This document shows, one piece after another, positions 1 through 64,000 of a DNA stretch of 64,000 nucleotides (positions are counted from its first letter, which is position 1; each line of letters starts with the position of its first letter). The notes under the pieces are model-generated. The model worked only from the letters and a program-made list of their open reading frames with translations, did not search any database and was not told where the DNA came from. The translations under genes and the position numbers were made by a program. This DNA is from Patescibacteria group bacterium (GTDB taxonomy: Bacteria; Patescibacteriota; Patescibacteriia; GWA2-46-9), in assembly GCA_041660005.1 (NCBI GenBank), contig JBAZXG010000001.1, positions 71,689 through 135,688 on the forward strand, in the 5' to 3' direction.

Positions 1-339
1 ATTTTTTACTTCCGTCGTGTGCCCAACCACACTGTTGTCGCCAACATACACATTCCCGCGTAAATAAGCATGGCTCCGTATGTGACAGTTCTTTCCAATA
101 ATTGCGGGGCCAATAATAACAGCAAACGGGTCAACAACACTCCCCTCCCCAATCGACACCTTGTCGTCAATAACTGCCTGCGGACTCACCGAGCCCTGCA
201 CTGTGCCGAGTTTCTGTTCGCTAAGCCACGGTCCGAGTTTCTGAATTGCCTGCCACGGGTACTGGCACTCTAGGAGCCAGCTCAAATGGTCGTTTCCGGT
301 AAGATCAAAAAATGTACCAACAGCAAAGTTGCGTTCCAT
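1..339 (-). CDS. Hexapeptide-repeat (left-handed beta-helix) transferase, N-terminal part; the CDS runs off the window edge
   Basis: Minus-strand ATG at 339-337. Translation MERNFAVGTFFDLTGNDHLSW...VSIGEGSVVDPFAVIIGPAIIGKNCHIRSHAYLRGNVYVGDNSVVG stays open to position 1 and shows [LIV]-G-x-x-x-x hexapeptide periodicity. Not listed in the ORF track because no stop falls inside the window. Confidence 0.55.
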   Translation of the reverse strand, partial: MERNFAVGTFFDLTGNDHLSWLLECQYPWQAIQKLGPWLSEQKLGTVQGSVSPQAVIDDKVSIGEGSVVDPFAVIIGPAIIGKNCHIRSHAYLRGNVYVGDNSVVGHTTEVKN

Positions 340-343
340 ACTA

Positions 344-1336
344 TTAACTTACAATCTCCCAAATTATTTTTGCAATTTTATTTTCATCGTGTCGAAGAAA
401 GCTGCGCGTTAGCGTATCTCCGTTCGCGCGCTTAAATGACCGGCTGGAAACAAGAGGAGCAGCAATAACGCGCGCGCCAAACTTTCGCAAATTTGCCGCG
501 TCTGTTTGCACAAGCGTAGCTCCCGTTTTTCGGTAACGCACTAAATCAGCAGCACCCGGCTTTTTGGTGTTCACAATGACCGCGTCAACGACAAAAGTTT
601 TTTTGTCTTGAGAGAGGTAACTATTAAACGTCTGCACAAAGTCAGACGCTGAAAAACCGTCGGTCTGTCCAGATTTTGTCATGATGTTGACGATGAAAAC
701 TTTTTTTGCCGACGACTTCAATATGGCCTCCTTGACCCCACGCACGAGAAGACTCGGTAAGGTGCTGCTAAAAAGATCCCCCGGCCCAAACACAATAGCG
801 TCAGCGTGGCGAATGGCATCAAGCGCTCGTGGGTTTGCCGGAGCGCTTGGCGACAGCGAAAGGCCGACAATTGGCGAGCGATGCTTGGCTGTTGGTTCGT
901 CTATTCTGTGTTCACCAACAATTGTGTTGCCATTTTTCAAACGAGCAGAAAGCTTCGTTGGGAAAAGCGTTACTGGCAGCACTTCGCCGCGCACATTCAA
1001 CAACTTTGCCGAAGCCGCAATGGCCGACTCTACGTTACCCGTAATTTTTTCCAGCGCCGCCAATAAAATGTTGCCGACGGTGTGACCCGAAAGTGAACCC
1101 TTATCAAAACGATAGTTGAATAACTTTTTCAGGGCTTCGTCAGTATAGGAAAGCCCAACTAAACACTGTCGAATATCCCCTGCCGGCATCACGCTTAGCT
1201 CAGTGCGCAATCGCCCTGTCGACCCGCCGTCGTCCGCCGACGAAATAATGACCGTGTTATTAACCGGAAACTTTCTGAGGCCAGAGAGCAACGTAAATGT
1301 TCCCGTGCCGCCGCCGATGATAACAATGTTCTTCAT
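344..1336 (-). CDS. YvcK/CofD-like gluconeogenesis factor (UPF0052)
   Basis: N-terminal IVIIGGGTG, then ADDGGSTGRLR...PAGDIRQCL, motifs typical of the YvcK/CofD family. Confidence 0.75.
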   Translation of the reverse strand: MKNIVIIGGGTGTFTLLSGLRKFPVNNTVIISSADDGGSTGRLRTELSVMPAGDIRQCLVGLSYTDEALKKLFNYRFDKGSLSGHTVGNILLAALEKITGNVESAIAASAKLLNVRGEVLPVTLFPTKLSARLKNGNTIVGEHRIDEPTAKHRSPIVGLSLSPSAPANPRALDAIRHADAIVFGPGDLFSSTLPSLLVRGVKEAILKSSAKKVFIVNIMTKSGQTDGFSASDFVQTFNSYLSQDKKTFVVDAVIVNTKKPGAADLVRYRKTGATLVQTDAANLRKFGARVIAAPLVSSRSFKRANGDTLTRSFLRHDENKIAKIIWEIVS

Positions 1337-1338
1337 AA

Positions 1339-2535
1339 TTATTGAATGACGTTCATCTCGCGACCAACGGCCGAGAATGCTGCAATAGCTTTATCAAGTT
1401 GCTCGGTTGTATGTGCCGCCGATATTTGCACCCGAATTCTCGCCTTACCCTTCGGTACTACGGGGTAAGTAAACCCTCGCACATAAATCCCATGAGCTAG
1501 TAACTTTTCAGCCATTGTAGCGGCGGTTGCTTCGTCGAAAAGCATCACCGGCGTAATGGGGTGCGTGCCGTCCCCGCCGAGCTTAAAACCAGCCGCGTCC
1601 ATGCGCGTGCGGAAGTACGTTGTGTTTTCTAAGAGCGACCCACGAATATCTTTAAGTTCATTGTCAAAGTGCTCAAACACATACTTAGCAGCGTAGGCAA
1701 CTGCAGGCATGAGGGAATTCGAAAACAAATTTGGCCGCGATCGTTGGCGCAGCACATCAATAATTTTTTTGTGGCCCGTTGTAAAACCGCCACAAGCGCC
1801 GCCCATGGCTTTACCAAAAGTTGAGGTAATGAGATCAACGCGACCAAGCACACCTTCTTTTTCCACGCTCCCTCGCCCACGCTCACCAAGAACACCGGTC
1901 GCGTGCGATTCATCCACCATGACGAGTGCCCCGTAGCGTTCTGCCAGGTCGCAAATGGCAGCTAACTTTGCCGAGACACCATCCATAGAGAAAACGCCGT
2001 CGGTGGCAATGAGTATTCTACGACGTTTACCAGCCGCCTTTAACTGCTCTTCCAAATCCTGCATGTCAGAACTTTTGAAACGAAAACGCTCGGCCTTGCA
2101 CAGCCGAATGCCGTCAATGATGCTGGCGTGATTTAATTCGTCAGAAATAACCGCGTCGTTCTCTTGCAAAATAGTTTCGAAGAGTCCGGTATTGGCGTCG
2201 AAGCATGACGAATAAAGAATCGTGTCCTCAGTGCCAAAAAATTTCGACACCGCAGCTTCGAGTTCTTTATGAACCGTGCTTGTGCCGCAAATAAAGCGAA
2301 CCGAACCCATACCAAAACCCCACTCGTCAATACCTTCTTTAGCCACCCGCTCCATGAGTTCACTACCCGCAAGGCCGAGATAATTATTACCGCAAAAATT
2401 AAGGAGCGTTTTTCCTTCAACTACAATTTCTACCCCTTGCTTACCCTCAATAGTTTTTTCGGCCTTGGTGAGCCCGGAAGACTCAATCGTAGCAAGTTCC
2501 TCAGCGAACAATTCTTGTGTTGGATACGTAGGCAT
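1339..2535 (-). CDS. kbl: 2-amino-3-ketobutyrate CoA ligase (glycine C-acetyltransferase), PLP-dependent
   Basis: NNYLGL...GFGMGSVRFICGT and SMDG motifs of the alpha-oxoamine synthase family. The gene sits immediately downstream of tdh in an operon arrangement. Confidence 0.8.
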   Translation of the reverse strand: MPTYPTQELFAEELATIESSGLTKAEKTIEGKQGVEIVVEGKTLLNFCGNNYLGLAGSELMERVAKEGIDEWGFGMGSVRFICGTSTVHKELEAAVSKFFGTEDTILYSSCFDANTGLFETILQENDAVISDELNHASIIDGIRLCKAERFRFKSSDMQDLEEQLKAAGKRRRILIATDGVFSMDGVSAKLAAICDLAERYGALVMVDESHATGVLGERGRGSVEKEGVLGRVDLITSTFGKAMGGACGGFTTGHKKIIDVLRQRSRPNLFSNSLMPAVAYAAKYVFEHFDNELKDIRGSLLENTTYFRTRMDAAGFKLGGDGTHPITPVMLFDEATAATMAEKLLAHGIYVRGFTYPVVPKGKARIRVQISAAHTTEQLDKAIAAFSAVGREMNVIQ

Positions 2536-2539
2536 AAAA

Positions 2540-3697
2540 TTAAAACTGTAAAAGTAGCTTAGGGTGTTTCTTCATTTTTTCCTCGAACATCGCCGGCGTA
2601 TACGTGTCGATGGGTACAATAGTATCAACACCTTTATTCAGAATAATATTATACATCTTTTCTTGTACGCCGTTTTGAACGTTCTCCAATAACGCCCGCG
2701 TAGTCTCCCACGTTTGCCAAACTTGCCGGCCAATGACTGCATGAAAGGTAAATCCGTGCACAATCAATCGATTATAATCTTCGAACACAAAGTCGCCGGT
2801 TTTGATACCGAAGAGAACAATTTCTCCCCCGCGCCGAGTAGCATAGAGACAATTGTTAACCGACGAATTGAACCCAGCCATTTCAAAAGAAACATCAACG
2901 CCGATACCGTTCGTTATTTTTTTTACTTCGTCGGTTACGATGTCCACGTGCGCCGGAGACGTGACGTTACCGGTGTTTGGCAAAGGAATGACGTAATCAA
3001 TACCAAGACGACCAGCCATGTCGCGTGCAATGGGATTTGGATCAATACCAATGATACTCTTAGCGCCAAGACCGCGAATAACCAGGGTGAGAAACTGACC
3101 TATTGGCCCAAGCCCAAAAATGGCAACGGTTTTTCCTTTCACATCCACTTTGCTCGCCGCGTGCACCGCATTACCAAACGGTTCTTGCATAGCGGCAACT
3201 TCCGGACGAATACGACTGGTGTCCGTTTTCCAAATAATGTGCCCTGGTACTTTAAGGTACTCTGCGTAACAGCCGTCGCGAGAAATACCAAGAATCGTTT
3301 CGTTGGTGCACACATGTTTTTCCCCGTTCTTGCATTGATAACACTCGTTACAGACCACATGCGATTCGCAAGCAACAAAATCACCAACTTTGAGATTATA
3401 GGTTTTGCCCGCGCGCGACCCCAGCGCCACCACTTCCCCAAACATTTCATGCCCAATAATGCGCTGTGTTTTTTTATCACGTTCTAAAGTATTCAATATC
3501 TGATCGCGGAACGCTTGGCGGTTCCAAATACCGCGGTCAGTACCGCAAAGGCCGGCGTAGTGCACTTTGAGAATTGCCGAGAGTGAATCAACCGCACTGC
3601 TACCCTCATCAAGCACTGGCATTGGGACGTCCACTTTTGTGAACCCGCGAGATTTCTCCCAGGTGTTTGCTTGGCGATCAAAAACAAGAGCTTTCAT
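2540..3697 (-). CDS. tdh: L-threonine 3-dehydrogenase (zinc-dependent alcohol dehydrogenase family)
   Basis: GHEMFGEVVALG zinc-ADH motif, a CxxCxxC structural zinc site, and a GLGPIG Rossmann motif. Adjacent to kbl. Confidence 0.8.
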   Translation of the reverse strand: MKALVFDRQANTWEKSRGFTKVDVPMPVLDEGSSAVDSLSAILKVHYAGLCGTDRGIWNRQAFRDQILNTLERDKKTQRIIGHEMFGEVVALGSRAGKTYNLKVGDFVACESHVVCNECYQCKNGEKHVCTNETILGISRDGCYAEYLKVPGHIIWKTDTSRIRPEVAAMQEPFGNAVHAASKVDVKGKTVAIFGLGPIGQFLTLVIRGLGAKSIIGIDPNPIARDMAGRLGIDYVIPLPNTGNVTSPAHVDIVTDEVKKITNGIGVDVSFEMAGFNSSVNNCLYATRRGGEIVLFGIKTGDFVFEDYNRLIVHGFTFHAVIGRQVWQTWETTRALLENVQNGVQEKMYNIILNKGVDTIVPIDTYTPAMFEEKMKKHPKLLLQF

Positions 3698-3702
3698 ATT
3701 GA

Positions 3703-5556
3703 TTATTCAACGGTTACGCTTTTTGCTAAGTTCCGCGGCTTATCGACATCACAGCCCCGCCCAACTGCAAACTCATAGGCAAAAAGTTGCAGTGGCACGC
3801 TCATGAGTATTGGCGTCAGCATCTCGAGCGTCTTAGGAATGGTAATAATGTCGGAGGTCAGCTTCAAAATACGATCGTCTCCCTCTGTCACAACGGCGAT
3901 GACTGGTCCGCCGCGAGCGCGCAATTCTTGCAGGTTGCTTAAACTCTTTTCGTACACGCTATCTTGCGGTGCCAGAAAGATGCTGGCAAAGTGTTCGTCG
4001 ATCATGGCGAGCGGCCCATGCTTTAATTCACCCGCAGGAAACCCTTCGGCATGCACATAGGTTATCTCTTTAAACTTCAGCGCTCCCTCAAGCGCACTTG
4101 GATAATTATACTTGCGTCCCAAGTAAAGAAAATTCGTAAAATTTTGGTACTTCTTGGCAAGCGACGCAATGTGACTACGCTCCGACAAAATATGCTCCAC
4201 CTTTTTCGGCAGTTCTTGCAATTCTTGAATAATGCGCTCGCCCATAACGAGCGAGAGTTGTCGTTGGCGGCCGAGCATGAGTGCGATGAGCGTCAGCACC
4301 GTCGTCATGCCCACATACGCTTTCGTACTGGCGACACCGATTTCCGGCCCAACATGAAGATACACGCCCGCATCAGTCATGCGCGCAATAGTTGAACCAA
4401 CAACATTGACAACACCCAGCGTCAAACATCCTTTTTGTTTCGCTTCTTGAATGCCAGCAATGGTGTCCGCCGTTTCACCAGACTGCGACATGGCAATCAC
4501 CACCGTGTGCTTGTCGAGTACTGGCTTTCTATAACGAAACTCAGAAGCTACAACGGCTTCGACCGGAATAGATGCGTACTCTTCAATCTGATATTTGCCG
4601 ACGAGCGCCGCATGGTACGACGTACCACAACCAATAATGACAATACGCCGCGCATGAGCCAATTGATCCGCCACGAGTTCAAGACCACCGAGCTTCGCAA
4701 GGCCGCGATCTAAGATGGTGCGCCCGCGCGTCGCAGACAAAATAGCTGCGGGCTGCTCAAAAATTTCTTTCAGCATAAAATGCGGATAGCCACCGCGCTC
4801 AACTTCAGCCGACGTCCATTCAATCGTTTGCCCAGGTCGCTCTACTTTGTCTCGACTCTGTATGGTCGTAATCGCAACGCCCGAGCCGTCCACGGTTGCC
4901 ATTTCACCGTCTTCTAAATACACCACGTTATTCGTGTGCTCCATGATGGGTGAAAGGTCAGAAGCGATGATGTATTCGCCGTCAGCGACACCGATAACGA
5001 CCGGGCTGCCATTACGCGCAACCACGATTGAATTCGGAGTTTCTTGGTCGAGCACTAAAAGCCCGTAGGTGCCTCGCACGCGCTGTAACGTCGCCCGAAC
5101 CGCTTCCTCAAGATTCGGATGCGTTAGTAAAGCGTCCTCAATGAGGTGCGCTAAAACTTCGGTATCTGTATCAGAAAGAAAGGTGTGGTTCTTTTCCTGA
5201 AGCTCGGCTTTCAGCTCAGCAAAATTTTCGATAATGCCATTGTGCACAACATAGAGCGCCCGCTTGCAGCCGACATGCGGATGCGCGTTTATCGTTGTTG
5301 GAGCGCCGTGCGTTGCCCAACGCGTGTGGCCAATACCAGACTGCAGTGATGTTTTGTGCTGGTCGTGCAACAGGTGCTCACCCAGTTGGTCGACCATGAC
5401 ATCAAGTTTACCCGCTGCTTTTATGGAAACAACATTCGATCCATCAAACCAAGCAATGCCGCTCGAGTCATAGCCGCGATACTCAAGGCGTCGCAACCCT
5501 CGAACTAATGTTGGTACAACTGATTTTTTCCCTACGTAACCAATAATGCCGCACAT
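3703..5556 (-). CDS. glmS: Glutamine--fructose-6-phosphate aminotransferase
   Basis: MCGIIGYVG N-terminal nucleophile cysteine, two SIS domains, about 617 aa. Confidence 0.92.
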   Translation of the reverse strand: MCGIIGYVGKKSVVPTLVRGLRRLEYRGYDSSGIAWFDGSNVVSIKAAGKLDVMVDQLGEHLLHDQHKTSLQSGIGHTRWATHGAPTTINAHPHVGCKRALYVVHNGIIENFAELKAELQEKNHTFLSDTDTEVLAHLIEDALLTHPNLEEAVRATLQRVRGTYGLLVLDQETPNSIVVARNGSPVVIGVADGEYIIASDLSPIMEHTNNVVYLEDGEMATVDGSGVAITTIQSRDKVERPGQTIEWTSAEVERGGYPHFMLKEIFEQPAAILSATRGRTILDRGLAKLGGLELVADQLAHARRIVIIGCGTSYHAALVGKYQIEEYASIPVEAVVASEFRYRKPVLDKHTVVIAMSQSGETADTIAGIQEAKQKGCLTLGVVNVVGSTIARMTDAGVYLHVGPEIGVASTKAYVGMTTVLTLIALMLGRQRQLSLVMGERIIQELQELPKKVEHILSERSHIASLAKKYQNFTNFLYLGRKYNYPSALEGALKFKEITYVHAEGFPAGELKHGPLAMIDEHFASIFLAPQDSVYEKSLSNLQELRARGGPVIAVVTEGDDRILKLTSDIITIPKTLEMLTPILMSVPLQLFAYEFAVGRGCDVDKPRNLAKSVTVE

Positions 5557-5568
5557 ATATCTATAAAA

Positions 5569-6306
5569 TTATAATCGTTCAAACAGTTTAGCAAAAATGA
5601 GCTGCTCGGTCTCCGCGAGGTTACGGTCGTTAATGACAACCGCGCGCGGCGTGCCGTCAATGGCAACCGTAACCATAGCAATCTTCCCTGGGTATATGAG
5701 TGTATAGGTCGGCGCAGACTCTTTGGTCGTCAACCACTTGCGTTCATCAAGACCTTTCACTTCACCCCCGGCGCCAAGCGCAATAACACGAACGCTGACG
5801 CCAGCATTGATGCGGTCGGCGGTATAATTTGGGTAGACGCGAAGAATCACCGGACGAATCGTCGCCGATGAGTAAACCGCGTACCGCTTTTCACTGCTCC
5901 GTGCAGTCGTTTCAATGACATCTTTAAGAACACTTCTAATGCCTGCCACTCCTTCAAAATATGTCGTCACCGGTTTCTCGGTGGCGTTGTCGTGGAGTGA
6001 TTTAAGCTCCGGAACAATTTGTTTCAGTTCTGACTCCGTCGCTGCAAGCAACTCACGTCGGCGTGCCAAAAGATCGCCCAGCTTTTCAGGATTCTCAGCA
6101 ATGAAGTACTGGCGTTTTTCTTTATGGTAATAGGAAACAAGGCCCTCTTTGATCAGTTCTTTTAAAACGTCGTAGGTGGTTCCGCGGTTTGTTCCTGCTT
6201 CTGCGGCAATTGAACGCACTGGCGACGGACCGAGCTTTAAAGAAGCCAAATATACCTGAACACCCTTTTGGCTGAGTCCCAGTGATTCTAGTGCTTTTTC
6301 AATCAT
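5569..6306 (-). CDS. TrmB-family HTH transcriptional regulator
   Basis: N-terminal LGLSQKGVQVYLASLKLGPSPVRSIAAEAG...TTYDVLKELIKEGLV winged-HTH of TrmB type. Confidence 0.6.
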   Translation of the reverse strand: MIEKALESLGLSQKGVQVYLASLKLGPSPVRSIAAEAGTNRGTTYDVLKELIKEGLVSYYHKEKRQYFIAENPEKLGDLLARRRELLAATESELKQIVPELKSLHDNATEKPVTTYFEGVAGIRSVLKDVIETTARSSEKRYAVYSSATIRPVILRVYPNYTADRINAGVSVRVIALGAGGEVKGLDERKWLTTKESAPTYTLIYPGKIAMVTVAIDGTPRAVVINDRNLAETEQLIFAKLFERL

Positions 6307-6602
6307 AGAAGGTGTGGATTACTGTGATATTAGGGTATACCTTCAGTGAAATTTGTCAATAATTTATCTACAAGATTATAGAAATAAACAAAAAAGCCCA
6401 TTATTCATGGACTTTTTTGTCATTATTTTTTCTACACTAAGAGCCCAGCTCAAGAAATAGCTTTAACAACAGGGCGAATGACGTTCGCGCCGAAACGGCT
6501 GAAGAATGACGAAGCAAGTGGCTATTTCAACCGCAGGGTTAGGGTTTGAGGTTTAAAAGGTGTTTGTATAACGTGTCAATTCAGTTTTTTACTAAATGAA
6601 AA

Positions 6603-6671
6603 GCCCCGCGCGAATTGTGTTGTCGGTTGAGATGCGCAAGGGCTTCTCATTCGCACAATTGTGCGCGGGGC
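6603..6671 (-). terminator. Long perfect inverted repeat (17-bp arms) downstream of the high-GC ORF, terminator-like
   Basis: GCCCCGCGCGAATTGTG ... CACAATTGTGCGCGGGGC, followed on the minus strand by a T-rich run. Confidence 0.55.
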
Positions 6672-6677
6672 CGGGGG

Positions 6678-7132
6678 CTAGGCAGCGACTTCTGTCCTGG
6701 CCTGGCCGCGTCTCCCAGGCCGACGAGTAGTCGGCTGCATCTGATCTTGCCACCGCTCAATGACCGGACCCAAGCGCTTCCAGCTCATCACGCGGAAACC
6801 AGTCAAGCCGTAAGACGCTTTGATGGCCCTCATCTTGTCGGCATCCCAGGTAGCGACCTCGTCGTAGGTGAAGTGCTTGCCACGTCGTCGCTTGATGACG
6901 CAGTAGGACAACACCAGCCGTGGACGCTCGTACGGCGGTTCGTAGAGTTCTGCTGTGTCCTGCAGACCTACGAACACCATGAGACCGTTGTCGAAAAATA
7001 CCCGACGGTCGCTAGAACCAGATTCTTCGTCTGGGACATCGACACCCTGTTCTTGGCAGAACTGCCGTACAACCGCAGTTGCGATCGTGGTGGTCAGTTC
7101 TTGTATCCTTTCTCTTAATCTCCGGGTCATGC
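6678..7132 (-). CDS. Hypothetical protein in a high-GC cassette
   Basis: About 60% GC against a roughly 45% GC background. AGGAGGG RBS 8 nt upstream of ATG at 7132. The tracked ORF 6678..7289 probably over-extends at its N-terminus. Confidence 0.5.
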
Positions 7133-7357
7133 TAATCCCTCCTTGCTGATCGAAACTCGTTGTCTCGCAGCTGAATAAACTACATTTTTTTTTAAAAAAA
7201 GTCAATACTACCGTACGGGTAAAACTGCCTAATGGCAGCATATAGCCTTTCATGTCGAAGCATGACGAAAAGTTCGAAAATCGTTGCAAGCCGAATCGGC
7301 GTCGTTACTGCCCAAAGACTATTGCCGAGGATAGTGAGTGAAGTGCAAATGGCAATT

Positions 7358-7388
7358 TGCATTTCCGAGCGACGTTAGAATCAAAGGG
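7358..7388 (+). repeat. 30-bp conserved motif TGCATTTCCGAGCGACGTTAGAATCAA(A)GGG, copy 1 of 2
   Basis: Near-identical copy at 57928-57957. Contains a TAGAAT -10-like hexamer. Confidence 0.5.
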
Positions 7389-7410
7389 TGTAGTATCATT
7401 TTTATGATTT

Positions 7411-7446
7411 TTACATATTTTTGCGCGTACGCGCAAAAATATGTAA
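7411..7446. promoter_or_regulatory. 36-bp perfect palindrome TTACATATTTTTGCGCGTACGCGCAAAAATATGTAA
   Basis: Read directly from the sequence. Lies in the 400-bp intergenic region upstream of the DHH phosphoesterase gene. Confidence 0.6.
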
Positions 7447-7556
7447 TTTGATACTTGCGTAGCTCTGCCGCGCTCCCTTTCTCAATCCGCCCACTGGCGG
7501 ATTGAGGGTTCATAGCTTTGCCCTGGGGTTAATGCCATTTGTTTTTAAGATGGCAT

Positions 7557-8693
7557 CTAACTGTATCGTATTGATTTAACAACTTCTATCAAATCCTTTT
7601 CCGCCTCGTGAATGTCGGACTTCGGGATAACAAACCGAGCGACCGTCTTTGAACCAATCCCCTGCCACCGCTTAGTTAAATCGAGCGCATTATAGTTTGG
7701 GTCAGTTTTAAGCCAGCCGCCGACCGTTCCGTCCTCCTTTTCAAAGAGAAGGGCAATCGTTCGTGCCTGCGGTGTTGTGGCGATAAGTTCGTCAATAATG
7801 CCGACTAAATCTTTTTCAGTTGTTTCGGACTTTACAAAATCTTCTTTGGTCACGAGCGACCACACGAAACGTTGCCCGTCGCTATGTTGCAAACGCGCCA
7901 AAACGCGTCCCCACAAGCGAAGCGTTGTTACATCATGCTGCCGATACAGGTTGTGAATAATTTCATCACGCCGCGCCCCACGCTGCACGAGCTCTGCGGC
8001 AATCATAAGCGAACGCGGCGTCACATTGGGCGCCTTAAAGCTCTCGGTCTTTGCAATCATGCCGGCTAAGAGTGTCGTCGCAACGTCCTCGTCCAAGTGC
8101 TCATCACCCAACGTCTGCAGCAAACGGTAGAGCATTTCTGTCGTTGAAACGGCGGTAATATCAACAAAATTTATCTGTCCGTACTGCTCATTACCTGGGT
8201 TGTGGTCGATATTAATAATGGGCGTTTCATAAAAAAAATCAGGGTGTTCTGTATAGAGCATCCCTAACGAATCGAGATCTGGCGTATCAACAACCATAAT
8301 GAGGTCGTGGCTAGGCTTGCCAATTTCTGCTTTGACATCTGCCGGGTCGAGTTTACCAGAAGCCGGCGCCACATAAATTTTCAGCATATCTCCGTCGACC
8401 TCGTAGCGAAAATCTCGAAGTTTCCCGTCTTTAGGTGAAATCTTAATAACCAAATTTTTCAAACTTTTTCCGTCGCAAACGACTTCTTTTGAATGCGGCA
8501 AAAAACGGCACCGATCCAGAAGGTCTGGTCGTCCGCTTACAATAATCTCAGCGGGAACGCCGAGCTTTTTGAACATAAGATAAAGCGAAAGGCACGACGC
8601 CAAGGTGTCGACATGCATATCATGACGGCACGTGATGAGCACGCGCTTTGCCTCCTTCATGCGCTGGATAATTTGTTGGTCAGTAGAAAGCAT
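7557..8693 (-). CDS. DHH-family phosphoesterase (NrnA-like oligoribonuclease/pAp phosphatase)
   Basis: NIDHNPGN DHH motif and a DHHA1-like C-terminal region. Confidence 0.65.
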   Translation of the reverse strand: MLSTDQQIIQRMKEAKRVLITCRHDMHVDTLASCLSLYLMFKKLGVPAEIIVSGRPDLLDRCRFLPHSKEVVCDGKSLKNLVIKISPKDGKLRDFRYEVDGDMLKIYVAPASGKLDPADVKAEIGKPSHDLIMVVDTPDLDSLGMLYTEHPDFFYETPIINIDHNPGNEQYGQINFVDITAVSTTEMLYRLLQTLGDEHLDEDVATTLLAGMIAKTESFKAPNVTPRSLMIAAELVQRGARRDEIIHNLYRQHDVTTLRLWGRVLARLQHSDGQRFVWSLVTKEDFVKSETTEKDLVGIIDELIATTPQARTIALLFEKEDGTVGGWLKTDPNYNALDLTKRWQGIGSKTVARFVIPKSDIHEAEKDLIEVVKSIRYS

Positions 8694-8792
8694 AGAAAAA
8701 TCGAATACCCCCGAAAAGGGAGCTGAGTACCCTACAATTTTTATGGGCGTGTGTCAAGCGATTTCTGTAACTTATGCCTTTGAACCGTTTTT

Positions 8793-8930
8793 TAACAGTA
8801 AATCGGTAATCCCACTTCGCTAATCTTTTTCGCCTAAACTATGACGGGTCAAGAAGCTACCCGGGATATTTTTGCCTCAGTAATGGTAACCTCGCGGCAA
8901 GCCGACGAGGTATTGGCAAAAATAACCTTG
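8793..8930 (+). repeat. Sequence upstream of valS that recurs in expanded form at 48205-48430
   Basis: CCCACTTCGCTAA...GACGGGTCAAGAAGCTAC...GGTAACCTCGCGGCAAGCCGACGAGGTATTGG. The 32-nt core is identical in both copies and can form a 6-bp stem with an 11-nt loop. Confidence 0.6.
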
Positions 8931-8972
8931 TACTCATGCAGTAATAATGCGATAATTTCGGCCATAAACGCT

Positions 8973-11642
8973 ATGACTGAGAAAGAAGCATTACCCAAGA
9001 GCTACGAGGCAAAAGCAATCGAAACCACCATCTATGAAGGATGGGAGGACGCTGGTGCATTTCTCCCTAAAAAACGAAAGGGCGGCAAAAAAGATCCCTT
9101 TGTTATATCGCTCCCTCCCCCAAACGCCACCGGTACGCTCCATTTGGGTCACGCCACCATGCTTGCCATTCAAGACATCATGGTTCGCTACCACCGCCTC
9201 TGCGGAGATGAGACGCTGTGGGTTCCCGGGACTGATCACGCGGCAATAGCCACACAGAACGTCGTTGAAAAAAAAATATGGAAAGAAGAGGGTAAAACGC
9301 GGCATGACGTCGGACGAGATAATTTGCTCCACCGCATCGACGAGTTCGTTGCCTCGTCGCGTGAAACCATTCGTTTGCAATTTCGACGCATGGGCGCTTC
9401 CTTGGACTGGTCGCGAGAACGATTTACGCTCGACGAAACGCTGAATCGCTGCGTGCGTCTCGTTTTCAAAATGATGCACGACGACGGGCTCATTTACCGC
9501 GGTAACCGCATTGTTAACTGGTGCACGCGCTGCCAAACAACGCTGGCTGACGACGAGGTTGAATACAAAGAAGAAAAAGCGCCGTTCTATCACTTCAAGT
9601 TTGGTCCCTTCTCTATCGGCACCGTGCGTCCAGAAACCAAACTGGGAGACAAGTATGTGGTGGTGCATCCAGACGATGAGCGCTTTACCAAGTACCACGG
9701 ACTCAAGCAAATGATTCCCTGGATTTCTGGCGACGTTGAGATGCAAGTGCTCCCTGATGAATCCGCCGACCCTGAAATGGGCTCGGGCGCCATGACCATC
9801 ACTCCGCAACATTCTTTTGCCGACTTTGAAACCGCAGAGAAACACGGTCTCGAAATAAAAGAAAATATTATTGGTCTAGATGGTAAACTCACCGCAGCTG
9901 CTGGTGAGTTTGCTGGCCTACCCGTAAAAGAGGCGCGGAAAAAGTTTGTCAAAATTTTAGAAGCAAAGGGACTCATCGAAAAAATTGACGAAGACTACGT
10001 ACACAACTTGTCAGTGTGCTACCGCTGCGGAACACCCATTGAGCCGCTCATCTCAAAGCAATGGTTCGTGGCGGTCAATAAACCCGTAGCACGCCTCAAT
10101 GGCAAAACATTGCGTGAACGTGCTGAGGAAGTGGTAAAAAACGGCGACATCACCATACTTCCAGAAAATTTCTCTAAAATATATCGACACTGGATGGCGA
10201 ACCTGCACGATTGGTGTATTTCGCGACAAATTTGGTACGGACACAGAATTCCCGTGTGGTATAGAGGGCAAGTCAAAATTCAAAAGTTAAAAGTTAAAAC
10301 TGCAACTTCAAAAATAATAACTAAAAATGATTTAGAAATGTATGTTGGTGTAACAGCGCCAGAGGGCGAGGGTTGGGAACAAGACCCTGATACTCTCGAC
10401 ACCTGGTTTTCGTCAAGCATGTGGACGTTCTCGACACTACTCAACGCTTCCGAAGAAGCCCCAACACTCAACGACTGGCTCGCTAAAAGCGACGACTTCA
10501 AACGCTACCACCCCACTTCGGTTCTTGAAACGGGTTACGACATTCTAAACTTCTGGGTAGCACGCATGATTCTTATGACCACCTACGCTGTGGGGCAAAT
10601 CCCCTTCCATACGGTGTACCTCCACGGCCTCGTGCGCGATAAAGAAGGAAGAAAAATGAGTAAGTCACTAGGTAACGGCATCGACCCCGTTGCCATGATT
10701 GAAAAATATGGCGCTGACGCAGTGCGGTTGTCCTTGGTCATTGGCACCACCCCAGGAAATGATATACGCCTCTTTGAAGAAAAAATTGCCACCTACCGAA
10801 ACTTCGTCAACAAGCTTTGGAATATCTCCCGCTACATTCTCATGACAACAGAGGTAACAAAAGAAACGCCCAAAGCCACAACTGCCGCTGATCTTTGGCT
10901 TTTGCGAACATTCGACGAACTTAAAATAAGTGTTGATGAGCACATTGCAAACTACCGCTTTTCAAGCGCTGGCGAAGAACTCTATGAGTTTACCTGGCAC
11001 GAACTGGCAGATTGGTATGTTGAAATCGCTAAAATTGAGGGCGGTAAAGACGCCATACTCCGCTCCATCCTCAAAGAATTACTGGCGCTCTGGCACCCCT
11101 TCACGCCTTTTGTGACTGAGCACATTTGGCGCCATCTTGGCGAGCGCGAACTTCTTATCACGAATGCCTGGCCAAACATTCCAACAAAAAAACATCTAGA
11201 GACACCGCACACCGAAACTCAAGAAGCTGTTGAAACAATGAGCTCTCTGCAATGGATTATAAAAACGATCCGTGACCACAAACAAAAATTTGGCAATGAT
11301 ACCGTATACACTATTGCCACAAACGAATTCTCTCGTTTCCAGGAACAAAACGAAATCATTCAAAGACTTACCAGAACAAACGTGAACTATGCCGACAGCG
11401 CACCTTCTGACAGTGTTGTTGTGAACAGTCTTGGAAGCATTACCATTTTTTGCCTTGGTAATGTTACACTAGACAAAGAGAAGATAGAGAAAGAACGCGA
11501 GGAAACAGAAACACAAATCCGGCAAATCGAAACCCGTCTAAACGACAAAGAATTTCGAGCAAAAGCACCGCAGGCAATTATTTTGAAAGAAGAGACGCGT
11601 CTAGCAAAAGCCAAAGAACGCCTCGACAAACTTACCCAATAA
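8973..11642 (+). CDS. valS: Valine--tRNA ligase
   Basis: PPPNATGTLHLGHA (HIGH) and KMSKSLGN motifs with a C-terminal coiled coil. Start set at MTEKEALPKSYEAK; the tracked start at 8841 overlaps the conserved noncoding repeat and is probably spurious. Confidence 0.9.
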   Translation: MTEKEALPKSYEAKAIETTIYEGWEDAGAFLPKKRKGGKKDPFVISLPPPNATGTLHLGHATMLAIQDIMVRYHRLCGDETLWVPGTDHAAIATQNVVEKKIWKEEGKTRHDVGRDNLLHRIDEFVASSRETIRLQFRRMGASLDWSRERFTLDETLNRCVRLVFKMMHDDGLIYRGNRIVNWCTRCQTTLADDEVEYKEEKAPFYHFKFGPFSIGTVRPETKLGDKYVVVHPDDERFTKYHGLKQMIPWISGDVEMQVLPDESADPEMGSGAMTITPQHSFADFETAEKHGLEIKENIIGLDGKLTAAAGEFAGLPVKEARKKFVKILEAKGLIEKIDEDYVHNLSVCYRCGTPIEPLISKQWFVAVNKPVARLNGKTLRERAEEVVKNGDITILPENFSKIYRHWMANLHDWCISRQIWYGHRIPVWYRGQVKIQKLKVKTATSKIITKNDLEMYVGVTAPEGEGWEQDPDTLDTWFSSSMWTFSTLLNASEEAPTLNDWLAKSDDFKRYHPTSVLETGYDILNFWVARMILMTTYAVGQIPFHTVYLHGLVRDKEGRKMSKSLGNGIDPVAMIEKYGADAVRLSLVIGTTPGNDIRLFEEKIATYRNFVNKLWNISRYILMTTEVTKETPKATTAADLWLLRTFDELKISVDEHIANYRFSSAGEELYEFTWHELADWYVEIAKIEGGKDAILRSILKELLALWHPFTPFVTEHIWRHLGERELLITNAWPNIPTKKHLETPHTETQEAVETMSSLQWIIKTIRDHKQKFGNDTVYTIATNEFSRFQEQNEIIQRLTRTNVNYADSAPSDSVVVNSLGSITIFCLGNVTLDKEKIEKEREETETQIRQIETRLNDKEFRAKAPQAIILKEETRLAKAKERLDKLTQ

Positions 11643-11646
11643 CCCT

Positions 11647-12870
11647 ATGCCGAAACGCATTGCCACTGACAACAGGACCATTGCTCACATTCTTGACCGC
11701 TCCACGGTTACTATTATTGACCGCAAAAACTTAGAGAAGCGCCTCAAGTCAGGAAAACCTTTGCGCGTTAAACTCGGCATTGACCCGACCGGACCAAACC
11801 TTCACCTTGGTCACGCGGTACAACTGCGCAAATTAAAACAGTTCCAGGATGCCGGTCACAAGGTGGTCATCGTTATTGGTGATTGGACCGCCCGCATCGG
11901 CGACCCGACTGAGCGAAACGAAATGCGCCCGCAGCTCACCGCGGTGGAAGTGAAAAAAAACACCAGGGAGTACCTGAAACAGCTTTTCCTTATTTTGAAC
12001 AAAAAAGAAACAGAAGTCGTCTGGCAGAGCTCTTGGTTCAATAAGTTCGGCCTCGACGACGTGTTCGATCTCTTGTCGAAATGGACAGTAAGTCAGCTCC
12101 TCGACCGCGATGATTTCAAAAAACGCCTGAGTGACGGCACTGAAGTTGGCTATCACGAGCCCATCTACTCTTTACTGCAAGCGTATGACTCAATCATGGT
12201 GAAAGCTGATGTCGAAATCGGAGCAACCGAACAACTTTTCAATCTGTTGCGCGGCCGTGATCTTCAGAACATGCAGCAACAAACACCACAAGAAATTATG
12301 ACCCTCGATATTTTGATCGGCCTTGATGGTAAACGAAAAATGGGAAAGTCTCACAATAACTACATTGCCTTACTCGATAGCGGTGAAGAAATGTATGGAA
12401 AAGTCATGTCCATTCCGGACGAACTCATCCCCCACTACTTTGAGCTCACAACAGAACTTCCCGACGCAGAGGTAACGAATATTAAAAAACGTCTACAAGA
12501 GTTAACGGTGAACCCCCGCGATCTTAAAATGCGTCTGGCCAGAGAAATCGTTACGCTTTACTACGATGCTAAAACCGCGAAGGCGGCTGAACAACAATTC
12601 ATTAACGTCTTCCAGAAAAAAATCATGCCCGAGCACATTGAAGTCGTGTTACTCTCTTCGTGGCCAAATACACTTGCACATGCTGTCGTCGCGACGACGC
12701 TCGCGCACAGCATGAGCGAAGCGAGACGCACCATTGAACAGGGCGGTATAAAAATCAATGGTGAAGTTGAAAAAAATCCCAATAAAACGCTTCCTAAAAA
12801 CGCTGATTTGGTGCTCTCTCGTGGTAAGCGGCTCTTCAAAAAAATAGCGCTTAAAAATGCCGCAACATAG
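11647..12870 (+). CDS. tyrS: Tyrosine--tRNA ligase
   Basis: HLGH class-I motif, KMGKS, and a C-terminal S4-like domain. Confidence 0.8.
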   Translation: MPKRIATDNRTIAHILDRSTVTIIDRKNLEKRLKSGKPLRVKLGIDPTGPNLHLGHAVQLRKLKQFQDAGHKVVIVIGDWTARIGDPTERNEMRPQLTAVEVKKNTREYLKQLFLILNKKETEVVWQSSWFNKFGLDDVFDLLSKWTVSQLLDRDDFKKRLSDGTEVGYHEPIYSLLQAYDSIMVKADVEIGATEQLFNLLRGRDLQNMQQQTPQEIMTLDILIGLDGKRKMGKSHNNYIALLDSGEEMYGKVMSIPDELIPHYFELTTELPDAEVTNIKKRLQELTVNPRDLKMRLAREIVTLYYDAKTAKAAEQQFINVFQKKIMPEHIEVVLLSSWPNTLAHAVVATTLAHSMSEARRTIEQGGIKINGEVEKNPNKTLPKNADLVLSRGKRLFKKIALKNAAT

Positions 12871-14608
12871 TAGTTCTATCACAACTGCAAAAGATGCTTT
12901 TGCCAAGCTCATTAATGCCGCGGTCACAAAAACGGAGGCAACCGCCCATGTTAACGGTGACGAAATAACAGAAGCTGACGTTCGCCATGGCGACTTGTCT
13001 TTTGCACTACATCGGCTGGCACAGCAGCTACAAAAAAATCCCGTCGAACTGGCAGCAACACTTACCGCGATCTCAGAAAAACTGCTTACCGAAGCACCAA
13101 CCGACTACGCGTCCATCGCCTCGGTGACGGCGACTGGGCCGTACTTGAACGCGCGTCTCGACCAAACTGCGTTTGCTGACTCAACCGTAAAAGCGGCGCT
13201 ACACAAAAAATTTACTGCGAGCCCGAGCGCCAAAAAAAAATACCTTCTTGAATACGTTTCGCCGAACACCAACAAACCGCTCCATCTGGGGCACCTCAGA
13301 AACGCGGCACTTGGCTGGAGTATTGGAGAACTTTTGAAAGCGACCGGCAGCAAAGTTGTGCGTGCTCAAGTTGTCAACGATCGCGGCATCCACATCATGA
13401 AGTCGCTTCTCGCTTACGAGCGCTGGGGCAACAATGAAACGCCAGAATCGAGCGGGCTAAAGGGTGATCACCTTGTTGGCAAATACTATGTCCGTTTTTC
13501 GAACGAGGAAAAAGAAAACCCAAAGTTGATTGAAGAAGCTCAAGTATATCTCAAACGCTGGGAAGAAGGCGACCAAAAAATTCGTGCACTCGGAGCGCAA
13601 CTGAACGCCTGGGCCGAACAGGGCTACGAGGAAACCAGCAAACGCTTTGGTATTGCCTTTGATCGCACGGATCACGAAAGTGAACTCTACGAAGCCGGGC
13701 GAAAAATTGTTATGTCAGCGCTGAAACAAGGTCTCGTCAAAAAACGCGAAGACGGTGCCATTGTTGCTGACCTCTCCGCCGAAGGGCTGGAAGAAAAAGT
13801 GCTCTTGAGATCCGACGGAACAACCGTGTATGTAACGCAAGACCTGGCGCTCGCCAAAAAGCGACTCGCCAAAGAGAAACCAGACGCAATGCTCTACGTC
13901 GTCGGCCAGGAGCAGGATCACCAGTTTAAAATACTCTTTGTTCTTCTCGAACGTTTTGGTATCGCCAAGGCGTCAGAGCTCATGCACCTCAGCTACCACT
14001 GGGTACTCCTGCTTGAAGGTAGAATGAAATCGCGGGAAGGCACGGTGGTCGACGCAGATGATTTACTGAACGAACTACACAGACTGGCATTGAAAGAACT
14101 AACCGCGCGCAAGCAAGATTTACCAGAACAAGAACTAAAGCGCCGAGCTGAAGTTATTTCAAACGCTGCCATAAAATTTTATTTACTAAACGTCCGACCG
14201 AAAGTAAGCATTCACTTTGACCCCAAGGCGTCTATCTCCTTCACGGGCCGTACAGGACCGTATCTCCTGTACACACTCGCCCGAATCAAAAGCATTCTCA
14301 GAAAAGCGGATGTTCGCACGCGCGACACCAAACCGCGGAGCGTCACAGAAAAAGAGTGGATTGTTGTGCGTGACCTCGCGCGTTATGGTGAGATTATAGA
14401 ATCTGCGGCAAAGAATAACGACCCGTCTGACGTCGCCGACTATGCCTACACTTTAGCCCGTTCCATTACGGCATTCTACGAAGCTGATCCGGTGCTCACC
14501 GCTGAACCGCAGGTGCGCGCTTGGCGTCTCAATTTACTGTCAGCGTCGGTAGCCACGCTCACGCACGCGCTCTCTCTTCTCGGCATCACAGCACTTGAAG
14601 AAATGTAA
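12857..14608 (+). CDS. argS: Arginine--tRNA ligase
   Basis: SPNTNKPLHLGHLRNA motif and a C-terminal DALR anticodon-binding region. Confidence 0.88.
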   Translation: MPQHSSSITTAKDAFAKLINAAVTKTEATAHVNGDEITEADVRHGDLSFALHRLAQQLQKNPVELAATLTAISEKLLTEAPTDYASIASVTATGPYLNARLDQTAFADSTVKAALHKKFTASPSAKKKYLLEYVSPNTNKPLHLGHLRNAALGWSIGELLKATGSKVVRAQVVNDRGIHIMKSLLAYERWGNNETPESSGLKGDHLVGKYYVRFSNEEKENPKLIEEAQVYLKRWEEGDQKIRALGAQLNAWAEQGYEETSKRFGIAFDRTDHESELYEAGRKIVMSALKQGLVKKREDGAIVADLSAEGLEEKVLLRSDGTTVYVTQDLALAKKRLAKEKPDAMLYVVGQEQDHQFKILFVLLERFGIAKASELMHLSYHWVLLLEGRMKSREGTVVDADDLLNELHRLALKELTARKQDLPEQELKRRAEVISNAAIKFYLLNVRPKVSIHFDPKASISFTGRTGPYLLYTLARIKSILRKADVRTRDTKPRSVTEKEWIVVRDLARYGEIIESAAKNNDPSDVADYAYTLARSITAFYEADPVLTAEPQVRAWRLNLLSASVATLTHALSLLGITALEEM

Positions 14609-14610
14609 TC

Positions 14611-15450
14611 ATGTTTCATTTTTTACATACGTTCACACCAACACCGATCATTGCTGTTGTTGGACCGTTTACGTTGTACTGGTATGGACTTGGGTACCTC
14701 GTCGCCATTGCTGCGGCATACCTCCTGGTTAATCATGCGCTCCGCCGCATCTCGAGCAAAGAAGCACTGTACCTCACGGAGCACTTACCAACGTTCACCG
14801 TCGGTCTTGTTGTCTCAGGCATTATTGGCGCGCGGCTTTACCACGTCATAACACAATGGTCGATTTATTACAGCGCACACATCGATAAAATTTTTGCCGT
14901 AAACGAAGGCGGCCTTGCTATACACGGCGGGCTCATTGGCGGCCTTGCGTTTCTTTGGTGGTATAGCAAGAGAATCAAGAGAGACGACGGGAATAATTCA
15001 CTCCTCTGGTTGCTTGATCTTATTGCACCGGCAGTTCTCCTCGGTCAAGCGATTGGGCGGATTGGCAACTACTTCAACCAAGAACTTTTTGGACTGCCAA
15101 CCAATTTACCCTGGGGCATTCCAATTGCTCTTGAACATCGACCGGAGCTTTTTTTAAATGTTACCTACTTTCACCCGACGTTCTTATATGAATCTTTATG
15201 GGATCTTGTTGGGTTTCTTGTCATTTACTGTTGGCAAAAACGGCTATTACAGAAAAATAAGTTAGGCACTGGACTTGTAGTATTCCCCTACCTCGTCTGG
15301 ATGGGACTTGGGCGTATACTTGTAGAGCTTATACGCACAGAACCAGCTCCCCTACTTTGGGGAGTGAGACTGCATCAGATAATATCGATTTTAATCGTGC
15401 TCATCGGTATCACAGGACTAGCTACCCTTTTCAATAAACGTAGAGTATAA
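14611..15450 (+). CDS. lgt: Prolipoprotein diacylglyceryl transferase
   Basis: YGLGYLVA...GARLYHV...HGGLIGG...GRIGNYFNQELFG signature. Confidence 0.88.
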   Translation: MFHFLHTFTPTPIIAVVGPFTLYWYGLGYLVAIAAAYLLVNHALRRISSKEALYLTEHLPTFTVGLVVSGIIGARLYHVITQWSIYYSAHIDKIFAVNEGGLAIHGGLIGGLAFLWWYSKRIKRDDGNNSLLWLLDLIAPAVLLGQAIGRIGNYFNQELFGLPTNLPWGIPIALEHRPELFLNVTYFHPTFLYESLWDLVGFLVIYCWQKRLLQKNKLGTGLVVFPYLVWMGLGRILVELIRTEPAPLLWGVRLHQIISILIVLIGITGLATLFNKRRV

Positions 15451-15488
15451 TTTATTCGTCAGATTATTTTGAAAAGCAACATAGACTT

Positions 15489-16034
15489 ATGAAAAAAATA
15501 ATAGGTACAGTAGCGTTGGTCGCTCTATTTTTGGGTGTACTCAGTTTTTCTCCTTCTAAGGCGTTGGCGGTGAGTGGAACATGCGACTGCTTCAATGATA
15601 CGACGGGAGCTGCTGTCGGGACATGGCAAAAAACTGAGGAAGAGTGCACTGCGATGGACCAGTCTCAATCGGCGAGCATAAATTGCTTTTTTACTGCGGA
15701 TAACACCGGAGTGGGCGGCAACACCGGTGTGGGTGGTAATCAACAAGCTGGAGCCGGGAAAACAGTCACGCTCAAAAACCCCCTCGGCGAAACTGATGTG
15801 CGCGTCATTATCGGCCGCATCATTCGTGTTGCTCTTGGCATTGTCGGCTCCCTTGCGCTCCTCATTATCATCTACGGCGGGCTTACCTGGCTAACGTCAT
15901 TTGGAAACGATGAGCGCGTTAAGCAAGGTCGTGACACGCTCGTCTGGGCGGCAATAGGTCTTGTGGTCATTCTCACGAGTTACGTTGTGGTAAATTTCTT
16001 ATTTACCGGGATTGCTGGGTTGTCAGGATCATAA
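15489..16034 (+). CDS. Secreted membrane protein resembling type IV secretion pilin (TrbC/VirB2-like, CPR-type T4SS_pilin architecture)
   Basis: Signal peptide, a Cys-containing region, then two C-terminal TM helices separated by a short loop (LLIIIYGGLTWLTSFGNDERVKQGRDTLVWAAIGLVVILTSYVVVNF). Confidence 0.5.
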   Translation: MKKIIGTVALVALFLGVLSFSPSKALAVSGTCDCFNDTTGAAVGTWQKTEEECTAMDQSQSASINCFFTADNTGVGGNTGVGGNQQAGAGKTVTLKNPLGETDVRVIIGRIIRVALGIVGSLALLIIIYGGLTWLTSFGNDERVKQGRDTLVWAAIGLVVILTSYVVVNFLFTGIAGLSGS

Positions 16035-16056
16035 ATTTAATTTGTTGCTTAAATAT

Positions 16057-16085
16057 AAACCCGCCACACGGCGGGTTTATTATTT
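16057..16085 (+). terminator. Rho-independent terminator
   Basis: AAACCCGCCACACGGCGGGTTTATTATTTT. Confidence 0.75.
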
Positions 16086-16140
16086 TCCAAAAAGTTTTTT
16101 CAAAAAAAATTTTAACCTGGCCATTGCATGGCCGGAGGTT

Positions 16141-16525
16141 GTCTATTTCTTTGTGCGGGCAAAGAAATAGACGAAAGAAAGCCCGCCCCGCATCGACGCT
16201 CCTGGTCAGCAGCCATTTCGAAACGAACACGGCGGCAATGAACTCGCTTTCAGCTCAAACAGCATTGCCGCTCTCTCGTGTTCGTTTCGTCCGTCTGCTC
16301 TCCCCGGTCGATGAGGGGGTTTGTGAAACAAGAGTGCAAAGCCCATAGGATCGGCGTCGGTAATGATTAGCGGAGAGAACCGAAAGAATGGTCGTGCTGT
16401 TTGACCCTGAGCGAAGTCGAAGGGGAGTTCACGACCATCGGTTTTCGGAGTGCAGTCATGCCCCAGCCGAGTCCTCAGGGTGTCTTTCTTTCCGTCCACT
16501 TTCTTGGACAAGCAAGAAAGTGGAC
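16141..16525 (+). repeat. Structured noncoding element family, copy 1 (~390 nt), bounded by palindromic hairpins
   Basis: 5' hairpin GTCTATTTCTTTG-N7-CAAAGAAATAGAC and 3' hairpin GTCCACTTTCTTG-GACAAG-CAAGAAAGTGGAC. The ~170-nt core is near-identical to copies at 29004-29382 (inverted) and 47057-47272. A variable long hairpin sits at the same position with different sequence in each copy. A conserved tail extends to about 16790. Confidence 0.75.
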
Positions 16526-16745
16526 AACTAGTCTCGAGGCCGGAGGCCGAGGACGTTATGTTCGTAGAGTGAAAAAATTCCCATAAGATCAATGTTGGTA
16601 GTGACACGTACAAAGAGAGCCACTAACCCTTAGTGTCTGGTCGTGACAGTGAGATCAGAGTCTACGGTGTTGGTTCACAGTTATTTACTTTTAACTTGCA
16701 GTTTTGCCTTTTGCCTTTTAATTTTTGAATTATCCCCTTTTATAT

Positions 16746-16774
16746 TTGACATTTCCCCCGATTTGTGCTAGGAT
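16746..16774 (+). promoter_or_regulatory. Sigma70-like promoter TTGACA-N17-TAGGAT at the 3' end of the conserved element tail
   Basis: Read from sequence. Sits about 250 nt upstream of the first high-GC island gene. The equivalent position in the 47-kb copy has TTGACA followed by a weaker -10. Confidence 0.45.
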
Positions 16775-17024
16775 GCCAGGTTCTTTTAGAAATGTGCCAC
16801 CAGCATATTTCTAGAAGGATGGTCAGTCCCGCTCATTGAAAAGTGAATAGGATTGAACACCGCGCAAACCTGGCGTGGTGTACTTTCGTGTTCGAAAGTT
16901 CACGAAAGTCCATCAAAGGTAAAAATAAATAATCCAAACCGGACCGCTACACCAAGCGGCAACCGCCACCTTATCAACTCACTAGCAAGTCGCGCACGAT
17001 CGGCGACAAGGAGCGAGAACTCAA

Positions 17025-18098
17025 ATGGCAGGAAGAGCGGGTCGAGGAGACCCAGGTGGTGGTGCGGGAGACCCGAACGGGGTACCCGAGTCGCTTCGGA
17101 TAGACGGAATACGTCTCTGGACTGAAGCGCGTGCAGGCGGAACCTACGCCGCACACGCAGTGGTACGGACGACGCAAAACCGAAAGACCGTAACGAGACA
17201 GGCCGCACTCACGGTAAATGGCATTGCGAGAAACGATGCCGGCGCCGTGAGCGAAACGAACGCCAGGGATGGGCAGACCATCCTGACGACAATCGTGGAT
17301 CCTGTCGTCGACGGACTTTCGGTCGAGGTCAACGCCTTCATTGTCGGAACAACGGTCACAGCAACTCCGCGGCGACTGCTGTTCACTGGTACCACGGCTG
17401 TGGAAATCAAACCAGTGAAAACAGTCACGGCACGGACGACGGGTGCGAAGAGTGACATGCACCACGTTCCAGTCGGACTGTTCGATGAGAACGGATCCCC
17501 GACAATCGGAACGGCACGGGCACTCTACGGCGACTGCGCTGTGGACCACTGCATCGGTCTCGGCGGTCTCGTGCTCCCGTTCACCGTTCCCGACGGCGAG
17601 ACGCTGGCAGTCACGATCGAGTCCCCTGGAGCAGCACCAATAACGGTAGCGCTTCAAGGGCGCGACAAGCCGAGTCCCCCGCCGCGACCAGCGAAAGTTC
17701 AGCTGGCGGCGCTGCCGACGACGTGGGACGCAACGACCGGTGCAAGCAGCACGATTTCAACACCCCGCGCCTACGACAGCAACGGTGACGGAGTCGAGTG
17801 CCATCTCTTCTTCGCTACCAAGAGACCCGTCAGGATGATCGTTCGCGAGGACGGAAAAAGGACGATCACACACAACAACGTACGGGCTTTCGACTTCCAT
17901 GTGAAAGCAAAGCCCACAACGAGCTGTGAGTTCGTCAACGTTCACGAAGAACACATTGAAGTGAACTGCGATGTCCTCGGACTCGACGGCGCAATCGATA
18001 ACATGGTACTGCCTGCCGCCGAACCCCGACCCGGGGAATGGCGCGCCGACATGACCAAAACGGAAAAGCGGCGATACTATCGCCTGGGAGGCAAGTGA
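17025..18098 (+). CDS. Hypothetical protein (high-GC island 1)
   Basis: About 63% GC. AAGGAG RBS 11 nt upstream of the ATG. No recognisable family. Confidence 0.5.
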   Translation: MAGRAGRGDPGGGAGDPNGVPESLRIDGIRLWTEARAGGTYAAHAVVRTTQNRKTVTRQAALTVNGIARNDAGAVSETNARDGQTILTTIVDPVVDGLSVEVNAFIVGTTVTATPRRLLFTGTTAVEIKPVKTVTARTTGAKSDMHHVPVGLFDENGSPTIGTARALYGDCAVDHCIGLGGLVLPFTVPDGETLAVTIESPGAAPITVALQGRDKPSPPPRPAKVQLAALPTTWDATTGASSTISTPRAYDSNGDGVECHLFFATKRPVRMIVREDGKRTITHNNVRAFDFHVKAKPTTSCEFVNVHEEHIEVNCDVLGLDGAIDNMVLPAAEPRPGEWRADMTKTEKRRYYRLGGK

Positions 18099-18973
18099 TG
18101 ATGACCATACCACAGGTGGCGCTTTACATCGCCATCATGGTTCTCGGAATGGTTGCCTTCGGGTGGCCGTTCTGTGAGTTCGTACTCGTGATGACGCTCA
18201 TAGTCATTGGCATCTTTGCTGTCCTCTTCTGGCAACGCCGGACAGAGTGGCAGGAGTTGCCGGAAGACGTGCGTTCAGCGCGAGAAAACAGAACCGAATA
18301 TTGGCTCGCGATGACGGGTCGTTTCCCGTCCAATAACATCGTCTGGTGCGGTTGGATTGCAGCGGCAATGCTCTCGAGCATCATCGCCGTAACTCATCCA
18401 GGTCCAAGCGCGATTGACTACCTCACGGCGCCGCAATCGTCGCGGGCGAGAGAAATCACGCAACAGACCGACCGAGAAATCGCTGCCTTGTGGCATCTCG
18501 CCAAAACGGGAAGTTTCAGCGGCGGCGAGTCGGTCACAACCGAAGACGAAGCGAAGGAAGCTGGTGACTGGCGACGGTGGCCGATGAGTCTGTACATGTG
18601 GTTCATGGCCCTCGTCCTCCTCGTCCCGACCATCTGGGACGAACTGAGGGAAGCGGGAAGAAGCGCTGTCGATCATACGTACCGCCACTTTGGTGGTAAC
18701 GTCACGATCACAGGACCTGGAGCCGGCTTCGCAACAAGCCTGCTCAACGCGGCGGCACGTCGCGCTGGAACCACGCTAACGTTGCCGACCACACCCCCAA
18801 CCCCTGCTCCCGCACCCGTACTGGGCGCACCGCCATCAACCGGCTCGTCCATTGACCGTGCGGTTGCATCAATCACGTCGAGCACGTTCCTACAACACGT
18901 GCTCGCCAGCCTGATCCCGGAATTACTCGACCGAGTATCCTGGGGTCGTATCCTGCATAGGAGAACAGCATGA
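18098..18973 (+). CDS. Hypothetical membrane protein (high-GC island 1)
   Basis: GGAGG RBS. Start overlaps the preceding stop (TGATGA). Several TM segments and a Pro/Thr/Ala-rich linker. Confidence 0.55.
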   Translation: MMTIPQVALYIAIMVLGMVAFGWPFCEFVLVMTLIVIGIFAVLFWQRRTEWQELPEDVRSARENRTEYWLAMTGRFPSNNIVWCGWIAAAMLSSIIAVTHPGPSAIDYLTAPQSSRAREITQQTDREIAALWHLAKTGSFSGGESVTTEDEAKEAGDWRRWPMSLYMWFMALVLLVPTIWDELREAGRSAVDHTYRHFGGNVTITGPGAGFATSLLNAAARRAGTTLTLPTTPPTPAPAPVLGAPPSTGSSIDRAVASITSSTFLQHVLASLIPELLDRVSWGRILHRRTA

Positions 18974-20394
18974 ACTTCTGGACCGAAAACTGGAAACGGA
19001 TGGCCGGCGGCCTGCTCTTGCTCGCCGTTCTCACTCACTACGTGATGGGCGTCGGCTACTTTGCCTCGCTCATCACCGCAACCTGCATGGCGGGTGCAGT
19101 CTATGCCCGCTCGTGGCTCATCGCTTCCACCTGGAAGCGAACGGGTAACGCCGTCCTCGCTGCGCTCGTCGTGTTCGTCGCTTGGAGGGTAGCCACCAAC
19201 TACCTGCCAGAAACGATGAACACGCTACGCAAAAACGTCTCGGTGACGGACTCCGTCAGCAAGCAGCTGACGAAGGGCGATACTACCGGCGTGTCGATCT
19301 CGGCTGGACGCCGAGAGTTCTGGCAGGAGAGGGCTGAACTAAAGCTCAGGGCAGACATGGACCTCGCGTTCTGGCGCTGGAATCGGTACAACACCGATGA
19401 CGCGGGGAGGCAAAAAGAAGAGGCAGAGGCAATTGCGAGCTACCGCACCCGGATCGACGAGCTAGAGAGGCAGTTCTCAATGACTCCTCCGACGATGTCG
19501 AAGGTCGTCGAAGGAGTTCGCACAGGAGCTTCTGTCGCCGTCGGCTTCGACTGGCGAGGATGGTTGATGAGCTTCACTACCGGTGAAGTCATGTCATACT
19601 GCATCTTCGTCATTCTGGTCCTCGCTGCTCTGCGGCTCGCGTTCGGCCTCTGGACCAGCCCGGGTTCCATCCTGGGCCGGCTCGGCTACTGGCAGCAAGT
19701 GGCTGTTGCGATCCTGATCGTCGCCGTCGCCAGTGGAACGGCGGTCTGGGGCTACAGTGGCCGGTTCTTGAGCGACGCGGTACAGGCCGGAGCTCACAAG
19801 GTCCTAGACGGCGTTGTCGAACTCAAAGGGAAGGCCATACTGGTCAACCCCGAGGGAACGAACGTCGTGCTGGACGGGTCGGAGGAGATGCCAATCCAGG
19901 TTGCCATCTACCACGGACTCCTTCAGCCGGTCAGACTCGAACACCCTGAGACGAGAGTCTACGCCTGCCGACTCGACGACTACGGCGAGGAAGACGGGTG
20001 CGGCTGGGGTCTGCGACGCCTTTTGGAAGGCTCAACCACGACCACAACGATGCCGCCCACAGCGGCACCGCAACCAACTGCTACTGCGGGTGCAACGCCC
20101 GCTACGGCCCCCGTCTATGTAGACGGGAAGGCAACCTACACAGAGTGGGATGGCGTCCTCAGTGCCGGGGAAGAGGTGTGCACGTACGGGCCAACGAACA
20201 CACCGCAAAACAAGCCCCTGCGCATCTTGGACGCGTGGGGAAAGAGCCTGCTCGGTCTGGACGAGCAGGGCGAGGAGAAACTGCAAGTTCCAGGTAGCGG
20301 TCACACCCTTGGCGACTACAGCGGCGTAATCTGCCGCCAAGCCGTCGAAGACGGCACAGCGCTGCGTATCCGGCCCGGATACGCAGGAACATGA
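18970..20394 (+). CDS. Hypothetical membrane protein (high-GC island 1)
   Basis: ATGA start/stop overlap with the upstream gene. TM segments, a TTTTMPPTAAPQPTATAGATPATAP linker, and a Cys-containing C-terminal domain. Confidence 0.55.
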   Translation: MNFWTENWKRMAGGLLLLAVLTHYVMGVGYFASLITATCMAGAVYARSWLIASTWKRTGNAVLAALVVFVAWRVATNYLPETMNTLRKNVSVTDSVSKQLTKGDTTGVSISAGRREFWQERAELKLRADMDLAFWRWNRYNTDDAGRQKEEAEAIASYRTRIDELERQFSMTPPTMSKVVEGVRTGASVAVGFDWRGWLMSFTTGEVMSYCIFVILVLAALRLAFGLWTSPGSILGRLGYWQQVAVAILIVAVASGTAVWGYSGRFLSDAVQAGAHKVLDGVVELKGKAILVNPEGTNVVLDGSEEMPIQVAIYHGLLQPVRLEHPETRVYACRLDDYGEEDGCGWGLRRLLEGSTTTTTMPPTAAPQPTATAGATPATAPVYVDGKATYTEWDGVLSAGEEVCTYGPTNTPQNKPLRILDAWGKSLLGLDEQGEEKLQVPGSGHTLGDYSGVICRQAVEDGTALRIRPGYAGT

Positions 20395-20531
20395 AACCCA
20401 AGACGGGACTCGCCCAACAAAGGAGGCGGGCGGGTCCCAAGAACCGAAGAGCGAGAGCAGGACCATGCCCACCACGCATGTCTCCCTGCCTCGCTCTTTT
20501 TCGTTACCTAAAAAACAGCTATGCTTCCCAC

Positions 20532-21284
20532 ATGGAAACAGAAACACTACGTGTCGGCATTCTCTTTAACGGTTTTGTGACTGCTATTGTGAGCGCAACT
20601 GCTTTTGCGCTTCTTCTTTTTTTGGTGCAACGATGGAAGACCCTAACCCCTGGCATGCGCTCCTACGCCTGGTTTTGGGGCTTTACCAGTCTCGTCTGGC
20701 TCGCAGTTACCATTCGCTACATCATGGTTGTTGCCGGCATTAACACGCCGAGCATCCATCGAGTGAATGAATTCATTGTAGAAACTGCCGTGTTTGGTTC
20801 TGGCATTGCTCTCTATATTTACCTTGGACGACAACTTTTCAAAAAACGTCTCGTCACTATTATTCTTGGAGTTACATCAACGACGTTAGCTTGTTTGGCA
20901 CTTTGGCAACTCTTGCAGCCGAATGCTTTTCACCCCGCTGAAATAACTTTTTTCACGGCAGATCCAAAACCGAACTTTTTTTTTCTCGTAATCTTTGGCA
21001 TTTTGGCAACGCTCGGGCTACTCATGCTTTTCTACCACTCGATCAAACGTTTTCGCATATGGCGACGAGGCAATCGAGAGACTGTACCCTACGAAGCACT
21101 TTACTCCGCCAGTCTCATTGTTTACGTTATGCTCGGCATGATTGACCAGGCAAAACTTATTATTGACTGGCCGCTCATTGTCTTTCGCATCTTGTACACA
21201 GCCGTGTTTCTGGCAGCGTACCTCATTATGGCCGCAGAAGAAGCTCGTCGCAAAGACGCCTTTATCATCAGTTCAGAAAATTAA
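20532..21284 (+). CDS. Hypothetical polytopic (about 7-TM) membrane protein
   Basis: Host-like GC. The tracked ORF 20391..21284 crosses the island boundary; the start at METETLRVG is more plausible. Confidence 0.5.
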   Translation: METETLRVGILFNGFVTAIVSATAFALLLFLVQRWKTLTPGMRSYAWFWGFTSLVWLAVTIRYIMVVAGINTPSIHRVNEFIVETAVFGSGIALYIYLGRQLFKKRLVTIILGVTSTTLACLALWQLLQPNAFHPAEITFFTADPKPNFFFLVIFGILATLGLLMLFYHSIKRFRIWRRGNRETVPYEALYSASLIVYVMLGMIDQAKLIIDWPLIVFRILYTAVFLAAYLIMAAEEARRKDAFIISSEN

Positions 21285-21297
21285 AATTTTATGCAAA

Positions 21298-21330
21298 CAC
21301 AAAATGCCCGCCAGTGGCGGGCATTTTGCA
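21298..21330 (+). terminator. Rho-independent terminator
   Basis: AAAATGCCCGCCAGTGGCGGGCATTTTGCAG. Confidence 0.75.
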
Positions 21331-21380
21331 GTCAAGCGTTTCAAATATGCGTGTCTACCTTTTTAGGAAAATTTTCATTG

Positions 21381-21662
21381 CTAAACTAAATGTTTAGTAA
21401 TGAATGCCCTACCTGACCCCGACTTGAAATACTTCTCAAGAATGAACGCTGTCTTTTTGTCTCTAACACCGATATAAAAAGAAAGCTCCACCGGTAAACG
21501 ACCTTTAGTTGCAGGGACGAAACCTTTTCGATGTCTAGCTATCCTTTCTTTAAGATCTGCGGTGCAACCAACATAATACCCATCCTTACATTTGAGTGAA
21601 TAGATATAGTACATACATGCCCGCTTACTCTCCAAACAATAAATGATAACTGGCTTTGCCAA
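21381..21662 (-). CDS. GIY-YIG nuclease-domain protein
   Basis: IYCLESKRACMYYIYSLKCKDGYYVGCTADLKERIARH matches the GIY-YIG motif layout. Confidence 0.65.
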   Translation of the reverse strand: MAKPVIIYCLESKRACMYYIYSLKCKDGYYVGCTADLKERIARHRKGFVPATKGRLPVELSFYIGVRDKKTAFILEKYFKSGSGRAFITKHLV

Positions 21663-21930
21663 GCCGAAGCTTGAAGAACGAGGATGGCTTTGCCAAGCCG
21701 AAGCTTGAAGAACGAGGATGGCTTTGCCAAGCCGTAGCTATGGCGAAGGATTGTGGGCTGCATCAAACAAACATCTCAGTCCGACTACGCTAAGGCTTCG
21801 TCGTGACAGCCTTCGCTAAACCTAAGTAACTGGCTTTGCCAAGCCGAAGCTTGAAGAACGAGGATGGCTTTGCCAAGCCGTAGCTTGAAGAACGAGGATG
21901 GCTTTGCCAAGCCGTAGCTATGGCGAAGGC
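21641..21930. repeat. Tandem 33-34-bp repeats (TGGCTTTGCCAAGCCGAAGCTTGAAGAACGAGGA) in two blocks of three, abutting the tRNA-Asp 3' end
   Basis: Six copies read directly: 21641, 21675 and 21709 (variant), an 80-bp spacer, then 21821, 21855 and 21889 (variant). The variant unit ...GCCGTAGCTATGGCGAAGG precedes both the spacer and the tRNA. Confidence 0.8.
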
Positions 21931-21931
21931 T

Positions 21932-22009
21932 GGCGGACCCGACCGGATTCGAACCGGCGATCTTCTCCGTGACAGGGAGACGTGTTAACCGGGCTACACC
22001 ACGGGTCCG
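21932..22009 (-). tRNA. tRNA-Asp (anticodon GTC)
   Basis: Minus strand reads CGGACCCGUGGUGUAGCCCGGUUAACACGUCUCCCUGUCACGGAGAAGAUCGCCGGUUCGAAUCCGGUCGGGUCCGCCA. It has a 7-bp acceptor stem, an anticodon loop CUGUCAC, and a T-loop UUCGAAU. Confidence 0.9.
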
Positions 22010-22030
22010 TAAAACGCAGCAACACTATCC

Positions 22031-22387
22031 TTATTTCTTCTTCGGAAGAACTTCCTTCATCACTGCAGCAAACACTTTTGGATGTTCGGCTGCTAAGGTT
22101 GAAAGCACTTTGCGATCGAGCTCAATATTCGCTTTTTTCAAAGCGGCGATGAAGCGCGAGTAGGAAATGCCGTACGGGCGAACTGCCGCGTTCAACCTGG
22201 TCTGCCACAGGGCGCGGAATACCCCTTTCTTCTTTTTGCGATCTCGGAAAGCATGCTGCCCCGCCTTGTTAATGGCGGTCTTAGCCAGCTTAATGCGACG
22301 TTTACGGCTCCACTTGTAGCCCTTAACAGCTTTAAGAATGTTCTTGCGATGCTTGACGTGGCTTACTCCTCGTTTAACTCTTGGCAT
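22031..22387 (-). CDS. rplT: 50S ribosomal protein L20
   Basis: [31 protein letters not shown] matches the L20 N-terminus. Confidence 0.9.
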
Positions 22388-22402
22388 AGTAGTAACTAAA
22401 TA

Positions 22403-22624
22403 TTAGGAATACGGCAGCAGCTGCCGAACATTCTTTTGGATAGTCTTGGAAACGGTGTTGGTGCGACGCTTCTTCTGCGTCATGCTGCTTTCGTCTCGAG
22501 AATTAAAATGAGACTGACCGGCATGCTTGCGTAAAAGCTTGTCGGTTTTTCCCCAGCGACCTTCGGTCTTAGTGCTGCTGAAGCGAACGCGTTTGGCTAA
22601 ACTTTTTCTGGTTTTGAGTTTCAT
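22403..22624 (-). CDS. rpmI: 50S ribosomal protein L35
   Basis: MKLKTRKSLAKRVRFSSTKTEGRWGKTDKLLRKHAG is L35-like. Sits between infC and rplT. Confidence 0.8.
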   Translation of the reverse strand: MKLKTRKSLAKRVRFSSTKTEGRWGKTDKLLRKHAGQSHFNSRDESSMTQKKRRTNTVSKTIQKNVRQLLPYS

Positions 22625-22632
22625 AGTATACG

Positions 22633-23181
22633 TTATGCTTTATCTTCCTCAGCCTTCTTTGGTTTCGCTACCTTGCCGGTAGTATAACAAATAAGCGAGA
22701 GACGACCGCCTTGCTTTTGTAATGGTTGCTCAATGGCTATAGTGTAGTGCTTCCGAAGCTCGCGAAGGAATTGCTCAATCACTTCGGCGGCTAAATCTTT
22801 ATGCTGGTGCTCTCGCCCCCGAAGCTGCAACTCAACTTTGAGCTTGTGCCCATCATCAAGAAACTTACTGGCTTGAGAAATCCGGAGATCGCGGTCGTGC
22901 GTACCGATGCGCGTTGAAAGTCGCACCCCCTTGGTTTCCTGTTTCTTCTGCCGCGCCTTTGCCTTTTGCAATTCTTTATCACGCTGATACTTAAATTGAC
23001 TGAAGTCAATGATTTTTGCAACCGGTGGCTTCGCCAGCGGTGAAACTTCTACGAGATCAAGCCCTGCTTGCTCTGCACGTTCAAAAGCTTCTGCTGTTGT
23101 AACTACGCCGATGTTCTCGTCATTTTCTCCAATCAACCGAACTTCAGGTACATTAATCTGCCGATTGACTCGGTAGACCAG
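22633..23181 (-). CDS. infC: Translation initiation factor IF-3
   Basis: EVRLIGENDENIGVV...LDLVEVSP matches the IF3 N and C domains. The true start is probably a non-ATG codon around 23157-23181 (ATT or CTG). The tracked N-terminal extension to 23310 runs into the tandem repeats. Confidence 0.8.
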   Translation of the reverse strand: MVYRVNRQINVPEVRLIGENDENIGVVTTAEAFERAEQAGLDLVEVSPLAKPPVAKIIDFSQFKYQRDKELQKAKARQKKQETKGVRLSTRIGTHDRDLRISQASKFLDDGHKLKVELQLRGREHQHKDLAAEVIEQFLRELRKHYTIAIEQPLQKQGGRLSLICYTTGKVAKPKKAEEDKA

Positions 23182-23261
23182 AGCAGCTGATTTTACTTCA
23201 CGCGGTCGATAGGTTCTACGCAAGGGAAAGAAATAAAATAAATAAATTCGTCTGTGCCAAC

Positions 23262-23345
23262 CGTCGCTTATAGAACGAAAGTGGCTTGCCAGCCGTAGCT
23301 CACAGAACAAGGATGGCTTGCCAGCCGTAGCTCGAAGAGCGAAGG
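23262..23345. repeat. Two further tandem ~33-bp repeats of the same family (TGGCTTGCCAGCCGTAGCTC...), abutting the tmRNA 3' end
   Basis: Same family as the 21641-21930 repeats, with the GCGAAGGCTGG junction variant again next to the RNA gene. Confidence 0.7.
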
Positions 23346-23390
23346 CTGGTGCTGTGCACCGCGTAGCCCCGAGTATAACGAGGGGCGAAG

Positions 23391-23776
23391 TGGTGGAGAT
23401 GAGGGGAATCGAACCCCTGTGTGAAAAGTGGAACCCGAGAAAGACTACAGGTATAGTCGCCGTTCAATTCTATGCTCGTCGAAGTCCGACGACGACGCGA
23501 CGAGTTGATTTCCGGTAATACTCAGTGGCAGTGTCGGAAAGCCACCACCTTGAGCGCCGAATAATATGGCACCCCGGACGCTCTCATTCGGCGAGAGAGC
23601 AGGGATGGTTCTCGGTTTTATTAGGCGAGAACGGGTACAAAGCTCAGCGACGCAAAAGCGTTCTGAACCTTGCGAGCCAATGAAGTGGCATGTATCTGTT
23701 TGAGAGAGATTTAGGAGCTATCTCACGCTCCACCTGCTTTTTCGGAAGGAACTTTCCGTCGAATCCAAAGCATCCC
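23391..23776 (-). ncRNA. ssrA: tmRNA (SsrA)
   Basis: 5' GGGGAUGCUUUGGAUUCGACGG and 3' GGGGUUCGAUUCCCCUCAUCUCCACCA tRNA-like ends. Internal candidate tag reading frame ...GCG UCG CUG AGC UUU GUA CCC GUU CUC GCC UAA UAA. smpB is immediately adjacent. Confidence 0.85.
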
Positions 23777-23783
23777 CAGATGC

Positions 23784-24215
23784 TTAACGCACGCGGCGCA
23801 TCATGCGCTCACGTACACTTCGGTCGAGATCGCGTTTCTTTATTACTTCGCGTTTATCAACCGCAGATTTACCCCGAGCAAGCCCAAGAGTGAGTTTGAC
23901 GAGGTGGTTGCGAGTATACACGGATAAAGGCACCAGTGTCAAGCCTTTTGTTTCTAAAAGACCCAAAAGTTTGCCTATTTCACCACGATGCAAAAGCAGT
24001 CGCCGTGTGCGCCGCGGATTGTAGTCCGGCAACGGCCCAGCCTTCATGTACGGCGGAATATAAGCATTGATAAGCTCGGCCAGAACCTGACGATGACCAC
24101 CCGACGATGCGCCAGAACGTACCCGAACATAAGCACCTTTCAAGTCCCCTTGTCCGGCCTTCAATGATTTTACCTCAGGACCGGTAAGTTCAATACCGGC
24201 CTCCCATGTTTCCAA
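23784..24215 (-). CDS. smpB: SsrA-binding protein
   Basis: GIELTGPEVKSLK...LLLHRGEIGKLLG... is typical of SmpB. Adjacent to ssrA. Confidence 0.88.
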   Translation of the reverse strand: METWEAGIELTGPEVKSLKAGQGDLKGAYVRVRSGASSGGHRQVLAELINAYIPPYMKAGPLPDYNPRRTRRLLLHRGEIGKLLGLLETKGLTLVPLSVYTRNHLVKLTLGLARGKSAVDKREVIKKRDLDRSVRERMMRRVR

Positions 24216-24339
24216 AATGGTAAAACGATAACGCGCCTGACGGTTATCTATTCTTTTTTGCTGTGCAACAGGCAGATAATCTTTTTGAGGTTTATAATCA
24301 TTTCCAGTATACTAAGCCCACGTATAAACTGCTAACACT

Positions 24340-25386
24340 ATGGCTAGTCCAAACACCACCAGCCAAACTATAACCATTTCAACCGCCACCATCTTTAAGG
24401 TCGGGGCAGCCATACTTATCGTATGGCTTGTCTACGTAACGGCGGACATTCTTCTTCTCGTTTTGGCTTCTGTTTTTTTAGCGGCAGCCGTGCGACCGTG
24501 GGTTGATGCGTTGCAAAAATATCACCTCCCGCGATCAGTAAGCATGCTTGGTATTTATGCTATCCTCTTTGCGGTTCTGAGCTCCGCGATTGTACTCATT
24601 GTGCCACCAGTGATAGAAGAAGCAAAAACACTCACCGAAGCTTTTCCTGATCTCTACGGACGGTTTATTGTCTGGCTCGGCAATGTTGCGCCAGGAGTAA
24701 ACACCTTTGCGCCCGAACAGGCGTTTCCGCAAATTTCTAGCGCACTCACGTCTGCAACGCAAGGCGTACTCACCACGCTCGTTACTATTTTTGGCGGCAT
24801 TTTTTCTTTTTTCATGGTGCTCGTCATGACGCTTTATCTGGTTGTCGACGAAAAAGCAATCGATCGCACGGTAGCGATTTTTCCAAGCGCCTACCAGCAG
24901 TACCTTGCCAGTTTATACTTACGCTTGCAGGATAAAATTGGCCGATGGCTCCGCGCACAGCTCATCATTATGGCGCTCGTTGGTTTATTGGTCTATGCGG
25001 TCTTGACCATCTTCCAAATGCACTATGCACTACTGCTGGCACTCTTTGCCGGCATCGCAGAATTTATTCCCTACCTGGGCCCGATTATCGGAGCAGTACC
25101 GGCCGTTCTTTTGGCCTCAGCGATTTCACCAACCCTTGCTATTGTCATTGCTATCGCCTACTACGGCATTCAACTCTTTGAAAACAACGTGCTCACGCCA
25201 AAAATAATGGAACGAGCGGTCGGTCTCTCCCCTATCCTCTCCATCACTGTTTTCTTTGTCGGCGCAAAAATCGGCGGCATCACCGGAGCGTTCCTAGCAA
25301 TCCCTGTCGCAACAGCCGTAAGCGTTGTCATGAAAGAAGTGCTCAACAAAGAAACACGCAAATCTATGCGCTCCACGACTGTCTAA
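24340..25386 (+). CDS. AI-2E family transporter (PerM/UPF0118)
   Basis: Eight TM segments and a conserved FIPYLGPIIGAVPAVLLA motif. Confidence 0.7.
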   Translation: MASPNTTSQTITISTATIFKVGAAILIVWLVYVTADILLLVLASVFLAAAVRPWVDALQKYHLPRSVSMLGIYAILFAVLSSAIVLIVPPVIEEAKTLTEAFPDLYGRFIVWLGNVAPGVNTFAPEQAFPQISSALTSATQGVLTTLVTIFGGIFSFFMVLVMTLYLVVDEKAIDRTVAIFPSAYQQYLASLYLRLQDKIGRWLRAQLIIMALVGLLVYAVLTIFQMHYALLLALFAGIAEFIPYLGPIIGAVPAVLLASAISPTLAIVIAIAYYGIQLFENNVLTPKIMERAVGLSPILSITVFFVGAKIGGITGAFLAIPVATAVSVVMKEVLNKETRKSMRSTTV

Positions 25387-25396
25387 TATTCACTTT

Positions 25397-26776
25397 ATGA
25401 CTAACAGCATTGAAGAACTTATTAGTTTAACAAAACAGCGCGGTTTTATATTTCCGGGTTCAGAACTCTACGGCGGACTAGCAAACGCCTGGGACTACGG
25501 CCCGCTCGGTGTTGAACTTAAAAATAACATCAAACAGGAATGGTGGCGGCGATTTGTGCAAAGTCGCCAAGATATCGTTGGCATTGATGCGGCGATTCTC
25601 ATGAACCCAAAGGTATGGGAAGCGAGCGGGCACCTGGCACACTTCACCGATCCGCTTGTTGAAGACAAGCTCACGCACGAACGCTACCGCCTTGACCACT
25701 TACTCGAAGAAAACGGCATTGACGTAACCGGCATGAGTTTTCAAGAAATGCGTGCTGCTGCCGAAAGCCGTAAACTTAAAAGTCCCAAAGGAAACGAACT
25801 AGCCGAAGCAAAGATATTTAACCTCATGCTAAAAACGTTTTTGGGACCAGCAGAAGAACAGGCAAACACCGTGTATCTCCGCCCAGAGACGGCGCAAGCA
25901 ATGTTCGTCAACTTCAAGCAAGTGCTCACCACCACGCGCCGCCGCATTCCGTTTGGTATCGCGCAAATCGGCAAAGCATTCCGCAATGAAATTACGCCGG
26001 GCAACTTCATTTTCCGCACCCGCGAATTCGAGCAAATGGAAATTGAATACTTCGTTCGCGAAGAAGAATGGAATGCACACTTTGAAACGTGGCTCGCCGA
26101 CATGCAGCAATGGCTTACCGACCTCGGCATTGCAGTCAAGCACGTTCACGTTCGCGAACACGCGGCCGAAGAACGGGCGCACTATTCAAAACGCACCGCT
26201 GACCTCGAATACGATTTTCCATTCGGCAGAAAAGAACTCTATGGTCTTTCCTATCGCGGCGACTATGACCTAAAAGCGCACATGCAGGCGAGCGGCGAAG
26301 ACTTAAGCTACACCAACCCCGAAGACACGAGCGACAAATTTGTGCCGCACGTTATTGAACCAACCTGGGGCGTTGACCGCACAGTACTGGCAGTTCTTTC
26401 GTCTGCCTACACCGAAGAAGAGGCGCCAACAGCAGACGGAAAAACAGAAAAACGCGTCGTCATGAAATTTCCTTTTTGGCTTTCCCCTGTTAAAGTCGCC
26501 ATTCTTCCGCTTTCAAAGAAAGAAGCGCTGCAAACAATTGCCAAAGACGTGCTGCAAAAGCTTGGCTCCCGTTTTGTTTGCGACTATGATGAAACGCAAT
26601 CAATTGGCCGCCGCTATCGCCGGCAAGATGAAATCGGCACACCTTTTTGTGTTACGGTCGACTTTGAAAGTATCGAAGACAAATGCGTTACCGTTCGTCA
26701 CCGCGACAGTATGCAACAGGAACGCATCGCCATTAGCGAACTTACCGCTTACCTTACCAAACAACTAGCGAACTAA
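25397..26776 (+). CDS. glyQS: Glycine--tRNA ligase (alpha2 dimeric, archaeal/eukaryotic type)
   Basis: RGFIFPGSELYGGLANAWDYGPLG N-terminus and class II motifs (FRNEITP..., GxDR). Confidence 0.85.
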   Translation: MTNSIEELISLTKQRGFIFPGSELYGGLANAWDYGPLGVELKNNIKQEWWRRFVQSRQDIVGIDAAILMNPKVWEASGHLAHFTDPLVEDKLTHERYRLDHLLEENGIDVTGMSFQEMRAAAESRKLKSPKGNELAEAKIFNLMLKTFLGPAEEQANTVYLRPETAQAMFVNFKQVLTTTRRRIPFGIAQIGKAFRNEITPGNFIFRTREFEQMEIEYFVREEEWNAHFETWLADMQQWLTDLGIAVKHVHVREHAAEERAHYSKRTADLEYDFPFGRKELYGLSYRGDYDLKAHMQASGEDLSYTNPEDTSDKFVPHVIEPTWGVDRTVLAVLSSAYTEEEAPTADGKTEKRVVMKFPFWLSPVKVAILPLSKKEALQTIAKDVLQKLGSRFVCDYDETQSIGRRYRRQDEIGTPFCVTVDFESIEDKCVTVRHRDSMQQERIAISELTAYLTKQLAN

Positions 26777-26778
26777 TT

Positions 26779-28047
26779 ATGTACCAAGCGCAAAAACTGA
26801 AAAATGGCGTCAACATGTATGTCGTTCCTTTGCCCAGTACCGAAACCGTGACCGTACTTGTGCTCGTTCGCGCTGGATCAAAGTATGAAACAAAACGAAC
26901 TAATGGGCTCTCACACTTTTTGGAGCACATGTTTTTTAAAGGAACAAAAAAACGACCCACACCTCGGGCAGTTGCTGAAGTGCTTGATAATGTCGGCGGC
27001 GAATACAACGCCTTTACCGACAAGGAACGCACGGGCTACTACGCCAAGGTAGACGCTCGGCATCTTGCCACTGCTGTCGATTGGGTGGCGGATATGCTCC
27101 TCCACTCAACATTTGATGCAGCGGAAATTGAAAGAGAAAAAGGTGTCATTCATCAAGAACTGGCCATGTACTATGACACACCAACCTCCTACATTGACGA
27201 CGTATTCGAAGCACTCCTCTATGGCGACCAGCCCGCTGGTTGGGACATTGGCGGCACCCGGGCAACCGTCGCTGGTGTGACGCGCCGCGATCTTATGAAC
27301 TACCTAAACCGGCGCTACGTTGGCAGCGCGACCACAATTGTGGTCGCTGGTAACGTAGCAAGTGCCAAAGCAAAAAGAATCATTGAACGTGCATTCAACG
27401 AACTTAAGCGCGGCCAAGCGCCAGATAAGCCGCGAGTACGCGAGCGTCAAACAAGACCCGGGATCAAACTACACGTTAAAGCAACCGATCAATCACACCT
27501 CATGCTCGGTGTGCGTGCAGTTACGACCTATGACAAACGGCGTTACGCGGCTGCGCTCCTCGCCACCATTCTTGGTGGAAACATGAGCTCTCGCCTCTTT
27601 ACGTCTCTGCGCGAAGAGCAGGGTCTTGCCTATTACGTTTCTACAAGTCCGCAGCACTATACCGATACCGGATACCTGGTAACAAACGCCGGCGTACCAA
27701 ATAATAAACTAGCTGAGGCGGTAACGACCATTATGAAAGAGTACGAACTGACGAAGCGCGAACCCGTCGGCGCGCAGGAACTGCTTAAGGCAAAGGAGTA
27801 CATCAAAGGAAAATCATTGATTGGTCTTGAGTCGTCTAGTGCGGTCGCCTCTTTCGTTGGAAACCAGGCACTCCTCTACAAAAAAGCTGAATCCATTGAT
27901 GTCTTCCTGAAAAAGATTGACCGCGTAACAGCTCGCGAGGTGCAGGCACTGGCGCAAGAAATTTTTAGAAACGATCGGCTGAACCTTGCTCTCATCGCTC
28001 CCAAAGGGCAAGACGCAATTGCTCGACCTCAGCTTCGTTTTCGCTAA
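26779..28047 (+). CDS. M16-family zinc metallopeptidase (pitrilysin-like)
   Basis: HFLEHMFFKGT inverted zinc-binding motif HxxEH. Confidence 0.8.
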   Translation: MYQAQKLKNGVNMYVVPLPSTETVTVLVLVRAGSKYETKRTNGLSHFLEHMFFKGTKKRPTPRAVAEVLDNVGGEYNAFTDKERTGYYAKVDARHLATAVDWVADMLLHSTFDAAEIEREKGVIHQELAMYYDTPTSYIDDVFEALLYGDQPAGWDIGGTRATVAGVTRRDLMNYLNRRYVGSATTIVVAGNVASAKAKRIIERAFNELKRGQAPDKPRVRERQTRPGIKLHVKATDQSHLMLGVRAVTTYDKRRYAAALLATILGGNMSSRLFTSLREEQGLAYYVSTSPQHYTDTGYLVTNAGVPNNKLAEAVTTIMKEYELTKREPVGAQELLKAKEYIKGKSLIGLESSSAVASFVGNQALLYKKAESIDVFLKKIDRVTAREVQALAQEIFRNDRLNLALIAPKGQDAIARPQLRFR

Positions 28048-28502
28048 AGCCGCGCAGCCAGCCACACGCTGGCAAATACCGCAATCTGAATAACGTAGCC
28101 CGAAGAAATTGAAAATTCCTGACCAAACAAACGGTGCACACTATTGTGCAAATTGGTGAAGCTCGGCCACAGTTTATTACGTGATACTACCGTTACGCCG
28201 CTCAGTATATCGGGCAGTACTGCACCGAGGGCACCAGCATAGGCAGCTACGGGATTACGAATGAAGCCATTCATCCAAAACAACGTAAGGACAGCAAACG
28301 CAGTTGTTAGATCGATCAACAAAAGTACTGCCAGCCATCCATTATGTTTTCCGTCAGAAAAAAATTTCCCGATGGCTTCATCACCATGCGGTACGGCGTC
28401 AAGAAAAAAATGCGACAAGAAGCCACTCGTAAACCCAAGTGATTCGTCGCCAACGGTATCAGCAAGAACAGCACCTACTGAGGCATGAACAGTAAAAAAC
28501 AT
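28044..28502 (-). CDS. Membrane protein, possible metal-dependent membrane hydrolase (YdjM/DUF457-like)
   Basis: HFFLDAVPHGDE motif and three to four TM segments. Weak assignment. Confidence 0.35.
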   Translation of the reverse strand: MFFTVHASVGAVLADTVGDESLGFTSGFLSHFFLDAVPHGDEAIGKFFSDGKHNGWLAVLLLIDLTTAFAVLTLFWMNGFIRNPVAAYAGALGAVLPDILSGVTVVSRNKLWPSFTNLHNSVHRLFGQEFSISSGYVIQIAVFASVWLAARL

Positions 28503-28540
28503 AGTACGATTACTATACCATTACTAATTTTAATAACAAA

Positions 28541-28568
28541 AAACCCCGGCGATATGCCGGGGTTTTTT
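28541..28568. terminator. Bidirectional rho-independent terminator
   Basis: AAAAACCCCGGCGATATGCCGGGGTTTTTTGG, with an A-run on the 5' side and a T-run on the 3' side. Confidence 0.8.
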
Positions 28569-28584
28569 GGTCAGTAGAAAAAAT

Positions 28585-28848
28585 CTACCTGGAGCGGTCG
28601 CCCATCGGGCGCGCTTCATTGACAGTAATCGTACGACCACCGAGCTCCTTGCCGTTCATTGCTGAAACAGCGGCGTCAGCCTCGTCGTCATTAGACATTT
28701 CGACGAAACCAAAACCCTTGGAGCGGCCGGTCATGCGATCATTAATTATTGTGGCGGAAACAACCGTACCAGAACCAGAAAACGCCTCTTTAAGTTCGTC
28801 TTCTGTAGTGCTGTACGGAAGGCCTCCGACAAACAGTCGCTTAGCCAT
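28585..28848 (-). CDS. RRM-domain RNA-binding protein
   Basis: RNP-2 LFVGGL and RNP-1 KGFGFVEM, 87 aa. Confidence 0.85.
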   Translation of the reverse strand: MAKRLFVGGLPYSTTEDELKEAFSGSGTVVSATIINDRMTGRSKGFGFVEMSNDDEADAAVSAMNGKELGGRTITVNEARPMGDRSR

Positions 28849-29003
28849 TCTCGTTCAAAGTTTAGTATCTTAATTATGCGTAGTAAGACGACCTACTTTC
28901 TCGCCCGGCTGTTTAGATAAGATATCAAACTCCGCTCGAGAACCCTTACGACGATCGAACACAGAGTAGCACAATCAATCCTGTTTGTAAAGTCAGGGCA
29001 AAT

Positions 29004-29382
29004 GTCTACTTTCTTGCTTGTCCAAGAAAGTAGACGGAAAGAACGACACCCTGAGGACTCGGCTGAGGTATGACTGCACTCCGAGAACCGATGGTCGTGA
29101 ACTCGTCGTTAGCACTCCTCAAACAGCACGACCATTACTTCGGTTCTCTCCACTGGTCATCACCGACGCCGATCCTATGGGATTCTGCGCCAATTTTGCT
29201 CAAACCCCATTGCCGACCGAGGAAGGCGAACGGACGAAATGCAGGTGATTAAGCGACGATGCTGTTCGAAGCATTAGCAAGTTCATCGTCGCCACCTGCA
29301 CTGAGGAACGTTCGCCGACAACAGTGTCGGCACAGGGCGGGTTTTCTTTCGTCTATTTCTTTGCCCGAACAAAGAAATAGAC
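29004..29382 (-). repeat. Structured noncoding element family, copy 2 (inverted orientation)
   Basis: The reverse complement matches copy 1 from the hairpin GTCTATTTCTTTG...CAAAGAAATAGAC through the ~170-nt core to the hairpin GTCTACTTTCTTG-GACAAG-CAAGAAAGTAGAC. Its 3' end faces the RRM gene start. Confidence 0.75.
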
Positions 29383-29568
29383 AACCTACAGCCCCGTCTG
29401 ACGGGGCGAGGTTAATGAGTATTTTTTCTAAAAATTCTTTTGGTTCATTTTCTTGAGCGCTTAAGAAAATAAAAAACTTATGGGTACTTGACGACTACCT
29501 ACAGCAGGTTCACACTTTCCGACATTAATGTCATCACGTCGGCCAAAAGCCGAAAGGAGTGGAAACGC

Positions 29569-29893
29569 GATGAGGGCGAAGGTAGCGGTAGCGGCTTGTG
29601 TTTTGGCTCTTTCGGTGGTCGGTTGCGGAACTCCGCCATCGAGCGAGCCCAACGGAGGGGTTGCAATTGCGTCCGCGGCGCAGGTCGCGCCGTGGAGGAA
29701 AGTCAAGAGAAACTTCCTTTTTGCGATTGGCGACGCGTTCGACGCGTGCCGAGACAAGAGCAGAAAGGGGTGCAAGAGGAGCAAATCAGCCATCGGGCTC
29801 AAACTCCTCGAGGTCGAAGGGTCACGGTGGGCGCCCTACGAAGAGCGCCTGAAGAAACTAGCAGACTCCGGACTCATTGACGAGTTCGATTAG
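29569..29893 (+). CDS. Putative lipoprotein (high-GC cassette)
   Basis: AAGGAG RBS. MRAKVAVAACVLALSVVGCGT is a signal peptide with a lipobox-like VVGC. About 62% GC. Confidence 0.5.
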
Positions 29894-29920
29894 AACTCGT
29901 CAACCACCAGACCTACGTCG

Positions 29921-29956
29921 AAGTAGCCCGCCGGCGCACACGCACCGGCGGGCTAC
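29921..29956 (+). terminator. Rho-independent terminator
   Basis: GTAGCCCGCCGGCGCACACGCACCGGCGGGCTAC hairpin followed by a T-rich stretch. Confidence 0.7.
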
Positions 29957-30009
29957 TAACGTTTTGAGCAGCACTCGATAGAACGTCGTCGCTCTGCTAT
30001 ACTCCAGCA

Positions 30010-30459
30010 ATGCCAACAAATAATTTAAACAACTTTTTAGCCGACCGTAATGACATCATTACGCTTTTTCAAAAAAAGGGCTGCACCACCTGTCGGGCTG
30101 CGCAGGTACTGCTTTTACAAAATGGCGCAAACTACGTTACGGTGAACTACCACGAAAAACGCATGACGCGTAACGAAATTTGGCAGCTACTTGATAAACT
30201 AAAAATGCACCCCCGTGATATTCTTCGAAAACGCGAACCGCTTTATCGGGAACTACGGCTCGATCAAAAACACCTCTCCGACGCTGATCTCGTCACGCTG
30301 ATGCAAGAGCACCCCGAGCTCATCGAGCGACCAATCGCCGTTCGTGGAGAAATGGCCATTCTAGCCCGACCCGTAGACAAACTGCTGACACTTATCCATA
30401 AACGCGCAGAGTCACGCGCTGGCAAACATAAACCAACGACCTACGCACTTAGTCTTTAA
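30010..30459 (+). CDS. ArsC/Spx-family thioredoxin-fold protein (arsenate-reductase-like)
   Basis: N-terminal KGCTTCRAAQ CxxC-like motif, typical of the ArsC/Spx/YffB family, about 150 aa. Confidence 0.55.
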   Translation: MPTNNLNNFLADRNDIITLFQKKGCTTCRAAQVLLLQNGANYVTVNYHEKRMTRNEIWQLLDKLKMHPRDILRKREPLYRELRLDQKHLSDADLVTLMQEHPELIERPIAVRGEMAILARPVDKLLTLIHKRAESRAGKHKPTTYALSL

Positions 30460-30868
30460 GAAAACGTTCAAATGATTTTTTGTCCCCGTAGGGTAAAAAC
30501 TCCTCCTGGTATTTTGGCGTTAAAAAACCCTTGTACTTTTTGTGCATAATTCCGCACCAATATTTTTCGGTCTCTGCCGCAATGGCGGAGGCAAAACGGA
30601 AAACGCCGTTGACGTAACCGCAGTAGGTACAATTAAATTTTTCAAGAGGACGCAAGTAGCTCAACTTTTGCCGATCGAGGCGAATATAGTTGACGCGACT
30701 TAAAACCGGAAGACCATACAAAGGAAAACAGACCCGCTGATAAATCTCAACGGCAATATCGAGAAATACCACCGGCACAATCATGGCATAAATAAAAGGC
30801 ATCGAGATAATATATTGTATCCTGACGCCAGGTCTTTTTTGCAGAACCTTTCTGAATTGCATAGTCAA
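30449..30868 (-). CDS. Hypothetical membrane-anchored protein
   Basis: One TM segment and a CTYCGY Cys cluster. No family recognised. Confidence 0.4.
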   Translation of the reverse strand: MTMQFRKVLQKRPGVRIQYIISMPFIYAMIVPVVFLDIAVEIYQRVCFPLYGLPVLSRVNYIRLDRQKLSYLRPLEKFNCTYCGYVNGVFRFASAIAAETEKYWCGIMHKKYKGFLTPKYQEEFLPYGDKKSFERFLKD

Positions 30869-30981
30869 GTTAGTTTACGAAAGTGTAGCACTGATTTCCT
30901 TAAATTGCCAGCGTATTATAGTTGACAAAAAACGCCAATACTAACACTATGCTGGCATCCGAGCCGAAGGAGGTGAAGAGG

Positions 30982-31167
30982 ATGAGAAGTGGAACGCTCG
31001 TAGCGACCTACAAGCGTACGCATGGACACTGGTGGATAGAGGTTTCCGGCAACATGCCGTATGACCTGTTCGAATGGCCACTGTTCATGACCATTTTTTC
31101 GTTGCTCCCTGGAGCGAAAAAGCTTGCCATGTGGAGCGAGCATCGGAGGGTTCGTACCCTCCACTGA
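30982..31167 (+). CDS. Small hypothetical protein (high-GC mini-cassette)
   Basis: AAGGAGG RBS before ATG at 30982. GC-rich hairpin terminators downstream at about 31190-31228 and 31264-31290. Confidence 0.35.
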   Translation: MRSGTLVATYKRTHGHWWIEVSGNMPYDLFEWPLFMTIFSLLPGAKKLAMWSEHRRVRTLH

Positions 31168-31303
31168 ACCCGCTCACGCGGGATCTTGCGCGGCGGGCCA
31201 CAGCGATGATCTCGTTGTTGGCCCGCCACCCCCCCTTTACTATTTAACTTCTTACAGAACCAAAAGACCCCGCCAACTGGCGGGGTCTTTTGGTTAAACT
31301 CTA

Positions 31304-32083
31304 TTATTTAATCTCGTACTGCAAATTAACCGTAACGTTCACGTCTTGTGTTCCTGGTTCAATGGTTGGTGCTGCTGCAACTTTATCAGCGCCTCCGCCC
31401 CCAACTCCACCACCCATGCCATACGCGTATGGTTGCGGCGTATTACCACCGTTTGACTCGTCTATAGAGAGAAGCCGCCCAATCCGGAAGCCGCCAGCCT
31501 TGGCAATCGACTCGGCCTTCACTTTTGCTTTCTGAATGGCTTCAGCGCGCGCCTCGTCTTGTACGGCCGTTGGGTCGTCAGTAGTGAAATTCAAATCTGA
31601 AACGCTGTTCGCACCCTTGCTCACCACGCCTGAGAGCACTGTTCCCGCTTTGCTGAAGTCACGAACCTTAACTTCTACTGATTGGCTAACCGAATAACCG
31701 GTGATGTCCGGTGCTTTACACGGGCCGACGCCGTTACAGGGATAATATTGGTAGCGCGGATAAATATTATAACCTGAAGTTCGAATATCTTTAGCATCGA
31801 GTCCTTGCTCTTTAAGATAACTAATAGTCGCGTTGGTCTTTTCGGTATTTTTTTTCTGAAGATCCGCAACATCTTTTCCTCCTTCAGTAATCACACTAAA
31901 AGTAAACTTCGCAACATCTGGCACCGCCACCGCCTTACCGGTTGCGTTTACTGAGAAGCTCCTAAAGGACGTCGGCTCAGAAACCCGGCTATACGTCTTG
32001 ACGTAGCCGATAACGCCCACTGACACAGCCAAAAGTGAAAGAATAAGGACAACCCCTAACGCATCGCGTATTTTACTATTCAT
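31304..32083 (-). CDS. SIMPL-domain (DUF541, BP26/OMP28-like) secreted protein
   Basis: N-terminal TM/signal segment, then a pattern typical of the SIMPL fold (…KAKVKAESIAKAGGFRIGRLLSIDES…). Confidence 0.6.
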   Translation of the reverse strand: MNSKIRDALGVVLILSLLAVSVGVIGYVKTYSRVSEPTSFRSFSVNATGKAVAVPDVAKFTFSVITEGGKDVADLQKKNTEKTNATISYLKEQGLDAKDIRTSGYNIYPRYQYYPCNGVGPCKAPDITGYSVSQSVEVKVRDFSKAGTVLSGVVSKGANSVSDLNFTTDDPTAVQDEARAEAIQKAKVKAESIAKAGGFRIGRLLSIDESNGGNTPQPYAYGMGGGVGGGGADKVAAAPTIEPGTQDVNVTVNLQYEIK

Positions 32084-32156
32084 AAAATTTTATTAACTAC
32101 CTAATGAATTAAGTATAGCAGAGTCTGAATAAAGTGCGGTAGATAAACGAATGATG

Positions 32157-32693
32157 TTATTTTTGACTAAAAGGTGTGAACCGAACGGGAATATAGAGAG
32201 CGTCATCATGCCCTGGAATCCCCGACGGGTTATCTTTTTGTAAAACGAGTACACCCGTTCCTGTTTGGGGAGGAATGAATGTTAAGATTGCGGTAAAAGG
32301 AACAAAATTTTCGGTCATCCAATCACCCTCTGCTTGCGCGACACCAGAACCAAGCACGCTGCCATCGCTTCCGAGCAACCGCACGGGAAAGCTGGCCTCA
32401 AAATACCATGGACCGCGCGCAGAACCCGTAATAACGAGCGGACTAGCTACAACTGCATCCTTCACCGGACTCGTAACAACAATCAAGTTGTTCGCCGTTT
32501 TGCTTGTGGCTTCCAGAGCAGTATTTTTTGAAACTGCTTTTTGCTGTTGCTGTTCATATAAAACACCGAGCAAAAAGACCAGTAATAACCCAACGACCAA
32601 CATCACAGGGGCGATGAGCCACCATAACCACGTCGTTTTTCTTGGGCTGAGAATCATAGAATTTAAGTGTACGCCTGCGTAGTAAAATTGCAA
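32157..32693 (-). CDS. Gmad2 immunoglobulin-like domain secreted protein
   Basis: Signal/TM segment, then SPVKDAVVASPLVITGSARGPWYFEASFPVRLLGSDGSVLG, typical of GerM/Gmad2 Ig-like domains. Confidence 0.55.
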   Translation of the reverse strand: MQFYYAGVHLNSMILSPRKTTWLWWLIAPVMLVVGLLLVFLLGVLYEQQQQKAVSKNTALEATSKTANNLIVVTSPVKDAVVASPLVITGSARGPWYFEASFPVRLLGSDGSVLGSGVAQAEGDWMTENFVPFTAILTFIPPQTGTGVLVLQKDNPSGIPGHDDALYIPVRFTPFSQK

Positions 32694-32905
32694 TCAAGTT
32701 CGCTGTTCCGCGTAAACATCCATAATGCATCCTCAAACTTACCTTGTGCGGCAGCTCTAACTTTTTACCAACAACGACGAAGCAATACTCCCTAAGGGGC
32801 CGGTTCCCTACTCCTTCATTTCTTGAGGAGTAAATACCCTGCTCTCCCCTTCCCTAAACGCCGCCTCTTGACTGTTGTACGAATGTACAATAAAATGAAA
32901 AAGTT

Positions 32906-33499
32906 ATGGGAAGGAAAAAAGGCAAACAAAAAAAACAAAACGCCAGCATCGAACTTCGTCGTTTTTACACTGAACACCAACGCATGCCGAGCTACCGCGA
33001 AGCCGCGACACTCTTCAGGTATCGATCGCCGAACGCTATCACCTACTGGGTCAACCACTGGGCCTCCAAGGGTGTTATACGCCGCGACCGCACCGGTCGG
33101 CTGTTGCCCGGGCCGGCACTGTTGCCTATTCGTCTTCTTGGTGAAGTACGAGCCGGCTTCCCTTCTCCAGCTGAGGAAGAAAATATCGATACCCTATCGC
33201 TCGACGACTGGCTGGTCGGCAACAAAGAGGCAAGTTTTATGCTGAAAGTTTCTGGTAACTCCATGCTCGAGGCGGGCATCCGCCCTGGCGACTATGTGCT
33301 CATCGACCGCGGCCGAACACCCAGAGTTGGAGACATTGTTATTGCTGAAGTCGACAATGAATGGACAATGAAATTTTTTGAAAAACGAGGAACCCGCGTG
33401 GTGCTGCGTGCGGGCAACAAACTCTACCCAACAATCGTCCCGCAGCAAGACCTAACCATTGCCGGCGTTGTTACTTCGGTCATTCGTAAATACAAATAA
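32906..33499 (+). CDS. lexA: LexA-family repressor (S24 peptidase)
   Basis: N-terminal winged HTH, then a GNSM serine motif with a downstream Lys (MKFFEKRG) catalytic dyad. Confidence 0.8.
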   Translation: MGRKKGKQKKQNASIELRRFYTEHQRMPSYREAATLFRYRSPNAITYWVNHWASKGVIRRDRTGRLLPGPALLPIRLLGEVRAGFPSPAEEENIDTLSLDDWLVGNKEASFMLKVSGNSMLEAGIRPGDYVLIDRGRTPRVGDIVIAEVDNEWTMKFFEKRGTRVVLRAGNKLYPTIVPQQDLTIAGVVTSVIRKYK

Positions 33500-33501
33500 C
33501 T

Positions 33502-34806
33502 ATGTACACGATGCAAGAATGGCCGAGAGCAATTATCCATATCGATGGTGACGCCTTCTTTGCCAGCTGCGAACAAGCGGTTCATCCCGAATATCGTGGC
33601 AAGCCCGTCATCACCGGCAAAGAACGCGGCATTGTTTCCGCCGCGAGTTACGAAGCGAAAGCCCGAGGAATTACCCGCGGCGTTCCACTTTGGGAAATAA
33701 AGAAACGCTGCCCCGAAGCCATTATTGTTCCGTCAGACTACGAAACTTATTCGCTCTTTTCAAAACGCATGTTTGCTATCATGCGACGCTTTACCTCAGC
33801 CGTTGAAGAATATGGCATCGACGAAGGGTTCGCCGACCTCACCGGTCTTGCCCGACCGCTCGGCATGGGCTATGTGGAAATCGCACGCATGATGCAAAAA
33901 ACTATCGTACAGGAGCTCGGCATTAGTGTTTCAGTCGGCCTCAGTGTCACAAAGGTTCTTGCTAAATTAGGATCAAAGCACAAAAAACCAGGCGGACTTA
34001 CTGCCATTCCAGCAAACGACACCAAACAATACCTGCGTGAAACTCCCATAGAACAGGTATGGGGCATCGGCCCAAAAACAACCGCCTACTGCACACAACT
34101 CGGCATACGAACGGCGCTGCAGTTTGCAAATCAAACAAGTGAAACTGTGGCCCAACGTTTCACAAAACCGCATGTTGAACTGTGGCAGGAACTTAATGGT
34201 GTGAGTGTCCTAGCGTTAACACCAGAAGAAAAAACGGTATACCAAAGTATTAGTAAAACAAAAACATTTACTCCTACCTCGAGCGATCCCTTTTTTCTTC
34301 ACGCGCAACTCTTAAAAAATATAGAGAACGCTTGCATTAAAGCACGTCGTCATCGACTGGTAGCAAGCCGTCTTGTGGTTTATTTAAAACATCGAGACTT
34401 CGCTACCAGGGCCGTTGAGGGTGTACTCTCCCGGGCATCCGCCTATCCGCAAGATCTACTCAGGGTAGCTGATGAACTTTTTCGAGAAATTTATGAGCCG
34501 CATACCATGTATCGGGCAACCGGCGTGGTGTTGACGCACCTCACAGCAGACAACCGCGTACAGACGTCATTATTTGAACCTCCGCTGCGATTAGAAAAAT
34601 TAGAACGTGTTTACGCTGCCGTTGATCTCTTGGCTGAAAGATTTGGAAAACATACGGTGCGTCTTCTTGGCAGTAACCCTGCCCACCAAGTCCCGCAGCA
34701 TGTACTGGATCGTGGTGACTTACCACTCAGAAAACGCACTCGCCTCAAAGGAGAATCCGTGCGGAAGCACTTGGCAATCCCCGTTCTTGCTCACACGCTC
34801 CGCTAG
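33502..34806 (+). CDS. dinB: Y-family DNA polymerase IV
   Basis: IIHIDGDAFFASCEQ opening and palm/fingers motifs. Directly downstream of lexA. Confidence 0.85.
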   Translation: MYTMQEWPRAIIHIDGDAFFASCEQAVHPEYRGKPVITGKERGIVSAASYEAKARGITRGVPLWEIKKRCPEAIIVPSDYETYSLFSKRMFAIMRRFTSAVEEYGIDEGFADLTGLARPLGMGYVEIARMMQKTIVQELGISVSVGLSVTKVLAKLGSKHKKPGGLTAIPANDTKQYLRETPIEQVWGIGPKTTAYCTQLGIRTALQFANQTSETVAQRFTKPHVELWQELNGVSVLALTPEEKTVYQSISKTKTFTPTSSDPFFLHAQLLKNIENACIKARRHRLVASRLVVYLKHRDFATRAVEGVLSRASAYPQDLLRVADELFREIYEPHTMYRATGVVLTHLTADNRVQTSLFEPPLRLEKLERVYAAVDLLAERFGKHTVRLLGSNPAHQVPQHVLDRGDLPLRKRTRLKGESVRKHLAIPVLAHTLR

Positions 34807-34813
34807 AGAAACG

Positions 34814-36079
34814 CTAAGCCAAAAATAATAAGATGGCCGCAGCAGACATCAGAAGCGTTATAACAACACCAAAAATATTTGAAACGCGCGAATTCGTATA
34901 CTCACCCATGATGCTTTTGCTATTTGCGATCGCCAAAATAACAACCATGAGTGGTGGCGCCAGTACGCCGTTTACCACGGCAGCATAGTAAAGCATTTCA
35001 AACGGGGTAACTGGTAAAAAATTAACGAGAAGACCGACTACTGTAGCAAGCGCAATGACGCCATAAAAACCATGCGCCTGGCGAAATCGGCGGTAAAGGC
35101 CGGTACGCCAACCAAAAGTTTCCGCAACCGCATAGGACGCCGAACCGGCAAGTACAGGCACGGCCAATAAACCGGTGCCGACAATCCCGAGAGCAAAAAG
35201 TAAGTACGTAAACTGGCCGGCCAACGGGCGCAATGCTTCAGCAGCCGCAGCAGCGCTATCAACATGCATTACGCCGTGAAGGCCGAGCGTTGAAGCAGTA
35301 GTTAAAATAATAAAAAACATGATGATATTTGAAAACAACATACCGAAGACTGTGTCAAACCCGACGGAGCGAACATCCTCAAAAGTAATTTTTGGCTGGC
35401 TGTGTACGCGAAATGTGCCATGCAAAATTTCTTCTTCAACCTCTTCGTTCGCCTGCCAAAAAAAGAGGTAGGGTGAAATGGTCGTTCCTAAAAGCGCCAC
35501 AATATTTAAAAGATAGTCTCGGTTCAAAGAAAAATGAGGAATGAAGGTGGCATTCAAAACACTACCCCATGAACGCGTTACTAAAATGCCAGTGATAACG
35601 TATGCGAGTAATGAGAGTGTAAGATATTTTAAATAACGCGCATAACTACGATAAGGCACAAAAATTTCGAGTCCAACCGTCACTGCAACTGAAACGAGCA
35701 ACCAAAAAAGGAAAGGGAAACCAACTAACAATTTTATAGAGGCAGCCATGGCGCCGAGGTCTGCGCCGATGTTGATAACGTTGGCAATAAGGAGCAGCAC
35801 TACAGACCCGTACAAAAGTGGCCGAGAAAAATGTTCCCGCAATACGCCAGCGAGACCCTTTCCGGTCACGAGGCCAATCCGTCCGCTCATTTCTTGCATA
35901 GCAACCATGAACGGCGTAGAGAAAAAAGCAGTCCACAGTTGCCCGTAGCCAAACTGCGCTCCCGTCTGCGCATAGGTCGCAATACCAGAAGGATCATCGT
36001 CTGACGCACCGGTAATAAAGCCGGGTCCGAGTCGTTTAAAAAATTGATGCACTCTACGATGATGTTTTTTTACCGACAT
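34814..36079 (-). CDS. mntH: NRAMP-family divalent metal (Mn2+/Fe2+) transporter
   Basis: GPGFITGASDDDPSGIATYAQTGAQFGYGQLW NRAMP signature. Confidence 0.8.
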   Translation of the reverse strand: MSVKKHHRRVHQFFKRLGPGFITGASDDDPSGIATYAQTGAQFGYGQLWTAFFSTPFMVAMQEMSGRIGLVTGKGLAGVLREHFSRPLLYGSVVLLLIANVINIGADLGAMAASIKLLVGFPFLFWLLVSVAVTVGLEIFVPYRSYARYLKYLTLSLLAYVITGILVTRSWGSVLNATFIPHFSLNRDYLLNIVALLGTTISPYLFFWQANEEVEEEILHGTFRVHSQPKITFEDVRSVGFDTVFGMLFSNIIMFFIILTTASTLGLHGVMHVDSAAAAAEALRPLAGQFTYLLFALGIVGTGLLAVPVLAGSASYAVAETFGWRTGLYRRFRQAHGFYGVIALATVVGLLVNFLPVTPFEMLYYAAVVNGVLAPPLMVVILAIANSKSIMGEYTNSRVSNIFGVVITLLMSAAAILLFLA

Positions 36080-36133
36080 ACGGACATCATTTCACGCCCC
36101 ATGAACTTTTCATGAGGATGGACAGTAATGTAG

Positions 36134-37411
36134 TTAGCGCTTGCCGCTCGATTTCCCAAAACGCGATGATTGGTACGGGGGTCGTCGACGAGGTTTATTG
36201 CCGAATCCACCTGAGCTGGGTCTTGAAAAACGTGACGGTCGATCGCTACTTTCAAATTCACTACTTGATTTTCGTGCCGGCGGTAACTCAGGTAATTTTG
36301 ATATCGGCAGCACCAGGCGAATAAGTCGCTCAATGTCTCTCACGTTCGACCCTTGGTCTGGCGTAGCAAACGATATGGCGTGACCGCGAAGTCCGGCACG
36401 ACCGGTTCGGCCAATGCGGTGCACGTAATCTTCAGGGTTTTCAGGAAGATCAAAATTAACCACGAGTTCAATATTCGTTACATCAATGCCGCGTGCGGCA
36501 ATATCGGTGGCGATGAGTACCCGATACTTCCCTCGCTTGAACCCCTCGAGCGCTTCACGCCGCTGAGCCAGACTGCGATTGGAGTGTATTTCAGCAACGC
36601 GTACACCCATGCCGCGAATGTCACGCGTTATTCTGCTCACCGCATGTTTAGTGCGCGAGAAAACGAGCACCGTCCCGTGGTACTCGGAAAAAAGTTTTTC
36701 CAGAAGTCGCAACTTATCGTCGCGCCTCACCACAAACAGCTCGTGCGTTACGTGGTCTGCAGTTGAACCAGGACGAGCAATTTCCACACGCACCGGAAGT
36801 TGCATATAGGACTTTACCAATCGAACAATCTGGTCTGGCATCGTCGCGGAAAAAAGCATTGTTTGCCGATCTTTTGGCAGGACTTTAAGAATGCGCTGAA
36901 TCTGCGGCATAAAGCCCATATCGAGCATGCGATCGGCTTCGTCGAGCACCAGCACCCGAATATCATTTAATTTCACTGAACCGTGTTCAAGGTGATCAAT
37001 GAGTCGTCCCGGGGTCGCGACAATGACGTGGGGCTTCTTTGCCAAGCTCCGCTGCTGACCACCAATCGGCATACCGCCAATGAGCACGGCAGTTCTGAGC
37101 CCAATAGGCCGCCCGATTTTTTGCAATGTTTCTTCTACCTGCAGCGCCAGTTCACGCGTTGGCAACATGATCAACCCTCGCCCTTTCACTTCTGCCAAAC
37201 GCTGGAGTAGCGGTATCCCAAAAGCCAACGTTTTACCGGTGCCCGTTTGAGCAATACCGATCATGTCTTTCCCCTGTATAGCCAGCGGAATGGATTGGCG
37301 TTGAATCGGTGTTGGTACGGTATACGATGCTTTTTCGAGCACCTCTAAAAGCTTCGGAGCTATGCCGAGGCCAAAAAAACTATCCTTTTCTGTACTATTC
37401 TTTTCTGTCAT
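36134..37411 (-). CDS. DEAD-box ATP-dependent RNA helicase
   Basis: Q-motif, TGTGKT, DEAD, SAT, HRIGRTGRAG, and a C-terminal Arg/Gly/Ser-rich tail. Confidence 0.9.
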   Translation of the reverse strand: MTEKNSTEKDSFFGLGIAPKLLEVLEKASYTVPTPIQRQSIPLAIQGKDMIGIAQTGTGKTLAFGIPLLQRLAEVKGRGLIMLPTRELALQVEETLQKIGRPIGLRTAVLIGGMPIGGQQRSLAKKPHVIVATPGRLIDHLEHGSVKLNDIRVLVLDEADRMLDMGFMPQIQRILKVLPKDRQTMLFSATMPDQIVRLVKSYMQLPVRVEIARPGSTADHVTHELFVVRRDDKLRLLEKLFSEYHGTVLVFSRTKHAVSRITRDIRGMGVRVAEIHSNRSLAQRREALEGFKRGKYRVLIATDIAARGIDVTNIELVVNFDLPENPEDYVHRIGRTGRAGLRGHAISFATPDQGSNVRDIERLIRLVLPISKLPELPPARKSSSEFESSDRPSRFSRPSSGGFGNKPRRRPPYQSSRFGKSSGKR

Positions 37412-37495
37412 AAATTTTCTAGCGACGTGTTATATCAAACAGCTGGAGGAGTATAGCACAAAACACTCAATTAAACGAACTCCTCGCACCATGAA

Positions 37496-39292
37496 TTACC
37501 TTTTTTCTCTAAGCACGTTTCGGAGAATGCGTTTTCTGAGGCGAATACTGTGCGGCGTTACTTCAACGAGTTCGTCGTCGCCAATATATTCAAGTGCAAG
37601 TTCAATCGTCATCTCTCGTGGCGGAGCAAGGTCAGAGGTCGTAATGTCTTTGTTGGCACGGAAGTTCGTGAGGGCTTTTGCTTTGCAAACGTTCACCACC
37701 ATATCTTCAGCTTTCGCGTTTTGCCCCACCACTTGACCTTCATATACCTGAACCGCTGGACCAACGAAGAGTTCACCGCGTTCTTGCACTTTGAGTAACG
37801 CATACGAAGTGGTCTCTCCTGGTTCGTGGGCAATGAGCGACCCGTGCGGATTGGCGTCAATGTCTGCTGCTTTCGGAAAGTACCCGGCGAAGAGCGAGTT
37901 TAAAATGCCGAGGCCTTTGGTCTCGATAATAAATTCATTACGAAAACCGATGAGACCGCGCGTCGGAATGAAGAAATGCAAGTGCGCCTCGTTGTTGTCA
38001 ACGTGCATGTTTTTCATTTCTGCTTTACGCATTGCCATTTTTTTAATAACCATGCCGGAGTATGCGTCTGGTACGTCAATCCAGACGTCCTCGGTGGGCT
38101 CTAACACTTTGCCGTTTTCTTCTTTATAAATAACCTCAGGGCGCGATACCTGCAATTCATAATCTTCACGACGCATTTTTTCAATGAGAATTGCCAGGTG
38201 GAGCTCGCCGCGTCCGCTCACCACAAACTCATCTGCCGACTGCCCGGGGTCAACCTTAAGCGCAACATCGTTATCGAGTTCTTTCGTCAATCGTTCTCGC
38301 AAATTGCGTGAGGTGCAATACTGTCCATCCTCACCCGCAAAAGGAGAGGTGTTCACGCTAAACGTCATGCGCACTGTCGGTTTTTCAATGGCAATGGGTG
38401 GCAATGCTTCGGGAGCTTCGGCGCTCGCGATGGTGTCGCCAATGTTCACATCCGGTATACCAGCAACAAGCGCAATGTCGCCCGCATAAACATTCTCAAT
38501 AACCACACGGTTTAACCCGACGTGCGTCATGAGTGCTGCAACCTTACTTTTGACTTCAGTACCATCGCGTCGTAAATGCGAAATGACACTGCCGTTTGTG
38601 ATGGTGCCTCGCGTCACGCGGCCAAGGGCAGTTCTGCCGAGGTAACTGTCGTAAATAGTGGATACCACCATCATCTGAAGTGGTGCCGACGCGTCAACTT
38701 TCGGTTCTGGAATATGTTTTATGATTGTGTGGAAAAGCGGCGAAACATCTTTCATTTCATTTATATCCGCCTCTAACCCTGCAAGCCCAAGTTTTCCAGA
38801 AGCATAAATGATCGGAAAATTAAGCTGTTCGTCAGACGCTCCAAATTCCATAAACAGTTCGATCACCTGATCGAGCGCGTAATTAACGCGAGCGTTAGGT
38901 TTATCAATTTTATTAATAACCACGATAATTTTGTGCTTGGCTTGAAGTGCTTTTTTCAAAACAAACCGCGTCTGTGGCATTGGTCCTTCCTGCGCGTCGA
39001 CTAGCAAAAGAGAACCGTCTGCCATATTGAGCACGCGCTCTACTTCCCCGCCGAAGTCCGCGTGACCCGGAGTGTCGATAATGTTAATTTTTGTGCCTTC
39101 AAAAACAACAGCGGCATTCTTCGCAAAAATGGTAATGCCACGCTCTTTTTCAATTTCGTTACTGTCCATGATGAGCTCCTGGCTGGCAAATTTGCCAAGC
39201 TCAGTACCAGATTGTTTCAGCAAAGCATCGACCAGCGTGGATTTCCCGTGGTCGACGTGAGCGATAATTGCGATGTTGCGAATTCCTGCCAT
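37496..39292 (-). CDS. typA: Translational GTPase TypA/BipA
   Basis: [17 protein letters not shown]1 motif and an EF-G-like domain order, about 600 aa. Confidence 0.88.
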
Positions 39293-39478
39293 AAAAATAG
39301 TATTACTCCTTTGTTGCCTGCGTCACTCGGAAATAAAAAGACCGCGCTAGTTACTGCACGGCGCCTGAAGACTTTACTAGAAAACCCGAATAAATGCAAG
39401 CCCTGACGGTTAAAGTCTTTTCACTGCATCAAACATTCAAGGCCAATACTCACCCACAAAAGACCCCGCCACAGCCGT

Positions 39479-39500
39479 TTCCATGTACTAGTACATGGAA
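39479..39500. promoter_or_regulatory. 22-bp perfect palindrome TTCCATGTACTAGTACATGGAA (site 1 of 5)
   Basis: Read directly. Lies just downstream of the last paralog gene. Confidence 0.7.
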
Positions 39501-39539
39501 ATTTATCAAGCAGTTAGTTAACAAAACAATAAAACAACG

Positions 39540-39869
39540 CTAGTACGCATCAACCCCGAACGGTCTCCAATTGTCAAATATTTGTCCTTGAGAGAGAAAA
39601 GTAAGGATAAGAAAAAATACAACGAAACCACAAAAAATTATTACATACGTTCTTTTGGTTGACCGAAAGCAGAATGCTGAAATCAAAAAACCAAACAAAA
39701 GGTAAAAAGGATATAACCAAAGTGCCCATGAAGGCCCGCCAAATAACGACAAATTAAATCGAGTTAATCTAGATTCTTCGCTTAATGTTATCAAGAGATA
39801 ACTAATGACTAAACCTATAACAATAAGAACGAATTTTCGCATTGCTGATCTAAAGCTAATTGATCGCAT
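39540..39869 (-). CDS. Small 3-TM membrane protein, paralog 1 (B-type) of a five-gene tandem array
   Basis: 109 aa. Conserved WLYPFYLL core and C-terminal QGQIFDNWRPFGVDAY. About 90% identical to 40788..41108. Confidence 0.8.
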   Translation of the reverse strand: MRSISFRSAMRKFVLIVIGLVISYLLITLSEESRLTRFNLSLFGGPSWALWLYPFYLLFGFLISAFCFRSTKRTYVIIFCGFVVFFLILTFLSQGQIFDNWRPFGVDAY

Positions 39870-40033
39870 AACTAATTTCTCCTTTGCTAATTAATAATTG
39901 TATATATTGTGAGCCATTGTACTCAATTTTCTTTTGCGGCTCTTCATATTCTTTGCTAACCACGAGTGTAGTGTCTGTTTTACCATTGAAGCGACCAACG
40001 GTAAAGCACTGGCTCATACCTTTTATGCTTACG

Positions 40034-40055
40034 TTTCCACGTACTAGTACATGGA
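40034..40055. promoter_or_regulatory. Palindrome site 2 (TTCCACGTACTAGTACATGGAA, one mismatch)
   Basis: Lies inside a roughly 105-bp intergenic block that is almost identical to the one at 41230-41335. Confidence 0.7.
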
Positions 40056-40096
40056 AATATATAAATAATCTGTGAATAAGAGAAAATCAGGTAGTA

Positions 40097-40429
40097 CTAA
40101 TAGGCGTCGACCCCGAACGGTTTCCAGTTGAAAAATATTTGACCCTGCGTCAAATAAAAAAACAGTAAAAAAACAACGATGAATCCCAAAACAACTCCTA
40201 AATAGGTACGTCTTCCAAAACGAAAAATCACAGCCGAGAGCAAGAACCCCAAAAGTAAATAAAAGGGATATAGCCAGTTTGCCCAGAAAAAAGTTCCAGC
40301 GCCAATTGATGTAATTTTTTTGAATTCACTTATGCCTAAAAACAGATAGCTTAACAAAAAACCGACCAGCCAAAAAAGTAGTGCTCTTATAACTTTTAAT
40401 ATACTAATCTTTTTCATAAGTAAACTCAC
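40097..40429 (-). CDS. Small 3-TM membrane protein, paralog 2 (A-type)
   Basis: 110 aa, MSLLMKKIS... ...NWKPFGVDAY. About 85% nucleotide identity to 41336..41668. Confidence 0.8.
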   Translation of the reverse strand: MSLLMKKISILKVIRALLFWLVGFLLSYLFLGISEFKKITSIGAGTFFWANWLYPFYLLLGFLLSAVIFRFGRRTYLGVVLGFIVVFLLFFYLTQGQIFFNWKPFGVDAY

Positions 40430-40458
40430 CTTTGCTGACGACTAACGATCACGTAATA

Positions 40459-40767
40459 CTAATAGGCATCAACACCAAACGGTCTCCAATTATCGAATAG
40501 GTGACCCTGTAGTGCATAAAACCAAAAAATAAAAAGGATAACAAACCCGATAAAAATCACTACATAGACCCACCTATTGGCGCGGAATACTGAAGCTGAA
40601 ATAAAAAAGGAAACGAAAAAGTATAATGGGTAAAGCCATAATGCCCAGGAAGCGCCGCCAAGGGGAACAAAATTCATGTGAGTAACTCCCGTATTCTCAC
40701 TTAGGCTTAATAACAAATATAAAATAAGTAGACCAAGAACGAAAAATTCAAAAGTCTTCATTGCCAA
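40459..40767 (-). CDS. Small 3-TM membrane protein, paralog 3 (divergent C-type)
   Basis: 102 aa, ...ALWLYPLYFF... ...DNWRPFGVDAY. Confidence 0.8.
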   Translation of the reverse strand: MAMKTFEFFVLGLLILYLLLSLSENTGVTHMNFVPLGGASWALWLYPLYFFVSFFISASVFRANRWVYVVIFIGFVILFIFWFYALQGHLFDNWRPFGVDAY

Positions 40768-40787
40768 CTAATAACGATCAAACAACA

Positions 40788-41108
40788 TTAGTAAGCGTCA
40801 ACCCCAAACGGTTTCCAGTTATCAAATATTTGACCTTGGGAGAGAAAGATAAAAATAAGAAAAAATACAACGAAACCACAAAAAATTACTACATACGTTC
40901 TTTTGGTTGACCGAAAGCATAATGCTGAAAGCAAAAAACCTAACAATAAATAAAAAGGGTAGAGCCAATTTGCCCAGTAACGAGTGCCCAACCCAATCGA
41001 TGTGACTTTATAAAACTCACTAACACCAAGAATGATGTAAGAGATCAGTAAACCCAAAAATAGAATCCCCAAAGAGCGCAGTAGTGATTTAATACTAATT
41101 AAATGCAT
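40788..41108 (-). CDS. Small 3-TM membrane protein, paralog 4 (B-type)
   Basis: 106 aa, ...CFRSTKRTYVVIFCGFVVFFLI... ...DNWKPFGVDAY. Confidence 0.8.
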   Translation of the reverse strand: MHLISIKSLLRSLGILFLGLLISYIILGVSEFYKVTSIGLGTRYWANWLYPFYLLLGFLLSALCFRSTKRTYVVIFCGFVVFFLIFIFLSQGQIFDNWKPFGVDAY

Positions 41109-41273
41109 AACTAATTTCTTTTTTACTAATTAACAATCGTATGTACTGTGAACCGTCATACTCAATTTTCTTTTGCGGCTCTTTGTATTCTTTGCTAACC
41201 GCAAGCGTGGTATCTGTTTTTCATTTGAAGCGACCAACGGTAAAGCACTGGCTCATACCTTTTATGCTTACGT

Positions 41274-41295
41274 TTCCACGTACTAGTACATGGAA
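41274..41295. promoter_or_regulatory. Palindrome site 3 (TTCCACGTACTAGTACATGGAA)
   Basis: Duplicate of site 2 within the tandemly duplicated unit. Confidence 0.7.
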
Positions 41296-41335
41296 ATATA
41301 TAAATAATCAGTGAATAAGAGAAAATCAAGTAGTA

Positions 41336-41668
41336 CTAATAGGCGTCGACCCCGTATGGTCGCCAATTATGAAATATTTGACCTTGTGTCAAGTAGGTGA
41401 ACAATAAAAAAACGACGATGAATCCCAGAAAAACTCCTAAATAGGTACGTCGTCCAAAACGAAAAATTGTAGCAGATAACAAGAACCCCAACAGAAGATA
41501 AAAAGGATAGAGCCAGTTTGCGTAAAAAAGTGTCCCCCAACCAACTGATGTAATTTTCTTAGCTTCACTTATGCTTAAGAACAGATAGCTTAACAAGAAA
41601 CCGACCAGCAAAAAAAGTAGTGCTCTTAGAACTTTTAACATACTAATCTTTTTCATAAATAAACTCAC
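41336..41668 (-). CDS. Small 3-TM membrane protein, paralog 5 (A-type)
   Basis: 110 aa, MSLFMKKIS... ...HNWRPYGVDAY. Start overlaps the 3' end of the upstream giant gene by 26 nt. Confidence 0.8.
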   Translation of the reverse strand: MSLFMKKISMLKVLRALLFLLVGFLLSYLFLSISEAKKITSVGWGTLFYANWLYPFYLLLGFLLSATIFRFGRRTYLGVFLGFIVVFLLFTYLTQGQIFHNWRPYGVDAY

Positions 41669-44600
41669 CCTTACTAATTAATAAATGAATAGTATTTAAT
41701 CCGCCGTAAACTATTTTCTCTGTCTTTTCCTTATAGGGCTTAACCATGAAGATACTTTCGTTTGTTTTCCCAGTGTATGTACTCTTAACCGCTAGTTCCT
41801 CAGGGATAACGATTTTCTGCATAAACTTTTTAAGCGTACTGCTCTTATCATACGCTACGCTATAGGTGAAGACAATCGACCTTTTTAAAATCGAAGTGTC
41901 ACCATAACGGACACCGGTGAGTTCAGCCTTGCCAGCGCTTTTTTTGTTTTTAACTTCAAAAACCAATGTAACCGTATTACCTGCGTCGTCGCTTACCGTA
42001 TAGGCGTTATTCGTTTGTGTAACCTGAGCGGTTGATATCTGGTCACTCCCCACAACGACCGGGTTTTCATCGGTCCCGTCGAACCACACGCGAACATCTG
42101 GGAATGTTTGGTCAATAGAAAAATCAAGGTCCTGCTCTGGCTCCTGATTACCCACTAAGTCGATCGACCGATATGCAATATGATGTGGCCCTTCGGTCAT
42201 AACCACTAAGGGCTGCTCGTAGCGCTGCCATGTTGTCTCAGTATCAAGACGATACTCGGTTACTGCGACACCGGAATCAGCATCAGTCGCGTGAAGCACA
42301 AGAGTAGCCGGACTGCGAAACCAGTCAGGAACAACCGAATCTCCGGTTAGTGTTGCTGAAGTTAGCGGTGCAACGAAGTCATATGCTGGCGAACTTCCGG
42401 CAACTGCTGACGCGGCATAGATTTCAAACTCTCCGTTTCCGCTGAAATCATACGACATTGCAGTGTCAGCGCTCAAAGGCGTCACCACAAGTTCCGCGCG
42501 GCTACCAACTTGGACGGGTACCCGCTGGTACGAAACGTCTTTTGTTATGGTGCCGTCGTAGGTACTGACCGAAAGATCGAATGTGCCGGTGTCGGTACCG
42601 GTAAGCGACACAGTGAACGGTTCTTCTGGTAGAAAGGCAAATTTATTATGTCCAATGGTTTCATAATAAACGCCAGGGATCATATTCTCCACAAGCCCGT
42701 TAGTAGTTAAACCTGCATGATTACCGGCGCTGTCGTAGATATCCAGCGTAACCGGACTATGGACGGATATAAACTTACCGTTAAGTCTGCATCCGGCGCT
42801 CGTCAGGGTAATACCCGGCGGTATATCGGCAACACCCGGCTCGCCCGAAGTCAGTAGACTCGCAACGAGACTGCGGACCGAGGTCGTACTCGCCATTTTC
42901 CCGTGATCTGCATTGCGCACATAATAGCTTTGTTTGACAAGCGGAGCGACAAAATCACTACTCACCAAAGGAACGGTTTTATCTCCCGCGCCGATACGCA
43001 GGTAATATTCATCACTTGCTCGCTCAACGATTCCAGTGATGGTCGGTGAGTCACAGCCGGCAATGTTGTAAGCGTCGATATGAGAATCCTTAAACGAACC
43101 AACGGGTGCAAAAGGATAAGCATTTGCCGTTTGCGCTGCTTCTTGATTTAGCCCTTTGTCGCCCAGTTCGTTGTACATATCAATAAAGTTCAGAATCTTT
43201 GGCTGGCTATTTACAGTGAGGTCATAATAGTAACCTCCGTTCGTTTTAAAATACCTCTGACCGGGAAGTAAATTATAAAGGGAGTACATGTTTTCACCTA
43301 ACTGCTTTATTTTACTGGGATTGATAATCGCGGACATGTTAAAGTCATCACCCCACAGTAAATCTTTGAGTGCTTTTGGCGCCCCGAGGTGAGGAGTACC
43401 GATAAAAATGAGCTTGGCAATACTGTTATCATGCGGATGAGTATTCGTGTAATAATCTGCAACTACTCCGCCCATGCTATGAGCAACCACATCGACGACA
43501 TCACTGTGTGTTTGCTCTTTAATGGCAGAAATTTTTTTAACCAACTGAGCACTAGGAGTACCGATATTTTGCCGCCAATCATAGGGCATAATAAAAAGAT
43601 TTATATTTTCCGTATAGCCATTCGCTTTGAGTTCGTTAATGAGGCCACTAAAATAATCATAAGCAATGAACGGAACACCATTATTGATGGTACGAATAAC
43701 ATCACCCGGCTGAATTTCGGGATCAGTTGGCGTCCCGTCAGGGTGCATAGCCAGAACATCAAGAAAACTGTCCGTTAGATCAACGAGCAAAGAGGCAACG
43801 TCCAGCCAAATTTTATTGTTTCCCTTTTTAAGCTCACTCCCTGCAATGCCGGGCAGAAGAAGCACGGGGCGTTTATTGAATGACGGCGCTTCAGGTGGTC
43901 GAGAGAACCAGGTCATGGAGGTCGTAGTGCACGTGCTAACATCTTGTCCTTTACCTTCAGGATTACTTTGAGCGTATGGACCAGACACATCTCCCCACCA
44001 ATTGCCGTCCAGATTATATAAATCTACAGCATCACAAATTACTCCCGCTCTTTTGTTATTAAAATAGGCATAGTACAGACCATTGTCAAAAAAACTATTG
44101 CCACGGAGCTCAACAGAAACAGCTCCAAATTCTGTATTTGATAAGAGGGCGATTGCAGCAGCACCGTTTTGATGAAATGTATTATCAATAATATGCCCTT
44201 CTCCTCCTTCGATGATGACTCCCCAACCAGCCAATACATTACCTTGCTCGTCCTGATTCTGTGCAATTTCATTCCGCTCAAGCGTCGCAACAGATCCATA
44301 CAGAATAATTCCAGCCCCTGAGTAAATACCATCTACAATGTGCGAATCTTTGATCGATATGTTTGCCTGTACTGCGTAAATCTGTCCAGGCCTATCCTCT
44401 TCATAGCGTGATCCGCCACTATAACGCACTATAGTATGACTTATCTCCCCCGTACTGCCTGGTGCAAAAAACAAATCTGACCAATCGTAACCATGGGGTG
44501 TCGTTGCGTTACCATCATTATTGGTATCTCCGCCAACCGTATCGTCTTTGTATGATGTGAAAATAACTGGACTGTCGGTTGTTCCTGCTGCAATGAGCTT

Positions 44601-44876
44601 CCCTTCTACTTTAATCTGACCCCACGCCGACGCTTTAATAATTGTTCCTGGCTCAACCGTCAAAGTAACACCCGGGTTAATAACGAATTGATTAAAAATA
44701 GTATGCACACCATCTTGAGGGCTCCAAGTTGTATCGTGGTCAAGGTAAGTCGGATTCGGCCCCACTGCTAAAGTTGGTTGAGCTAACGAAAGTATCCCAA
44801 ACAAAAAAGCCGCAGCAACAAATGCTGCGCCATAACCGCTTCTCGCTGCTATTTTTATTTTACTTTTACCCTCCAT
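41643..44876 (-). CDS. Large secreted multidomain protein: signal peptide, right-handed beta-helix, LCAT-like alpha/beta-hydrolase (lipase/phospholipase-acyltransferase), C-terminal beta-sandwich domains
   Basis: Signal peptide MEGKSKIKIAARSGYGAAFVAAAFLFGILSLAQPTLAVG. Beta-helix repeats at about residues 60-330. Lipase motifs PVLLLPGIAGSEL, PYDWRQN, VVDVVAHSMGGVV (GxSxG) and FIGTPHLGAPKA. Possible GTG start at 44915; the ATG at 44876 begins the signal peptide. Confidence 0.8.
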   Translation of the reverse strand: MEGKSKIKIAARSGYGAAFVAAAFLFGILSLAQPTLAVGPNPTYLDHDTTWSPQDGVHTIFNQFVINPGVTLTVEPGTIIKASAWGQIKVEGKLIAAGTTDSPVIFTSYKDDTVGGDTNNDGNATTPHGYDWSDLFFAPGSTGEISHTIVRYSGGSRYEEDRPGQIYAVQANISIKDSHIVDGIYSGAGIILYGSVATLERNEIAQNQDEQGNVLAGWGVIIEGGEGHIIDNTFHQNGAAAIALLSNTEFGAVSVELRGNSFFDNGLYYAYFNNKRAGVICDAVDLYNLDGNWWGDVSGPYAQSNPEGKGQDVSTCTTTSMTWFSRPPEAPSFNKRPVLLLPGIAGSELKKGNNKIWLDVASLLVDLTDSFLDVLAMHPDGTPTDPEIQPGDVIRTINNGVPFIAYDYFSGLINELKANGYTENINLFIMPYDWRQNIGTPSAQLVKKISAIKEQTHSDVVDVVAHSMGGVVADYYTNTHPHDNSIAKLIFIGTPHLGAPKALKDLLWGDDFNMSAIINPSKIKQLGENMYSLYNLLPGQRYFKTNGGYYYDLTVNSQPKILNFIDMYNELGDKGLNQEAAQTANAYPFAPVGSFKDSHIDAYNIAGCDSPTITGIVERASDEYYLRIGAGDKTVPLVSSDFVAPLVKQSYYVRNADHGKMASTTSVRSLVASLLTSGEPGVADIPPGITLTSAGCRLNGKFISVHSPVTLDIYDSAGNHAGLTTNGLVENMIPGVYYETIGHNKFAFLPEEPFTVSLTGTDTGTFDLSVSTYDGTITKDVSYQRVPVQVGSRAELVVTPLSADTAMSYDFSGNGEFEIYAASAVAGSSPAYDFVAPLTSATLTGDSVVPDWFRSPATLVLHATDADSGVAVTEYRLDTETTWQRYEQPLVVMTEGPHHIAYRSIDLVGNQEPEQDLDFSIDQTFPDVRVWFDGTDENPVVVGSDQISTAQVTQTNNAYTVSDDAGNTVTLVFEVKNKKSAGKAELTGVRYGDTSILKRSIVFTYSVAYDKSSTLKKFMQKIVIPEELAVKSTYTGKTNESIFMVKPYKEKTEKIVYGGLNTIHLLISKGEFIYEKD

Positions 44877-44979
44877 TATTATTAAATTAGTCCAATCTAA
44901 AAAATTCTGCAACACGACTTATGCACAAGCCCAGAAGTGTCAGCAGCTTCCGTGTATTCATCCCGAGGCATGTCGAGGG

Positions 44980-44993
44980 ACTAGTACATGGAA
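44980..44993. promoter_or_regulatory. Palindrome site 4 (half-site ACTAGTACATGGAA) in the promoter region of the giant gene
   Basis: The right half is intact; the left half is replaced by GTCGAGGG. Confidence 0.5.
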
Positions 44994-45277
44994 ATATATG
45001 ACTCTAAAATTCATCAATCGTTGGTTACCTTAACTTTGTTAACTAAAAAACAACAAAAAAACACCTTTGTGCCAAAATCATGACCTCAAACGTGACAACG
45101 ACCATGATTGCTTTTTTGGACTTTTTGAGGCAAGATAGCCCCGTTGTTCTTTAATAATAAATTCGGACGGACACTTAAATTGCCAATTTAATCGGCACTT
45201 TGGGCGTCCGTCTTGAATAAAGATAGCGACGAAGGAGCGGGACAAGAATCATGGCTACGAACACAGGAGGCAATTCC

Positions 45278-46213
45278 ATGACAGAGCAGAGTCAGAAGAC
45301 AGAAATCGACACCCAGATGGGTGAAAGATTCCCGGTACTCGGAGGCGACGTCCTGGCCTTCTTGGTACTGATGGCCACTCGAGGGCGGGTGCTGGTTGGG
45401 TCGTTCGGTGACCACCAGTACATCCGCGTCGAATGTACCGAAGGGCACGAAAAAGACGCGAAATGCGTTCTCGACGGCCTCAAAAAGCCGTGGGCGCCAG
45501 TCAATGGCCAACCACCATTTTCTTTCGAGGCCCTAGTGGCGAAGTATGAGGCACAGCGAACGGTTCGCGGCGCCTACGCTGCTCTCAGGGTCGATCGGGA
45601 TCGGGACGCCCACTGGAACATCCATGCACCGGCCTGGACGCTGCCAGAAAAAACTGAAGAGGTAGCAATACCCGTCATCAGCTTCGTGCTGCCGGTTCCG
45701 GCGGTAACCGACCCGGACTTCAGTAGACTTTCGCGCCGAGCCAACAAAGTTCAGGAAGACCTCAACAAGAAAGAACGAGAGCTTATGCAGTTGGCGCTCG
45801 AGGTCGCTCGCGGACGGCTGCTGAGCCAAGCGATGGAGGCACGGATCACCGCAATGACTAAGGCGAGCGCTCAAGTTCGCGAGGGTGCTCACACTCTGCG
45901 GCAGCTGCATGCCAACGTTCCCATCGATGGTGGTGGGCGGGTAACCGTGATTGCCAGCTTGTCAGACGACAAACTGGCAGATATTGAGCAGCGGCTCGGG
46001 ATCGTCAACCCGTCGGCTTCGTCCTGGCGCTGGTGGAGCAACAAGGACCGAGCACAGGCTATCTGCGCTCGTGAAGATGGGGAGCTTACCGAAGCGCTTC
46101 GCTACTGTCTGTCGGGCGAGCAGGCTCGTCAGCTGGCGCGCATGCTGGGGTACCAGATCTCCGCCGAGATACCAACGGAGAGGTGGTGCCAACTGGTTGC
46201 CGAGTTCCGGTAA
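45278..46213 (+). CDS. Hypothetical protein (high-GC island 3)
   Basis: AGGAGG RBS before ATG at 45278. About 62% GC. Terminator hairpin at 46264-46295. Confidence 0.5.
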   Translation: MTEQSQKTEIDTQMGERFPVLGGDVLAFLVLMATRGRVLVGSFGDHQYIRVECTEGHEKDAKCVLDGLKKPWAPVNGQPPFSFEALVAKYEAQRTVRGAYAALRVDRDRDAHWNIHAPAWTLPEKTEEVAIPVISFVLPVPAVTDPDFSRLSRRANKVQEDLNKKERELMQLALEVARGRLLSQAMEARITAMTKASAQVREGAHTLRQLHANVPIDGGGRVTVIASLSDDKLADIEQRLGIVNPSASSWRWWSNKDRAQAICAREDGELTEALRYCLSGEQARQLARMLGYQISAEIPTERWCQLVAEFR

Positions 46214-46263
46214 CCACCGAGAAGAAGCGAACAATCCGCAACCGGACCTGGCCAGTAAGCCAG

Positions 46264-46295
46264 GTGATGGGGCGCCACAAAAAAGGCGCCCCATC
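46264..46295 (+). terminator. Rho-independent terminator
   Basis: GATGGGGCGCCACAAAAAAGGCGCCCCATC followed by a T-rich run. Confidence 0.7.
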
Positions 46296-46493
46296 TCTAT
46301 TTCTAATAAGAATGAATGGATTTTAAAATATAAAGAAGAGTGTTTGTTTCTTGAATAGTAGAAAGTCGTTCTACGTTGCTAACTCATAATAACTTTTTAA
46401 AATAAAAAGTTTCATAAAATCTATAAAGCATCAACCCAGACATCCGAAGATGCCTGGGTTGCTCGTGTCGGCCGGACACGCACGGTTGCGGAC

Positions 46494-46901
46494 TCAGATG
46501 CCGGTCTTGTGATACGGCTCCAAACGATCGGAGCCGTCGAGTCGCAGCTTATAACCGCAACTCGTCATCACAGACCACCGCTTGCGAAGCAGCCTCTCCA
46601 AGAGCTGTCGGTACACCGGTTTGGTGTGCCACAGCATCATAGAGAAATACTGTTTCACGAGCTGAGCGATCTGAGTGGGCGTGATCCAGAGTTGGACGTC
46701 GATGTCCTGAGCGAACCCATCCTCTCCTGGAACAAACGCTTTTGCAGCGATGTTCAGGCAGAAACGGGTGCTCGGGGTCTCACGATCCACTCCTCCCTCG
46801 CCGCCACCAAGCAGAAGCTCGGCGCCCTGGACGGTCTCCAACTGGACGTATGGCTTGCCGGTCGCCCCGCAAACCCGCGCCTCCAGAGTGGTCCATTCCA
46901 T
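46494..46901 (-). CDS. Hypothetical protein (high-GC island 3)
   Basis: AAGGAGG RBS on the minus strand. Hairpin terminator downstream at about 46441-46468. Confidence 0.5.
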   Translation of the reverse strand: MEWTTLEARVCGATGKPYVQLETVQGAELLLGGGEGGVDRETPSTRFCLNIAAKAFVPGEDGFAQDIDVQLWITPTQIAQLVKQYFSMMLWHTKPVYRQLLERLLRKRWSVMTSCGYKLRLDGSDRLEPYHKTGI

Positions 46902-47056
46902 ATGGTCCTCCTTTTATTTCCCTATTCTGTAGTCCTCTCCCGAAGGAGTCGGTGTCATCAGAGAAACGTGCAAATATACACCAAGAGAACAGTTTTGTCA
47001 ACGGTAATGTATTAATAACTGCCCCTCGGTAGATTGATTTTATACCCGACCAACAA

Positions 47057-47272
47057 CCCATAGGATCGACGTAGGTAGTGACGAGCGGAGAGAACTGAAA
47101 TAATGGTCGTGCTGTTTGAGGAGTGCTAACGACGAGTTTACGACCATCGGTTCTCGGAGTGCAGTCATGCCACAGCCGAATCCTTAGGGTGTCATTTCCG
47201 CCGAAGGCGGATCGTTCTCCGAAGGACTTTCCGTCTACTTTCTTGGACAAGTCCCGACGTAAAGTCGGGACC
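47057..47272 (+). repeat. Structured noncoding element family, copy 3 (5'-truncated)
   Basis: Core CCCATAGGATCG...GGAGAGAAC...AATGGTCGTGCTGTTTGAGGAGTGCTAACGACGAGTTTACGACCATCGGTTCTCGGAGTGCAGTCATGCC... matches copies 1 and 2. The terminal hairpin is replaced by GTCCCGACGTAAAGTCGGGAC. The conserved tail (ACTTGCAGTTTTGCCTTTTG...TTTTGAATTAT...TTGACA) extends to about 47530. Confidence 0.7.
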
Positions 47273-47557
47273 CCGATTCAATAGATTTTATTAAGAATGG
47301 CGTCGGGACAAAAAGGTAACAATCAGTCTCGAGGTCCCGTCTGACAGGATCGAGGACGTTAAATTTGTTGAGCGAAAAAGAGAAACGTATCTGCTATAGT
47401 TTTTCCACCGTAAGTGGATCCGCAATTGGCGGAAGTTTTTGACTTGCAGTTTTGCCTTTTGATTTTTGAATTATTAGCTGTCCCTTTTGACATCCCCCAT
47501 TGAATCCTTTAACCTGCGGTCAAGGACAAAGACAAATGGGGATAAGGAGAGTGCAAC

Positions 47558-48064
47558 TTGACAACAGCCGCACAAATAGAAAAAGGAAGGGAGCAGATTC
47601 GTTTTGACAACTTCAGTGCCCTAAGGGACAAGGTCGGTGGATCGTTTACACCATGGGGCGACGGAATCAGAGTCACTGAGACAATGATCCAAGCATTCGT
47701 GGCGGTAAGCGGTGAGGACCACTGGATTCACACCAATAGGGAACGTTCACGGAGCGAGGGACCGTTCGGCGACATCATTGCGCCAACCTCACTCATCGTC
47801 TCCGCGGCATACCGGTCAGGGTTCGATCCCGGCTTCGATATCACCAATGCGACCGTTCAGCGAACCATTCACGGCACGTTCAGTGTGCTCGGCGTAGTAC
47901 CGGTAGACACCACCATCCACTCCCGAAGCCGATTTCTTGCCGTAGCCAATCTCGACGCTTTCGGAACCAGATTGACGTTTGAGTTCCAGGTGAGAAGGGA
48001 GGGGCACTCCCATCTCGTACTTTCGGGAGAGATTTCCGTCCTGTACAATGCGCCGGCCAAATGA
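47558..48064 (+). CDS. MaoC-like (hotdog-fold) dehydratase
   Basis: AFVAVSGEDHWIHTNRERSRSEGPFGDIIAPTSL matches the MaoC dehydratase motif. AAGGAG RBS with TTG start. Confidence 0.55.
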   Translation: MTTAAQIEKGREQIRFDNFSALRDKVGGSFTPWGDGIRVTETMIQAFVAVSGEDHWIHTNRERSRSEGPFGDIIAPTSLIVSAAYRSGFDPGFDITNATVQRTIHGTFSVLGVVPVDTTIHSRSRFLAVANLDAFGTRLTFEFQVRREGHSHLVLSGEISVLYNAPAK

Positions 48065-48140
48065 CCGACGCCGCCTACCAACCGCAACCAACTGTCCGAG
48101 AAGGAGTAGTTTATCCCCACTGCTCCTTCAACCCCCTTGT

Positions 48141-48162
48141 TTCCATGTACTAGTACATGTGC
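48141..48162. promoter_or_regulatory. Palindrome site 5 (TTCCATGTACTAGTACATGtgc, right end degenerate)
   Basis: Read directly. Followed by a CCCCGCCCCAGAGGGGACGGGG hairpin. Confidence 0.6.
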
Positions 48163-48204
48163 TTGCCTCAGAATACATTACCCCGCCCCAGAGGGGACGG
48201 GGTA

Positions 48205-48430
48205 TGTAATGGTGATCCCACTTCGCTAACCTCCTTCGCCTAGGCTACGGACGGTCAAGAACCTCCTTCGCTCCCACTTCGTATCAAACTACGGCGTGAC
48301 ACAGCAATGCTACGGCCGGTCAAGGACCTCCTTCACCTAGGGCTACGGCGGGTCAAGGAGCTACGAGGGATATTTTTGTCTTCTGCAACGGTAACCTCGC
48401 GGCAAGCCGACGAGGTATTGGGGACAAAAA
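48205..48430 (+). repeat. Expanded copy of the valS-upstream element, with three internal tandem copies of a ~30-bp motif (CTACGGNCGGTCAAGRANCTMC)
   Basis: GGTGATCCCACTTCGCTAACC... then three CTACGG-CGGTCAAG units, then the identical 32-nt core GGTAACCTCGCGGCAAGCCGACGAGGTATTGG. Confidence 0.65.
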
Positions 48431-48575
48431 TAAAAAACCAAAACTACTAACAAGCAAGCCCACCTTAGTAATTATTTGCAAACGAGGAACGAGGGCGCGA
48501 TGTAGTGTCGCGCCCTCGTTGTTGTTTGTCATACGGCGGTCTTGTTTGAAAAAGACCGAAACCGCAAACAAGAAA

Positions 48576-49415
48576 TTAAAAGCCGACGTAGGAAAGCCCT
48601 CCCGAGGTTCCCCCACTAGCTGTGGCCGCATCGACTGTGTCGATGACAAGGCCACGCGACTCTTCACGTACCAGCAGCGGGTCAGCACCCTCCAGCTGGT
48701 ACCCCGGCAATGTGTAGCCGGGTGTCTTGAAGTCCCGGAAGAGTGTCGCCGCATGCGTCAACATGGCGAAGATCGCATCCGGTCCCGAGAGCACGAAGCC
48801 CTCCGACAGCGTTGCCATCTGCTCACGTTGCGCGAGCACTGAATACCCTCTCAGGGCTTCCGGGAAGTACAGGCCGAAGACTGGCCCACACGTAAGCCGC
48901 TCGAACAACAGCTCGAGTCGACTTTCAGGCGCGAGAGAGACTTGGGACCCCAGCATGGGAAAGTACCGATACACTGACCGGCTTGGAAACCGCAAGGAGT
49001 ACGCATGGGCGACCCCCTGGAACATCGTTTCCATCCACTCACCGTGATCTCGAAGCTGCACCTGTGGGATGGCCCATGGAAGACAGACTCCGTTCAGAAT
49101 CCCCGCGGTCGCCCGCTGTTTTCCTAGCTCGAGTCGTAGAGCCGTGCAGTGATCACCCGTTTCGGCCGGGAGGGGCATCTCAACGTATCCCCTGAAAGCC
49201 TCGGTCGCTGTCCGCCATCCCCCGAAAGCGTCGCTCGCTGTCCGGTACAAAGCCGGATAAAAAATGCTCGACGGGGTCAGCTGAAGTCGACGGTCAGCGG
49301 GTTCCGCTTTACCCTGCATCCCAGGAGGCGGGATACGCACACCGGACTCGTCGAAGTCCCCACCCAGATAAACGCTCTTGAGCGGCATCTCTGTCGCGAA
49401 ATAATGTCGTCGCAT
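48576..49415 (-). CDS. Hypothetical protein (high-GC island 4)
   Basis: About 60% GC, 279 aa. GC-rich hairpins downstream at 48489-48521. Confidence 0.45.
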   Translation of the reverse strand: MRRHYFATEMPLKSVYLGGDFDESGVRIPPPGMQGKAEPADRRLQLTPSSIFYPALYRTASDAFGGWRTATEAFRGYVEMPLPAETGDHCTALRLELGKQRATAGILNGVCLPWAIPQVQLRDHGEWMETMFQGVAHAYSLRFPSRSVYRYFPMLGSQVSLAPESRLELLFERLTCGPVFGLYFPEALRGYSVLAQREQMATLSEGFVLSGPDAIFAMLTHAATLFRDFKTPGYTLPGYQLEGADPLLVREESRGLVIDTVDAATASGGTSGGLSYVGF

Positions 49416-49529
49416 GACTTTTCACTCCCCTGCTACCTATGCAATTGTTAGAGACCAAAAGATACTTATAGCTAACACTTATAATTCCCGGAAGTCAAAC
49501 AAGAAACGAGACCCCTCTCGTGAAGGTTA

Positions 49530-50318
49530 TTATGCCAATTTTGCCAAAAGCCCACGCGCTCGAGTGATTTCAAAAATGATCTTAAAAAACACTATAGACA
49601 ACGTTAAATAGCCAACCGACAACAATAATCCCCACCAAAAATGTTCCATTGAAAATCCTCCACCCGCCAAGAGTTGGCGCATAGCTTCAAAGACGTGCGT
49701 CGTCGGGAAAAACCAGGCAACACGCTGTAACCACATTGGCAAGGTGCTGAGTGGATACATGACGCAGGAAAGTGGCTGGAGTACGCCTGCGAAACTCCAA
49801 GCCACGGTCTGCACACGCGTGGTGTAGCGAAAAATAAACCCAGTAATCAAAAACCCAATAGACAAACTGAATACAAAAAGAATCAACACGAACGGCAAAA
49901 AGTACACTGACAACGAAAAAACATTGAAGTGATAGAGTAGTCCGGCTATTGTTGCAGCAACAAAAAAGCCAAACGCGGTTTTAAGAAGGTTCACCAAGAG
50001 AAGCCCGCTAATGTACTCCCAAATGGTGAGCGGCGTCGAAAAAAGATTGATTAAATTTCTGGACCAAAGCTCTTCCAAAAAACCCATAGCGAGATCGCGC
50101 TGGAACGAATAGAAAACGCCCCAGAGAATAATGGCACCCAGCAAAAAATTAACAAAGGTAAACCCTTGCTCCAGGCGATCGCTCAAATAAACAGTAAAGA
50201 GCCCCCAGATGAGCACATCAAGAATCGGCCAAAAGAAACTATCATTAACGCGATCAAGGTTGCGGCGCATGTCGTAAAGGTGGCGGCGAACAACGGCTAA
50301 TATACGGTGAAGTTTCAT
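49530..50318 (-). CDS. ABC-2 type transporter permease
   Basis: Six TM segments with ABC-2 architecture. Overlaps the ATPase gene. Confidence 0.75.
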   Translation of the reverse strand: MKLHRILAVVRRHLYDMRRNLDRVNDSFFWPILDVLIWGLFTVYLSDRLEQGFTFVNFLLGAIILWGVFYSFQRDLAMGFLEELWSRNLINLFSTPLTIWEYISGLLLVNLLKTAFGFFVAATIAGLLYHFNVFSLSVYFLPFVLILFVFSLSIGFLITGFIFRYTTRVQTVAWSFAGVLQPLSCVMYPLSTLPMWLQRVAWFFPTTHVFEAMRQLLAGGGFSMEHFWWGLLLSVGYLTLSIVFFKIIFEITRARGLLAKLA

Positions 50319-51088
50319 ACGTTTGGTTGGCGCATCATGTGGAAAAAAACCTCTTCCAATGCCGGCTCTTCTCGCTCTTCTTTAAGGATTGCTCGCGTAA
50401 TATCAACCGGAGAACCTTCAGCCACAATGCGGCCATGGTTTAAGAAGATGACGCGTGGACACATCTTCTCAACCTCTGCCATATTGTGCGATGTGTAGAG
50501 AATACTCACTCCCTCTTCTCGCTGCGCTGTCAGCAACACCTCGCGCACTTCGTGGGCAATTTGCGGATCGAGTGACGCCGTGGCTTCGTCTAAGAGCAGC
50601 AGCTTTGGACTATTCAAAAATGCCTTACATAAACCAACCCGAGTAACTTGCCCGGAAGACAATTGCGCTACTGCTTGCTTTTTTAAGTCTTCTATTTGAA
50701 ATAGTTTGAGCAGATAATCAATGCGCTCGGTTGGTCGCTCCACGCCAAAGAGGTGGGCAAAAACTTTGAGATTTTCAAGCACCGTCAACCGATACGGAAG
50801 AGAAACATACGGCGAAGAAAAGCCAACATCTTGAAGCGCGGCTGAGCGCTCCGTCTTGAGGGGTCGTCCGAGAATGATAATAGCACCACTCGTCGGAGTA
50901 ACAAGATCGAGAATAAGATGGAGCGTAGTTGTTTTTCCGGCGCCGTTCGGCCCAAGAAAACCAAGAATTTCTCCTTCGGCAACTGAGAAAGAAATATCGT
51001 CAACAGCGCGAAACGCGCCGAATGTTTTTACAAGATGTTCAACTTCTAAAACCATACAAACGCTAAACCTCAAGCGCCACAACCACAA
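50315..51088 (-). CDS. ABC transporter ATP-binding protein
   Basis: Walker A GPNGAGKTT, LSSGQ signature, Walker B LLLDEAT. Confidence 0.88.
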   Translation of the reverse strand: MWLWRLRFSVCMVLEVEHLVKTFGAFRAVDDISFSVAEGEILGFLGPNGAGKTTTLHLILDLVTPTSGAIIILGRPLKTERSAALQDVGFSSPYVSLPYRLTVLENLKVFAHLFGVERPTERIDYLLKLFQIEDLKKQAVAQLSSGQVTRVGLCKAFLNSPKLLLLDEATASLDPQIAHEVREVLLTAQREEGVSILYTSHNMAEVEKMCPRVIFLNHGRIVAEGSPVDITRAILKEEREEPALEEVFFHMMRQPNV

Positions 51089-51431
51089 CCGAACCTTTCC
51101 TTCGATTATCTATAGGGGAACGATAATCCTTAACAATCCCCTCTCTTTTCGCTTCGGCAAGAAATTGAAGCACAACCTTTTCTAATACACCGGTACCTTT
51201 ACCATGCACAATGCGTACCGCTGAGGTTCCTATGGCGCATTCATGTTGAAGAAAAGTTTGAAGCTCACGGCGAGCATCCTCTGCTCTGACACCATGTAAA
51301 TCTAAGAAGGGTACATCACTACTAACCTCGGCGGCGAGCAAGGCAATTTCAACCGGATCAACGGCTTTCTCTTGCTCTAGGGGTGCAGCTTCTTCTCTGC
51401 TCGGCTGTCTTGTTTTCCAAGGTTTAGGCAT
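51063..51431 (-). CDS. Smr-domain protein
   Basis: LDLHGVRAEDARRELQTFL...IVHGKGTGVLEKVVLQFL is typical of Smr. Confidence 0.65.
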   Translation of the reverse strand: MPKPWKTRQPSREEAAPLEQEKAVDPVEIALLAAEVSSDVPFLDLHGVRAEDARRELQTFLQHECAIGTSAVRIVHGKGTGVLEKVVLQFLAEAKREGIVKDYRSPIDNRRKGSVVVVALEV

Positions 51432-51522
51432 GTAATCGTTTTAATGATAGTTAGAGTAAACTGCTTCTTAGAAAAAAGACAGCCCCGCTATGGGGCTGTC
51501 TTTTTTTAACCGACAATGTAAC

Positions 51523-52074
51523 CTAAAGTCCAAACAAGTTATAAACGAAAGCAATGACTGGATCTGCGGTTGGACCATATACCATGCTGCCACCCAAAGC
51601 TCCGGTAATCGTTACCGCGATGAGACCAGCTAATGACAGCGGCACCATCCACAGACCTCGACTTACTCTAGTAGCAAAAGCGGCAACTTTGCGAAGTATC
51701 TCGGAAGCAGTTTGGTAGCGACCACGTAAGCGTTCAAGGAAAGCAGCGAGATACCCATGCTCTTGCAGGAGCGTCAACAAATAAAGTACCGCAATAATTC
51801 CGTAAATCCACGCCGTAACGTTCGCCCAGGTGGAATGAAGAACAATAACACGACGCAACGCGGCGCCACCGCTGAATGCTTCCGCTGCTTCTTCACCTGA
51901 CTCTAGGGCAACAAACGTAGCAAGACTTCCCAGAATGACCAGCACCGCTTTCGTCCCGTGCCAAAATGGAAGCGCTGTTAAGTGACGCCAGCGCACGAGC
52001 TCCATAACGCTGTATACCGTAAGGAGTGCGATGGGAAAATGGACAACAAGCGGGTGGAAGAAAATGCTGCTCAT
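51523..52074 (-). CDS. Hypothetical polytopic membrane protein (DUF2231-like?)
   Basis: Four to five TM helices. Weak family guess. Confidence 0.4.
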   Translation of the reverse strand: MSSIFFHPLVVHFPIALLTVYSVMELVRWRHLTALPFWHGTKAVLVILGSLATFVALESGEEAAEAFSGGAALRRVIVLHSTWANVTAWIYGIIAVLYLLTLLQEHGYLAAFLERLRGRYQTASEILRKVAAFATRVSRGLWMVPLSLAGLIAVTITGALGGSMVYGPTADPVIAFVYNLFGL

Positions 52075-52091
52075 GAAGTTGCGAATAATAA

Positions 52092-52667
52092 TTATTCAAC
52101 AATTAACTTGCCAACCATCCCCATGGCTCGGTGGTTGCCAACCGAACAGTAGAAGTCAAACGTACCGGTCTTATCAGCGACAAACTGTACTTCTGCTGTC
52201 TGTCCGTCTGAGACGCGATCAGTTTTAGCATTAAATGCGTCAACAACAAAATCATGGAACCCGTTCACTGAGTTCATGACTACTTTTACGGTGTCCCCTT
52301 TCTTGACTCTTATCTCAGACGGCGAGAAAGAGAAGTTCTTTGCCGTTAAATTAAACGTCTTAACACTTGCCGCGTCCCCTCTCGCTGTTGCAGTGTCGCC
52401 AGCTTGTGTATTTGTGTTTTGTGCGTTGGTATCCTCTACGTTTCCAAGTGAACCACCGGTCGAGTTATCTGCACCTGGCGTATAGTCTTTGTTGGTGTCG
52501 CCATTAACAACGGCCATACCGCGCGGTTCGCCACCATTGATGCTGTCCGTCCCCGCTTCACTCGTTGTAGCCGAAGGGTGCTGCACTCCTTGATAGTACG
52601 CGTACCCTACACCAGTCAACACAACGACCCCAAGAATAATTAAGATACTTTTCATCGAACTACTCAT
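52092..52667 (-). CDS. Cupredoxin-domain (type-1 copper, plastocyanin-like) membrane-anchored protein
   Basis: N-terminal TM segment, a low-complexity linker, then a C-terminal FDFYCSVGNHRAMGMVGKLIV Cys-His-Met copper site. Confidence 0.65.
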   Translation of the reverse strand: MSSSMKSILIILGVVVLTGVGYAYYQGVQHPSATTSEAGTDSINGGEPRGMAVVNGDTNKDYTPGADNSTGGSLGNVEDTNAQNTNTQAGDTATARGDAASVKTFNLTAKNFSFSPSEIRVKKGDTVKVVMNSVNGFHDFVVDAFNAKTDRVSDGQTAEVQFVADKTGTFDFYCSVGNHRAMGMVGKLIVE

Positions 52668-52690
52668 AAATAATATAGAGAAGTAATAAA

Positions 52691-53137
52691 TTAGCGAGCT
52701 TGAGGTGAACTACTATTCATTGATCGTATCTGAATATTCTGCGCTGTCAAGGAGCCATCACTGTTGGTTGTGCCATTTATACCCAGCTGACCACCAACCA
52801 CAATATCGTCCGGTGTTCCTGCCGCAGCCTTATTGATGGAAGTACTTGAAGAGTAGAGAACGATTTTTGAACTGCCGTCCTGAAGTTTCAGTGTTATGCT
52901 TTTGTCATCTTTACTCAACACTTGACCGCTGGTGAGCCCACTATTGGGAGCGCCCGCACCGGCAAACTGACCTTGTCCTCTCATGCCGATTCCTCCTCCT
53001 GGTAGTTCTCCAAAAGCCCCAACACCGCGTACCAATACCTTGCTCTTTTGGTATCGCATACCTCCATAAAACGATACTCCACCGACCAAAACTACGATAA
53101 AACTAACAACGAGTATATTTTTCTGATTCATAACCAT
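52691..53137 (-). CDS. Hypothetical secreted/membrane-anchored protein
   Basis: N-terminal TM segment, then a beta-rich domain. No family recognised. Confidence 0.4.
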   Translation of the reverse strand: MVMNQKNILVVSFIVVLVGGVSFYGGMRYQKSKVLVRGVGAFGELPGGGIGMRGQGQFAGAGAPNSGLTSGQVLSKDDKSITLKLQDGSSKIVLYSSSTSINKAAAGTPDDIVVGGQLGINGTTNSDGSLTAQNIQIRSMNSSSPQAR

Positions 53138-53149
53138 CTCATAAATAAA

Positions 53150-54376
53150 TTATTCGTAACGTAATGCTTCGATTGGACTAAGTTTTGACGCACGACGGGC
53201 AGGATAATAACCGAAGACAATGCCAATCCCTGCAGACACCCCAACAGCCAAGACAACCGAGCTCAGTGAAATTGATGTGGCGATGCCCATAAATTTTGTG
53301 ACGCCACTCGCAAGGAGCCATCCAAGACCAATGCCGAGTACCCCGCCGATGAGGGTCAACATGATTGCCTCGACAAGAAACTGCGTATTAATGTCAGTAC
53401 GATATGCGCCTATAGCTTTTCTGAGACCAATCTCTCTTGTACGCTCGGTCACGGTAGTCAGCATCATATTCATAATGCCAATACCACCGACCAACAAAGA
53501 AATACCAGCGATAGAAGACAAGAGAATAGTAAAAATAGAAGTTACGCTTGACGCCGTCGCCACGATATCTGATTGGTTAAGCGCCTGGAAATCAGCCAAT
53601 GTTGGGTCAGTGATATGATGACGAGCAAGTAGCAACTGGGTAACCTCCTGCTGCAAAGCAGTCATTGACTCCGGATCTGTCGCTTCTACGCTAATCGTTG
53701 TCACATATAAGTTGTTTGCTAAGTAACGCTGCGCTGTCGTTAGCGGCACATAAATAGCATCATCTGGATTATTGAACCCGGTTCCACCTTTCGCTTGGGT
53801 CACACCAGAAATAATAAAATCGATTTTATTAATACGTATATGTTCCCCAAGCGGGCTACTTCCCTCACCAAAAAGATCGCTCGCTGCTGTCGGTCCAAGT
53901 ACTGCAACTTTTGAGGCGCTACGCACTTGCTGCTCGCTAATAAACGATCCGCTAGCGGTTGCAACGTTGCGGACACTTTGGTAGGCGGGCACGGTGCCAA
54001 TTACCGACGTGTTGGTATTTGTTCCTTTGGCGGTTACCTGAAAGCGCTTTGTGTTTTCAGGCGCTACAGCTTTCGCCAGCGTTATTTCGCTCGCGATAGC
54101 ATCGGCATCGGCTTGTGTTAGCGTCTCGGCGTTTCCTCTACCGCTACTGACCTGCGTACCAACACCTCGAGAGGCGCCTGGTGTCACTAAAATTAAATTT
54201 GAACCAATAGACTGAATACTCGACTGAATGGAGCCCTGTGCCCCCTGACCAATGGCGACCATGGCAATAACTGAACCGATTCCTATGACAATACCGAGAA
54301 TAGTTAAACTAGACCGAACTTTGTTTACGGTAATGGCCGCGTACGTTTCTTCAAGTGTGTCGCTGAAGCGCATCAT
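53150..54376 (-). CDS. MacB-like ABC transporter permease (FtsX family)
   Basis: N-terminal TM segment, a large periplasmic domain, and a C-terminal FtsX 3-TM bundle. Confidence 0.85.
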   Translation of the reverse strand: MMRFSDTLEETYAAITVNKVRSSLTILGIVIGIGSVIAMVAIGQGAQGSIQSSIQSIGSNLILVTPGASRGVGTQVSSGRGNAETLTQADADAIASEITLAKAVAPENTKRFQVTAKGTNTNTSVIGTVPAYQSVRNVATASGSFISEQQVRSASKVAVLGPTAASDLFGEGSSPLGEHIRINKIDFIISGVTQAKGGTGFNNPDDAIYVPLTTAQRYLANNLYVTTISVEATDPESMTALQQEVTQLLLARHHITDPTLADFQALNQSDIVATASSVTSIFTILLSSIAGISLLVGGIGIMNMMLTTVTERTREIGLRKAIGAYRTDINTQFLVEAIMLTLIGGVLGIGLGWLLASGVTKFMGIATSISLSSVVLAVGVSAGIGIVFGYYPARRASKLSPIEALRYE

Positions 54377-54382
54377 ATAATT

Positions 54383-55060
54383 TTATCGTCGATCCTCTTT
54401 AACAATAAGCCCATCGCGAATATGAATAACCCGATTAGCATGCTCTGCAACATCAGGTTCGTGAGTAATTAAAATAATTGTCTTTCCTTGTTGATTCAAC
54501 GTCTGAAACGTAGCGAGTACAATATTGCCGGTCTGCGTATCAAGATTGCCAGTCGGCTCATCCGCCAAAATAATAGACGGATTATTCACGAGGGCTCTCG
54601 CAATGGCAACGCGCTGCATCTGTCCACCAGAGAGCTGGTTGGATAAATGATTGAAGCGTTCTTCCTCCATACCAACGGCAAGAAGTGAACGGCGCGCTAC
54701 TGCCTCTCGTTCATCGCGCCGGACGCCAGCATATGTTAAAGGGAGAGCAACATTTCTGAGTACGGTCGCGCGCGGCAATAAATTAAACGCTTGAAAAACA
54801 AAACCGATTTTCTTATTACGAATATCGGCAAGTTCATTATCGTTCAATGTTGCTACGTCTTGACCGTCGAGTGTATAACTGCCGCTCGTCGGTGTATCGA
54901 GCGCACCTAAAATATGCATGAGGGTCGATTTACCAGAACCAGAGGGACCCATGATGGCAACAAATTCCCCCGCTTCAATATTAAAAGAAACGCTTTTCAA
55001 GACTGATGTTTCCTCGTCACCATTTCGGTAAACCTTTGTCAGATCACGACAAACGATCAT
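54383..55060 (-). CDS. ABC transporter ATP-binding protein (MacB/LolD-type)
   Basis: GPSGSGKST and [15 protein letters not shown] motifs. Confidence 0.9.
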
Positions 55061-55069
55061 ACGTAAACG

Positions 55070-56974
55070 CTAGCGACCAACTGCCCCACCGCGAGTACCC
55101 CCACCAGTAACGCCAGGGAGACTTAATCCACCCAAAGCGCTCGACGAAGAAGTTGGCGCCGCAGCCGAAGTAATTGTTTGCGTGACTATCTCGTCTCCTT
55201 CGTTAACACCACTTGCAACTTCCGTCATGGTGTCATTAGAAAGTCCGGTTGTTACTTGAATACGTACTGGCACACCATTTGTCAGTTCCTCAACGTAAAA
55301 CTGGTCTCCTTGCGATTTAATTGCAGAGGAAGGAACGAGGATAACATCCTGCCTGACGTCAGTGATGACTCCTGCGGAAACGCTCATGCCTGATTTCACG
55401 CGATCGTCGTCCGTGTCAAAAGCAATTTTTACATTGTACGAAACCACACCTTGGCTGACCGTACCAATGGTGTCGATTTCAACCACGATACCAGCAATAG
55501 TTAGGCCATCAACAGCATCGAATGTGAGCGTCGCTTTTTGCCCGATTGCAATTTTTGCCGCATCAACTTCGTTCAAAGAAATTTCAGCAATCTGCTGTTT
55601 ACCAACAATGGTAGCGATGACCGCCGAGGGAGATGCTTGACCATGAAGTTGGACATCAACATTAGCCACCGTGCCGTCGAGCGGTGAGCGAATTGTGTAA
55701 TCTGCTAACTTTTCGCGCGCGTCATTCAAGGCATTCCTGCGTTGTGTTACCGAAAGTTCCGAGGCCGCTATGTCTAAGTCGGTAGCGCCAGCTTTGAGGT
55801 TGGTGAGTGACCCTTCTTTTTCCTTTACTGCCTGCTCTGCCGCCACTAGATCTCGCGGGTTGTTGGTATCCATGGTCGACAAATCGCGCGCTGCGCTTTC
55901 GAGTGCTTCTTTGTTATTTTGCAATGATCGCTGGTTCGTCAGCAACGTTGAAAGATGGCTATTGACCTGACTGTTGTACGTCAAAAGACTGCTCCGATAC
56001 GTTGCTACTTTAGTCACCGTTTTGGCGTAATCAGTGGCATTGCGAAGCGTACGCAAATCAACCCAACTGTCGAGTACGGTGGTCTCTCTTTTGGTCGCCT
56101 CGGCAATCAGTTTTGTTGTCTCAACCGTTTCAGTGAGCAGCTTTTCAATATCTGCCCGCGAAGAAAAACGACTGGTGTTTTTATACGTGATTAAATTTGC
56201 GTCGTAGGCAAGGCGAGCGGTACCGTACGCCGCATCAGCGGTATCAAGAAGCGGCTGAAGTTGCAAACGATCATTGTACGTGAGGGTATTGATGAGACTG
56301 CTGCCATTTTGAGTGCCGGCTGATAACGTCGTGTCGGCCGTAGAGATACCTTCGCCACGCATCACATCTTCTAGTCCGCTCATAATGGAAGGAAGATCAA
56401 GAAAGGTGTCCGACACAGCGGTAAATGTGTCTTCGTAACCTTTCATGAGATCATCGCTGGCTTTTTGTTTATCCTGTTGTGTCGTCGTATAGTCGGTTGC
56501 CTGGTTCAGCTTCAATTTGGCTAATGCATCCTCTGCGCTCGTGAGTGAACCCTGGGCTTGCAAAAGAGAGAGCGAATCAGCCGGTTGCTTCAATTTCTGT
56601 AGTGAGAGCATTGCACTTTGCAGATTCACCTCCGCGTCGCGAACCGCTTTTACCGCATCCCCGGCATCGATAGATGCCAACAATGCATTTTGCATCACAA
56701 TGTCCCCGTTTTTAATTTTTAATTGTGTCACTGCGCCAGAAACCAGGGGCTTCACGTCAACCTGGTTAGAGCTTGAGACCTGTCCCGTCCCCGTCACGGA
56801 GACAACCAGGGTTCCCTTACTCGCCGGACTCGTCACATAGCTCGTTGTGGTGGTAGTTGGTTTTAATTTCCCGTAGGCGACGTAAGCACCGCCGAGAATT
56901 ACAAGACCCACGAATGCAGTCCGAAGTTTATGAGCCCTTACGTGCGAAATGAGGGCAGCGACCTTGTGGGGCAT
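55070..56974 (-). CDS. HlyD/MacA-like periplasmic adaptor (membrane fusion protein)
   Basis: N-terminal TM segment, an extended coiled-coil, beta-barrel-like domains, and a Gly-rich tail. Operonic with the ABC pair. Confidence 0.75.
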   Translation of the reverse strand: MPHKVAALISHVRAHKLRTAFVGLVILGGAYVAYGKLKPTTTTTSYVTSPASKGTLVVSVTGTGQVSSSNQVDVKPLVSGAVTQLKIKNGDIVMQNALLASIDAGDAVKAVRDAEVNLQSAMLSLQKLKQPADSLSLLQAQGSLTSAEDALAKLKLNQATDYTTTQQDKQKASDDLMKGYEDTFTAVSDTFLDLPSIMSGLEDVMRGEGISTADTTLSAGTQNGSSLINTLTYNDRLQLQPLLDTADAAYGTARLAYDANLITYKNTSRFSSRADIEKLLTETVETTKLIAEATKRETTVLDSWVDLRTLRNATDYAKTVTKVATYRSSLLTYNSQVNSHLSTLLTNQRSLQNNKEALESAARDLSTMDTNNPRDLVAAEQAVKEKEGSLTNLKAGATDLDIAASELSVTQRRNALNDAREKLADYTIRSPLDGTVANVDVQLHGQASPSAVIATIVGKQQIAEISLNEVDAAKIAIGQKATLTFDAVDGLTIAGIVVEIDTIGTVSQGVVSYNVKIAFDTDDDRVKSGMSVSAGVITDVRQDVILVPSSAIKSQGDQFYVEELTNGVPVRIQVTTGLSNDTMTEVASGVNEGDEIVTQTITSAAAPTSSSSALGGLSLPGVTGGGTRGGAVGR

Positions 56975-57073
56975 AAGCGTGCATTAAGTGAAAACCTAGG
57001 GCCTCCGCTCTGTGCGAACCAGAGCGGAGCGCCTTAAGCTTCCTGCGTGTCGACCGGCACGCGGATGAATAAA

Positions 57074-57538
57074 CTAGAAATGGAAACCGCCGCGGTGAGA
57101 ACCGTGCATGAATCTACCCTTACCGTTTTGCGGCGCCTTTGACGCTTGGTCCTGCATAAACTTTAAGCGCTGATCTGCCTGAGCCTGCGTTATAACTCCC
57201 TTGTCAACAAGCGCTTGTAAACTTGCCTTAGCCCGATCCTGTGCTGCTGTTGCCACACGCTGACGCAGTTGATCAGAAGTAATACCCGCAGCTGTAGCAA
57301 TGTCTTGAAGTGTTTTACCTTCAGCCCAACCCTGCTTGATAACGTCAACGCTCACACCGAGGAGACTTGCTTCTGCTTCAAAACGAGCTGTTTGATTGGT
57401 AGCAAAATCTTGCGGGGATTGAGCGAATGAACCAAAACCAAGGCCACCGAATGAACCATGGGCTGATGCAAGGGTCGCTCCCAAAAAACCAAATCCGAAA
57501 AGTGGTACGAGCGCGTACGCAATATATTTTTTCTTCAT
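57074..57538 (-). CDS. Hypothetical secreted protein
   Basis: Signal peptide MKKKYIAYALVPLFGFGFLGATLASAHG followed by a helical repeat region. Confidence 0.45.
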   Translation of the reverse strand: MKKKYIAYALVPLFGFGFLGATLASAHGSFGGLGFGSFAQSPQDFATNQTARFEAEASLLGVSVDVIKQGWAEGKTLQDIATAAGITSDQLRQRVATAAQDRAKASLQALVDKGVITQAQADQRLKFMQDQASKAPQNGKGRFMHGSHRGGFHF

Positions 57539-57640
57539 AGTTGGTATTTTATTATGATAGTAAATCGAACCTATGCCTGCTTATGCACTAACTACTACCG
57601 CAGTGCGTTGAATTTTCTTTCAAAACTTTAACTAACTGGT

Positions 57641-57888
57641 ACGGGTTGAGGAGTATCCTGTCGTGCTCTCAATTTGCCCGTAGAGCCTGTTCAAGATCTC
57701 GCGGTACCCGTCCTGAAAATGCAGGTTTTTGAGCGAAAAACGAGACGGAGTGCGAAGCGTAATGTTGTTACGGTAAGTGCGAGACGAAGTTTTGCAGCCA
57801 AAAACATAGCATCTTAAGGTTGGGGGAAGATCTTGAACAGGTTCTTGGCTCCCTCAACCCGCATACACTACTACTGCAAAACAAATTG
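57641..57888 (+). ncRNA. Candidate structured RNA (~245 nt) with long-range terminal pairing; strand uncertain
   Basis: 5' GGGTTGAGGAG...AGCCTGTTCAAGATCT pairs with 3' AGATCTTGAACAGGTT...CTCCCTCAACCC, giving 12-bp and 15-bp helices separated by an internal loop. Lies in a 440-bp intergenic gap. Confidence 0.35.
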
Positions 57889-57927
57889 TTTATTACCGGG
57901 TCTTCGAGCGAAGCGCACATAGCAAAG

Positions 57928-57957
57928 TGCATTTCCGAGCGACGTTAGAATCAAGGG
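57928..57957 (+). repeat. 30-bp conserved motif TGCATTTCCGAGCGACGTTAGAATCAAGGG, copy 2 of 2
   Basis: Matches 7358-7388. Confidence 0.5.
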
Positions 57958-57975
57958 ATTAATACCATTTATTTC

Positions 57976-58749
57976 TTATTGACTCGGAACACCAGGAAAA
58001 AACAGAGGCGGACCAATATGCCGCGGTCTTGGCATTGCTGGCAAGTCATCACTATCAACACGACCAATGCCAAGGGCTTGAATGGTGTTTTCAAAAAGCT
58101 CACCGAATACAACAACGTTGTCTCCTGGCTGTACTGCTAAACCAAAAGGGAAACGAGTATCCGAAGTGACGGTGACGTGAATGACTGATCCTCGACGTGT
58201 TTGTATATCAAAATTTTCGTCAGCGACCTCAGTAACGATACCTTTATGTACATCGGAAAAACGCTGTCCGCCAAAGCCACGGTAAAGTGGCCCAGCGAAC
58301 GGAAGCTCATTTCGTTCGGCGCTGAGTAGCAGTCGATGATGGAGCGGTGTCAGTGCTACAAGAAAACCACCAAGAAAAACTAATACCATAACACTAATGG
58401 CTGAGTAGAGCAGTGGACGACGGTAGGCAAGTGGATAGCGTCGAACAAGTGCCTCAAGAAGTCCAATAAAAAGAAGCGCAGTGCCGATGAGTAGCCAAGG
58501 CAAAGATCGAAGGAAGACGCCTAACCCGCCCCAACCAAACGCTGGTACGAACCATACGCCACTCAAGTGCAGGACGAAGAAACCAAGACTGATGACAAAA
58601 AGAATGGTCAGCACCAAAAGCACGACGCCAGTCATCAAAAGCGCACTCTTTAATACAAAATGCCAGCGCGGCCGCATGGCGACTTCGCCCAAGCGAATTT
58701 TTTGTAGCACGAGGTCGCGCAAATTTTTATGTTCAGAATTGTGAGCCAT
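57976..58749 (-). CDS. Putative anti-sigma factor / membrane protein co-transcribed with the ECF sigma factor
   Basis: Overlaps the sigma gene stop. Cytoplasmic N-terminus, then TM segments. Confidence 0.45.
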   Translation of the reverse strand: MAHNSEHKNLRDLVLQKIRLGEVAMRPRWHFVLKSALLMTGVVLLVLTILFVISLGFFVLHLSGVWFVPAFGWGGLGVFLRSLPWLLIGTALLFIGLLEALVRRYPLAYRRPLLYSAISVMVLVFLGGFLVALTPLHHRLLLSAERNELPFAGPLYRGFGGQRFSDVHKGIVTEVADENFDIQTRRGSVIHVTVTSDTRFPFGLAVQPGDNVVVFGELFENTIQALGIGRVDSDDLPAMPRPRHIGPPLFFPGVPSQ

Positions 58750-59305
58750 ATGTGTGTTGTAAATCAGGTGAACGCTGTAATAGTTGCTGCTTACCGCGGC
58801 TAATACGAACGCCTACAGTCGAAATCGGAATCTGCATAACTTCAGCAATCTCTTGGTAACTCAAGTCTTCAAAAAAGTACAGCACCAAAGGTTCACGATA
58901 CTTTTCATCTAATTTACCCAGTGAGTCATCAAGGGCCGCTCGTAATTCTTTTTCATGGATGGCTCGATCGGCTGATTCGTTTGATAAGGGATGCGGGAAA
59001 AGCGTGTCTGGATCAAAAAAAGGAACAGGAAGACGCGCATGCTTATGGAGAGTATTTATAAATTCATTATGGGCGATGCGATAGAGCCAGGGAGAAAAAC
59101 GACGATTGGTATTAAATCCTTGAATGTTTGCATACGCCTTTAAAAAAACGTCTTGAACGACGTCTTCGCTGTCCTCGCGCCCAAAGAGAAACTTGCTGGC
59201 ATAACGTAACATCTTCTGTTCGTAACGTTCTACCAGTATGCCAAACGCTTCCGTATCTCCTTGCTGGACCTTGAACGCTATTTCCTCATCAGTAGGACTC
59301 GACAT
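58733..59305 (-). CDS. ECF-family RNA polymerase sigma-70 factor
   Basis: Region 2 (DVVQDVFLKAY...) and region 4 (LSYQEIAEVMQIPISTVGVRISRG). Start probably at MSSPTDEE; the tracked ORF extends to 59347. Confidence 0.8.
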   Translation of the reverse strand: MSSPTDEEIAFKVQQGDTEAFGILVERYEQKMLRYASKFLFGREDSEDVVQDVFLKAYANIQGFNTNRRFSPWLYRIAHNEFINTLHKHARLPVPFFDPDTLFPHPLSNESADRAIHEKELRAALDDSLGKLDEKYREPLVLYFFEDLSYQEIAEVMQIPISTVGVRISRGKQQLLQRSPDLQHTYGSQF

Positions 59306-59353
59306 AGGGCCATCTATTATTACACTAAAACAGTGAAATTCTTTCAACCTCCC

Positions 59354-60370
59354 TTAGGCAATCGACAGTGACTGTTTGTAGCGCTTAAGCATTTGCTCGG
59401 AAACTTTTGAAATATCAAGCGATGCGGCTAATTGCTCTGCACGTTCCCCAAGCTCCCGACGAAGATGAGGGTCATTCTTCAGACGCTCGAGCTCTCGCGC
59501 AAAATCTTCATCACTCTTCGCTTTCAAGCAGTTACTGCCATGCTCGAGCCACCCTTCGTAGACGGGAATATCCCGAACGAGTATCGGTAAACCTGCAGCT
59601 GCCGCTTCGAGGATTGCCATGCCTTCGTTTTCCTCACGAGAAGGAAAAACAAAAATATCTAAAATTGAAAACGCTTCTTGCACATCAGGAACGTAACCAG
59701 TAAAACAAACGTTCTGTGGTAAATTTTTTGGTAGTGCCGGCGTGAGCAGTGTTGAATACTGTTTACCAAACCAAACAAAAGAAAGCGATGGAAAATGATT
59801 TGCTAAGAAAAGAAAGGTATCAATGCCTTTACGCGGAACAACCAAACCAACCGTACCCACTGCAATCTCATGCGTAATCGCGTAACGCCTCCGACCACGG
59901 GCACGTTTCATTTCGTCACGTTTGTAGTGTAGAGCGACAACGGCGTTTGATTGCACCTGCAATTTTTCTGGTGCTAGTCCATAGCCAATAAGTAGCTCTC
60001 GCGTATAAACGGTCGGGCAAAGCACCACATCTGCCAAACCATAAGCGTAGGTAAGGTAGCGCTTGAGTAATCCAACACCGTAGCCAGAAAAACGAAATAC
60101 TTCGCGCGCATCTTCGGCGGTCACATGCGCCCAAACAATTACCGGTATCCCCAGCCGTCGCGCACGTTTCATTAAAAAAAGCGACCGTACCCACGGCGTA
60201 TTAATTTGCAATATATCACCATCAAGGTGCGAGGACTCACTAAAAGGAATACCAAGCTGCAACAGCATTTCTTTTTGGTTGCGATAAGAACTTAAAAGTC
60301 CAGTGCCAATATTTTTAAAAAGCCGACCCTTGAATAGGGTGCGATACTCAAGATAGAGACAAATCTTCAT
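59354..60370 (-). CDS. Glycosyltransferase family 4
   Basis: C-terminal E-x7-E-like region (EGMAILEAAAAGLPILV). Confidence 0.7.
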   Translation of the reverse strand: MKICLYLEYRTLFKGRLFKNIGTGLLSSYRNQKEMLLQLGIPFSESSHLDGDILQINTPWVRSLFLMKRARRLGIPVIVWAHVTAEDAREVFRFSGYGVGLLKRYLTYAYGLADVVLCPTVYTRELLIGYGLAPEKLQVQSNAVVALHYKRDEMKRARGRRRYAITHEIAVGTVGLVVPRKGIDTFLFLANHFPSLSFVWFGKQYSTLLTPALPKNLPQNVCFTGYVPDVQEAFSILDIFVFPSREENEGMAILEAAAAGLPILVRDIPVYEGWLEHGSNCLKAKSDEDFARELERLKNDPHLRRELGERAEQLAASLDISKVSEQMLKRYKQSLSIA

Positions 60371-60372
60371 AG

Positions 60373-61536
60373 CTAGTCGTTCAGTGCTTGCTTGTAGATA
60401 GTTTCAAGCTGCAACAGCAATTTTTCCGGATCGTACTGAAGCGCCAACTGACGAGAAGATTTACCGTAGCGCTCTTGCAACTCGCTCTCTTCTGCCAAGG
60501 TCACGAGCGCCGCAGCAAGTGCTTTGGTGTCGCCAGGTTCAGCCAAAAATCCGTTTTCTTTTTCCTTAACAAGCTCTGGCACGCCGAGCGCCCGCACGCC
60601 GACAATGGGTAGTCCAACCGCCATGGCCTCAAGAATGGTCATGGGCATATTTTCACTGCAGCTGGCGGTAATAAAACCATCAGACACCTGTAAAATTTCA
60701 ACTATTTCCTTACTGCTCTTCATGCCAAGGAAACGAACCGAATCAGCTATGCCCCGTGCTTTTGTCAGCGCCTCCAAAGATTCACGTTCTGGGCCGTCAC
60801 CAACCACAAGTAAAGTAATGCGCTGAAGTTTCTTTTGAGCAAGCGCAACCGCTTCCAAAACAGCGGCAACATTTTTTTCATAACTTAACCGGCCCACGTA
60901 CACAAAAACCGGCCCAGACAACTGTAACGAGGATCGCAAGGCAACGCGTCGAGGTACGTCTGCCGGAGAAAAAAATGAAGCATCGACGGCGTTCGGTAAT
61001 ATAGTAATTGGCTTCATAAGGCCATGCTCCTCTAAGGCTTCAGCCAGCGCCTTACTTTGACTGAGCACATAGTGACAACGATTATAGAAACCCACGATAT
61101 ACTTCCAAGAAAGCCACTTTGCCCAATCAAAATCAAGACGCAAATGGCGCAAATAATGATCGTGAAAGGTATGATGCGTCCCAATGAGTGGCACGCGAAA
61201 AACACGAGAGAGGTAGAGCGCCTCCAGCCCAACAGAAAATGGGGTATGCGCATGGATAATTTGCGGGCGAAATTTTTTCATTTGGTAGACCGTCATACCA
61301 AGAGGAATAGCAAGACGCTCTCCGGGATAGAGAGGAAAACGTACTGAGGGCACCGTAATCAGCTGATAGCCGTCTTTCGTTTTGGTCGACCGCACCATCA
61401 TGCTGTTTGGTGACGAATTCGTTACAACGCAGACCTCATGACCACGCTTTATAAGATCGCGCGCTGAAGTGGCGACAACCGTAGCCACACCATTTACCTG
61501 CGGGAAAAAAGTATCGCTAAAAAGCGCTATGCGCAT
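60373..61536 (-). CDS. Glycosyltransferase family 4
   Basis: MRIALFSDTFFPQVNGVATVV opening and ENMPMTILEAMAVGLPIVG. Confidence 0.8.
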   Translation of the reverse strand: MRIALFSDTFFPQVNGVATVVATSARDLIKRGHEVCVVTNSSPNSMMVRSTKTKDGYQLITVPSVRFPLYPGERLAIPLGMTVYQMKKFRPQIIHAHTPFSVGLEALYLSRVFRVPLIGTHHTFHDHYLRHLRLDFDWAKWLSWKYIVGFYNRCHYVLSQSKALAEALEEHGLMKPITILPNAVDASFFSPADVPRRVALRSSLQLSGPVFVYVGRLSYEKNVAAVLEAVALAQKKLQRITLLVVGDGPERESLEALTKARGIADSVRFLGMKSSKEIVEILQVSDGFITASCSENMPMTILEAMAVGLPIVGVRALGVPELVKEKENGFLAEPGDTKALAAALVTLAEESELQERYGKSSRQLALQYDPEKLLLQLETIYKQALND

Positions 61537-62363
61537 ACGTCCGTTAAAAATTCAAGAATAATGCCAGAAACTTTGTCTTGCGCATGGGATGCCAAAAAAT
61601 GATTTGGATGCACAATGGTAACCACCTCAGCGCCAAGGCGCGTCGCCATTGTTTTTGCTTCGCTCACGCTAAAAAAGGGGTCATGCTCTGCACGAACAAC
61701 AGTTGTTGGAAAATAAAGTTGTTTTAGTTCTCCGCTGAAGTCCAGCGTACTCATGAGCGCCATCAACCACAAATTTACAGAAATCGGCATGCTCTTTAAC
61801 CCTTCATACACAGAGTACCAATAACCTCGCAGTGCTGTTTTCTGATATTGGTAATAAAAATAACGCCGTCGCTTTTGCCAGAGCATAAGGTAAGCGACTC
61901 CGTTCAAGAAAGTCGTTAGCAGACGAGCCACCACCGAGAAACCGCGCTCAACGATTGGATTAATGTAATTTGCACTAATGAGCATGAGTCCGCTTAAAGA
62001 CGACGGGTAATGCAAGGCGTAATCAAGGGCTACGCAGCCGCCAAATGAGTAGCCAACGAGGATAAAGTGCTTAATGCGTTCATGCTCAACAATTTGCCTG
62101 AGATCACTCGTAAAACGGGGAAAGGTATAGAGGGAACGACGTCGAGTTTTATCGGAGTACCCATGACCGCGCATGTCAACCATGAGGCAGTTGTATTGCT
62201 GAGCTCTGAGCAATGCGACAACACCAGACCACGTCGTATGATTCGCTGATAAACCATGCAAGAACACCACCCAAGGACGGTTCGGGAACGTATCATCAAT
62301 AAAGTAATAAATTTTGCCCGCGTCGGTTGCGATAAACTTTTTTTGCAAAAAGTCTGGATCCAT
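61527..62363 (-). CDS. Alpha/beta-hydrolase fold protein
   Basis: VVFLHGLSANH and GYSFGG nucleophile elbow. Confidence 0.7.
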   Translation of the reverse strand: MDPDFLQKKFIATDAGKIYYFIDDTFPNRPWVVFLHGLSANHTTWSGVVALLRAQQYNCLMVDMRGHGYSDKTRRRSLYTFPRFTSDLRQIVEHERIKHFILVGYSFGGCVALDYALHYPSSLSGLMLISANYINPIVERGFSVVARLLTTFLNGVAYLMLWQKRRRYFYYQYQKTALRGYWYSVYEGLKSMPISVNLWLMALMSTLDFSGELKQLYFPTTVVRAEHDPFFSVSEAKTMATRLGAEVVTIVHPNHFLASHAQDKVSGIILEFLTDVCA

Positions 62364-62401
62364 AATAATGAGTTTGGTGGAAACAGTCGCCGGACAGTCC
62401 C

Positions 62402-62989
62402 CTAGACACTACGGCGACGGAACAACCGATGCAATAAAAAATAAAACAGCAGGACAAAAACAACAAGAATCATAATAGCTACGCCTACATAGTTTAAGTA
62501 ACTATCAATAGAAGCGTACGCTTTACCAAAATAATAGCCAACCACAATTAAAAGTAAGGACTTCGGCAGCGTCCCCAAAAGGTTATACCAAATGAATTGC
62601 AAAAACGGCACTCGGGCAACTCCTGCGGCAACCAGTATGGCGCCGCCCACCGCATGCATGACTTTCCCTGCAAGTAACGTTTTTCCCGTATGTGCATCAA
62701 AGTGCTGGTCGAGCGTTGCTATGCGATCCTTGGTGATGCCAATAAACCGACCCCAACGATCGATAAACCGACCGCGACCCCAACGACCAATAACATAATA
62801 AACGCAGTCGCCAACAAGATCGCCAACCGTCACGACTGCGTACGCTAACCAAAAATTGATATACCCAAGTGAAGCAATGAAACCAGCGAGCACGGTAACA
62901 ATCGGCCCTTCAACCATCACCAAAGGAAATAGCACAAGATAGCGATAGACCAGCAGCCAGGACATGACTGTCTCAAGAGAAAACTGCAT
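62402..62989 (-). CDS. DedA-family (VTT/SNARE-associated) membrane protein
   Basis: DedA-like TM layout with a conserved GDLVGDCVYYVIGRWG region. Confidence 0.6.
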   Translation of the reverse strand: MQFSLETVMSWLLVYRYLVLFPLVMVEGPIVTVLAGFIASLGYINFWLAYAVVTVGDLVGDCVYYVIGRWGRGRFIDRWGRFIGITKDRIATLDQHFDAHTGKTLLAGKVMHAVGGAILVAAGVARVPFLQFIWYNLLGTLPKSLLLIVVGYYFGKAYASIDSYLNYVGVAIMILVVFVLLFYFLLHRLFRRRSV

Positions 62990-63056
62990 ACTTTATAAAA
63001 ACAAAGCTACGCTAACAAAACGCTTGAGTAGGATAAAGTACTCCACAAACATTTTG

Positions 63057-63452
63057 CTATTCAGTTGTGCGTCCATCAAAATGCTCTTCTTCTGCTGCAG
63101 CGCTTGCCTTGCTCACGCGCACAACGCCATCTCGATGTTCGGGCGGCGCATAAAGCGTATAAAGCTTCATCGGTGCATCGTTAGAAGTATTTATAATATT
63201 GTGGCGTGTACCCGCCGGAACAATAATTGCTGAGCCGTTACTAATCGAATGATGAACGCCGTCAAGAATCGCCTCGCCTATTCCGGACTCAACGCGCAAA
63301 AACTGATCCAAGGTGTGCACTTCTTCGCCAATATCTTCCAGGGGTGCCAGTGACATAAGAACCAACTGACAATGCTTGGCTGTATAGAGCACCCGACGAA
63401 AATCAGCATTCTCCATAGCCGCAGATTCGATGTTTGCTACATAACCGCGCAT
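63057..63452 (-). CDS. Cupin-domain protein
   Basis: HTLDQFLRVESGIGEAILDGVHHSISNGSAIIVPAGTRHNIIN matches cupin motifs G(X)5HXH...G...H. Confidence 0.6.
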   Translation of the reverse strand: MRGYVANIESAAMENADFRRVLYTAKHCQLVLMSLAPLEDIGEEVHTLDQFLRVESGIGEAILDGVHHSISNGSAIIVPAGTRHNIINTSNDAPMKLYTLYAPPEHRDGVVRVSKASAAAEEEHFDGRTTE

Positions 63453-63632
63453 AGTAGTTACTATTAATTATTAAAAGACTTGATTCACTGCTCTTATCGT
63501 AATGCCAATGACGTGCTCGAGCAAGCTCTCGTCGATGTCGCGCTCACGCTAATAAAAGCAGTCCTTACGAGCATGAAATAAGCACTTCTGCGAAACAGCA
63601 ACCCTGCTCCGAACCATTCATTGAGAGTCCCT

Positions 63633-63992
63633 CTATTGCTTCACTCTCCAATTTTTTGCAGCGAAATCTTGTACCACCAAAGCAGCGGCAACGGCTACCA
63701 AACTAAGACCCCAGGCAAGGAGTGCAAGCATGCTGAGCTCGCCAGCTCTCCGTTCCACTTCTCTTAAGGAACGGCCCGCAACAACATACCCGCTCTTGCC
63801 ACCACCTTCATACGGGCGAACAACGACGGCGCTTCTAACACCAACCTTCGGCTGCCACGTTACCCGATTCTCCCCTTTCTGCGTAGCAGCAGCGAGCACG
63901 CCAACAGGAACAGAAAGTGTCTTGCCGTCAAGCGAAGCAGTGGAAGCAAGCGACGTACCTTGCTTGTCAACGATCATGACAAAAACAGCCAA
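63633..63992 (-). CDS. Hypothetical protein with a C-terminal TM segment; may extend beyond the window
   Basis: ORF track only. No family recognised. Confidence 0.25.
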   Translation of the reverse strand: MAVFVMIVDKQGTSLASTASLDGKTLSVPVGVLAAATQKGENRVTWQPKVGVRSAVVVRPYEGGGKSGYVVAGRSLREVERRAGELSMLALLAWGLSLVAVAAALVVQDFAAKNWRVKQ

Positions 63993-64000
63993 ACGATTTG

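Follow-up and report, generated by a model that had tools for sequence, protein, structure and literature searches.

A repeated structured non-coding unit with a probable triplex-clamped terminal hairpin in a Patescibacteria genome and in many unrelated bacteria

What kind of element recurs three times, highly structured and beside stretches of high-GC DNA, in the genome of a Patescibacteria group bacterium? A first-pass annotation of the window, by which is meant the whole 64-kb stretch of DNA analysed, described three copies of an element with palindromic hairpins at its ends. All three are present at approximately the positions it gave: two full copies, c1 (16087-16578, + strand) and c2 (29003-29443, - strand), and one partial copy, c3 (47050-47380, + strand). 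The full copies match at 76% across 448 nt (16087-16526 on the + strand against 29443-29003 on the - strand), and a core of ~140 nt matches c3 at 83% in c1 (16342-16487 vs 47057-47196) and at 90% in c2 (29042-29181 vs 47196-47057). Both terminal palindromes are perfect 13-bp stems; hairpin 1, however, is not the outer limit that it was taken to be, since homology between c1 and c2 begins at 16087/29443, ~55 nt upstream of it, and takes in a small covarying hairpin. Likewise, the statement that the element has no ORF needs rewording, as mechanical ORFs do cross it, although none is conserved as a protein. A degenerate pattern for the hairpin has three matches in the window against 0.00 expected from shuffles. 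Hairpin 2 of c1 (GTCCAC...) lies just outside this pattern. Within the element, contigs of the same strain assembled from short reads break off; runs SRR18595301 and ERZ27249449 contain this strain.

The window elements are assemblies of one structured non-coding repeat unit of ~230-260 nt, an architecture that had been overlooked. Copies c1 and c2 are head-to-head dimers, with long arms facing inward and hairpins outward, and c3 is a monomer. The left unit of c1 starts with an A/T-rich distal stretch (16087-16140, +), homologous to c2 29443-29383, which ends in the small hairpin AACCT-GGCCATTGCATGGCC-GG-AGGTT (16114-16140, +), two of whose stem pairs are changed on both sides between the copies. 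Hairpin 1, GTCTATTTCTTTG-TGCGGG-CAAAGAAATAGAC (16141-16172, +; 29382-29351, -, in c2), is followed by the purine flank GAAAGAAAG and then GCCCGC (16173-16189, +); the flank is a mirror repeat of the purine arm of the hairpin, GCCCGC complements its loop, and the same signature is found in ~40 distinct units. The long arm of the left unit (arm A; 16190-16322, +) has the apex GAACTCGC...TCAAACAGCA on this strand; it shares homology with the right arm in reverse complement, and a short variable spacer separates the two (16323-16341, +). The right arm, the 'core' of the earlier description (16342-16477, +; apex TGCTGTTTGA-(small hairpin)-GAGTTCA), leads to GGGTGTC and a pyrimidine tract, TTTCTTTCC, proposed as a third strand (16478-16493, +), and to hairpin 2, GTCCACTTTCTTG-GACAAG-CAAGAAAGTGGAC (16494-16525, +; 29035-29004, -, in c2), with whose loop GACA the UGUC of GGGTGTC is predicted to pair. 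The distal part of the right unit (16526-16578, +) consists of a hairpin, GTCTCGAGGCC-GGA-GGCCGAGGAC (16531-16554), and GTTATG...GTGAAAAAA; this hairpin is kept, with a covarying stem sequence, in c3 and in the related metagenome loci L063, L031 and L085, and is absent from the right unit of c2. The dimer arrangement is supported by a profile of the right half, which matches the left half in reverse complement in L063 (E=1e-8), L085, L031, L054 and L077, and by the inversion of the apical motifs between the two halves.

The third copy had been regarded as 5'-truncated; it is instead one complete half-element whose right hairpin is uncut. Its arm, of the right type (47050-47193, +), ends in GGGTGTC (47187-47193), and a hairpin insertion of ~33 nt specific to c3 occupies the junction with the pyrimidine tract (47194-47226, +). 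Next (47227-47251, +) come the tract CTTTCC, GTCTACTTTCTTG as the 5' arm of hairpin 2, and GACAAG as its loop. The loop carries a two-hairpin insertion of ~57 nt, TCCCGACGTAAAGTCGGGA...TCGGGA (47252-47308, +), beyond which the stem resumes with a degenerate 3' arm, CAAAAAGGTAAC (47309-47320, +), the distal hairpin (47326-47357) and a tail to 47380 (+). The same insertion is present in L031/L077 and in L085, where a perfect 13-bp stem closes around it. The idea that the c3 hairpin had been cut at a recombination or nick site in its loop was rejected on finding the loop insertion with the 3' arm kept. Besides the distal hairpin, c1 and c3 share a downstream block (16689-16745 and 47437-47493), within 16689-16774 (+) of c1.

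Both full copies fold exceptionally well, far beyond dinucleotide shuffles (z = -6.5 for c1 and -10.0 for c2). In an RNAalifold comparison of c1 with c2, 16 of the 124 predicted pairs are changed on both sides and none is broken, which bears out the suggestion that covariation preserves the structure; 13 of these 16 compensatory pairs lie in arm A, and all eight one-sided changes remain G-U compatible on the given strand. The right-unit long arm is common to c1, c2, c3, L031/L077, L063 and L085, and in an alignment of right units 18 of 46 predicted pairs are changed on both sides in at least one sequence. Moreover, folding is strand-specific: the outward strand gives the better fold in 27 of 32 units, by a mean of 5.7 kcal/mol, and the + strand does so in all five dimers. 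In the dimers of the window, the left unit gains nothing in folding from its own outward strand; this suits one transcript spanning the dimer better than a pair of separate ends, and counts against the mobile repeat preferred below.

On the outward strand, each unit begins with an imperfect hairpin arm of ~150 nt, whose apex is often UGUUUGAG-(hairpin)-CGAGUU, and continues with 4-6 nt complementary to the terminal hairpin's loop, a U/C tract mirroring the purine arm of that hairpin, the perfect 13-14-bp terminal hairpin itself (GUCUA-Yn...Rn-UAGAC) and a small GC hairpin; in the window the motif takes the form GTCTA-Y7-9...R7-9-TAGAC-R8-10. The U/C tract can, by its sequence, occupy the major groove of the purine arm, forming U.A-U and C+.G-C triples. 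Purine arm and flank have a mirror identity of 0.98, against 0.935±0.009 in shuffles (maximum 0.966 of 2000), and the complement between loop and flank averages 3.95 nt against 3.17±0.12. When each loop type is counted once, the complement reaches 4 nt or more in 14 of 20, where 5.0 are expected (P<1e-4). The register of the predicted triplex and the loop complement covary over ~20 loop types, at the level of sequence, and mirror and complement covary across ~40 distinct units from 60+ metagenome loci of 31-65% GC. Judged from this covariation and from geometry, the terminal hairpin is probably clamped by a triple helix and a pseudoknot. For the pseudoknot the support lies entirely in family-wide covariation, c1 and c2 compared with each other showing no compensation.

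Two kinds of known structure come close to this proposed clamp. The predicted topology, with the 5' strand of stem 1, a U-rich loop parallel to the purine strand of stem 2 and a loop pairing, is that of the triple-helix H-type pseudoknots of telomerase RNA, SAM-II, preQ1-II and ENE-type elements, and the base-triple code (U.A-U, C+.G-C) is the same. The likeness is one of structural analogy only; stem 2 of the unit has 13-14 bp and 7-9 potential triples, and the unit forms part of a repeated element and has no association with a ligand or a gene. The other is the intrastrand triplex repeats that have been associated with rearranged loci in bacteria (PMC4666352), of which TM_ECO (BoxC; Holder et al. 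2015) is a G/C-rich proteobacterial sequence of ~40 nt, CCCTCNCCC-N3-6-GGGNGAGGG-N3-GGGNGAGGG (PMC4666352). Like our units, TM_ECO places a hairpin before a mirror-repeat third strand and occurs in many intergenic copies at rearranged or variable loci; unlike it, the units are of the A/T type and found in many phyla, and they combine a loop pseudoknot with a 5-bp clamp, GTCTA/TAGAC, and an arm of 150 nt. The TM_ECO consensus is absent from the window motif, and a G/C-type motif was seen only in L025 (7462-7510).

The unit family occurs across many unrelated bacteria, a distribution that the first reading, like the triplex and pseudoknot signature, had missed. The degenerate hairpin pattern recovered 68 metagenome loci, ~63 of which have the same flank signature. 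To judge by the gene content and GC of the contigs (31-65%), the hosts are likely to be gammaproteobacteria-, Bacteroidetes- and CPR-like. The window dimer has full relatives in L031/L077, L063 and L085, and gammaproteobacteria-like contigs carry dimers with a variant left hairpin. Exact-word scans with the core found nothing in viral contigs or in JGI metagenomes, and their 16 matches in GTDB genomes all proved to be chance on follow-up with blast; the 'core' thus belongs to one narrow lineage, and wide distribution is a property of the hairpin module alone. Rfam searches of the window and 18 related loci, at gathering and at E-value thresholds, returned only tmRNA and tRNAs. Keyword and motif-sequence queries of the literature found no description of the element, the nearest concept being the intrastrand triplex repeats, and the repeat family is apparently undescribed.

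The units are intergenic and multi-copy, with five in the 64-kb window and at least five copies in the contigs of one metagenome, Ga0256405, and several observations point to movement. In L042 a unit separates rpsL from a PHP-domain gene; the syntenic L068 has none at that site and a 94%-identical one at another. In the window 88 nt separate the DEAD helicase and BipA genes; in L031/L077 these genes are ~2.4 kb apart, with two high-GC ORFs and a dimer between them. One foreign-gene junction site of the window subfamily stands empty in the genome of the window. A 516-bp segment that holds a unit and has perfect 31-bp inverted repeats takes opposite orientations in L025 and L052, and the same module of inverted repeat, unit and inverted repeat stands on both sides of a gene in L034. 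With occupied and empty syntenic sites, several copies and no adjacent enzyme gene, the units behave as the annotation's non-autonomous mobile element should. The boundaries of the units can be placed to about ±10 nt, with no clean empty-site alignment for L042/L068 or for the window against L031/L077, and in L066 an analysis for nested insertion yielded no sharp boundaries. ACAAGG recurs at both unit boundaries in one subfamily, and no target-site duplication was found at the L025 inverted repeats or at the window copies.

Presence, absence and inversion could be explained by recombination at repeats rather than by transposition. A further explanation is that the units are recombination substrates, their hairpins or flanking inverted repeats being sites for a site-specific recombinase that inverts segments, as in phase-variable switches, or captures cassettes in the manner of integron attC sites. 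A role as recombinase sites would explain the foreign high-GC genes beside the units, which all six loci of the window subfamily abut (c1, c2, c3, L031/L077, L063 and L085). The 13-6/7-13 layout of the hairpin resembles recombinase core sites, and the L025/L052 segment in both orientations and the L034 module speak in its favour. The likeness to invertons, with both orientations between inverted repeats, was seen for L025 vs L052; the window units have no outer inverted repeats and were seen in a single orientation. The spacers, moreover, vary between ends and copies and covary with the flank, a pattern that speaks for base pairing and not for strand exchange. Foreign segments have a unit at one end only, and cargo genes have no fixed orientation or position relative to it; attC sites (imperfect palindromes of 57-141 nt with R and L boxes, placed at the 3' end of every cassette and served by IntI) are also smaller. 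No integrase or other recombinase was found among the window proteins tested or the 131 proteins neighbouring units. This explanation is unlikely.

The neighbourhood of c1 illustrates the foreign genes concerned. As had been claimed, a high-GC cassette lies beside the element (16900-20500, +), with 55-65% GC at 16.9-20.5 kb against a background of ~47%; it holds three translationally coupled orphan ORFs (17025-18098, 18038-18973 and 18970-20394), whose proteins matched no family in Pfam and PHROG scans. A homologue search with the first returned only itself. Copy c2 lies between a divergent high-GC lipoprotein gene (29528-29893, +) and a gene for an RRM protein (28585-28848, -). A possible common locus of the c3 island and L063, beside an ABC permease gene, was rejected, the two permeases being 19% identical.

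In the window each copy aims at a downstream gene, which would be expected of a cis-regulatory 5' leader or riboswitch common to these genes, and triple-helix pseudoknots are known from the SAM-II and preQ1-II riboswitches. The genes are unrelated (orphan ORFs, the RRM protein and a MaoC-like protein), and among the 131 neighbouring proteins no Pfam family is enriched. Across the family, 36 of the genes on the hairpin side are convergent and 17 co-oriented, counts that include related loci and so stand for a smaller effective sample than they appear to. Promoter-like sites lie downstream, not upstream, of the unit; in the block shared by c1 and c3 a putative sigma-70-like promoter, TTGACA-17-TAGGAT with a TG extension, recognised by consensus match only, is aimed into the high-GC genes. 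The option of a shared 5' leader, raised in the first-pass annotation, clashes with how genes are oriented throughout the family and is highly improbable.

Alternatively, each unit or dimer may be the gene for a stable structured ncRNA that is transcribed outward, has spread horizontally and has been duplicated. Through its U-rich tract, hairpin and loop pairing, the transcript would fold into an H-type pseudoknot containing a major-groove triple helix, a structure that would protect or define the RNA 3' end or bind a conserved cellular factor. Loop-to-flank pairing and mirror covariation are traits of a folded strand rather than of duplex protein sites, and the preference for the outward strand, or for the + strand in dimers, together with the G-U compatibility of every one-sided c1/c2 substitution on one strand, agrees with a transcript. 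The 60-nt 3' domain keeps its sequence over hosts of 31-65% GC. Outward transcription would select against co-oriented genes on the hairpin side, which are indeed the fewer. Neither the hairpin pattern, run on 2.9 M viral contigs (0 matches), nor blastn searches of phage and plasmid collections, with a window copy and a unit of gammaproteobacterial type as queries, found the element. No promoter was predicted upstream of the window units, however, and the dimers leave almost no space for one; the number of copies in 64 kb and in Ga0256405 and the variable presence at syntenic sites are unlike a housekeeping RNA, and the apex of the arm is swapped or lost within one subfamily. We regard the RNA-gene explanation, the strongest of the alternatives, as possible but somewhat doubtful.

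The earlier comparison with IS200/IS605-derived PATEs, or with omega-RNA and HEARO, was based on features that the units do have: they are hairpin-bounded, ORF-less, structured and present in several copies. Accordingly, the element might be such a PATE or an orphan guide-RNA gene whose TnpA, TnpB or IscB is encoded elsewhere; strand-specific folding is expected of single-strand transposition, and pseudoknotted scaffolds are typical of omega-RNAs. The subterminal hairpins at the left and right ends (LE/RE) of PATEs lie on the same (top) strand and are not mutual inverted repeats, and PATE insertion takes place 3' of a set tetra- or pentanucleotide and duplicates no target. The halves of the window dimers, by contrast, are reverse-complement homologues with inverted end modules. 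No match to Rfam HEARO or IS605-orfB was obtained at gathering thresholds in the window and 18 loci, nor at E<=10 in 16000-17000. The absence of tnpA, tnpB and iscB, already reported for the window, holds for the window proteins tested, and none of these genes turned up near a copy or beside 60+ related loci; no Y1 transposase, TnpB or IscB is encoded among the 131 unit neighbours, and no iscB, isrB or tnpB ORF adjoins a unit among the related loci examined. Pfam searches of the 131 neighbours, of individual neighbours that included a 347-aa gene bracketed by two units in L034, and of 30 further window ORFs also found no transposase, RT or recombinase. The genes on the arm side that point at the unit are ordinary housekeeping genes. 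This assignment is very unlikely.

The units can also be compared with repeats that are mobilised in trans. REP/REPIN sequences (BIMEs, moved by RAYT) are likewise short, structured, intergenic, multi-copy palindromes without coding capacity, often near gene ends, and their inverted doublets, which flank a RAYT gene, are the repeated entity. They differ in size (20-40 nt against ~250 nt with a long arm); the halves of our dimers fold separately and not with each other, and have a mirror-repeat third strand, a loop pseudoknot and cross-phylum sequence conservation; no RAYT (Y1_Tnp) was found among unit-neighbour families or the window proteins tested. MITEs such as Correia/NEMIS, ERIC and RUP share with the units a non-autonomous nature, a length of a few hundred bp, inverted termini, an intergenic location, possible outward promoters and variability among strains. 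The end modules of c1 and c2 (~45 nt) are inverted repeats, and the L025-type termini are perfect over 31 bp. In contrast to MITEs, neither a target-site duplication nor a parent IS was found for the units, none of the 68 loci being a transposase-bearing relative, and what they conserve through compensatory changes is secondary structure within each half, not merely terminal inverted repeats.

The explanation that we prefer, and to which we give about as much weight as against it, is a non-autonomous mobile repeat defined by its structure and acting as a folded single strand. The unit would be a selfish repeat analogous to REPINs and MITEs, propagated through a folded single-stranded form, either ssDNA or a transcript, with the triplex-clamped hairpin as the part recognised by a factor encoded elsewhere. 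Insertion may favour sites beside gene ends and terminators; terminator-like hairpins are commoner in the outer flanks of 48 units (15 toward the unit, 10 away) than in the inner flanks (7 and 3). The position of the window units at junctions between native and high-GC foreign DNA could arise either from plastic sites that gather mobile DNA or from triplex-forming repeats that promote rearrangement, and some copies may also provide an outward promoter. Against this mobile-repeat explanation stands the failure to find a transposase or other mobilising enzyme among the window proteins tested and the 131 unit neighbours. Moreover, the constancy of GTCTA...TAGAC over hosts of 31-65% GC is unusual for transposon ends, and binding by a universal host factor or a physico-chemical constraint fits it at least as well. 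A bolder version, which we put forward tentatively, holds that the unit represents a hitherto unrecognised cross-phylum class of structured RNA of ~250 nt. Its 3' domain would be a long triple helix in the major groove, held by a pseudoknot and equivalent in bacteria to triplexes of the ENE or telomerase type, and the RNA itself would be the active agent of a new mobile element, for example as a nuclease-resistant, self-propagating or guide-like molecule, and the element would signal or further the uptake of foreign genes by bacteria with reduced genomes, such as the CPR.

If confirmed, these findings would enlarge the still small set of intergenic repeats catalogued in bacteria by a widespread structured family, with a defining motif among the longest natural triple-helix pseudoknots predicted in bacteria. 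Candidate recognisers of the GTCTA...TAGAC clamp include a transposase, an RNA-binding protein or a nuclease. In CPR genomes the unit is of practical use for marking where assemblies break and where cassettes have come in by horizontal transfer, and it connects triplex-forming repeats with genome plasticity in a way that can be tested.

Self-comparison of the window recovered all three copies of the element described in the first-pass annotation, the two full copies, c1 (16087-16526, +) and c2 (29443-29003, -), being 76% identical over 448 nt, and the core, the shared right-half sequence, matching the partial copy c3 at 83% (16342-16487 against 47057-47196) and 90% (29042-29181 against 47196-47057). 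The palindromic end hairpins are perfect 13-bp stems, and a degenerate hairpin pattern matched the window three times, against 0.00 expected. Folding energies relative to dinucleotide shuffles gave z = -6.5 for c1 and -10.0 for c2. The RNAalifold consensus of c1 and c2 contained 124 pairs, of which 16 were changed on both sides and none was broken, bearing out the earlier suggestion that covariation preserves the structure; all eight one-sided changes stayed G-U compatible on the strand as given. A fourth, partial variant, found after the identical pilin gene in another sample (L002), added two further compensatory pairs to the left arm. Assemblies of the same strain from short reads break off within the element, as is expected of a repeat. 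Rfam, which the first pass had proposed consulting, returned no match at any threshold tried.

In several relatives the core profile aligns with the left half read as its reverse complement, and the apical motifs are inverted between the halves (GAACTC...TCAAACAGCA on the left, TGCTGTTTGA...GAGTTC on the right). Both ends consist of one module in inverted orientation, in which a hairpin is joined by a purine tract and by a few bases that can pair with its loop. The full copies c1 and c2 are therefore head-to-head dimers of a single unit type. Copy c3, previously taken to be 5'-truncated, is a single unit; the loop of its right hairpin is interrupted by an insertion of two hairpins, after which comes the 3' arm. 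At the related metagenome locus L085 a perfect 13-bp stem closes around the same insertion. The units further contain a small hairpin, GC-rich and distal to the main one (16114-16140 and 16531-16554 in c1, 47326-47357 in c3), which keeps its stem while its sequence varies. The hairpin TCCCGAC-N5-GTCGGGA forms the apex of a unit arm at L058 (505-545; TGTTTGAG-hairpin-CGAGTT) and also the loop insertion in c3, L031 and L085, a distribution that suggests module exchange between units.

The outward strand, read from the arm to the terminal hairpin, has in every unit the form 5'-arm-(GGG)-S-[U/C tract]-N-GUCUA-Yn-loop-Rn-UAGAC, within which two long-range relations covary over about 40 distinct units. 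The U/C tract mirrors the pyrimidine run of the hairpin (AAAGAAAA/GAAAAGAAA, AAAAGAAAG/GGAAAGAAAA, AAGAAAA/AAAAAGAAG), with a mirror identity of 0.98 compared to 0.935±0.009 in 2000 shuffles (maximum 0.966), and, being a mirror image, it is parallel to and Hoogsteen-matched with the purine arm. The hairpin loop, in turn, is complementary to the 4-6 nt directly 5' of the tract (UGUC/GACA, CGGGC/GCCCG, UCUCC/GGAGA, CGGCC/GGCCG, UCGCC/GGCGA, CAGC/GCUG); when one representative per loop type is counted, a complement of at least 4 nt occurs in 14 of 20, against 5.0 expected (P<1e-4). A minority of units with tetraloop-like loops keep the mirror tract and lack the loop pairing. Judged by its sequence, the topology of this 3' domain is that of an H-type pseudoknot with the first loop in the major groove of the 13-14-bp stem. 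A single nucleotide can span 5-7 bp across the deep groove, and the conserved 5-bp GUCUA/UAGAC base with its one-nucleotide linker would fit such a crossing.

The better-folding strand is the outward one in 27 of 32 units (mean difference 5.7 kcal/mol), and whole dimers fold better on the + strand in five out of five cases, which means that the fold belongs to a single strand. The folding data fit RNA as well as single-stranded DNA. The main rival to the reading favoured below is a stand-alone structured RNA whose 3' end would be protected or defined by the triple helix; it is less probable, yet a serious alternative because the hairpin sequence is conserved across phyla and the fold is strand-biased.

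Words from the core gave no genuine match in viral contigs, GTDB genomes or JGI metagenomes. The degenerate hairpin pattern matched 68 metagenome loci (chance alone predicts roughly 0.1), the same flank signature being present at about 63, and none of 2.9 million viral contigs; blastn of representative units against phage and plasmid collections likewise gave no match. Full homologues of the window dimer occur at four loci (L031/L077, L063 and L085), and the remaining loci have the unit architecture in common with the window and nothing more. The host contigs have 31-65% GC and include a gammaproteobacteria-like rpoD-dnaG locus, a Bacteroidetes-like lpx locus and several CPR-like contigs. Further dimers at gammaproteobacteria-like loci have a left hairpin whose variant sequence the search pattern missed, and thus the family is broader than sampled.

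The units lie between genes. Their hairpin-side neighbour is convergent in 36 cases, as opposed to 17 in which it is co-oriented, the arm-side gene is split 20 to 23, and terminator-like hairpins are more frequent on the outer than on the inner flank, as with the pilin terminator beside c1 (16055-16080); canonical terminators adjoin L029 and L082. A cis-regulatory role, raised earlier as a shared 5' leader, is considered very improbable. Pfam revealed no enriched family among 131 non-redundant neighbour proteins, and no transposase, reverse transcriptase or recombinase was found among these or among the window ORFs tested, in line with the earlier remark on transposases. The initial proposal of an IS200/IS605 PATE or omega-RNA is rated as quite improbable.

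Several loci differ in the presence or placement of a unit. The neighbourhood of rpsL and a PHP-domain gene is syntenic between L042 and L068, and the unit there is found in L042 only; L068 has a ~250-bp unit, 94% identical to that of L042, at another location. In the window (36137-39292), 88 nt separate the DEAD-box helicase gene from the BipA gene; the distance is ~2.4 kb in L031 (6809-10640) and L077 (3974-6400), where the gap holds two high-GC ORFs and a unit dimer, so that this junction is an empty site in the window and occupied in a related metagenome organism. In a low-GC lineage, a 516-bp segment upstream of accD, with one unit inside and perfect 31-bp inverted repeats (TACATAATACATGTTATATGCACTGTATTAT) at its ends, lies in opposite orientations in two samples (L025, 7215-7730; L052, 6286-6855), and this module recurs at other loci, also flanking both sides of one gene. 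A role of the unit as a recombination site or inverton is rated as unlikely. Within the invertible element (L025, 7462-7510) there is a G/C-type intrastrand triplex motif, CCCCTCTCC-N9-GGAGAGGGG-TA-GGGGTGAGG, which resembles the E. coli BoxC/TM_ECO consensus. At L034 (4954-6967) a gene for a 347-aa protein without a Pfam family is enclosed by two units, which constitute inverted repeats of 201 nt with 97% complementarity; a homologue adjoins a unit in L048, and the product may be a surface protein subject to phase variation or a partner protein not yet recognised as such.

In the window subfamily, each of the six loci is situated where native low-GC genes meet high-GC genes of foreign appearance, much as had been noted for the window copies. 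The foreign genes include orphan ORFs and purD-like and citramalate-synthase-like genes (named from sequence, not family search). Beside c1, three translationally coupled high-GC ORFs (17025-20394), one of them beta-rich in composition and the other two predicted to contain membrane segments, have no Pfam or PHROG family, and the first has no homologue but itself among 5.8 billion proteins. The side and orientation of the cargo relative to the unit are variable and each foreign segment has a unit at one end only, which argues against an integron-type cassette-capture machine. The boundary position would be consistent with mobile DNA accumulating jointly at permissive sites, and it also fits the link reported between intrastrand triplex repeats and rearranged loci (PMC4666352). 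Just past the c1 unit is a putative sigma-70-like promoter toward the neighbouring genes (consensus match only); similar hexamer pairs were seen by eye after c2 and c3 and were not reported by the promoter scan.

The window contains other repeats. A second palindrome family, TTTCCATGTACTAGTACATGGAAA, has full copies at 39476-39509, 40032-40065 and 41271-41304, in a low-GC (36-40%), repeat-rich stretch (39.4-41.6 kb), and inverted half-copies at 44960-44994 and 48140-48174, which flank a 3.2-kb higher-GC segment with c3 inside that looks like an insertion or invertible segment delimited by half-sites. A 219-nt repeat with five copies and a 300-nt repeat with two (39525-41539; 61-84% identity) occur in the low-GC interval that separates the BipA gene from a lipase-like gene of 1090 aa. 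A 34-nt tandem array of 7.6 copies (21651-21919) adjoins a tRNA gene (21934-22008, -) and overlaps a GIY-YIG-like ORF (21381-21662, named from sequence only), and a related 32-nt array of 2.5 copies (23255-23333) adjoins the tmRNA gene (23391-23777, -). An intergenic repeat of ~120-220 nt with GGTAACCTCGCGGCAAGCCGACGAGGTATTGG (80-85% identity) occurs at the start of a class-I (Val-type) tRNA synthetase gene (8805-8925) and within the c3 island (48211-48430), and a 52-nt repeat (7336-7387 and 57906-57957; 87% identity) has an internal palindrome, GCAAATGGCAATTTGC.

It is well supported that the element is a dimer or monomer of a widespread, variably present noncoding unit with a triplex and pseudoknot signature and no partner gene. 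Literature searches by keyword and motif sequence found no description of it, and Rfam holds no such family. Structured intergenic repeats containing an intrastrand triplex motif are a kind already known; the family, its architecture and its breadth appear new, and a new class of functional triple-helix RNA is possible, if doubtful. The reading we favour, at about even probability, is that of a selfish, non-autonomous mobile repeat that would act through its folded single strand and have its clamped hairpin recognised by a factor encoded elsewhere.

Follow-up and report, generated by a model that had tools for sequence, protein, structure and literature searches.

The window is a 64,000-nucleotide stretch of a Patescibacteria contig. 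Its minus strand carries smpB, the tmRNA gene, the infC-rpmI-rplT operon, a tRNA-Asp gene and a small gene for a GIY-YIG nuclease (Table 1), and both stable RNA genes are followed by short repeats. With Tandem Repeats Finder (TRF) two arrays are recognised, of period 34 (21651-21919) and period 32 (23255-23333); the 20-mer GGCTTTGCCAAGCCGWAGCT occurs 6 times against 0.01 expected by chance. In total there are six units after tRNA-Asp and four after tmRNA; the unit nearest to tmRNA is diverged. The CCA of tRNA-Asp runs into the first block (A) with zero gap, and blocks A and B together form a 110-nt segmental duplication with 96% identity. An earlier note on this DNA had described six copies in two blocks of three directly 3' of tRNA-Asp, each with a small hairpin, and had set CRISPR aside. 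The TRF output and the unit coordinates bear this out: the hairpin GGCTT-GGCA-AAGCC is present in every unit of the array, and the units are contiguous and lack spacers.

Table 1. Features of the tRNA-Asp and tmRNA region, numbered from the first nucleotide of the window
Feature	Position	Strand	Basis and remarks
Perfect 14-bp inverted repeat 3' of GIY-YIG gene	21300..21328	.	
77-aa single-domain GIY-YIG nuclease gene, KSGSGR-type family	21381..21614	-	NCBI MFA5954014.1
E1 units B1-B3 (32, 34, 34 nt)	21651..21750	-	Units 21719-21750, 21685-21718, 21651-21684; CM R1 E=3e-6 for B1
Likely vestigial start ATGTTTGTTTGA	21763..21774	-	Spacing comparison with canonical cassettes
E2, inverted E element	21779..21807	-	GUC-a-CGAC / GAA / GC-cuua-GC / GUA / GUCGGAC
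Linker and most of X' (GCGAAGGCT)	21808..21830	-	Final G of X' (21807) is the first base of E2
E1 units A2 and A3 (34 nt each)	21831..21898	-	Units 21865-21898, 21831-21864; CM R1 E=0.006
E1 unit A1, canonical	21899..21930	-	GCCTTCGC-CATA-GCTACGGC-TTGGCAAAGCCA; CM R1 E=5e-10 (A1 in training set)
tRNA-Asp(GTC) with encoded CCA	21931..22008	-	A76 = 21931; ARAGORN; Rfam RF00005, 65.9 bits
infC-rpmI-rplT operon, between the repeat clusters	22031..23223	-	ORFs; Pfam labels on L121
E1b (canonical, 33 nt), E1c (32 nt), E1d (degenerate, 34 nt)	23248..23346	-	TRF, repeat family; units 23314-23346, 23282-23313, 23248-23281; CM R1 E=8e-13 for E1b (in training set)
E1a, putative diverged E1 abutting tmRNA CCA	23347..23390	-	CUUC-GCCCC...GGGGC-UAC-GCGG-UGCACAGCACCA
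tmRNA (ssrA)	23391..23777	-	ARAGORN; Rfam RF00023, 115 bits
smpB	23784..24215	-	ORFs; Pfam labels on L121

Organization of the repeat arrays and the nuclease gene

The units adjacent to the RNA genes are canonical copies of an element that we call E1. Covariance model (CM) R1 was trained on a set that included A1 and E1b and left out B1. In A2 and A3 the 5' (X) half is degenerate (TCCTCGTTC) and the Y'-tail half, AGCTWCGGCTTGGCAAAGCCA, is intact. On the tmRNA side, repeats are present as the earlier note had claimed, but in place of two copies in direct contact with tmRNA there are three recognisable units and a further segment that abuts the CCA. This segment is assigned as a diverged E1 (E1a) from its sequence, its predicted fold, which contains a hairpin, and a partial CM match at 23362-23390 (E=2.8). 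The tmRNA had been thought to end near 23346; its actual end is 23391, and the 'CTGG' that had been read as its CCA is an internal CCAG. E1b to E1d lie within the infC leader, the end of E1d being 25 nt from the TTG start called at 23223, a start mapped from the gene call of locus L121. A promoter-like site at 23942-23913, inside smpB, could drive tmRNA.

The 80-nt segment between the blocks (21751-21830) contains an inverted member of the family, E2. A reading of this segment as a decayed tRNA-Asp copy, suggested by the shared CTGTCACG, was dropped; it consists of X' and E2. X' and (A)GCCTTCGC are perfectly complementary, just like their counterparts in canonical cassettes of other phyla. E2 is laid out as 3 bp, a 1-nt bulge, 4 bp, a 3x3 GNA internal loop, 2 bp and a tetraloop, its predicted fold is that of canonical E2, and it gives a weak reverse-strand CM match at 21774-21816. 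The ATG of ATGTTTGTTTGA lies 4 nt past the GGAC of E2 and 8 nt past the GUC corresponding to canonical GGC, where canonical cassettes place their start codon, and is likely the vestigial start of a GIY-YIG gene. A duplicated junction analogous to it occurs at locus L154. In the second and third units of each block the X:Y' complementarity is lost, and E2 does not adjoin the present gene; the local array may thus be partly decayed. The inverted repeat beyond the gene is likely the terminator of the whole minus-strand unit. A search for copy-number variation across related strains found only contigs with the same proteins that are identical to the window. One short-read assembly is interrupted at this array.

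The start codon of the GIY-YIG gene, an ATG at 21614 in agreement with the NCBI/JGI call, lies 36 nt past the last repeat unit. The earlier note had it overlapping the repeats, but only a mechanically TTG-extended ORF reaches 21662. The protein matches Pfam PF01541 over residues 1-67 of 77 (1.3e-10), and the family alignments show an intact catalytic set of Y, Y, R, H and E. Its AlphaFold2 model (pLDDT 93.4) is a bare GIY-YIG core without a separate DNA-binding domain. Foldseek matches it to 1zg2 and to Slx1 7cq3, the closest structural neighbours being UPF0213 and the structure-specific nuclease Slx1 (TMq 0.67). Among characterised proteins, Slx1 and the Ssn nucleases discussed below are its nearest relatives. 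Members of the KSGSGR-type family are uniform in size, at 79-85 aa, and genes of about 80 aa annotated as 'GIY-YIG nuclease family protein' form at least 7,990 clusters at 90% identity. The protein has no PADLOC match, and searches of defence-system and phage-protein libraries gave nothing significant.

Structure and distribution of the E element

The window repeats are not a private minisatellite; their family occurs across many bacterial phyla. A genome scan, with a search pattern that left out the X half, detected at least 120 loci with E1, in most of which it lies against the CCA end of a tRNA or tmRNA; they belong to Acidobacteriota, Alpha- and Gammaproteobacteria, Planctomycetota, Verrucomicrobia, Myxococcota, Armatimonadota and Patescibacteria. 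Reyranella soli and Rhizobium lusitanum are carriers that have been cultured. Among the matches listed, the X half lies upstream of 105 of the 130 cores, with CCA directly before it in 91 of those 105, and X stands immediately 3' of 82 of the 134 tRNA/tmRNA genes. The specific relation of the repeats to stable-RNA 3' ends that the earlier note had seen at two genes extends across phyla; its suggestion of a minisatellite that had invaded such flanks came close and understated the breadth of the family.

At least 14 tRNA types, unrelated in their 3' sequences, are followed by E1. Many tRNAs of the carrier genomes are without it, there is mostly one E1 per tRNA in other genomes, and among the matches listed most copies are orphans, far from any GIY-YIG gene. 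Tandem or segmental duplications of modules are also found at other loci (L002, L088, L109, L141, L143 and L154). For the tRNA-Ala and tRNA-Ile cases a location in rRNA spacers was ruled out, zero rRNA being found in 20 loci. Where partial tRNA 3' halves mark island junctions in other genomes, these sit upstream of a normal E1, and in two Patescibacteria E1 lies in frame within ileS. Elements also occur between co-transcribed tRNAs and directly upstream of tuf, without U tracts, which argues against the earlier proposal that the repeats are termination signals; in the window a single unit was flagged as terminator-type, the last of block B, which has a T-run. For the processing signals that the earlier note also considered, no favouring evidence emerged. 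The family is absent from the 72,556 plasmids and 50,697 phage genomes searched, and 5,426 E. coli genomes gave no E1 match.

The E element is a small GC-rich imperfect palindrome, of which the 34-bp repeats of the window are amplified copies. E1 has the form CCA|GCCTTCGC-(variable stem-loop)-GCTWCGGC-TGGCAAGCCA. On the tRNA-sense strand the element reads GCC-TNC-GC-(stem-loop)-GC-TNC-GGC followed by the tail hairpin TGGCAAGCC, and the core on the opposite strand reads GCC-GNA-GC...GC-GNA-GGC. In 130 of 133 X halves, and in 36 of 38 inner loops, the loop triplet is TNC, or GNA on the opposite strand; d(GCGNAGC) sequences form unusually stable DNA mini-hairpins. The hairpin covaries: 98.7% of cells are paired, 41 cells are changed on both sides, and none of 500 shuffles reaches the observed values. 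The stems contain 403 Watson-Crick pairs among 412 (about 98%), the rest being 4 G-T and 5 A-C; counted symmetrically, these last figures are uninformative about the strand and speak against RNA-type wobble. The outer pair of E2 is C:G in 37 of 73 copies and T:A in 31, and its bulge is a purine in 67 of 73. Pairing of the CCA with the tail's conserved U(N)GG is possible in all 40 aligned copies. A CCA target-site duplication was considered, the window units ending in GCCA, and rejected, as the base after GCC is variable in the protein-anchored set. Rfam 15, searched with the window and 38 loci at the gathering threshold and at E<=10, matched tRNA and tmRNA only and no E element.

Linkage to GIY-YIG genes and comparison with known systems

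The strongest result is the association of motif and gene across phyla from either starting point. Cassettes have the order tRNA or tmRNA CCA, E1, inverted E2 and a GIY-YIG gene of about 80 aa, all on the same strand. Starting from the motif, a homologue of the window's protein is encoded in 13 of the at least 120 loci and lies directly downstream on the same strand in at least 9. Starting from the protein, 63 metagenomic homologues could be evaluated: 51 have a tRNA or tmRNA 56-391 nt upstream, and CCA and X are present in 49 and E modules in 61 of the 63 loci. The modules are upstream of the gene in 42 and 33 of 63 loci and downstream in 3 and 1 of 75. The earlier conjecture that the adjacent nuclease gene is related to the repeats is borne out. 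In at least 60 related cassettes the leader has a single E1 and a single E2 and no tandem array. The end of E2, counted from GGC, is 9-10 nt from the start codon in about 25 of 45 cassettes, and E2 carries GGAGG. No promoter-like site was seen between the stable RNAs and the downstream genes.

This pairing resembles the one recently described by Chenal et al. (Nat Commun 2025, PMC11893778) between Ssn nucleases and hairpin repeats named NTS/SRM. Ssn is a single-domain GIY-YIG protein that binds hairpin repeats flanking its own gene and cuts only single-stranded DNA, about 3 nt upstream, being inactive on double-stranded DNA and RNA; 71% of Ssn genes have such repeats on at least one side and 42% on both (PMC11893778). 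Both systems combine a small single-domain GIY-YIG protein (80-95 aa) with gene-linked, GC-rich hairpin repeats of 20-50 nt that have extra copies elsewhere. They also share GAA-type loop centres (...CCCGCGAAGGCGGG... in NTS, ...GCGAAGGCGGGC in E), and both invite a REP-RAYT-like reading as a 'domesticated nuclease'. A single GIY-YIG domain of about 80-100 aa that has no DNA-binding domain beside it is a further Ssn trait, and the 77-aa protein of the window shares it. Membership in Ssn is defined by homology to N. meningitidis SsnA at E<1e-10 or by CDD cd10448 (PMC11893778). We compared the KSGSGR-type family with a family of about 95 aa that served as a proxy for SsnA and whose NTS-gene-NTS layout was confirmed here: the two are homologous (hhalign probability 93.5%, E=2e-7, 29% identity), but distantly so, and the BLASTP value against the proxy (E=7e-6 over 31 residues) would miss the 1e-10 threshold.

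The two systems differ in motif, layout and address. The SRM consensus HGTCWYN(0-2)YYVSBRHN(0-5)WNVSBRGN(0-2)RNCYNB (PMC11893778) matches once in the 195 kb surrounding 82 KSGSGR-type genes, where 2.0 matches are expected, and not at all in the window, whereas the E pattern matches 110 times around genes of this family, with 1.9 expected. Ssn loci have an inverted NTS-gene-NTS arrangement, while E modules are confined to the 5' side. For the E family the link is to tRNA/tmRNA CCA ends, but three Ssn-type loci examined have no nearby tRNA, and the Ssn paper never mentions tRNA, tmRNA or CCA (PMC11893778). The C-terminal third is YLKSGSGRAFAKRHL in E-linked proteins and KKWNRAWKxELIExxNPxWRDLY in the Ssn type.

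The E elements also share features with other repeat families. REP/BIME sequences and REPINs, which are associated with RAYT proteins (REP-associated tyrosine transposases), are short imperfect extragenic palindromes that form inverted doublets, as E1 and E2 do. In both families the repeats are more numerous than the one nuclease-type gene linked to them, which has copies on its own flanks, and both reside on chromosomes, not on plasmids. In contrast to REPs, the partner of E is a GIY-YIG protein and not a Y1/HUH transposase, E has no GTAG or CGTC head and a G-N-A triplet with free N, and it is restricted to tRNA/tmRNA 3' ends and conserved across phyla where REPs are species-specific. In E. 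coli tyrT, 178-bp tandem repeats after tRNA-Tyr re-duplicate the tRNA 3' end at one locus. Those repeats likewise start at the 3' end of a tRNA gene, but E1 has only CCA in common with its tRNA. The T4 enzyme SegB, a free-standing GIY-YIG homing endonuclease, is a two-domain, phage-borne protein of about 220 aa that cuts double-stranded DNA. It too is encoded among tRNA genes, and it too is linked to nuclease-driven segmental amplification of the tRNA region (PMC13096335); the E-linked protein, unlike SegB, is an 80-aa core without a DNA-binding domain, chromosomal, and accompanied by dedicated hairpin repeats. Rickettsia palindromic elements (RPEs) and MITE-like repeats are small palindromes that, like E in ileS, can lie in frame within essential protein genes. 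RPEs are also found in or beside stable-RNA genes (PMC3733652). However, E is about 32 nt long against 100-150 for RPEs, strictly prefers CCA ends and has a linked nuclease gene; terminal inverted repeats and target duplications could not be demonstrated for it. The tRNA-end variant was not found in the literature searchable here, where a search by sequence string returned only pGEX primer matches, and the E motif is absent from two REP surveys.

A proposed nuclease-hairpin pair and its rivals

We favour, with moderate confidence, the view that the E elements and the nuclease are an Ssn- or REP-RAYT-like pair targeted to CCA ends and locally amplified in the genome of the window. By analogy with Ssn, the nuclease would recognise the E element folded as a single-stranded DNA hairpin and cut beside it; heavily transcribed tRNA genes should often expose single strands. 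It would keep the elements in place at CCA ends and spread them, E1 copies that stand alone after other tRNAs would be non-autonomous members, and repeated cutting and repair may have produced the tandem and segmental duplications of the window. The in-frame copies in ileS, the tRNAs of carrier genomes that are without E1 and the recurrent module duplications speak for mobility and amplification, and the stem and loop statistics for a DNA-like character. The gene itself would be expressed by read-through from the tRNA promoter and, since the 3' arm of E2 holds the Shine-Dalgarno sequence, is proposed to be translated only weakly. What counts against such a pair is that a GIY-YIG nuclease is by itself incapable of strand transfer, and the tRNA genes that copies would have to reach share little mutual homology. 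Moreover, given the absence of the family from the plasmids and phages searched, no vector for spread between phyla is visible; a vertically inherited system under strong functional constraint could equally have element ends that are nearly identical from phylum to phylum.

The elements are certainly transcribed, within pre-tRNAs and in the tmRNA-infC leader, and a role at the RNA level retains some probability for this reason. E1 could be a structured 3' trailer of pre-tRNA and pre-tmRNA that defines an endonucleolytic processing site at CCA|G or insulates the RNA from the downstream mRNA, with the GIY-YIG protein as a processing factor or a passenger. It starts exactly at the CCA and always on the transcribed strand, its tail can pair with the CCA in every aligned copy, and the lack of visible promoters downstream of the RNAs fits as well, as does the occlusion of the Shine-Dalgarno sequence by E2, a feature of RNA. 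Elements inside tRNA operons and in infC and tuf leaders must be transcribed and then removed. Nevertheless we consider a trailer function unlikely, given stems without G-U enrichment, the many tRNAs in carrier genomes that do without E1, the in-frame copies in ileS and the lack of an Rfam match. We know of no GIY-YIG RNase. The Ssn proteins, the only characterised relatives, do not bind RNA (PMC11893778). That the array is a neutral minisatellite, in which each RNA inherited one E1 that later multiplied by slippage or unequal crossing-over into functionless extra copies, seems rather improbable as a full account. It would agree with the degenerate X halves of the second and third units, with block B as a segmental duplicate of block A, with the single E1 per tRNA of most other genomes and with the assembly break at the array, but it leaves the founding copy unexplained, as well as the independent recurrence of module duplication in several phyla. 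Neutral expansion is in any case compatible with a nuclease-hairpin pair and not an alternative to it.

Two further explanations fare worse. In ToxIN-type loci, tandem repeats and a terminator-like hairpin precede a small nuclease gene. The window has the same order, with tandem 34-nt repeats, a terminator-like hairpin with a T-run and a small nuclease gene, so that a repeat RNA of about 34 nt, processed into units, might neutralise the downstream nuclease as in type III toxin-antitoxin systems. We hold this to be very unlikely: the at least 60 related cassettes have the E1 and E2 leader in place of an array, the protein is a GIY-YIG and not a ToxN/AbiEii-type RNase, PADLOC finds no match, and most E1 copies are orphans distant from such a gene. 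Least probable, and already contradicted, is the earlier note's idea of decayed or iterated att duplications left by islands integrated at tRNA-Asp and tmRNA. The 3' ends of these genes are classic integration sites, and E1 does occur in other genomes after partial tRNA 3' halves resembling island junctions. Yet the units have only CCA in common with the tRNA or tmRNA 3' end, E1 is common to tRNA types whose 3' sequences are unrelated, it is the tRNA half and not E1 that is duplicated at island junctions, and inspection of the ORF list by eye made no integrase-like ORF evident beside either cluster.

Returning to the targeted nuclease-hairpin pair, it is possible, although on balance doubtful, that E and the KSGSGR-type nuclease make up a widespread and previously undescribed sister system to Ssn/NTS. 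Its hairpins would home to, or be maintained at, CCA ends; the tRNA CCA would belong to the recognition site, and expression would come from the tRNA promoter. With a single-stranded DNA cleavage site set into the classic hot spots of island integration, such a system may govern recombination, transformation or the traffic of islands at tRNA loci. In practical terms, GC-rich arrays of this kind break short-read assemblies beside tRNA genes, and in-frame E insertions can be mistaken for coding sequence. If the proposal is true, thousands of GIY-YIG genes of about 80 aa and the 'intergenic' repeats upstream of them would gain a context, new enzyme/target pairs would be available for single-stranded DNA tools, and the Ssn concept would extend to a second family with another motif, another architecture and an unusually precise genomic address. 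Genomic islands and prophages land chiefly at tRNA and tmRNA 3' ends, and a conserved hairpin with a dedicated nuclease exactly at these sites in many phyla would be a new player in their behaviour as hot spots.

Tandem repeats next to tRNA-Asp and tmRNA

The window comes from a Patescibacteria metagenome-assembled genome, and its minus strand carries, in this order, smpB, tmRNA, infC-rpmI-rplT, tRNA-Asp and a small GIY-YIG gene. The features of the locus are summarized in the table below. The earlier note had reported tandem repeats on the 3' side of both tRNA-Asp and tmRNA, an observation that is largely right. In the window the repeat core is present 6 times, where 0.01 copies would be expected. 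On the transcribed strand, three units of 32, 34 and 34 nt follow directly after the CCA of tRNA-Asp, and after an 80-nt segment come three further units; one block duplicates the other over 110 nt at 96% identity. The tmRNA 3' end had, however, been placed 44 nt too far downstream, its CCA being at 23391, and where two repeat copies had been counted there are three recognisable units. The 44 nt between the CCA and the first of them look like an additional, diverged unit, a candidate fourth. Nor does the GIY-YIG gene overlap the first repeat block, as had been claimed, because the called protein starts at 21614.

Features of the repeat-bearing locus (window coordinates)
Feature	Position	Strand	Basis or remark
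tmRNA	23777-23391	-	
tRNA-Asp	22008-21931	-	
GIY-YIG gene, 77 aa, start at 21614	21614-21381	-	NCBI and JGI gene call
Perfect inverted repeat, terminator-like, end of minus-strand unit	21300-21328		
Tandem array, period 34	21651-21919		Tandem Repeats Finder
Tandem array, period 32	23255-23333		Tandem Repeats Finder
E2	21779-21807	-	Canonical spacing to a three-codon remnant (ATGTTTGTTTGA)

Two units, the one adjoining tRNA-Asp and the second of those behind tmRNA, are canonical copies of E1, a small hairpin element that starts directly after the CCA; the remaining units have kept the 3' half, and their 5' half is degenerate. A covariance model of the E family, trained among others on window units A1 and E1b, matched both repeat clusters (E 8e-13 to 6e-3) and found nothing in the 64 kb outside the tRNA-Asp and tmRNA clusters. 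The array appears to break assemblies: a short-read contig of the same strain (L121, Logan SRR18595301) ends 57 nt past rplT, within tRNA-Asp and beside the array.

Several other features of the window were recorded. A near-consensus promoter-like site (TTGACA-18-TATACT, 11/12 matches) lies within smpB at 23913-23942 on the minus strand and precedes the 5' end of tmRNA by about 136 nt. Close to the conserved IF3 N-terminus of infC (23190-23260) there is neither an ATG nor a GTG in frame, and the called start is a TTG at 23223, 25 nt past the last repeat unit and right after a T-rich run. IF3 autoregulation typically goes with unusual start codons. Separate from the two clusters, a 30-nt repeat (1.9 copies of ATCCCCCGAAAGCCTCGCTCGCTGTCCGCC, 89% matches; Tandem Repeats Finder) is present at 49187-49244.

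A hairpin element family directly after the CCA end

One genome per species was scanned with a pattern derived from the two window variants, which did not include the conserved 5' block of E1 (X, GCCTTCGC). At least 120 loci were recovered. The matches listed span Acidobacteriota, Alpha- and Gammaproteobacteria, Planctomycetota, Verrucomicrobia, Myxococcota, Armatimonadota, Patescibacteria and others, and include isolates of Bradyrhizobium, Sphingomonas, Reyranella and Rhizobacter. By our own estimate a few dozen chance matches to the pattern are possible; a chance origin is ruled out by the genomic context. Among the matches listed, X stands upstream of the core in 105 of 130, with CCA directly before it in 91 of the 105, and a complete tRNA or tmRNA of one of 14 different types ends no more than 150 nt upstream in 71 of 129. 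In these listed loci, X immediately follows 82 of 134 tRNA/tmRNA genes, and E1 is therefore frequent, not universal, within a genome. Its form is CCA followed by GCC-TNC-GC-(stem-loop, 4 to about 40 nt)-GC-TWC-GGC-T(N)GGCAAGCC, with ends that are nearly identical between phyla. No Rfam family covers E1, and a search of 5,426 E. coli genomes found no match to it.

Many other listed matches lie downstream of partial tRNA 3' halves resembling island junctions. In six loci (L095, L034, L001, L035, L044 and L088) E1 follows such a half with no 5' half present, in L095 twice, 5.4 kb apart; since these look like distal junctions of tRNA-integrated islands, E1 remains attached to the original 3' end that the island has displaced. 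In five Acidobacteriota loci (L099, L111, L059, L080 and L105), E1/E2 modules, E2 being the inverted copy of the element, occupy the spacers of a thr-tyr-gly-thr tRNA operon and also lie directly upstream of tuf (EF-Tu), so they are tolerated within an essential, highly expressed transcription unit. E1 is even found in frame within the isoleucyl-tRNA synthetase gene of Patescibacteria/Magasanikbacteria genomes (L078:7700-7900 and L063:4000-4250), at an identical site right after ...SVHLExWP and again preceded by a CCA/CCC codon. It adds AFAEATAGKP (twice, 60 nt apart) or ACAKATAWQA, behaving like the Rickettsia palindromic elements.

Compensatory change is abundant in the variable stem, where 98.7% of cells are paired and 41 cells carry changes on both sides; the observed values were reached by 0 of 500 shuffles. 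Covariation also links X to its partners (ACC/GGT and GAC/GTC), and the outer pair of E2 alternates between C:G and T:A. The main rival to a DNA-level element is an RNA-level role of E1 in pre-tRNA processing. The stem pairs comprise 403 Watson-Crick, 4 G-T and 5 A-C, and this near-absence of wobbles, which are symmetric, is unlike typical structured RNAs. The three unpaired triplets read TNC on the tRNA-sense strand and GNA on the opposite strand. DNA structures of exceptional stability include mini-hairpins of the d(GCGNAGC) type and tandem sheared G-A pairs. We take this as pointing to a hairpin at the DNA level, in which E1 and E2 show the GNA face on opposite strands.

Other readings of the repeats were rejected, as CRISPR (in agreement with the earlier note), att duplications, terminators and a type III toxin-antitoxin system each failed the defining test. 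The earlier interpretation was partly right: the att-duplication and terminator readings fall, and its best part is the suspicion that the GIY-YIG gene is related to the repeats.

Association with a small GIY-YIG nuclease gene

The window protein is a bare GIY-YIG core (PF01541) with a confident structure prediction (pLDDT 93.4), and among solved structures it comes closest to UPF0213 BH0048 and to Slx1, a structure-specific nuclease. The family alignment shows conservation of the catalytic Tyr, Tyr, Arg, His and Glu, and homologues from motif-anchored loci share the C-terminus YLKSGSGRAF. This KSGSGR-type family comprises at least 7,990 clusters at 90% identity, all under generic names. It has no matches in 72,556 plasmids or 50,697 phage genomes; only two of 2.9 million IMG/VR contigs classed as viral (L203 and L204) encode a member, and these may be prophage edges or host contamination.

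A homologue is present in 13 of 120 motif loci among the matches listed, and in at least 9 of the 13 the homologue's gene comes directly after the motif and shares its strand. For the reverse test, metagenomic loci were retrieved solely by similarity to an alignment of these proteins, and the 63 that had 250 nt or more of sequence upstream of the gene were counted. E modules are present in 61, a same-strand tRNA or tmRNA ends 56-391 nt upstream of the gene in 51, and CCA plus X is found in 49. The modules belong to the upstream side only, with 42 and 33 of 63 loci upstream and 3 and 1 of 75 downstream. The recurrent cassette runs tRNA-CCA, E1, linker, GCGAAGGCTG, E2, about 9 nt, ATG. In E2, the core GCC-GNA-GC-loop-GC-GNA-GGC is enclosed by an outer stem that has a single bulged purine. 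The 3' arm of E2 is often GCGGAGGC, so that the Shine-Dalgarno falls within the E2 stem and keeps a constant spacing to the start codon.

The window shows this layout in rearranged form, with E2, the three-codon remnant, the duplicated E1 block and then the intact gene. Locus L154 carries an analogous duplication. In both (window 21751-21778) a truncated GIY-YIG start and then a new E1 come after E2, with the junction at the 5' edge of that E1 (T/CCTTCGC); this recurrence hints at site-specific breakage there. The window's tmRNA-E1 array-infC order is closely paralleled in the Komeilibacteria locus L002 (5800-7400, minus orientation), which reads E1-E2, smpB, tmRNA, (E1-E2)x2, GIY-YIG, infC, the doubled module being a tandem duplication of about 140 nt. 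Judging from this synteny, the window may once have had a GIY-YIG gene beside tmRNA that has since been lost or relocated.

Relation to Ssn nucleases and a possible mechanism

Ssn proteins are single-domain GIY-YIG nucleases of about 94 aa that bind NTS/SRM hairpin repeats flanking their own gene and dispersed in the genome. Their cleavage is restricted to ssDNA and falls just upstream of the hairpin, and the authors liken them to REP-RAYT pairs (Chenal et al. 2025, PMC11893778). We also recovered a separate, very large family of about 95 aa (VYILAS...GTLYIGVTSDL...REKxLKKWNRAWK), with canonical NTS repeats on either side of its genes (CGTCATTCCCGCGAAGGCGGGAATCCAG; L205-L207). Its hosts include Guyparkeria, Magnetospirillum and a metagenome-assembled genome (L207, ENA ERZ25072670); this is the Ssn architecture outside Neisseria. 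By sequence comparison, the KSGSGR-type family is homologous to it (hhalign probability 93.5%, E=2e-7, 29% identity; pairwise BLASTP E=7e-6) yet clearly distinct, with a different C-terminus. Around KSGSGR-type genes the published SRM consensus is not enriched (1 match against 2.0 expected), whereas the E pattern has 110 matches against 1.9 expected. The Ssn paper makes no mention of tRNA, tmRNA or CCA (PMC11893778). The E system is therefore Ssn/NTS-like in the outline of its operation, and differs in motif, polarity and its strict address at the CCA end.

By this likeness, the nuclease would recognise the E hairpin as ssDNA, a form that strong tRNA transcription should often expose. Cutting and repair could then produce the recurrent tandem and segmental duplications. 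The gene may be read through from the tRNA promoter, with E2 throttling its translation, and nuclease and repeats would together form a self-maintaining pair.

Follow-up and report, generated by a model that had tools for sequence, protein, structure and literature searches.

Regulators of the Trp-repressor family bind palindromic operators of about 20 bp, often upstream of their own genes (PMC9413887; PMC2504314), and in the HisR (B. subtilis YerC) regulons of Firmicutes the operators are lineage-specific palindromes of that length, with a site upstream of the regulator gene itself in about half of the genomes (PMC9413887). Here we consider a 22-bp palindrome that recurs within a 64-kb stretch of DNA (the window) from a Patescibacteria (Parcubacteria) MAG. 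The family to which it belongs brackets a small Trp-repressor-like gene in related genomes, so that it is most likely the binding site of that regulator, and from this comparison we think it somewhat probable that the copies in the window are operators of a TrpR-like helix-turn-helix (HTH) protein encoded outside it. The associated protein shares the subfamily name YerC/YecD with HisR, and the palindrome is likewise lineage-specific, but the HisR consensus (cacTTTAnnnnnnTAAAgtg) is unrelated to ours and the targets of HisR are histidine genes (PMC9413887), which play no part here. Comparison with E. coli TrpR is similarly mixed. Both sites are dyad-symmetric with TGTACTAGT/ACTAGT (the palindrome core TGTACTAGT is one half of the trp operator, TGTACTAGTTAACTAGTACA, in PDB 1TRO), the associated gene in both cases encodes a PF01371 Trp_repressor-family HTH protein, and the placement upstream of the regulator gene is the autoregulatory one that is a trait of the family. 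However, the trp operator has two CTAGs 8 bp apart, whereas our palindrome has a single central CTAG with arms reaching out to 22-30 bp; the protein belongs to the YerC/YecD branch and, at about 170 aa, has an extra C-terminal region; and copies lie on both sides of its gene. The DNA-contacting residues of TrpR are not conserved in these proteins (by-eye alignment), so the resemblance of TGTACTAGT to the trp operator may be coincidental.

When up to three mismatches were allowed, four sites were found in the window (against none expected in shuffles), and a search with the arms added a fifth copy, a half-site (Table 1). Neither search found a further copy in the window beyond 39.4-48.2 kb; the sites are thus non-random and restricted to this interval, as the sequence-only reading had it. 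That reading described a perfect palindrome present five times: the five loci stand, but one copy is perfect, two are near-perfect, one is partial and one is a half-site, and the second begins at 40035 rather than 40034. The perfect copy in fact extends to 24 bp (39478-39501), while site 5 keeps the first 19 nt and its right arm ends in TGC. ACTAGT occurs six times in the 64 kb, five of them inside palindrome sites.

Table 1. Features of the window, with positions counted from its first nucleotide (TM1 to TM5, membrane-protein genes)
Feature	Position	Strand	Description
Site 1	39479-39500		Perfect 22-mer, TTCCATGTACTAGTACATGGAA; 39 nt past TM5 stop, typA ATG 186 nt downstream
Site 2	40035-40056		TTCCACGTACTAGTACATGGAA, one mismatch (begins TTCCACGTAC); TM4 stop 40 nt before, 17 nt upstream of ATG of 53-aa lipase C-terminal fragment ORF
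Site 3	41274-41295		One mismatch, same sequence as site 2; TM1 stop 40 nt before, upstream of second, interrupted lipase 3' fragment
Site 4	44980-44993		Half-site ACTAGTACATGGAA, 14 nt (core and one arm); upstream of lipase ATG (44876), 103 nt away; second arm replaced by CCCTCGACA (- strand)
Site 5	48141-48162		TTCCATGTACTAGTACATGtgc, 19/22, three mismatches; 76 nt past stop of MaoC-like gene, convergent gene ends either side
Segment between sites 4 and 5 (3.1 kb)	44994-48140		52.4% GC (window 48.7%)
Site 4 outer flank	44950-44979	-	N9 then TGCCTCGGGATGAATAC on - strand; inverted copy of site 5 flank
Site 5 outer flank	48163-48185	+	TGCCTCAGAATACAT
Half terminator	39458-39470	-	GGCGGGGTCTTTT, 3' arm; complete counterpart at 31258-31295
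Secreted lipase-like protein	41643-44876	-	1077 aa from ATG; GenBank MFA5954038
Membrane-protein array	39540-41668	-	Five paralogues of about 105 aa, FGVDAY at end
Membrane-protein ORFs	41336-41668, 40788-41108, 40459-40767, 40097-40429, 39540-39869	-
Lipase C-terminal fragment 1	39856-40017		Interleaved in array; 46% identity to lipase residues 1034-1074
Lipase C-terminal fragment 2	about 41109-41260		Disrupted; interleaved in array
130-nt block	39986-40115	-	Two differences from partner; site 2 roughly central
130-nt block, partner copy	41225-41354	-	Site 3 central
LexA-like repressor gene	32906-33499
Likely LexA box	32875-32890		TTGTACGAATGTACAA, upstream of lexA-dinB
TrmB-like regulator gene	5569-6306

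Sites 2 and 3 are clear duplicates of each other within a duplicated unit of about 0.9 kb, and sites 4 and 5 are degenerate, as they might be if the palindrome were a functionless relic, copied when segmental duplication gave rise to the membrane-protein array, and now decaying. Against this, the flanks of sites 1, 2/3, 4 and 5 are unrelated to one another, and at least five other genomes have the 22-mer in unrelated surroundings; moreover, contigs L004 and L006 keep it at an orthologous position, following a DUF6580 gene (proteins only 68% identical), where the change between the two is symmetric (T>C and A>G) and preserves the dyad. Cross-genome conservation thus already largely refutes a relic, to which we give a very slim chance.

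With Y/R allowed, the exact 22-mer was found at one locus among 185,579 species genomes and on five metagenome contigs, and had no match in viral contigs, phages or plasmids. It is therefore very rare, yet spread over genomes of 32-52% GC, which argues for conserved, sequence-specific recognition. REP elements and RAYT transposase genes together make up REPtrons, in which, as here, copies of a lineage-specific palindrome lie on both sides of a gene and solo copies are intergenic, often past gene 3' ends; but the gene bracketed here encodes an HTH protein without an HUH/Y1 nuclease domain, the GTAG-type 5' motif is absent, and copies are few (five in the 64 kb, none of them outside a 9-kb interval, and two or three per 3-8 kb locus elsewhere). 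We do not regard the palindrome as REP-like.

The regulator is brought in by contig L003. There the palindrome occupies 260-285, and 10 nt beyond it is the start codon (ATG) of a gene whose product belongs to PF01371, Trp_repressor (E = 4e-14); downstream of this YerC/YecD gene, at 804-829, lies a degenerate copy. The orthologous gene proved to be bracketed by two or three copies of one long lineage-specific palindrome in all seven lineages sampled (L003, L008, L018, L028, L031, L036 and L037), with no further copies within 1-8.5 kb per locus except in L037, where a neighbouring peptidase gene has a third copy 132 nt upstream of it. One copy is 8-46 nt upstream of the regulator start codon and another again just upstream of the next gene. 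A consensus, AGTwCCAyrkACTAGTmyrTGGwACT, is common to five of the seven; the type in L003 and the window agrees with the commonest one in 9 of the 13 positions of the half-site, L036 being intermediate. The palindrome type shifts along with the predicted recognition helix: type B is found with RGK[IV]TNVQK, the window type with RGKTINVQK, an ACCGGT-centred type with KDKITNVQK and a TTCGAA-centred type with RGKISNVHK. Glycolytic and other genes are neighbours of the YerC/YecD genes in Parcubacteria. The suggestion, made from the sequence, of an operator for a dimeric HTH regulator thus gains comparative support. No TrpR-like gene is present in the whole 64 kb (extending the earlier remark that the locus has no regulator gene) or in L004-L007, the other contigs with the exact palindrome, and the link to the regulator therefore consists of one 1-kb contig (L003) and family-level palindrome homology.

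The window does encode a LexA-like repressor and a TrmB-like regulator, and it might be asked whether one of these is the binding protein. The likely LexA box has the half-sites TGTAC/GTACA that are also in the palindrome core (TGTAC-TA-GTACA), and the archaeal TrmB site, of the form TACT-N3-AGTA, resembles TACTAGTA. However, the half-site spacing differs (2 against 4 for LexA, 0 against 3 for TrmB), which normally abolishes binding by a fixed dimer, and neither gene has the palindrome in its own upstream region. Since the association across genomes is with the TrpR-like gene, and the commoner palindrome type, which brackets it in four of the seven lineages, is without TGTAC half-sites, we hold out little hope for either candidate.

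Many copies lie 27-76 nt past the stop codons of co-transcribed genes, where the palindrome could work not as double-stranded DNA but as a hairpin in the untranslated RNA, serving in processing, in stability or as an unconventional terminator. The hairpin does form in predicted folds; of the transitions confined to one arm, eight leave G-U pairing on the sense strand and three give C-A; and the extended flanks are self-complementary with genome-specific bases (GC...GC in L005, GT...AC in L007). But the wobble-pair asymmetry is not significant (binomial p about 0.11), fold z-scores for 101-nt windows at sites 1-4 are unexceptional (+0.81 to -1.13), and no Rfam family was hit even at E = 1. Nor would a structural hairpin hold 22-26 nt of primary sequence over genomes of such different GC content. 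Termination, an option in the sequence-only reading, is disfavoured: the ordinary terminators of this organism are GC-rich hairpins followed by a T-tract, and the palindrome has neither feature. In L037, two copies come after a canonical terminator and before a gene, a position that is promoter-proximal and not terminator-like. Altogether an RNA element seems to us improbable.

The lipase-like protein has an N-terminal hydrophobic signal-like segment, a beta-helix and an LCAT-type alpha/beta hydrolase. Around sites 2 and 3, the conserved block had been described as intergenic and about 105 bp long; its two differences stand, but it measures 130 nt and reaches into gene ends, comprising the last 19 nt or so of the upstream membrane-protein gene (TM4), a 40-nt spacer, the palindrome with 17 nt after it, and some 30 nt from the start of the lipase 3'-end fragment. 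It is indeed better conserved than the flanking paralogues, the rest of the duplicated units showing about 75% identity with gaps counted (earlier put at 85%). Identity forms a mosaic along these units, and gene conversion is a viable source of the block.

Its rough centring on the palindrome, reminiscent of break-induced gene conversion, is one of several features that might be expected if the palindromes were att/dif-like targets or terminal repeats of small cassettes, bounding horizontally acquired segments and rearranging at the ACTAGT core, with the bracketed TrpR-like gene encoding the cognate DNA binder (compare RAYT genes bracketed by REP). Two copies enclose a segment of 544 bp in L003 and one of 603 bp in L005, and in the window the segments between copies measure 556 bp, 1239 bp, 3.7 kb and 3.2 kb. 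On L004, L005 and L006, as in the window, copies have GC-atypical, GC-rich ORFan DNA beside them; in the window, the segment between sites 4 and 5 contains ORFans of 320 aa (+) and 135 aa (-) together with a MaoC-like gene (+) and a single copy of a repeated non-coding element of about 140 nt. Sites 4 and 5 do bracket this island, but the true outlier in composition is the low-GC lipase/membrane-protein array (41.4% GC overall, 35.5% for the membrane-protein array alone). The two sites are shaped as attL and attR would be, and the outer flank of site 5 with its palindrome arm forms an inverted repeat of about 45 bp with the site 4 side. Other hybrid or half sites are at L006 4744 and L005 773, and at L006 925 a different 34-bp imperfect palindrome surrounds the same ACTAGT core. 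Next to site 1 is half a terminator without its 5' arm, broken 8 nt from the palindrome, and homology to the lipase 3' end begins exactly at sites 2 and 3. Copies at rearrangement junctions of this kind, marked by truncated lipase fragments, the half terminator, GC-rich ORFan segments and sites that are halved or hybrid, are not predicted by a pure operator model, and such junctions, with the inverted repeats around the island, keep a role in recombination or mobility in play.

The dif sites, with Xer-exploiting elements (IMEX) and pdif modules, have a conserved site of about 28 bp with 11-6-11 symmetry, the layout also of single-recombinase dif sites, and the palindrome in its extended, 28-bp form (L004 and L007) formally shares it; integrase-less modules with a good copy on one side and a degenerate one on the other, and convergent-gene positions, are further likenesses. 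But GC skew keeps its sign over 39-48 kb, which excludes a chromosomal terminus or dif, and dif would be neither lineage-specific nor perfectly palindromic with a tie to one particular gene in seven of seven lineages. No integrase, transposase or Xer-type recombinase was found among window ORFs of at least 140 aa or in the island. Integron attC sites, too, are palindromes, whether imperfect or perfect, and terminate small co-oriented cassettes, most of them ORFans, at the 3' end; here, however, R''/R' (GTTRRRY) core sites are absent, IntI is not encoded nearby, and primary sequence is conserved, not structure only. The break points of hybrid sites vary (after ACTAGT, GTAC or ACATG), there is no target-site duplication, cassettes of different genomes are not homologous, and no empty site was found in relatives. 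On balance we regard a recombination or mobility site as unlikely.

Returning to the operator reading, a dimeric YerC/YecD-type Trp-repressor-family HTH protein, conserved in Parcubacteria and presumably encoded elsewhere in this genome, would recognise the palindrome and, when bound, repress or road-block transcription there. Control of internal promoters, as first proposed, fares less well: site 4 is upstream of the lipase gene, as had been claimed, but no sigma-70-like promoter overlaps it or any other palindrome site in the window, and none is expected at site 5 or at the copies in L007 and L004 that, like it, lie between convergent gene ends. The many copies found 27-76 nt past a stop codon also count against the operator reading. 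Sites 4 and 5 may be decayed copies. Four of the sites stand upstream of successive minus-strand units (the lipase, two units of lipase fragment and membrane protein, and typA), so that binding may govern transcription at this locus, placing the lipase/membrane-protein array, and possibly typA too, under a TrpR-like regulator.

A scan of the window with TTCCATGTACTAGTACATGGAA, allowing up to three mismatches, retrieved four sites, against none in shuffled sequences used as a control, and a one-arm search added a half-site (see table). All five copies fall within 9 kb, there is none in the other 55 kb of the window, and the motif ACTAGT occurs six times in the 64 kb, five of these within palindrome sites. 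These mismatch, arm and ACTAGT counts indicate a genuine repeat, restricted to 39.4-48.2 kb, as the sequence-only reading had proposed; its description of five perfect 22-bp palindromes was too generous, for a single copy is perfect. No variation in the palindrome was seen within the population (23 near-identical contigs), and the 20 kb surrounding typA in the closest relatives contained no copy.

Coordinates and sequences of the features discussed (in the window unless a locus, L, from another genome or metagenome is named)
Feature	Position	Strand	Sequence	Remarks
Site 1	39479-39500			0 mismatches; perfect palindrome of 24 bp, 39478-39501
Sites 2, 3	40035-40056, 41274-41295		TTCCACGTAC...	1 mismatch each
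Site 4	44980-44993	-		half-site
Site 5	48141-48162	+		3 mismatches, all at outer end of right arm
Near-identical block	39986-40115, 41225-41354			130 nt, 2 differences
Lipase and TM array	39540-44876	-		
Segment between sites 4 and 5	44994-48140			52.4% GC
Canonical terminators	21300, 28537, 31258, 51472			
Likely SOS box	32875-32890		TTGTACGAATGTACAA	
Non-coding module	16141-16760, 29004-29382, 47050-47520	-, +, -		three copies
GC-rich segment	16970-21290			57.5% GC; ORFs of 357, 311, 474 and 297 aa
GIY-YIG-like ORF	21381-21662			putative, read by eye
Tandem repeats, ~32-34 nt	21651-21919, 23255-23333, ~48220-48370		GCCAAGCCGWAGCTTGAAGAACGAGGATGGCTTT-like	beside tRNA-Asp; beside infC/tmRNA; diverged form just past site 5
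Unrelated palindrome	7411-7446		TTACATATTTTTGCGCGTACGCGCAAAAATATGTAA	36 bp, perfect, loopless
DHH-family gene	7557-8693	-		
L001 palindrome	5494-5519		AGTTCCACGTACTAGTACGTGGAACT	26 bp, CAYJSA010000003.1
L003 palindrome	260-285			ends 10 nt 5' of ATG
L003 degenerate copy	804-829		AGTTCTACGTACTAGTACGTGGGACT	3' of TrpR-like gene
L006 imperfect palindrome	925-958		TCTTGATTTAATGCACTAGTACGTTGAGTCAAGA	34 bp, ACTAGT core kept
L006 hybrid site	4744-4761		TTTCCATGTACTAGTAC / GATGTAGC	flanked by two small GC-rich ORFs
L008 bracketing copies			AGTACTACGGACTAGTCTATGGTACT, AGTACCACGAACTAGTCCGTGGTACT	
L018 bracketing copies			AGTTCGGTGGTTCGAACCACCGAACT (two)	
L028 bracketing copies			CCTATAGACCGGTCTGTAGAA, CCTATAGACCGGTCTATAGG	
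L031 bracketing copies			AGTACCACAGACTAGTCTGTGGTACT, AGTACCATAGACTAGTCCGTGATACT	
L036 bracketing copies			AGTTCCACAGACTAGTCTATGGTACT, AGTTTCATAGACTAGTCTGTGGAACT	
L037 copies			AGTACCACAGACTAGTCTGTGGTACT (three)	third is 132 nt 5' of adjacent peptidase gene

The surrounding locus is on the minus strand throughout (44876 down to 37496), in the order lipase, TM1, site 3, disrupted lipase fragment, TM2, TM3, TM4, site 2, intact fragment, TM5, site 1, typA. The lipase-like gene encodes a protein of 1077 aa that combines a hydrophobic, signal-like segment at its N-terminus with a beta-helix and an alpha/beta hydrolase domain of LCAT type, and TM1 (110 aa) to TM5 are five paralogous membrane proteins, all with a C-terminal FGVDAY. 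The disrupted fragment is homologous to the final ~45 lipase codons, and the intact one (53 aa) is 46% identical to lipase residues 1034-1074. In each case 39-40 nt separate a TM stop codon from site 3, 2 or 1, sites 3 and 2 are 17 nt 5' of a fragment ATG, and site 4 is 103 nt 5' of the lipase ATG. Sites 1-4 are all 5' of minus-strand units (17, 103 or 186 nt from the start codons), and site 5 is between convergent genes; a consensus promoter scan found no promoter at the sites. Eight nucleotides past site 1 is GGCGGGGTCTTTT, the 3' arm of a terminator whose 5' arm is missing and of which a complete identical version is present at 31258-31295. Sites 4 and 5 do flank an island, as first read, but with a GC content of 48.7% for the window and 35.5% for the TM array, the island is less of an outlier than the low-GC lipase array. 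The layout of this array (a secreted lipase, five diverging membrane paralogues and two orphan lipase 3' fragments) resembles that of polymorphic toxin/immunity arrays with displaced orphan modules, and the N-terminal halves of the TM paralogues are far more diverged (35-57% nucleotide identity) than their C-terminal halves.

The conserved block that had been noticed around sites 2 and 3 is longer than was claimed. The remainder of the two duplicated units is ~75% identical overall, but identity is mosaic, other stretches reaching 92-97%, and for this reason gene conversion among the paralogues is a live explanation that may account for the block.

How widespread is the palindrome? Among 185,579 species, each represented by one genome, a 22-mer query allowing Y/R at the variable position found one locus, within the reading frame of tsaD in a Saccharibacteria MAG (L001). 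There the palindrome is in frame in the tsaD-like CDS (…LRKQFHVLVRGTKG…), with an assembly gap ~70 nt away; this is an artefact of assembly or else a remarkable instance of the palindrome in coding sequence. Metagenomes yielded five contigs, of 32% to 52% GC, and viral contigs no match. The 16-nt core was absent from the literature searched, and the 10-nt core gave one unrelated match only. In two loci, L004 and L006, the palindrome lies ~50 nt past the stop codon of orthologous DUF6580 genes (68% identity between the proteins), and the L006 copy carries a symmetric pair of substitutions, so that the dyad is retained; this conservation rules out a neutral relic. The different, imperfect palindrome of L006 (see table) borders a GC-rich patch.

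The most informative of these loci was L003 (1 kb, 32% GC), in which the palindrome precedes a gene for a 147-aa protein that matches Pfam Trp_repressor (PF01371) at E = 4e-14, scoring 52.8 bits where the cut-off is 27. Homologues numbered 223, with PF01371 in all of the 120 among the matches listed; they are named as YerC/YecD TrpR-related proteins and come from Nealsonbacteria, Parcubacteria and Patescibacteria MAGs. When L003 was compared with the contigs of six further family members (1-8.5 kb per locus), the TrpR-like gene proved to have copies of a single long palindrome on both sides in all seven lineages, with no additional copy in these stretches save the third of L037. Upstream copies end 8-72 nt 5' of the TrpR-like start codon and downstream copies 8-46 nt 5' of the next co-directional gene (269 nt in L036); in L008, L031 and L037, the TrpR-like stop codon is the central TAG of the downstream palindrome. 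The form AGTwCCAyrkACTAGTmyrTGGwACT is common to five of the seven lineages; the L003 type matches the commonest palindrome type at 9 of 13 half-site positions, L036 being intermediate, and the window, L004 and L007 have the inner 22-mer of L003 with outer positions GTTTCC...GGAAAC. Palindrome type varies with the helix predicted to make the recognition contacts: the common type occurs with RGK[IV]TNVQK, the L003/window type (GTTTCCATGTACTAGTACATGGAAAC-type) with RGKTINVQK, an ACCGGT-centred type with KDKITNVQK and a TTCGAA-centred type with RGKISNVHK. Neither the window nor L004-L007 nor the surroundings of typA in relatives contained a TrpR-like gene.

The palindrome, then, is real, rare and conserved in sequence, and we think it probable, with some reserve, that it is the operator of a Patescibacteria YerC/YecD TrpR-like regulator. 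Its dyad is of at least ~20 bp (24 bp at site 1, while in L004 and L007 it reaches 30 bp), and it lies beside the candidate regulator gene in L003, as do homologous palindromes in 7/7 lineages. TrpR-family regulators bind ~20-bp palindromes, and HisR (B. subtilis YerC) often has a site 5' of the gene that encodes it (PMC9413887). In PDB 1TRO the trp operator of E. coli, TGTACTAGTTAACTAGTACA (PMC2504314), has TGTACTAGT in common with the window palindrome, a resemblance only, and the Parcubacteria proteins do not retain the DNA-contact residues of E. coli TrpR (our own alignment). From the sequences, we infer that a dimeric TrpR-like protein encoded in this genome, outside the window, would bind the palindrome and control promoters there: typA, the fragment and TM units and the lipase would come under this regulator through sites 1-4, and sites 4 and 5 would be decayed copies. 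The literature searched held no paper linking YerC/YecD to Patescibacteria, and the palindrome is not described in it. The TrpR-like gene is often among central-carbon genes (PPDK, PfkB, aldolase, enolase, phosphoglycerate mutase, GAPDH, pyruvate:ferredoxin oxidoreductase and FBPase; loci L008, L018, L028 and L036), a neighbourhood that hints at a role for the Parcubacteria protein in the control of carbon metabolism.

Might the palindrome act as RNA, as a hairpin or terminator? One-arm transitions would leave G-U pairs in eight cases and C-A in three on the sense strand, but this asymmetry is not significant and was set aside as evidence for RNA structure. An intrinsic terminator is rejected: a T-tract is absent on both strands and the stem loop would be of 0-4 nt, whereas the genome has canonical terminators with GC-rich hairpins and T-tracts; moreover, fold z-scores are ordinary (101-nt windows, sites 1-4), and in L037 the palindromes come after a canonical terminator. 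Rfam 15 gave no gathering-score match in the window, and none at E <= 1 in 39300-41400. Less probably, an operator might belong to a regulator encoded in the window, either a LexA-like repressor, whose likely box has the same TGTAC half-sites, or a TrmB-like regulator, whose gene is present; the half-site spacing is 4 in the box but 2 in the palindrome, however, and neither gene carries the palindrome. The likely SOS box overlaps a TTGACT-N17-TACAAT promoter 5' of the LexA-like (Peptidase_S24) gene, which itself overlaps dinB, and this suggests that the LexA motif of the lineage is TGTAC-N4-GTACA. Lactobacillus-type operator motifs (cre, CopY, GntR/YtrA and others) did not match. Identical proteins (GenBank MFA5954001-049) assign the window to a Patescibacteria MAG, on a contig of 244,965 bp.

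REP/BIME-like elements would be expected as many dispersed copies, rather than the five seen in the window, all within 9 kb; window ORFs gave no Pfam match to RAYT (HUH Y1 transposase), and the gene bracketed elsewhere encodes an HTH protein. A chromosomal dif (Xer) site was rejected (GC skew is negative on both sides, cumulative skew is monotonic over 39-48 kb, and there are five copies, not one), as were an integron attC (no GTTRRRY in the sequence, no integrase found) and parS (the outer TGTTTC...GAAACA is similar, but the spacing exceeds that of parS by 14 bp and ParB context is lacking).

That the palindrome is, or also is, a recombination site seems to us unlikely, although it would account for several features on which the operator model is silent: segments bounded by two palindrome copies, GC-atypical ORFan DNA beside copies in four genomes, hybrid sites (L006 4744, L005 773, window sites 4 and 5), the half terminator at site 1, and the sequence TTTCCATGTACTAGT-N9-TGCCTCrGrAT..ATAC shared by sites 4 (minus strand) and 5 (plus strand), a ~45-bp inverted repeat flanking the island. 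Against this, a search of ORFs of at least 140 aa found no recombinase or transposase, the break points vary in position, a GC-skew switch is absent, and a site of dif type would not flank a single gene in 7/7 lineages. Slightly less probable still, and argued by analogy with REP/RAYT and Xer-exploiting modules, is that palindromes and bracketed TrpR-like gene form an undescribed, HTH-based mobility or recombination system of Patescibacteria, in which the palindromes would be sites of capture, duplication, truncation and inversion of foreign ORFan cassettes and toxin/immunity-like units; hybrid sites, the ~45-bp inverted repeats at the 3.1-kb island and the truncated-gene junctions would all follow from such a system. 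No homology was found between the GC-rich segments beside copies in different genomes. TypA identity reaches 78% and 77% in the closest relatives (68-75% for further homologues, some annotated as Parcubacteria-group lineages); in these closest relatives the gene order 5' of typA differs, so no empty site could be defined. A LAGLIDADG homing site was dropped, as the segments are flanked by full palindromes rather than split halves; L008 has a free-standing LAGLIDADG gene 5' of its TrpR-like gene. Phage or plasmid origin was likewise rejected: a 30-mer extension had no meaningful match in phage and plasmid records, and the island proteins have no PHROG or PDB homology.

We also draw attention to other repeats in the window. 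The non-coding module has a core of ~140 nt with long-range self-complementarity (GAGAACCGATGGTCGTG ... CACGACCATT..TCGGTTCTC), and two of its three copies are bounded by GTCTAYTTCTTTG..CAAAGAAATAGAC hairpins; those at 16 kb and 47 kb have a further common stretch, ACTTGCAGTTTTGCCTTTTG..ATTTTTGAATTAT..TTGACATyCCCC, leading into high-GC genes, and the copy at 29 kb gave no Rfam match at E <= 1. Possibly the module is a structured RNA, or else it forms the regulatory end of an island family. It flanks the GC-rich segment at 16970-21290, which has on its other side the GIY-YIG-like ORF, a 34-nt tandem repeat and tRNA-Asp, and which looks like an integrated island; its four ORFs have no Pfam or PHROG match. 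The 36-bp palindrome is intergenic, 5' of the DHH-family gene, and unrelated in sequence to the 22-mer family.

To our knowledge, almost nothing of how Patescibacteria (CPR) regulate their genes has been charted. Were the palindromes recombination sites, they would mark a new way in which cassettes turn over in ultra-small genomes. As an operator family, the 22-26-bp palindromes and the conserved candidate TrpR-like protein make a testable pair and would offer a first way into a CPR regulon, predicted here to comprise a secreted lipase and an array of small membrane paralogues, plausibly a locus for host interaction or lipid scavenging.
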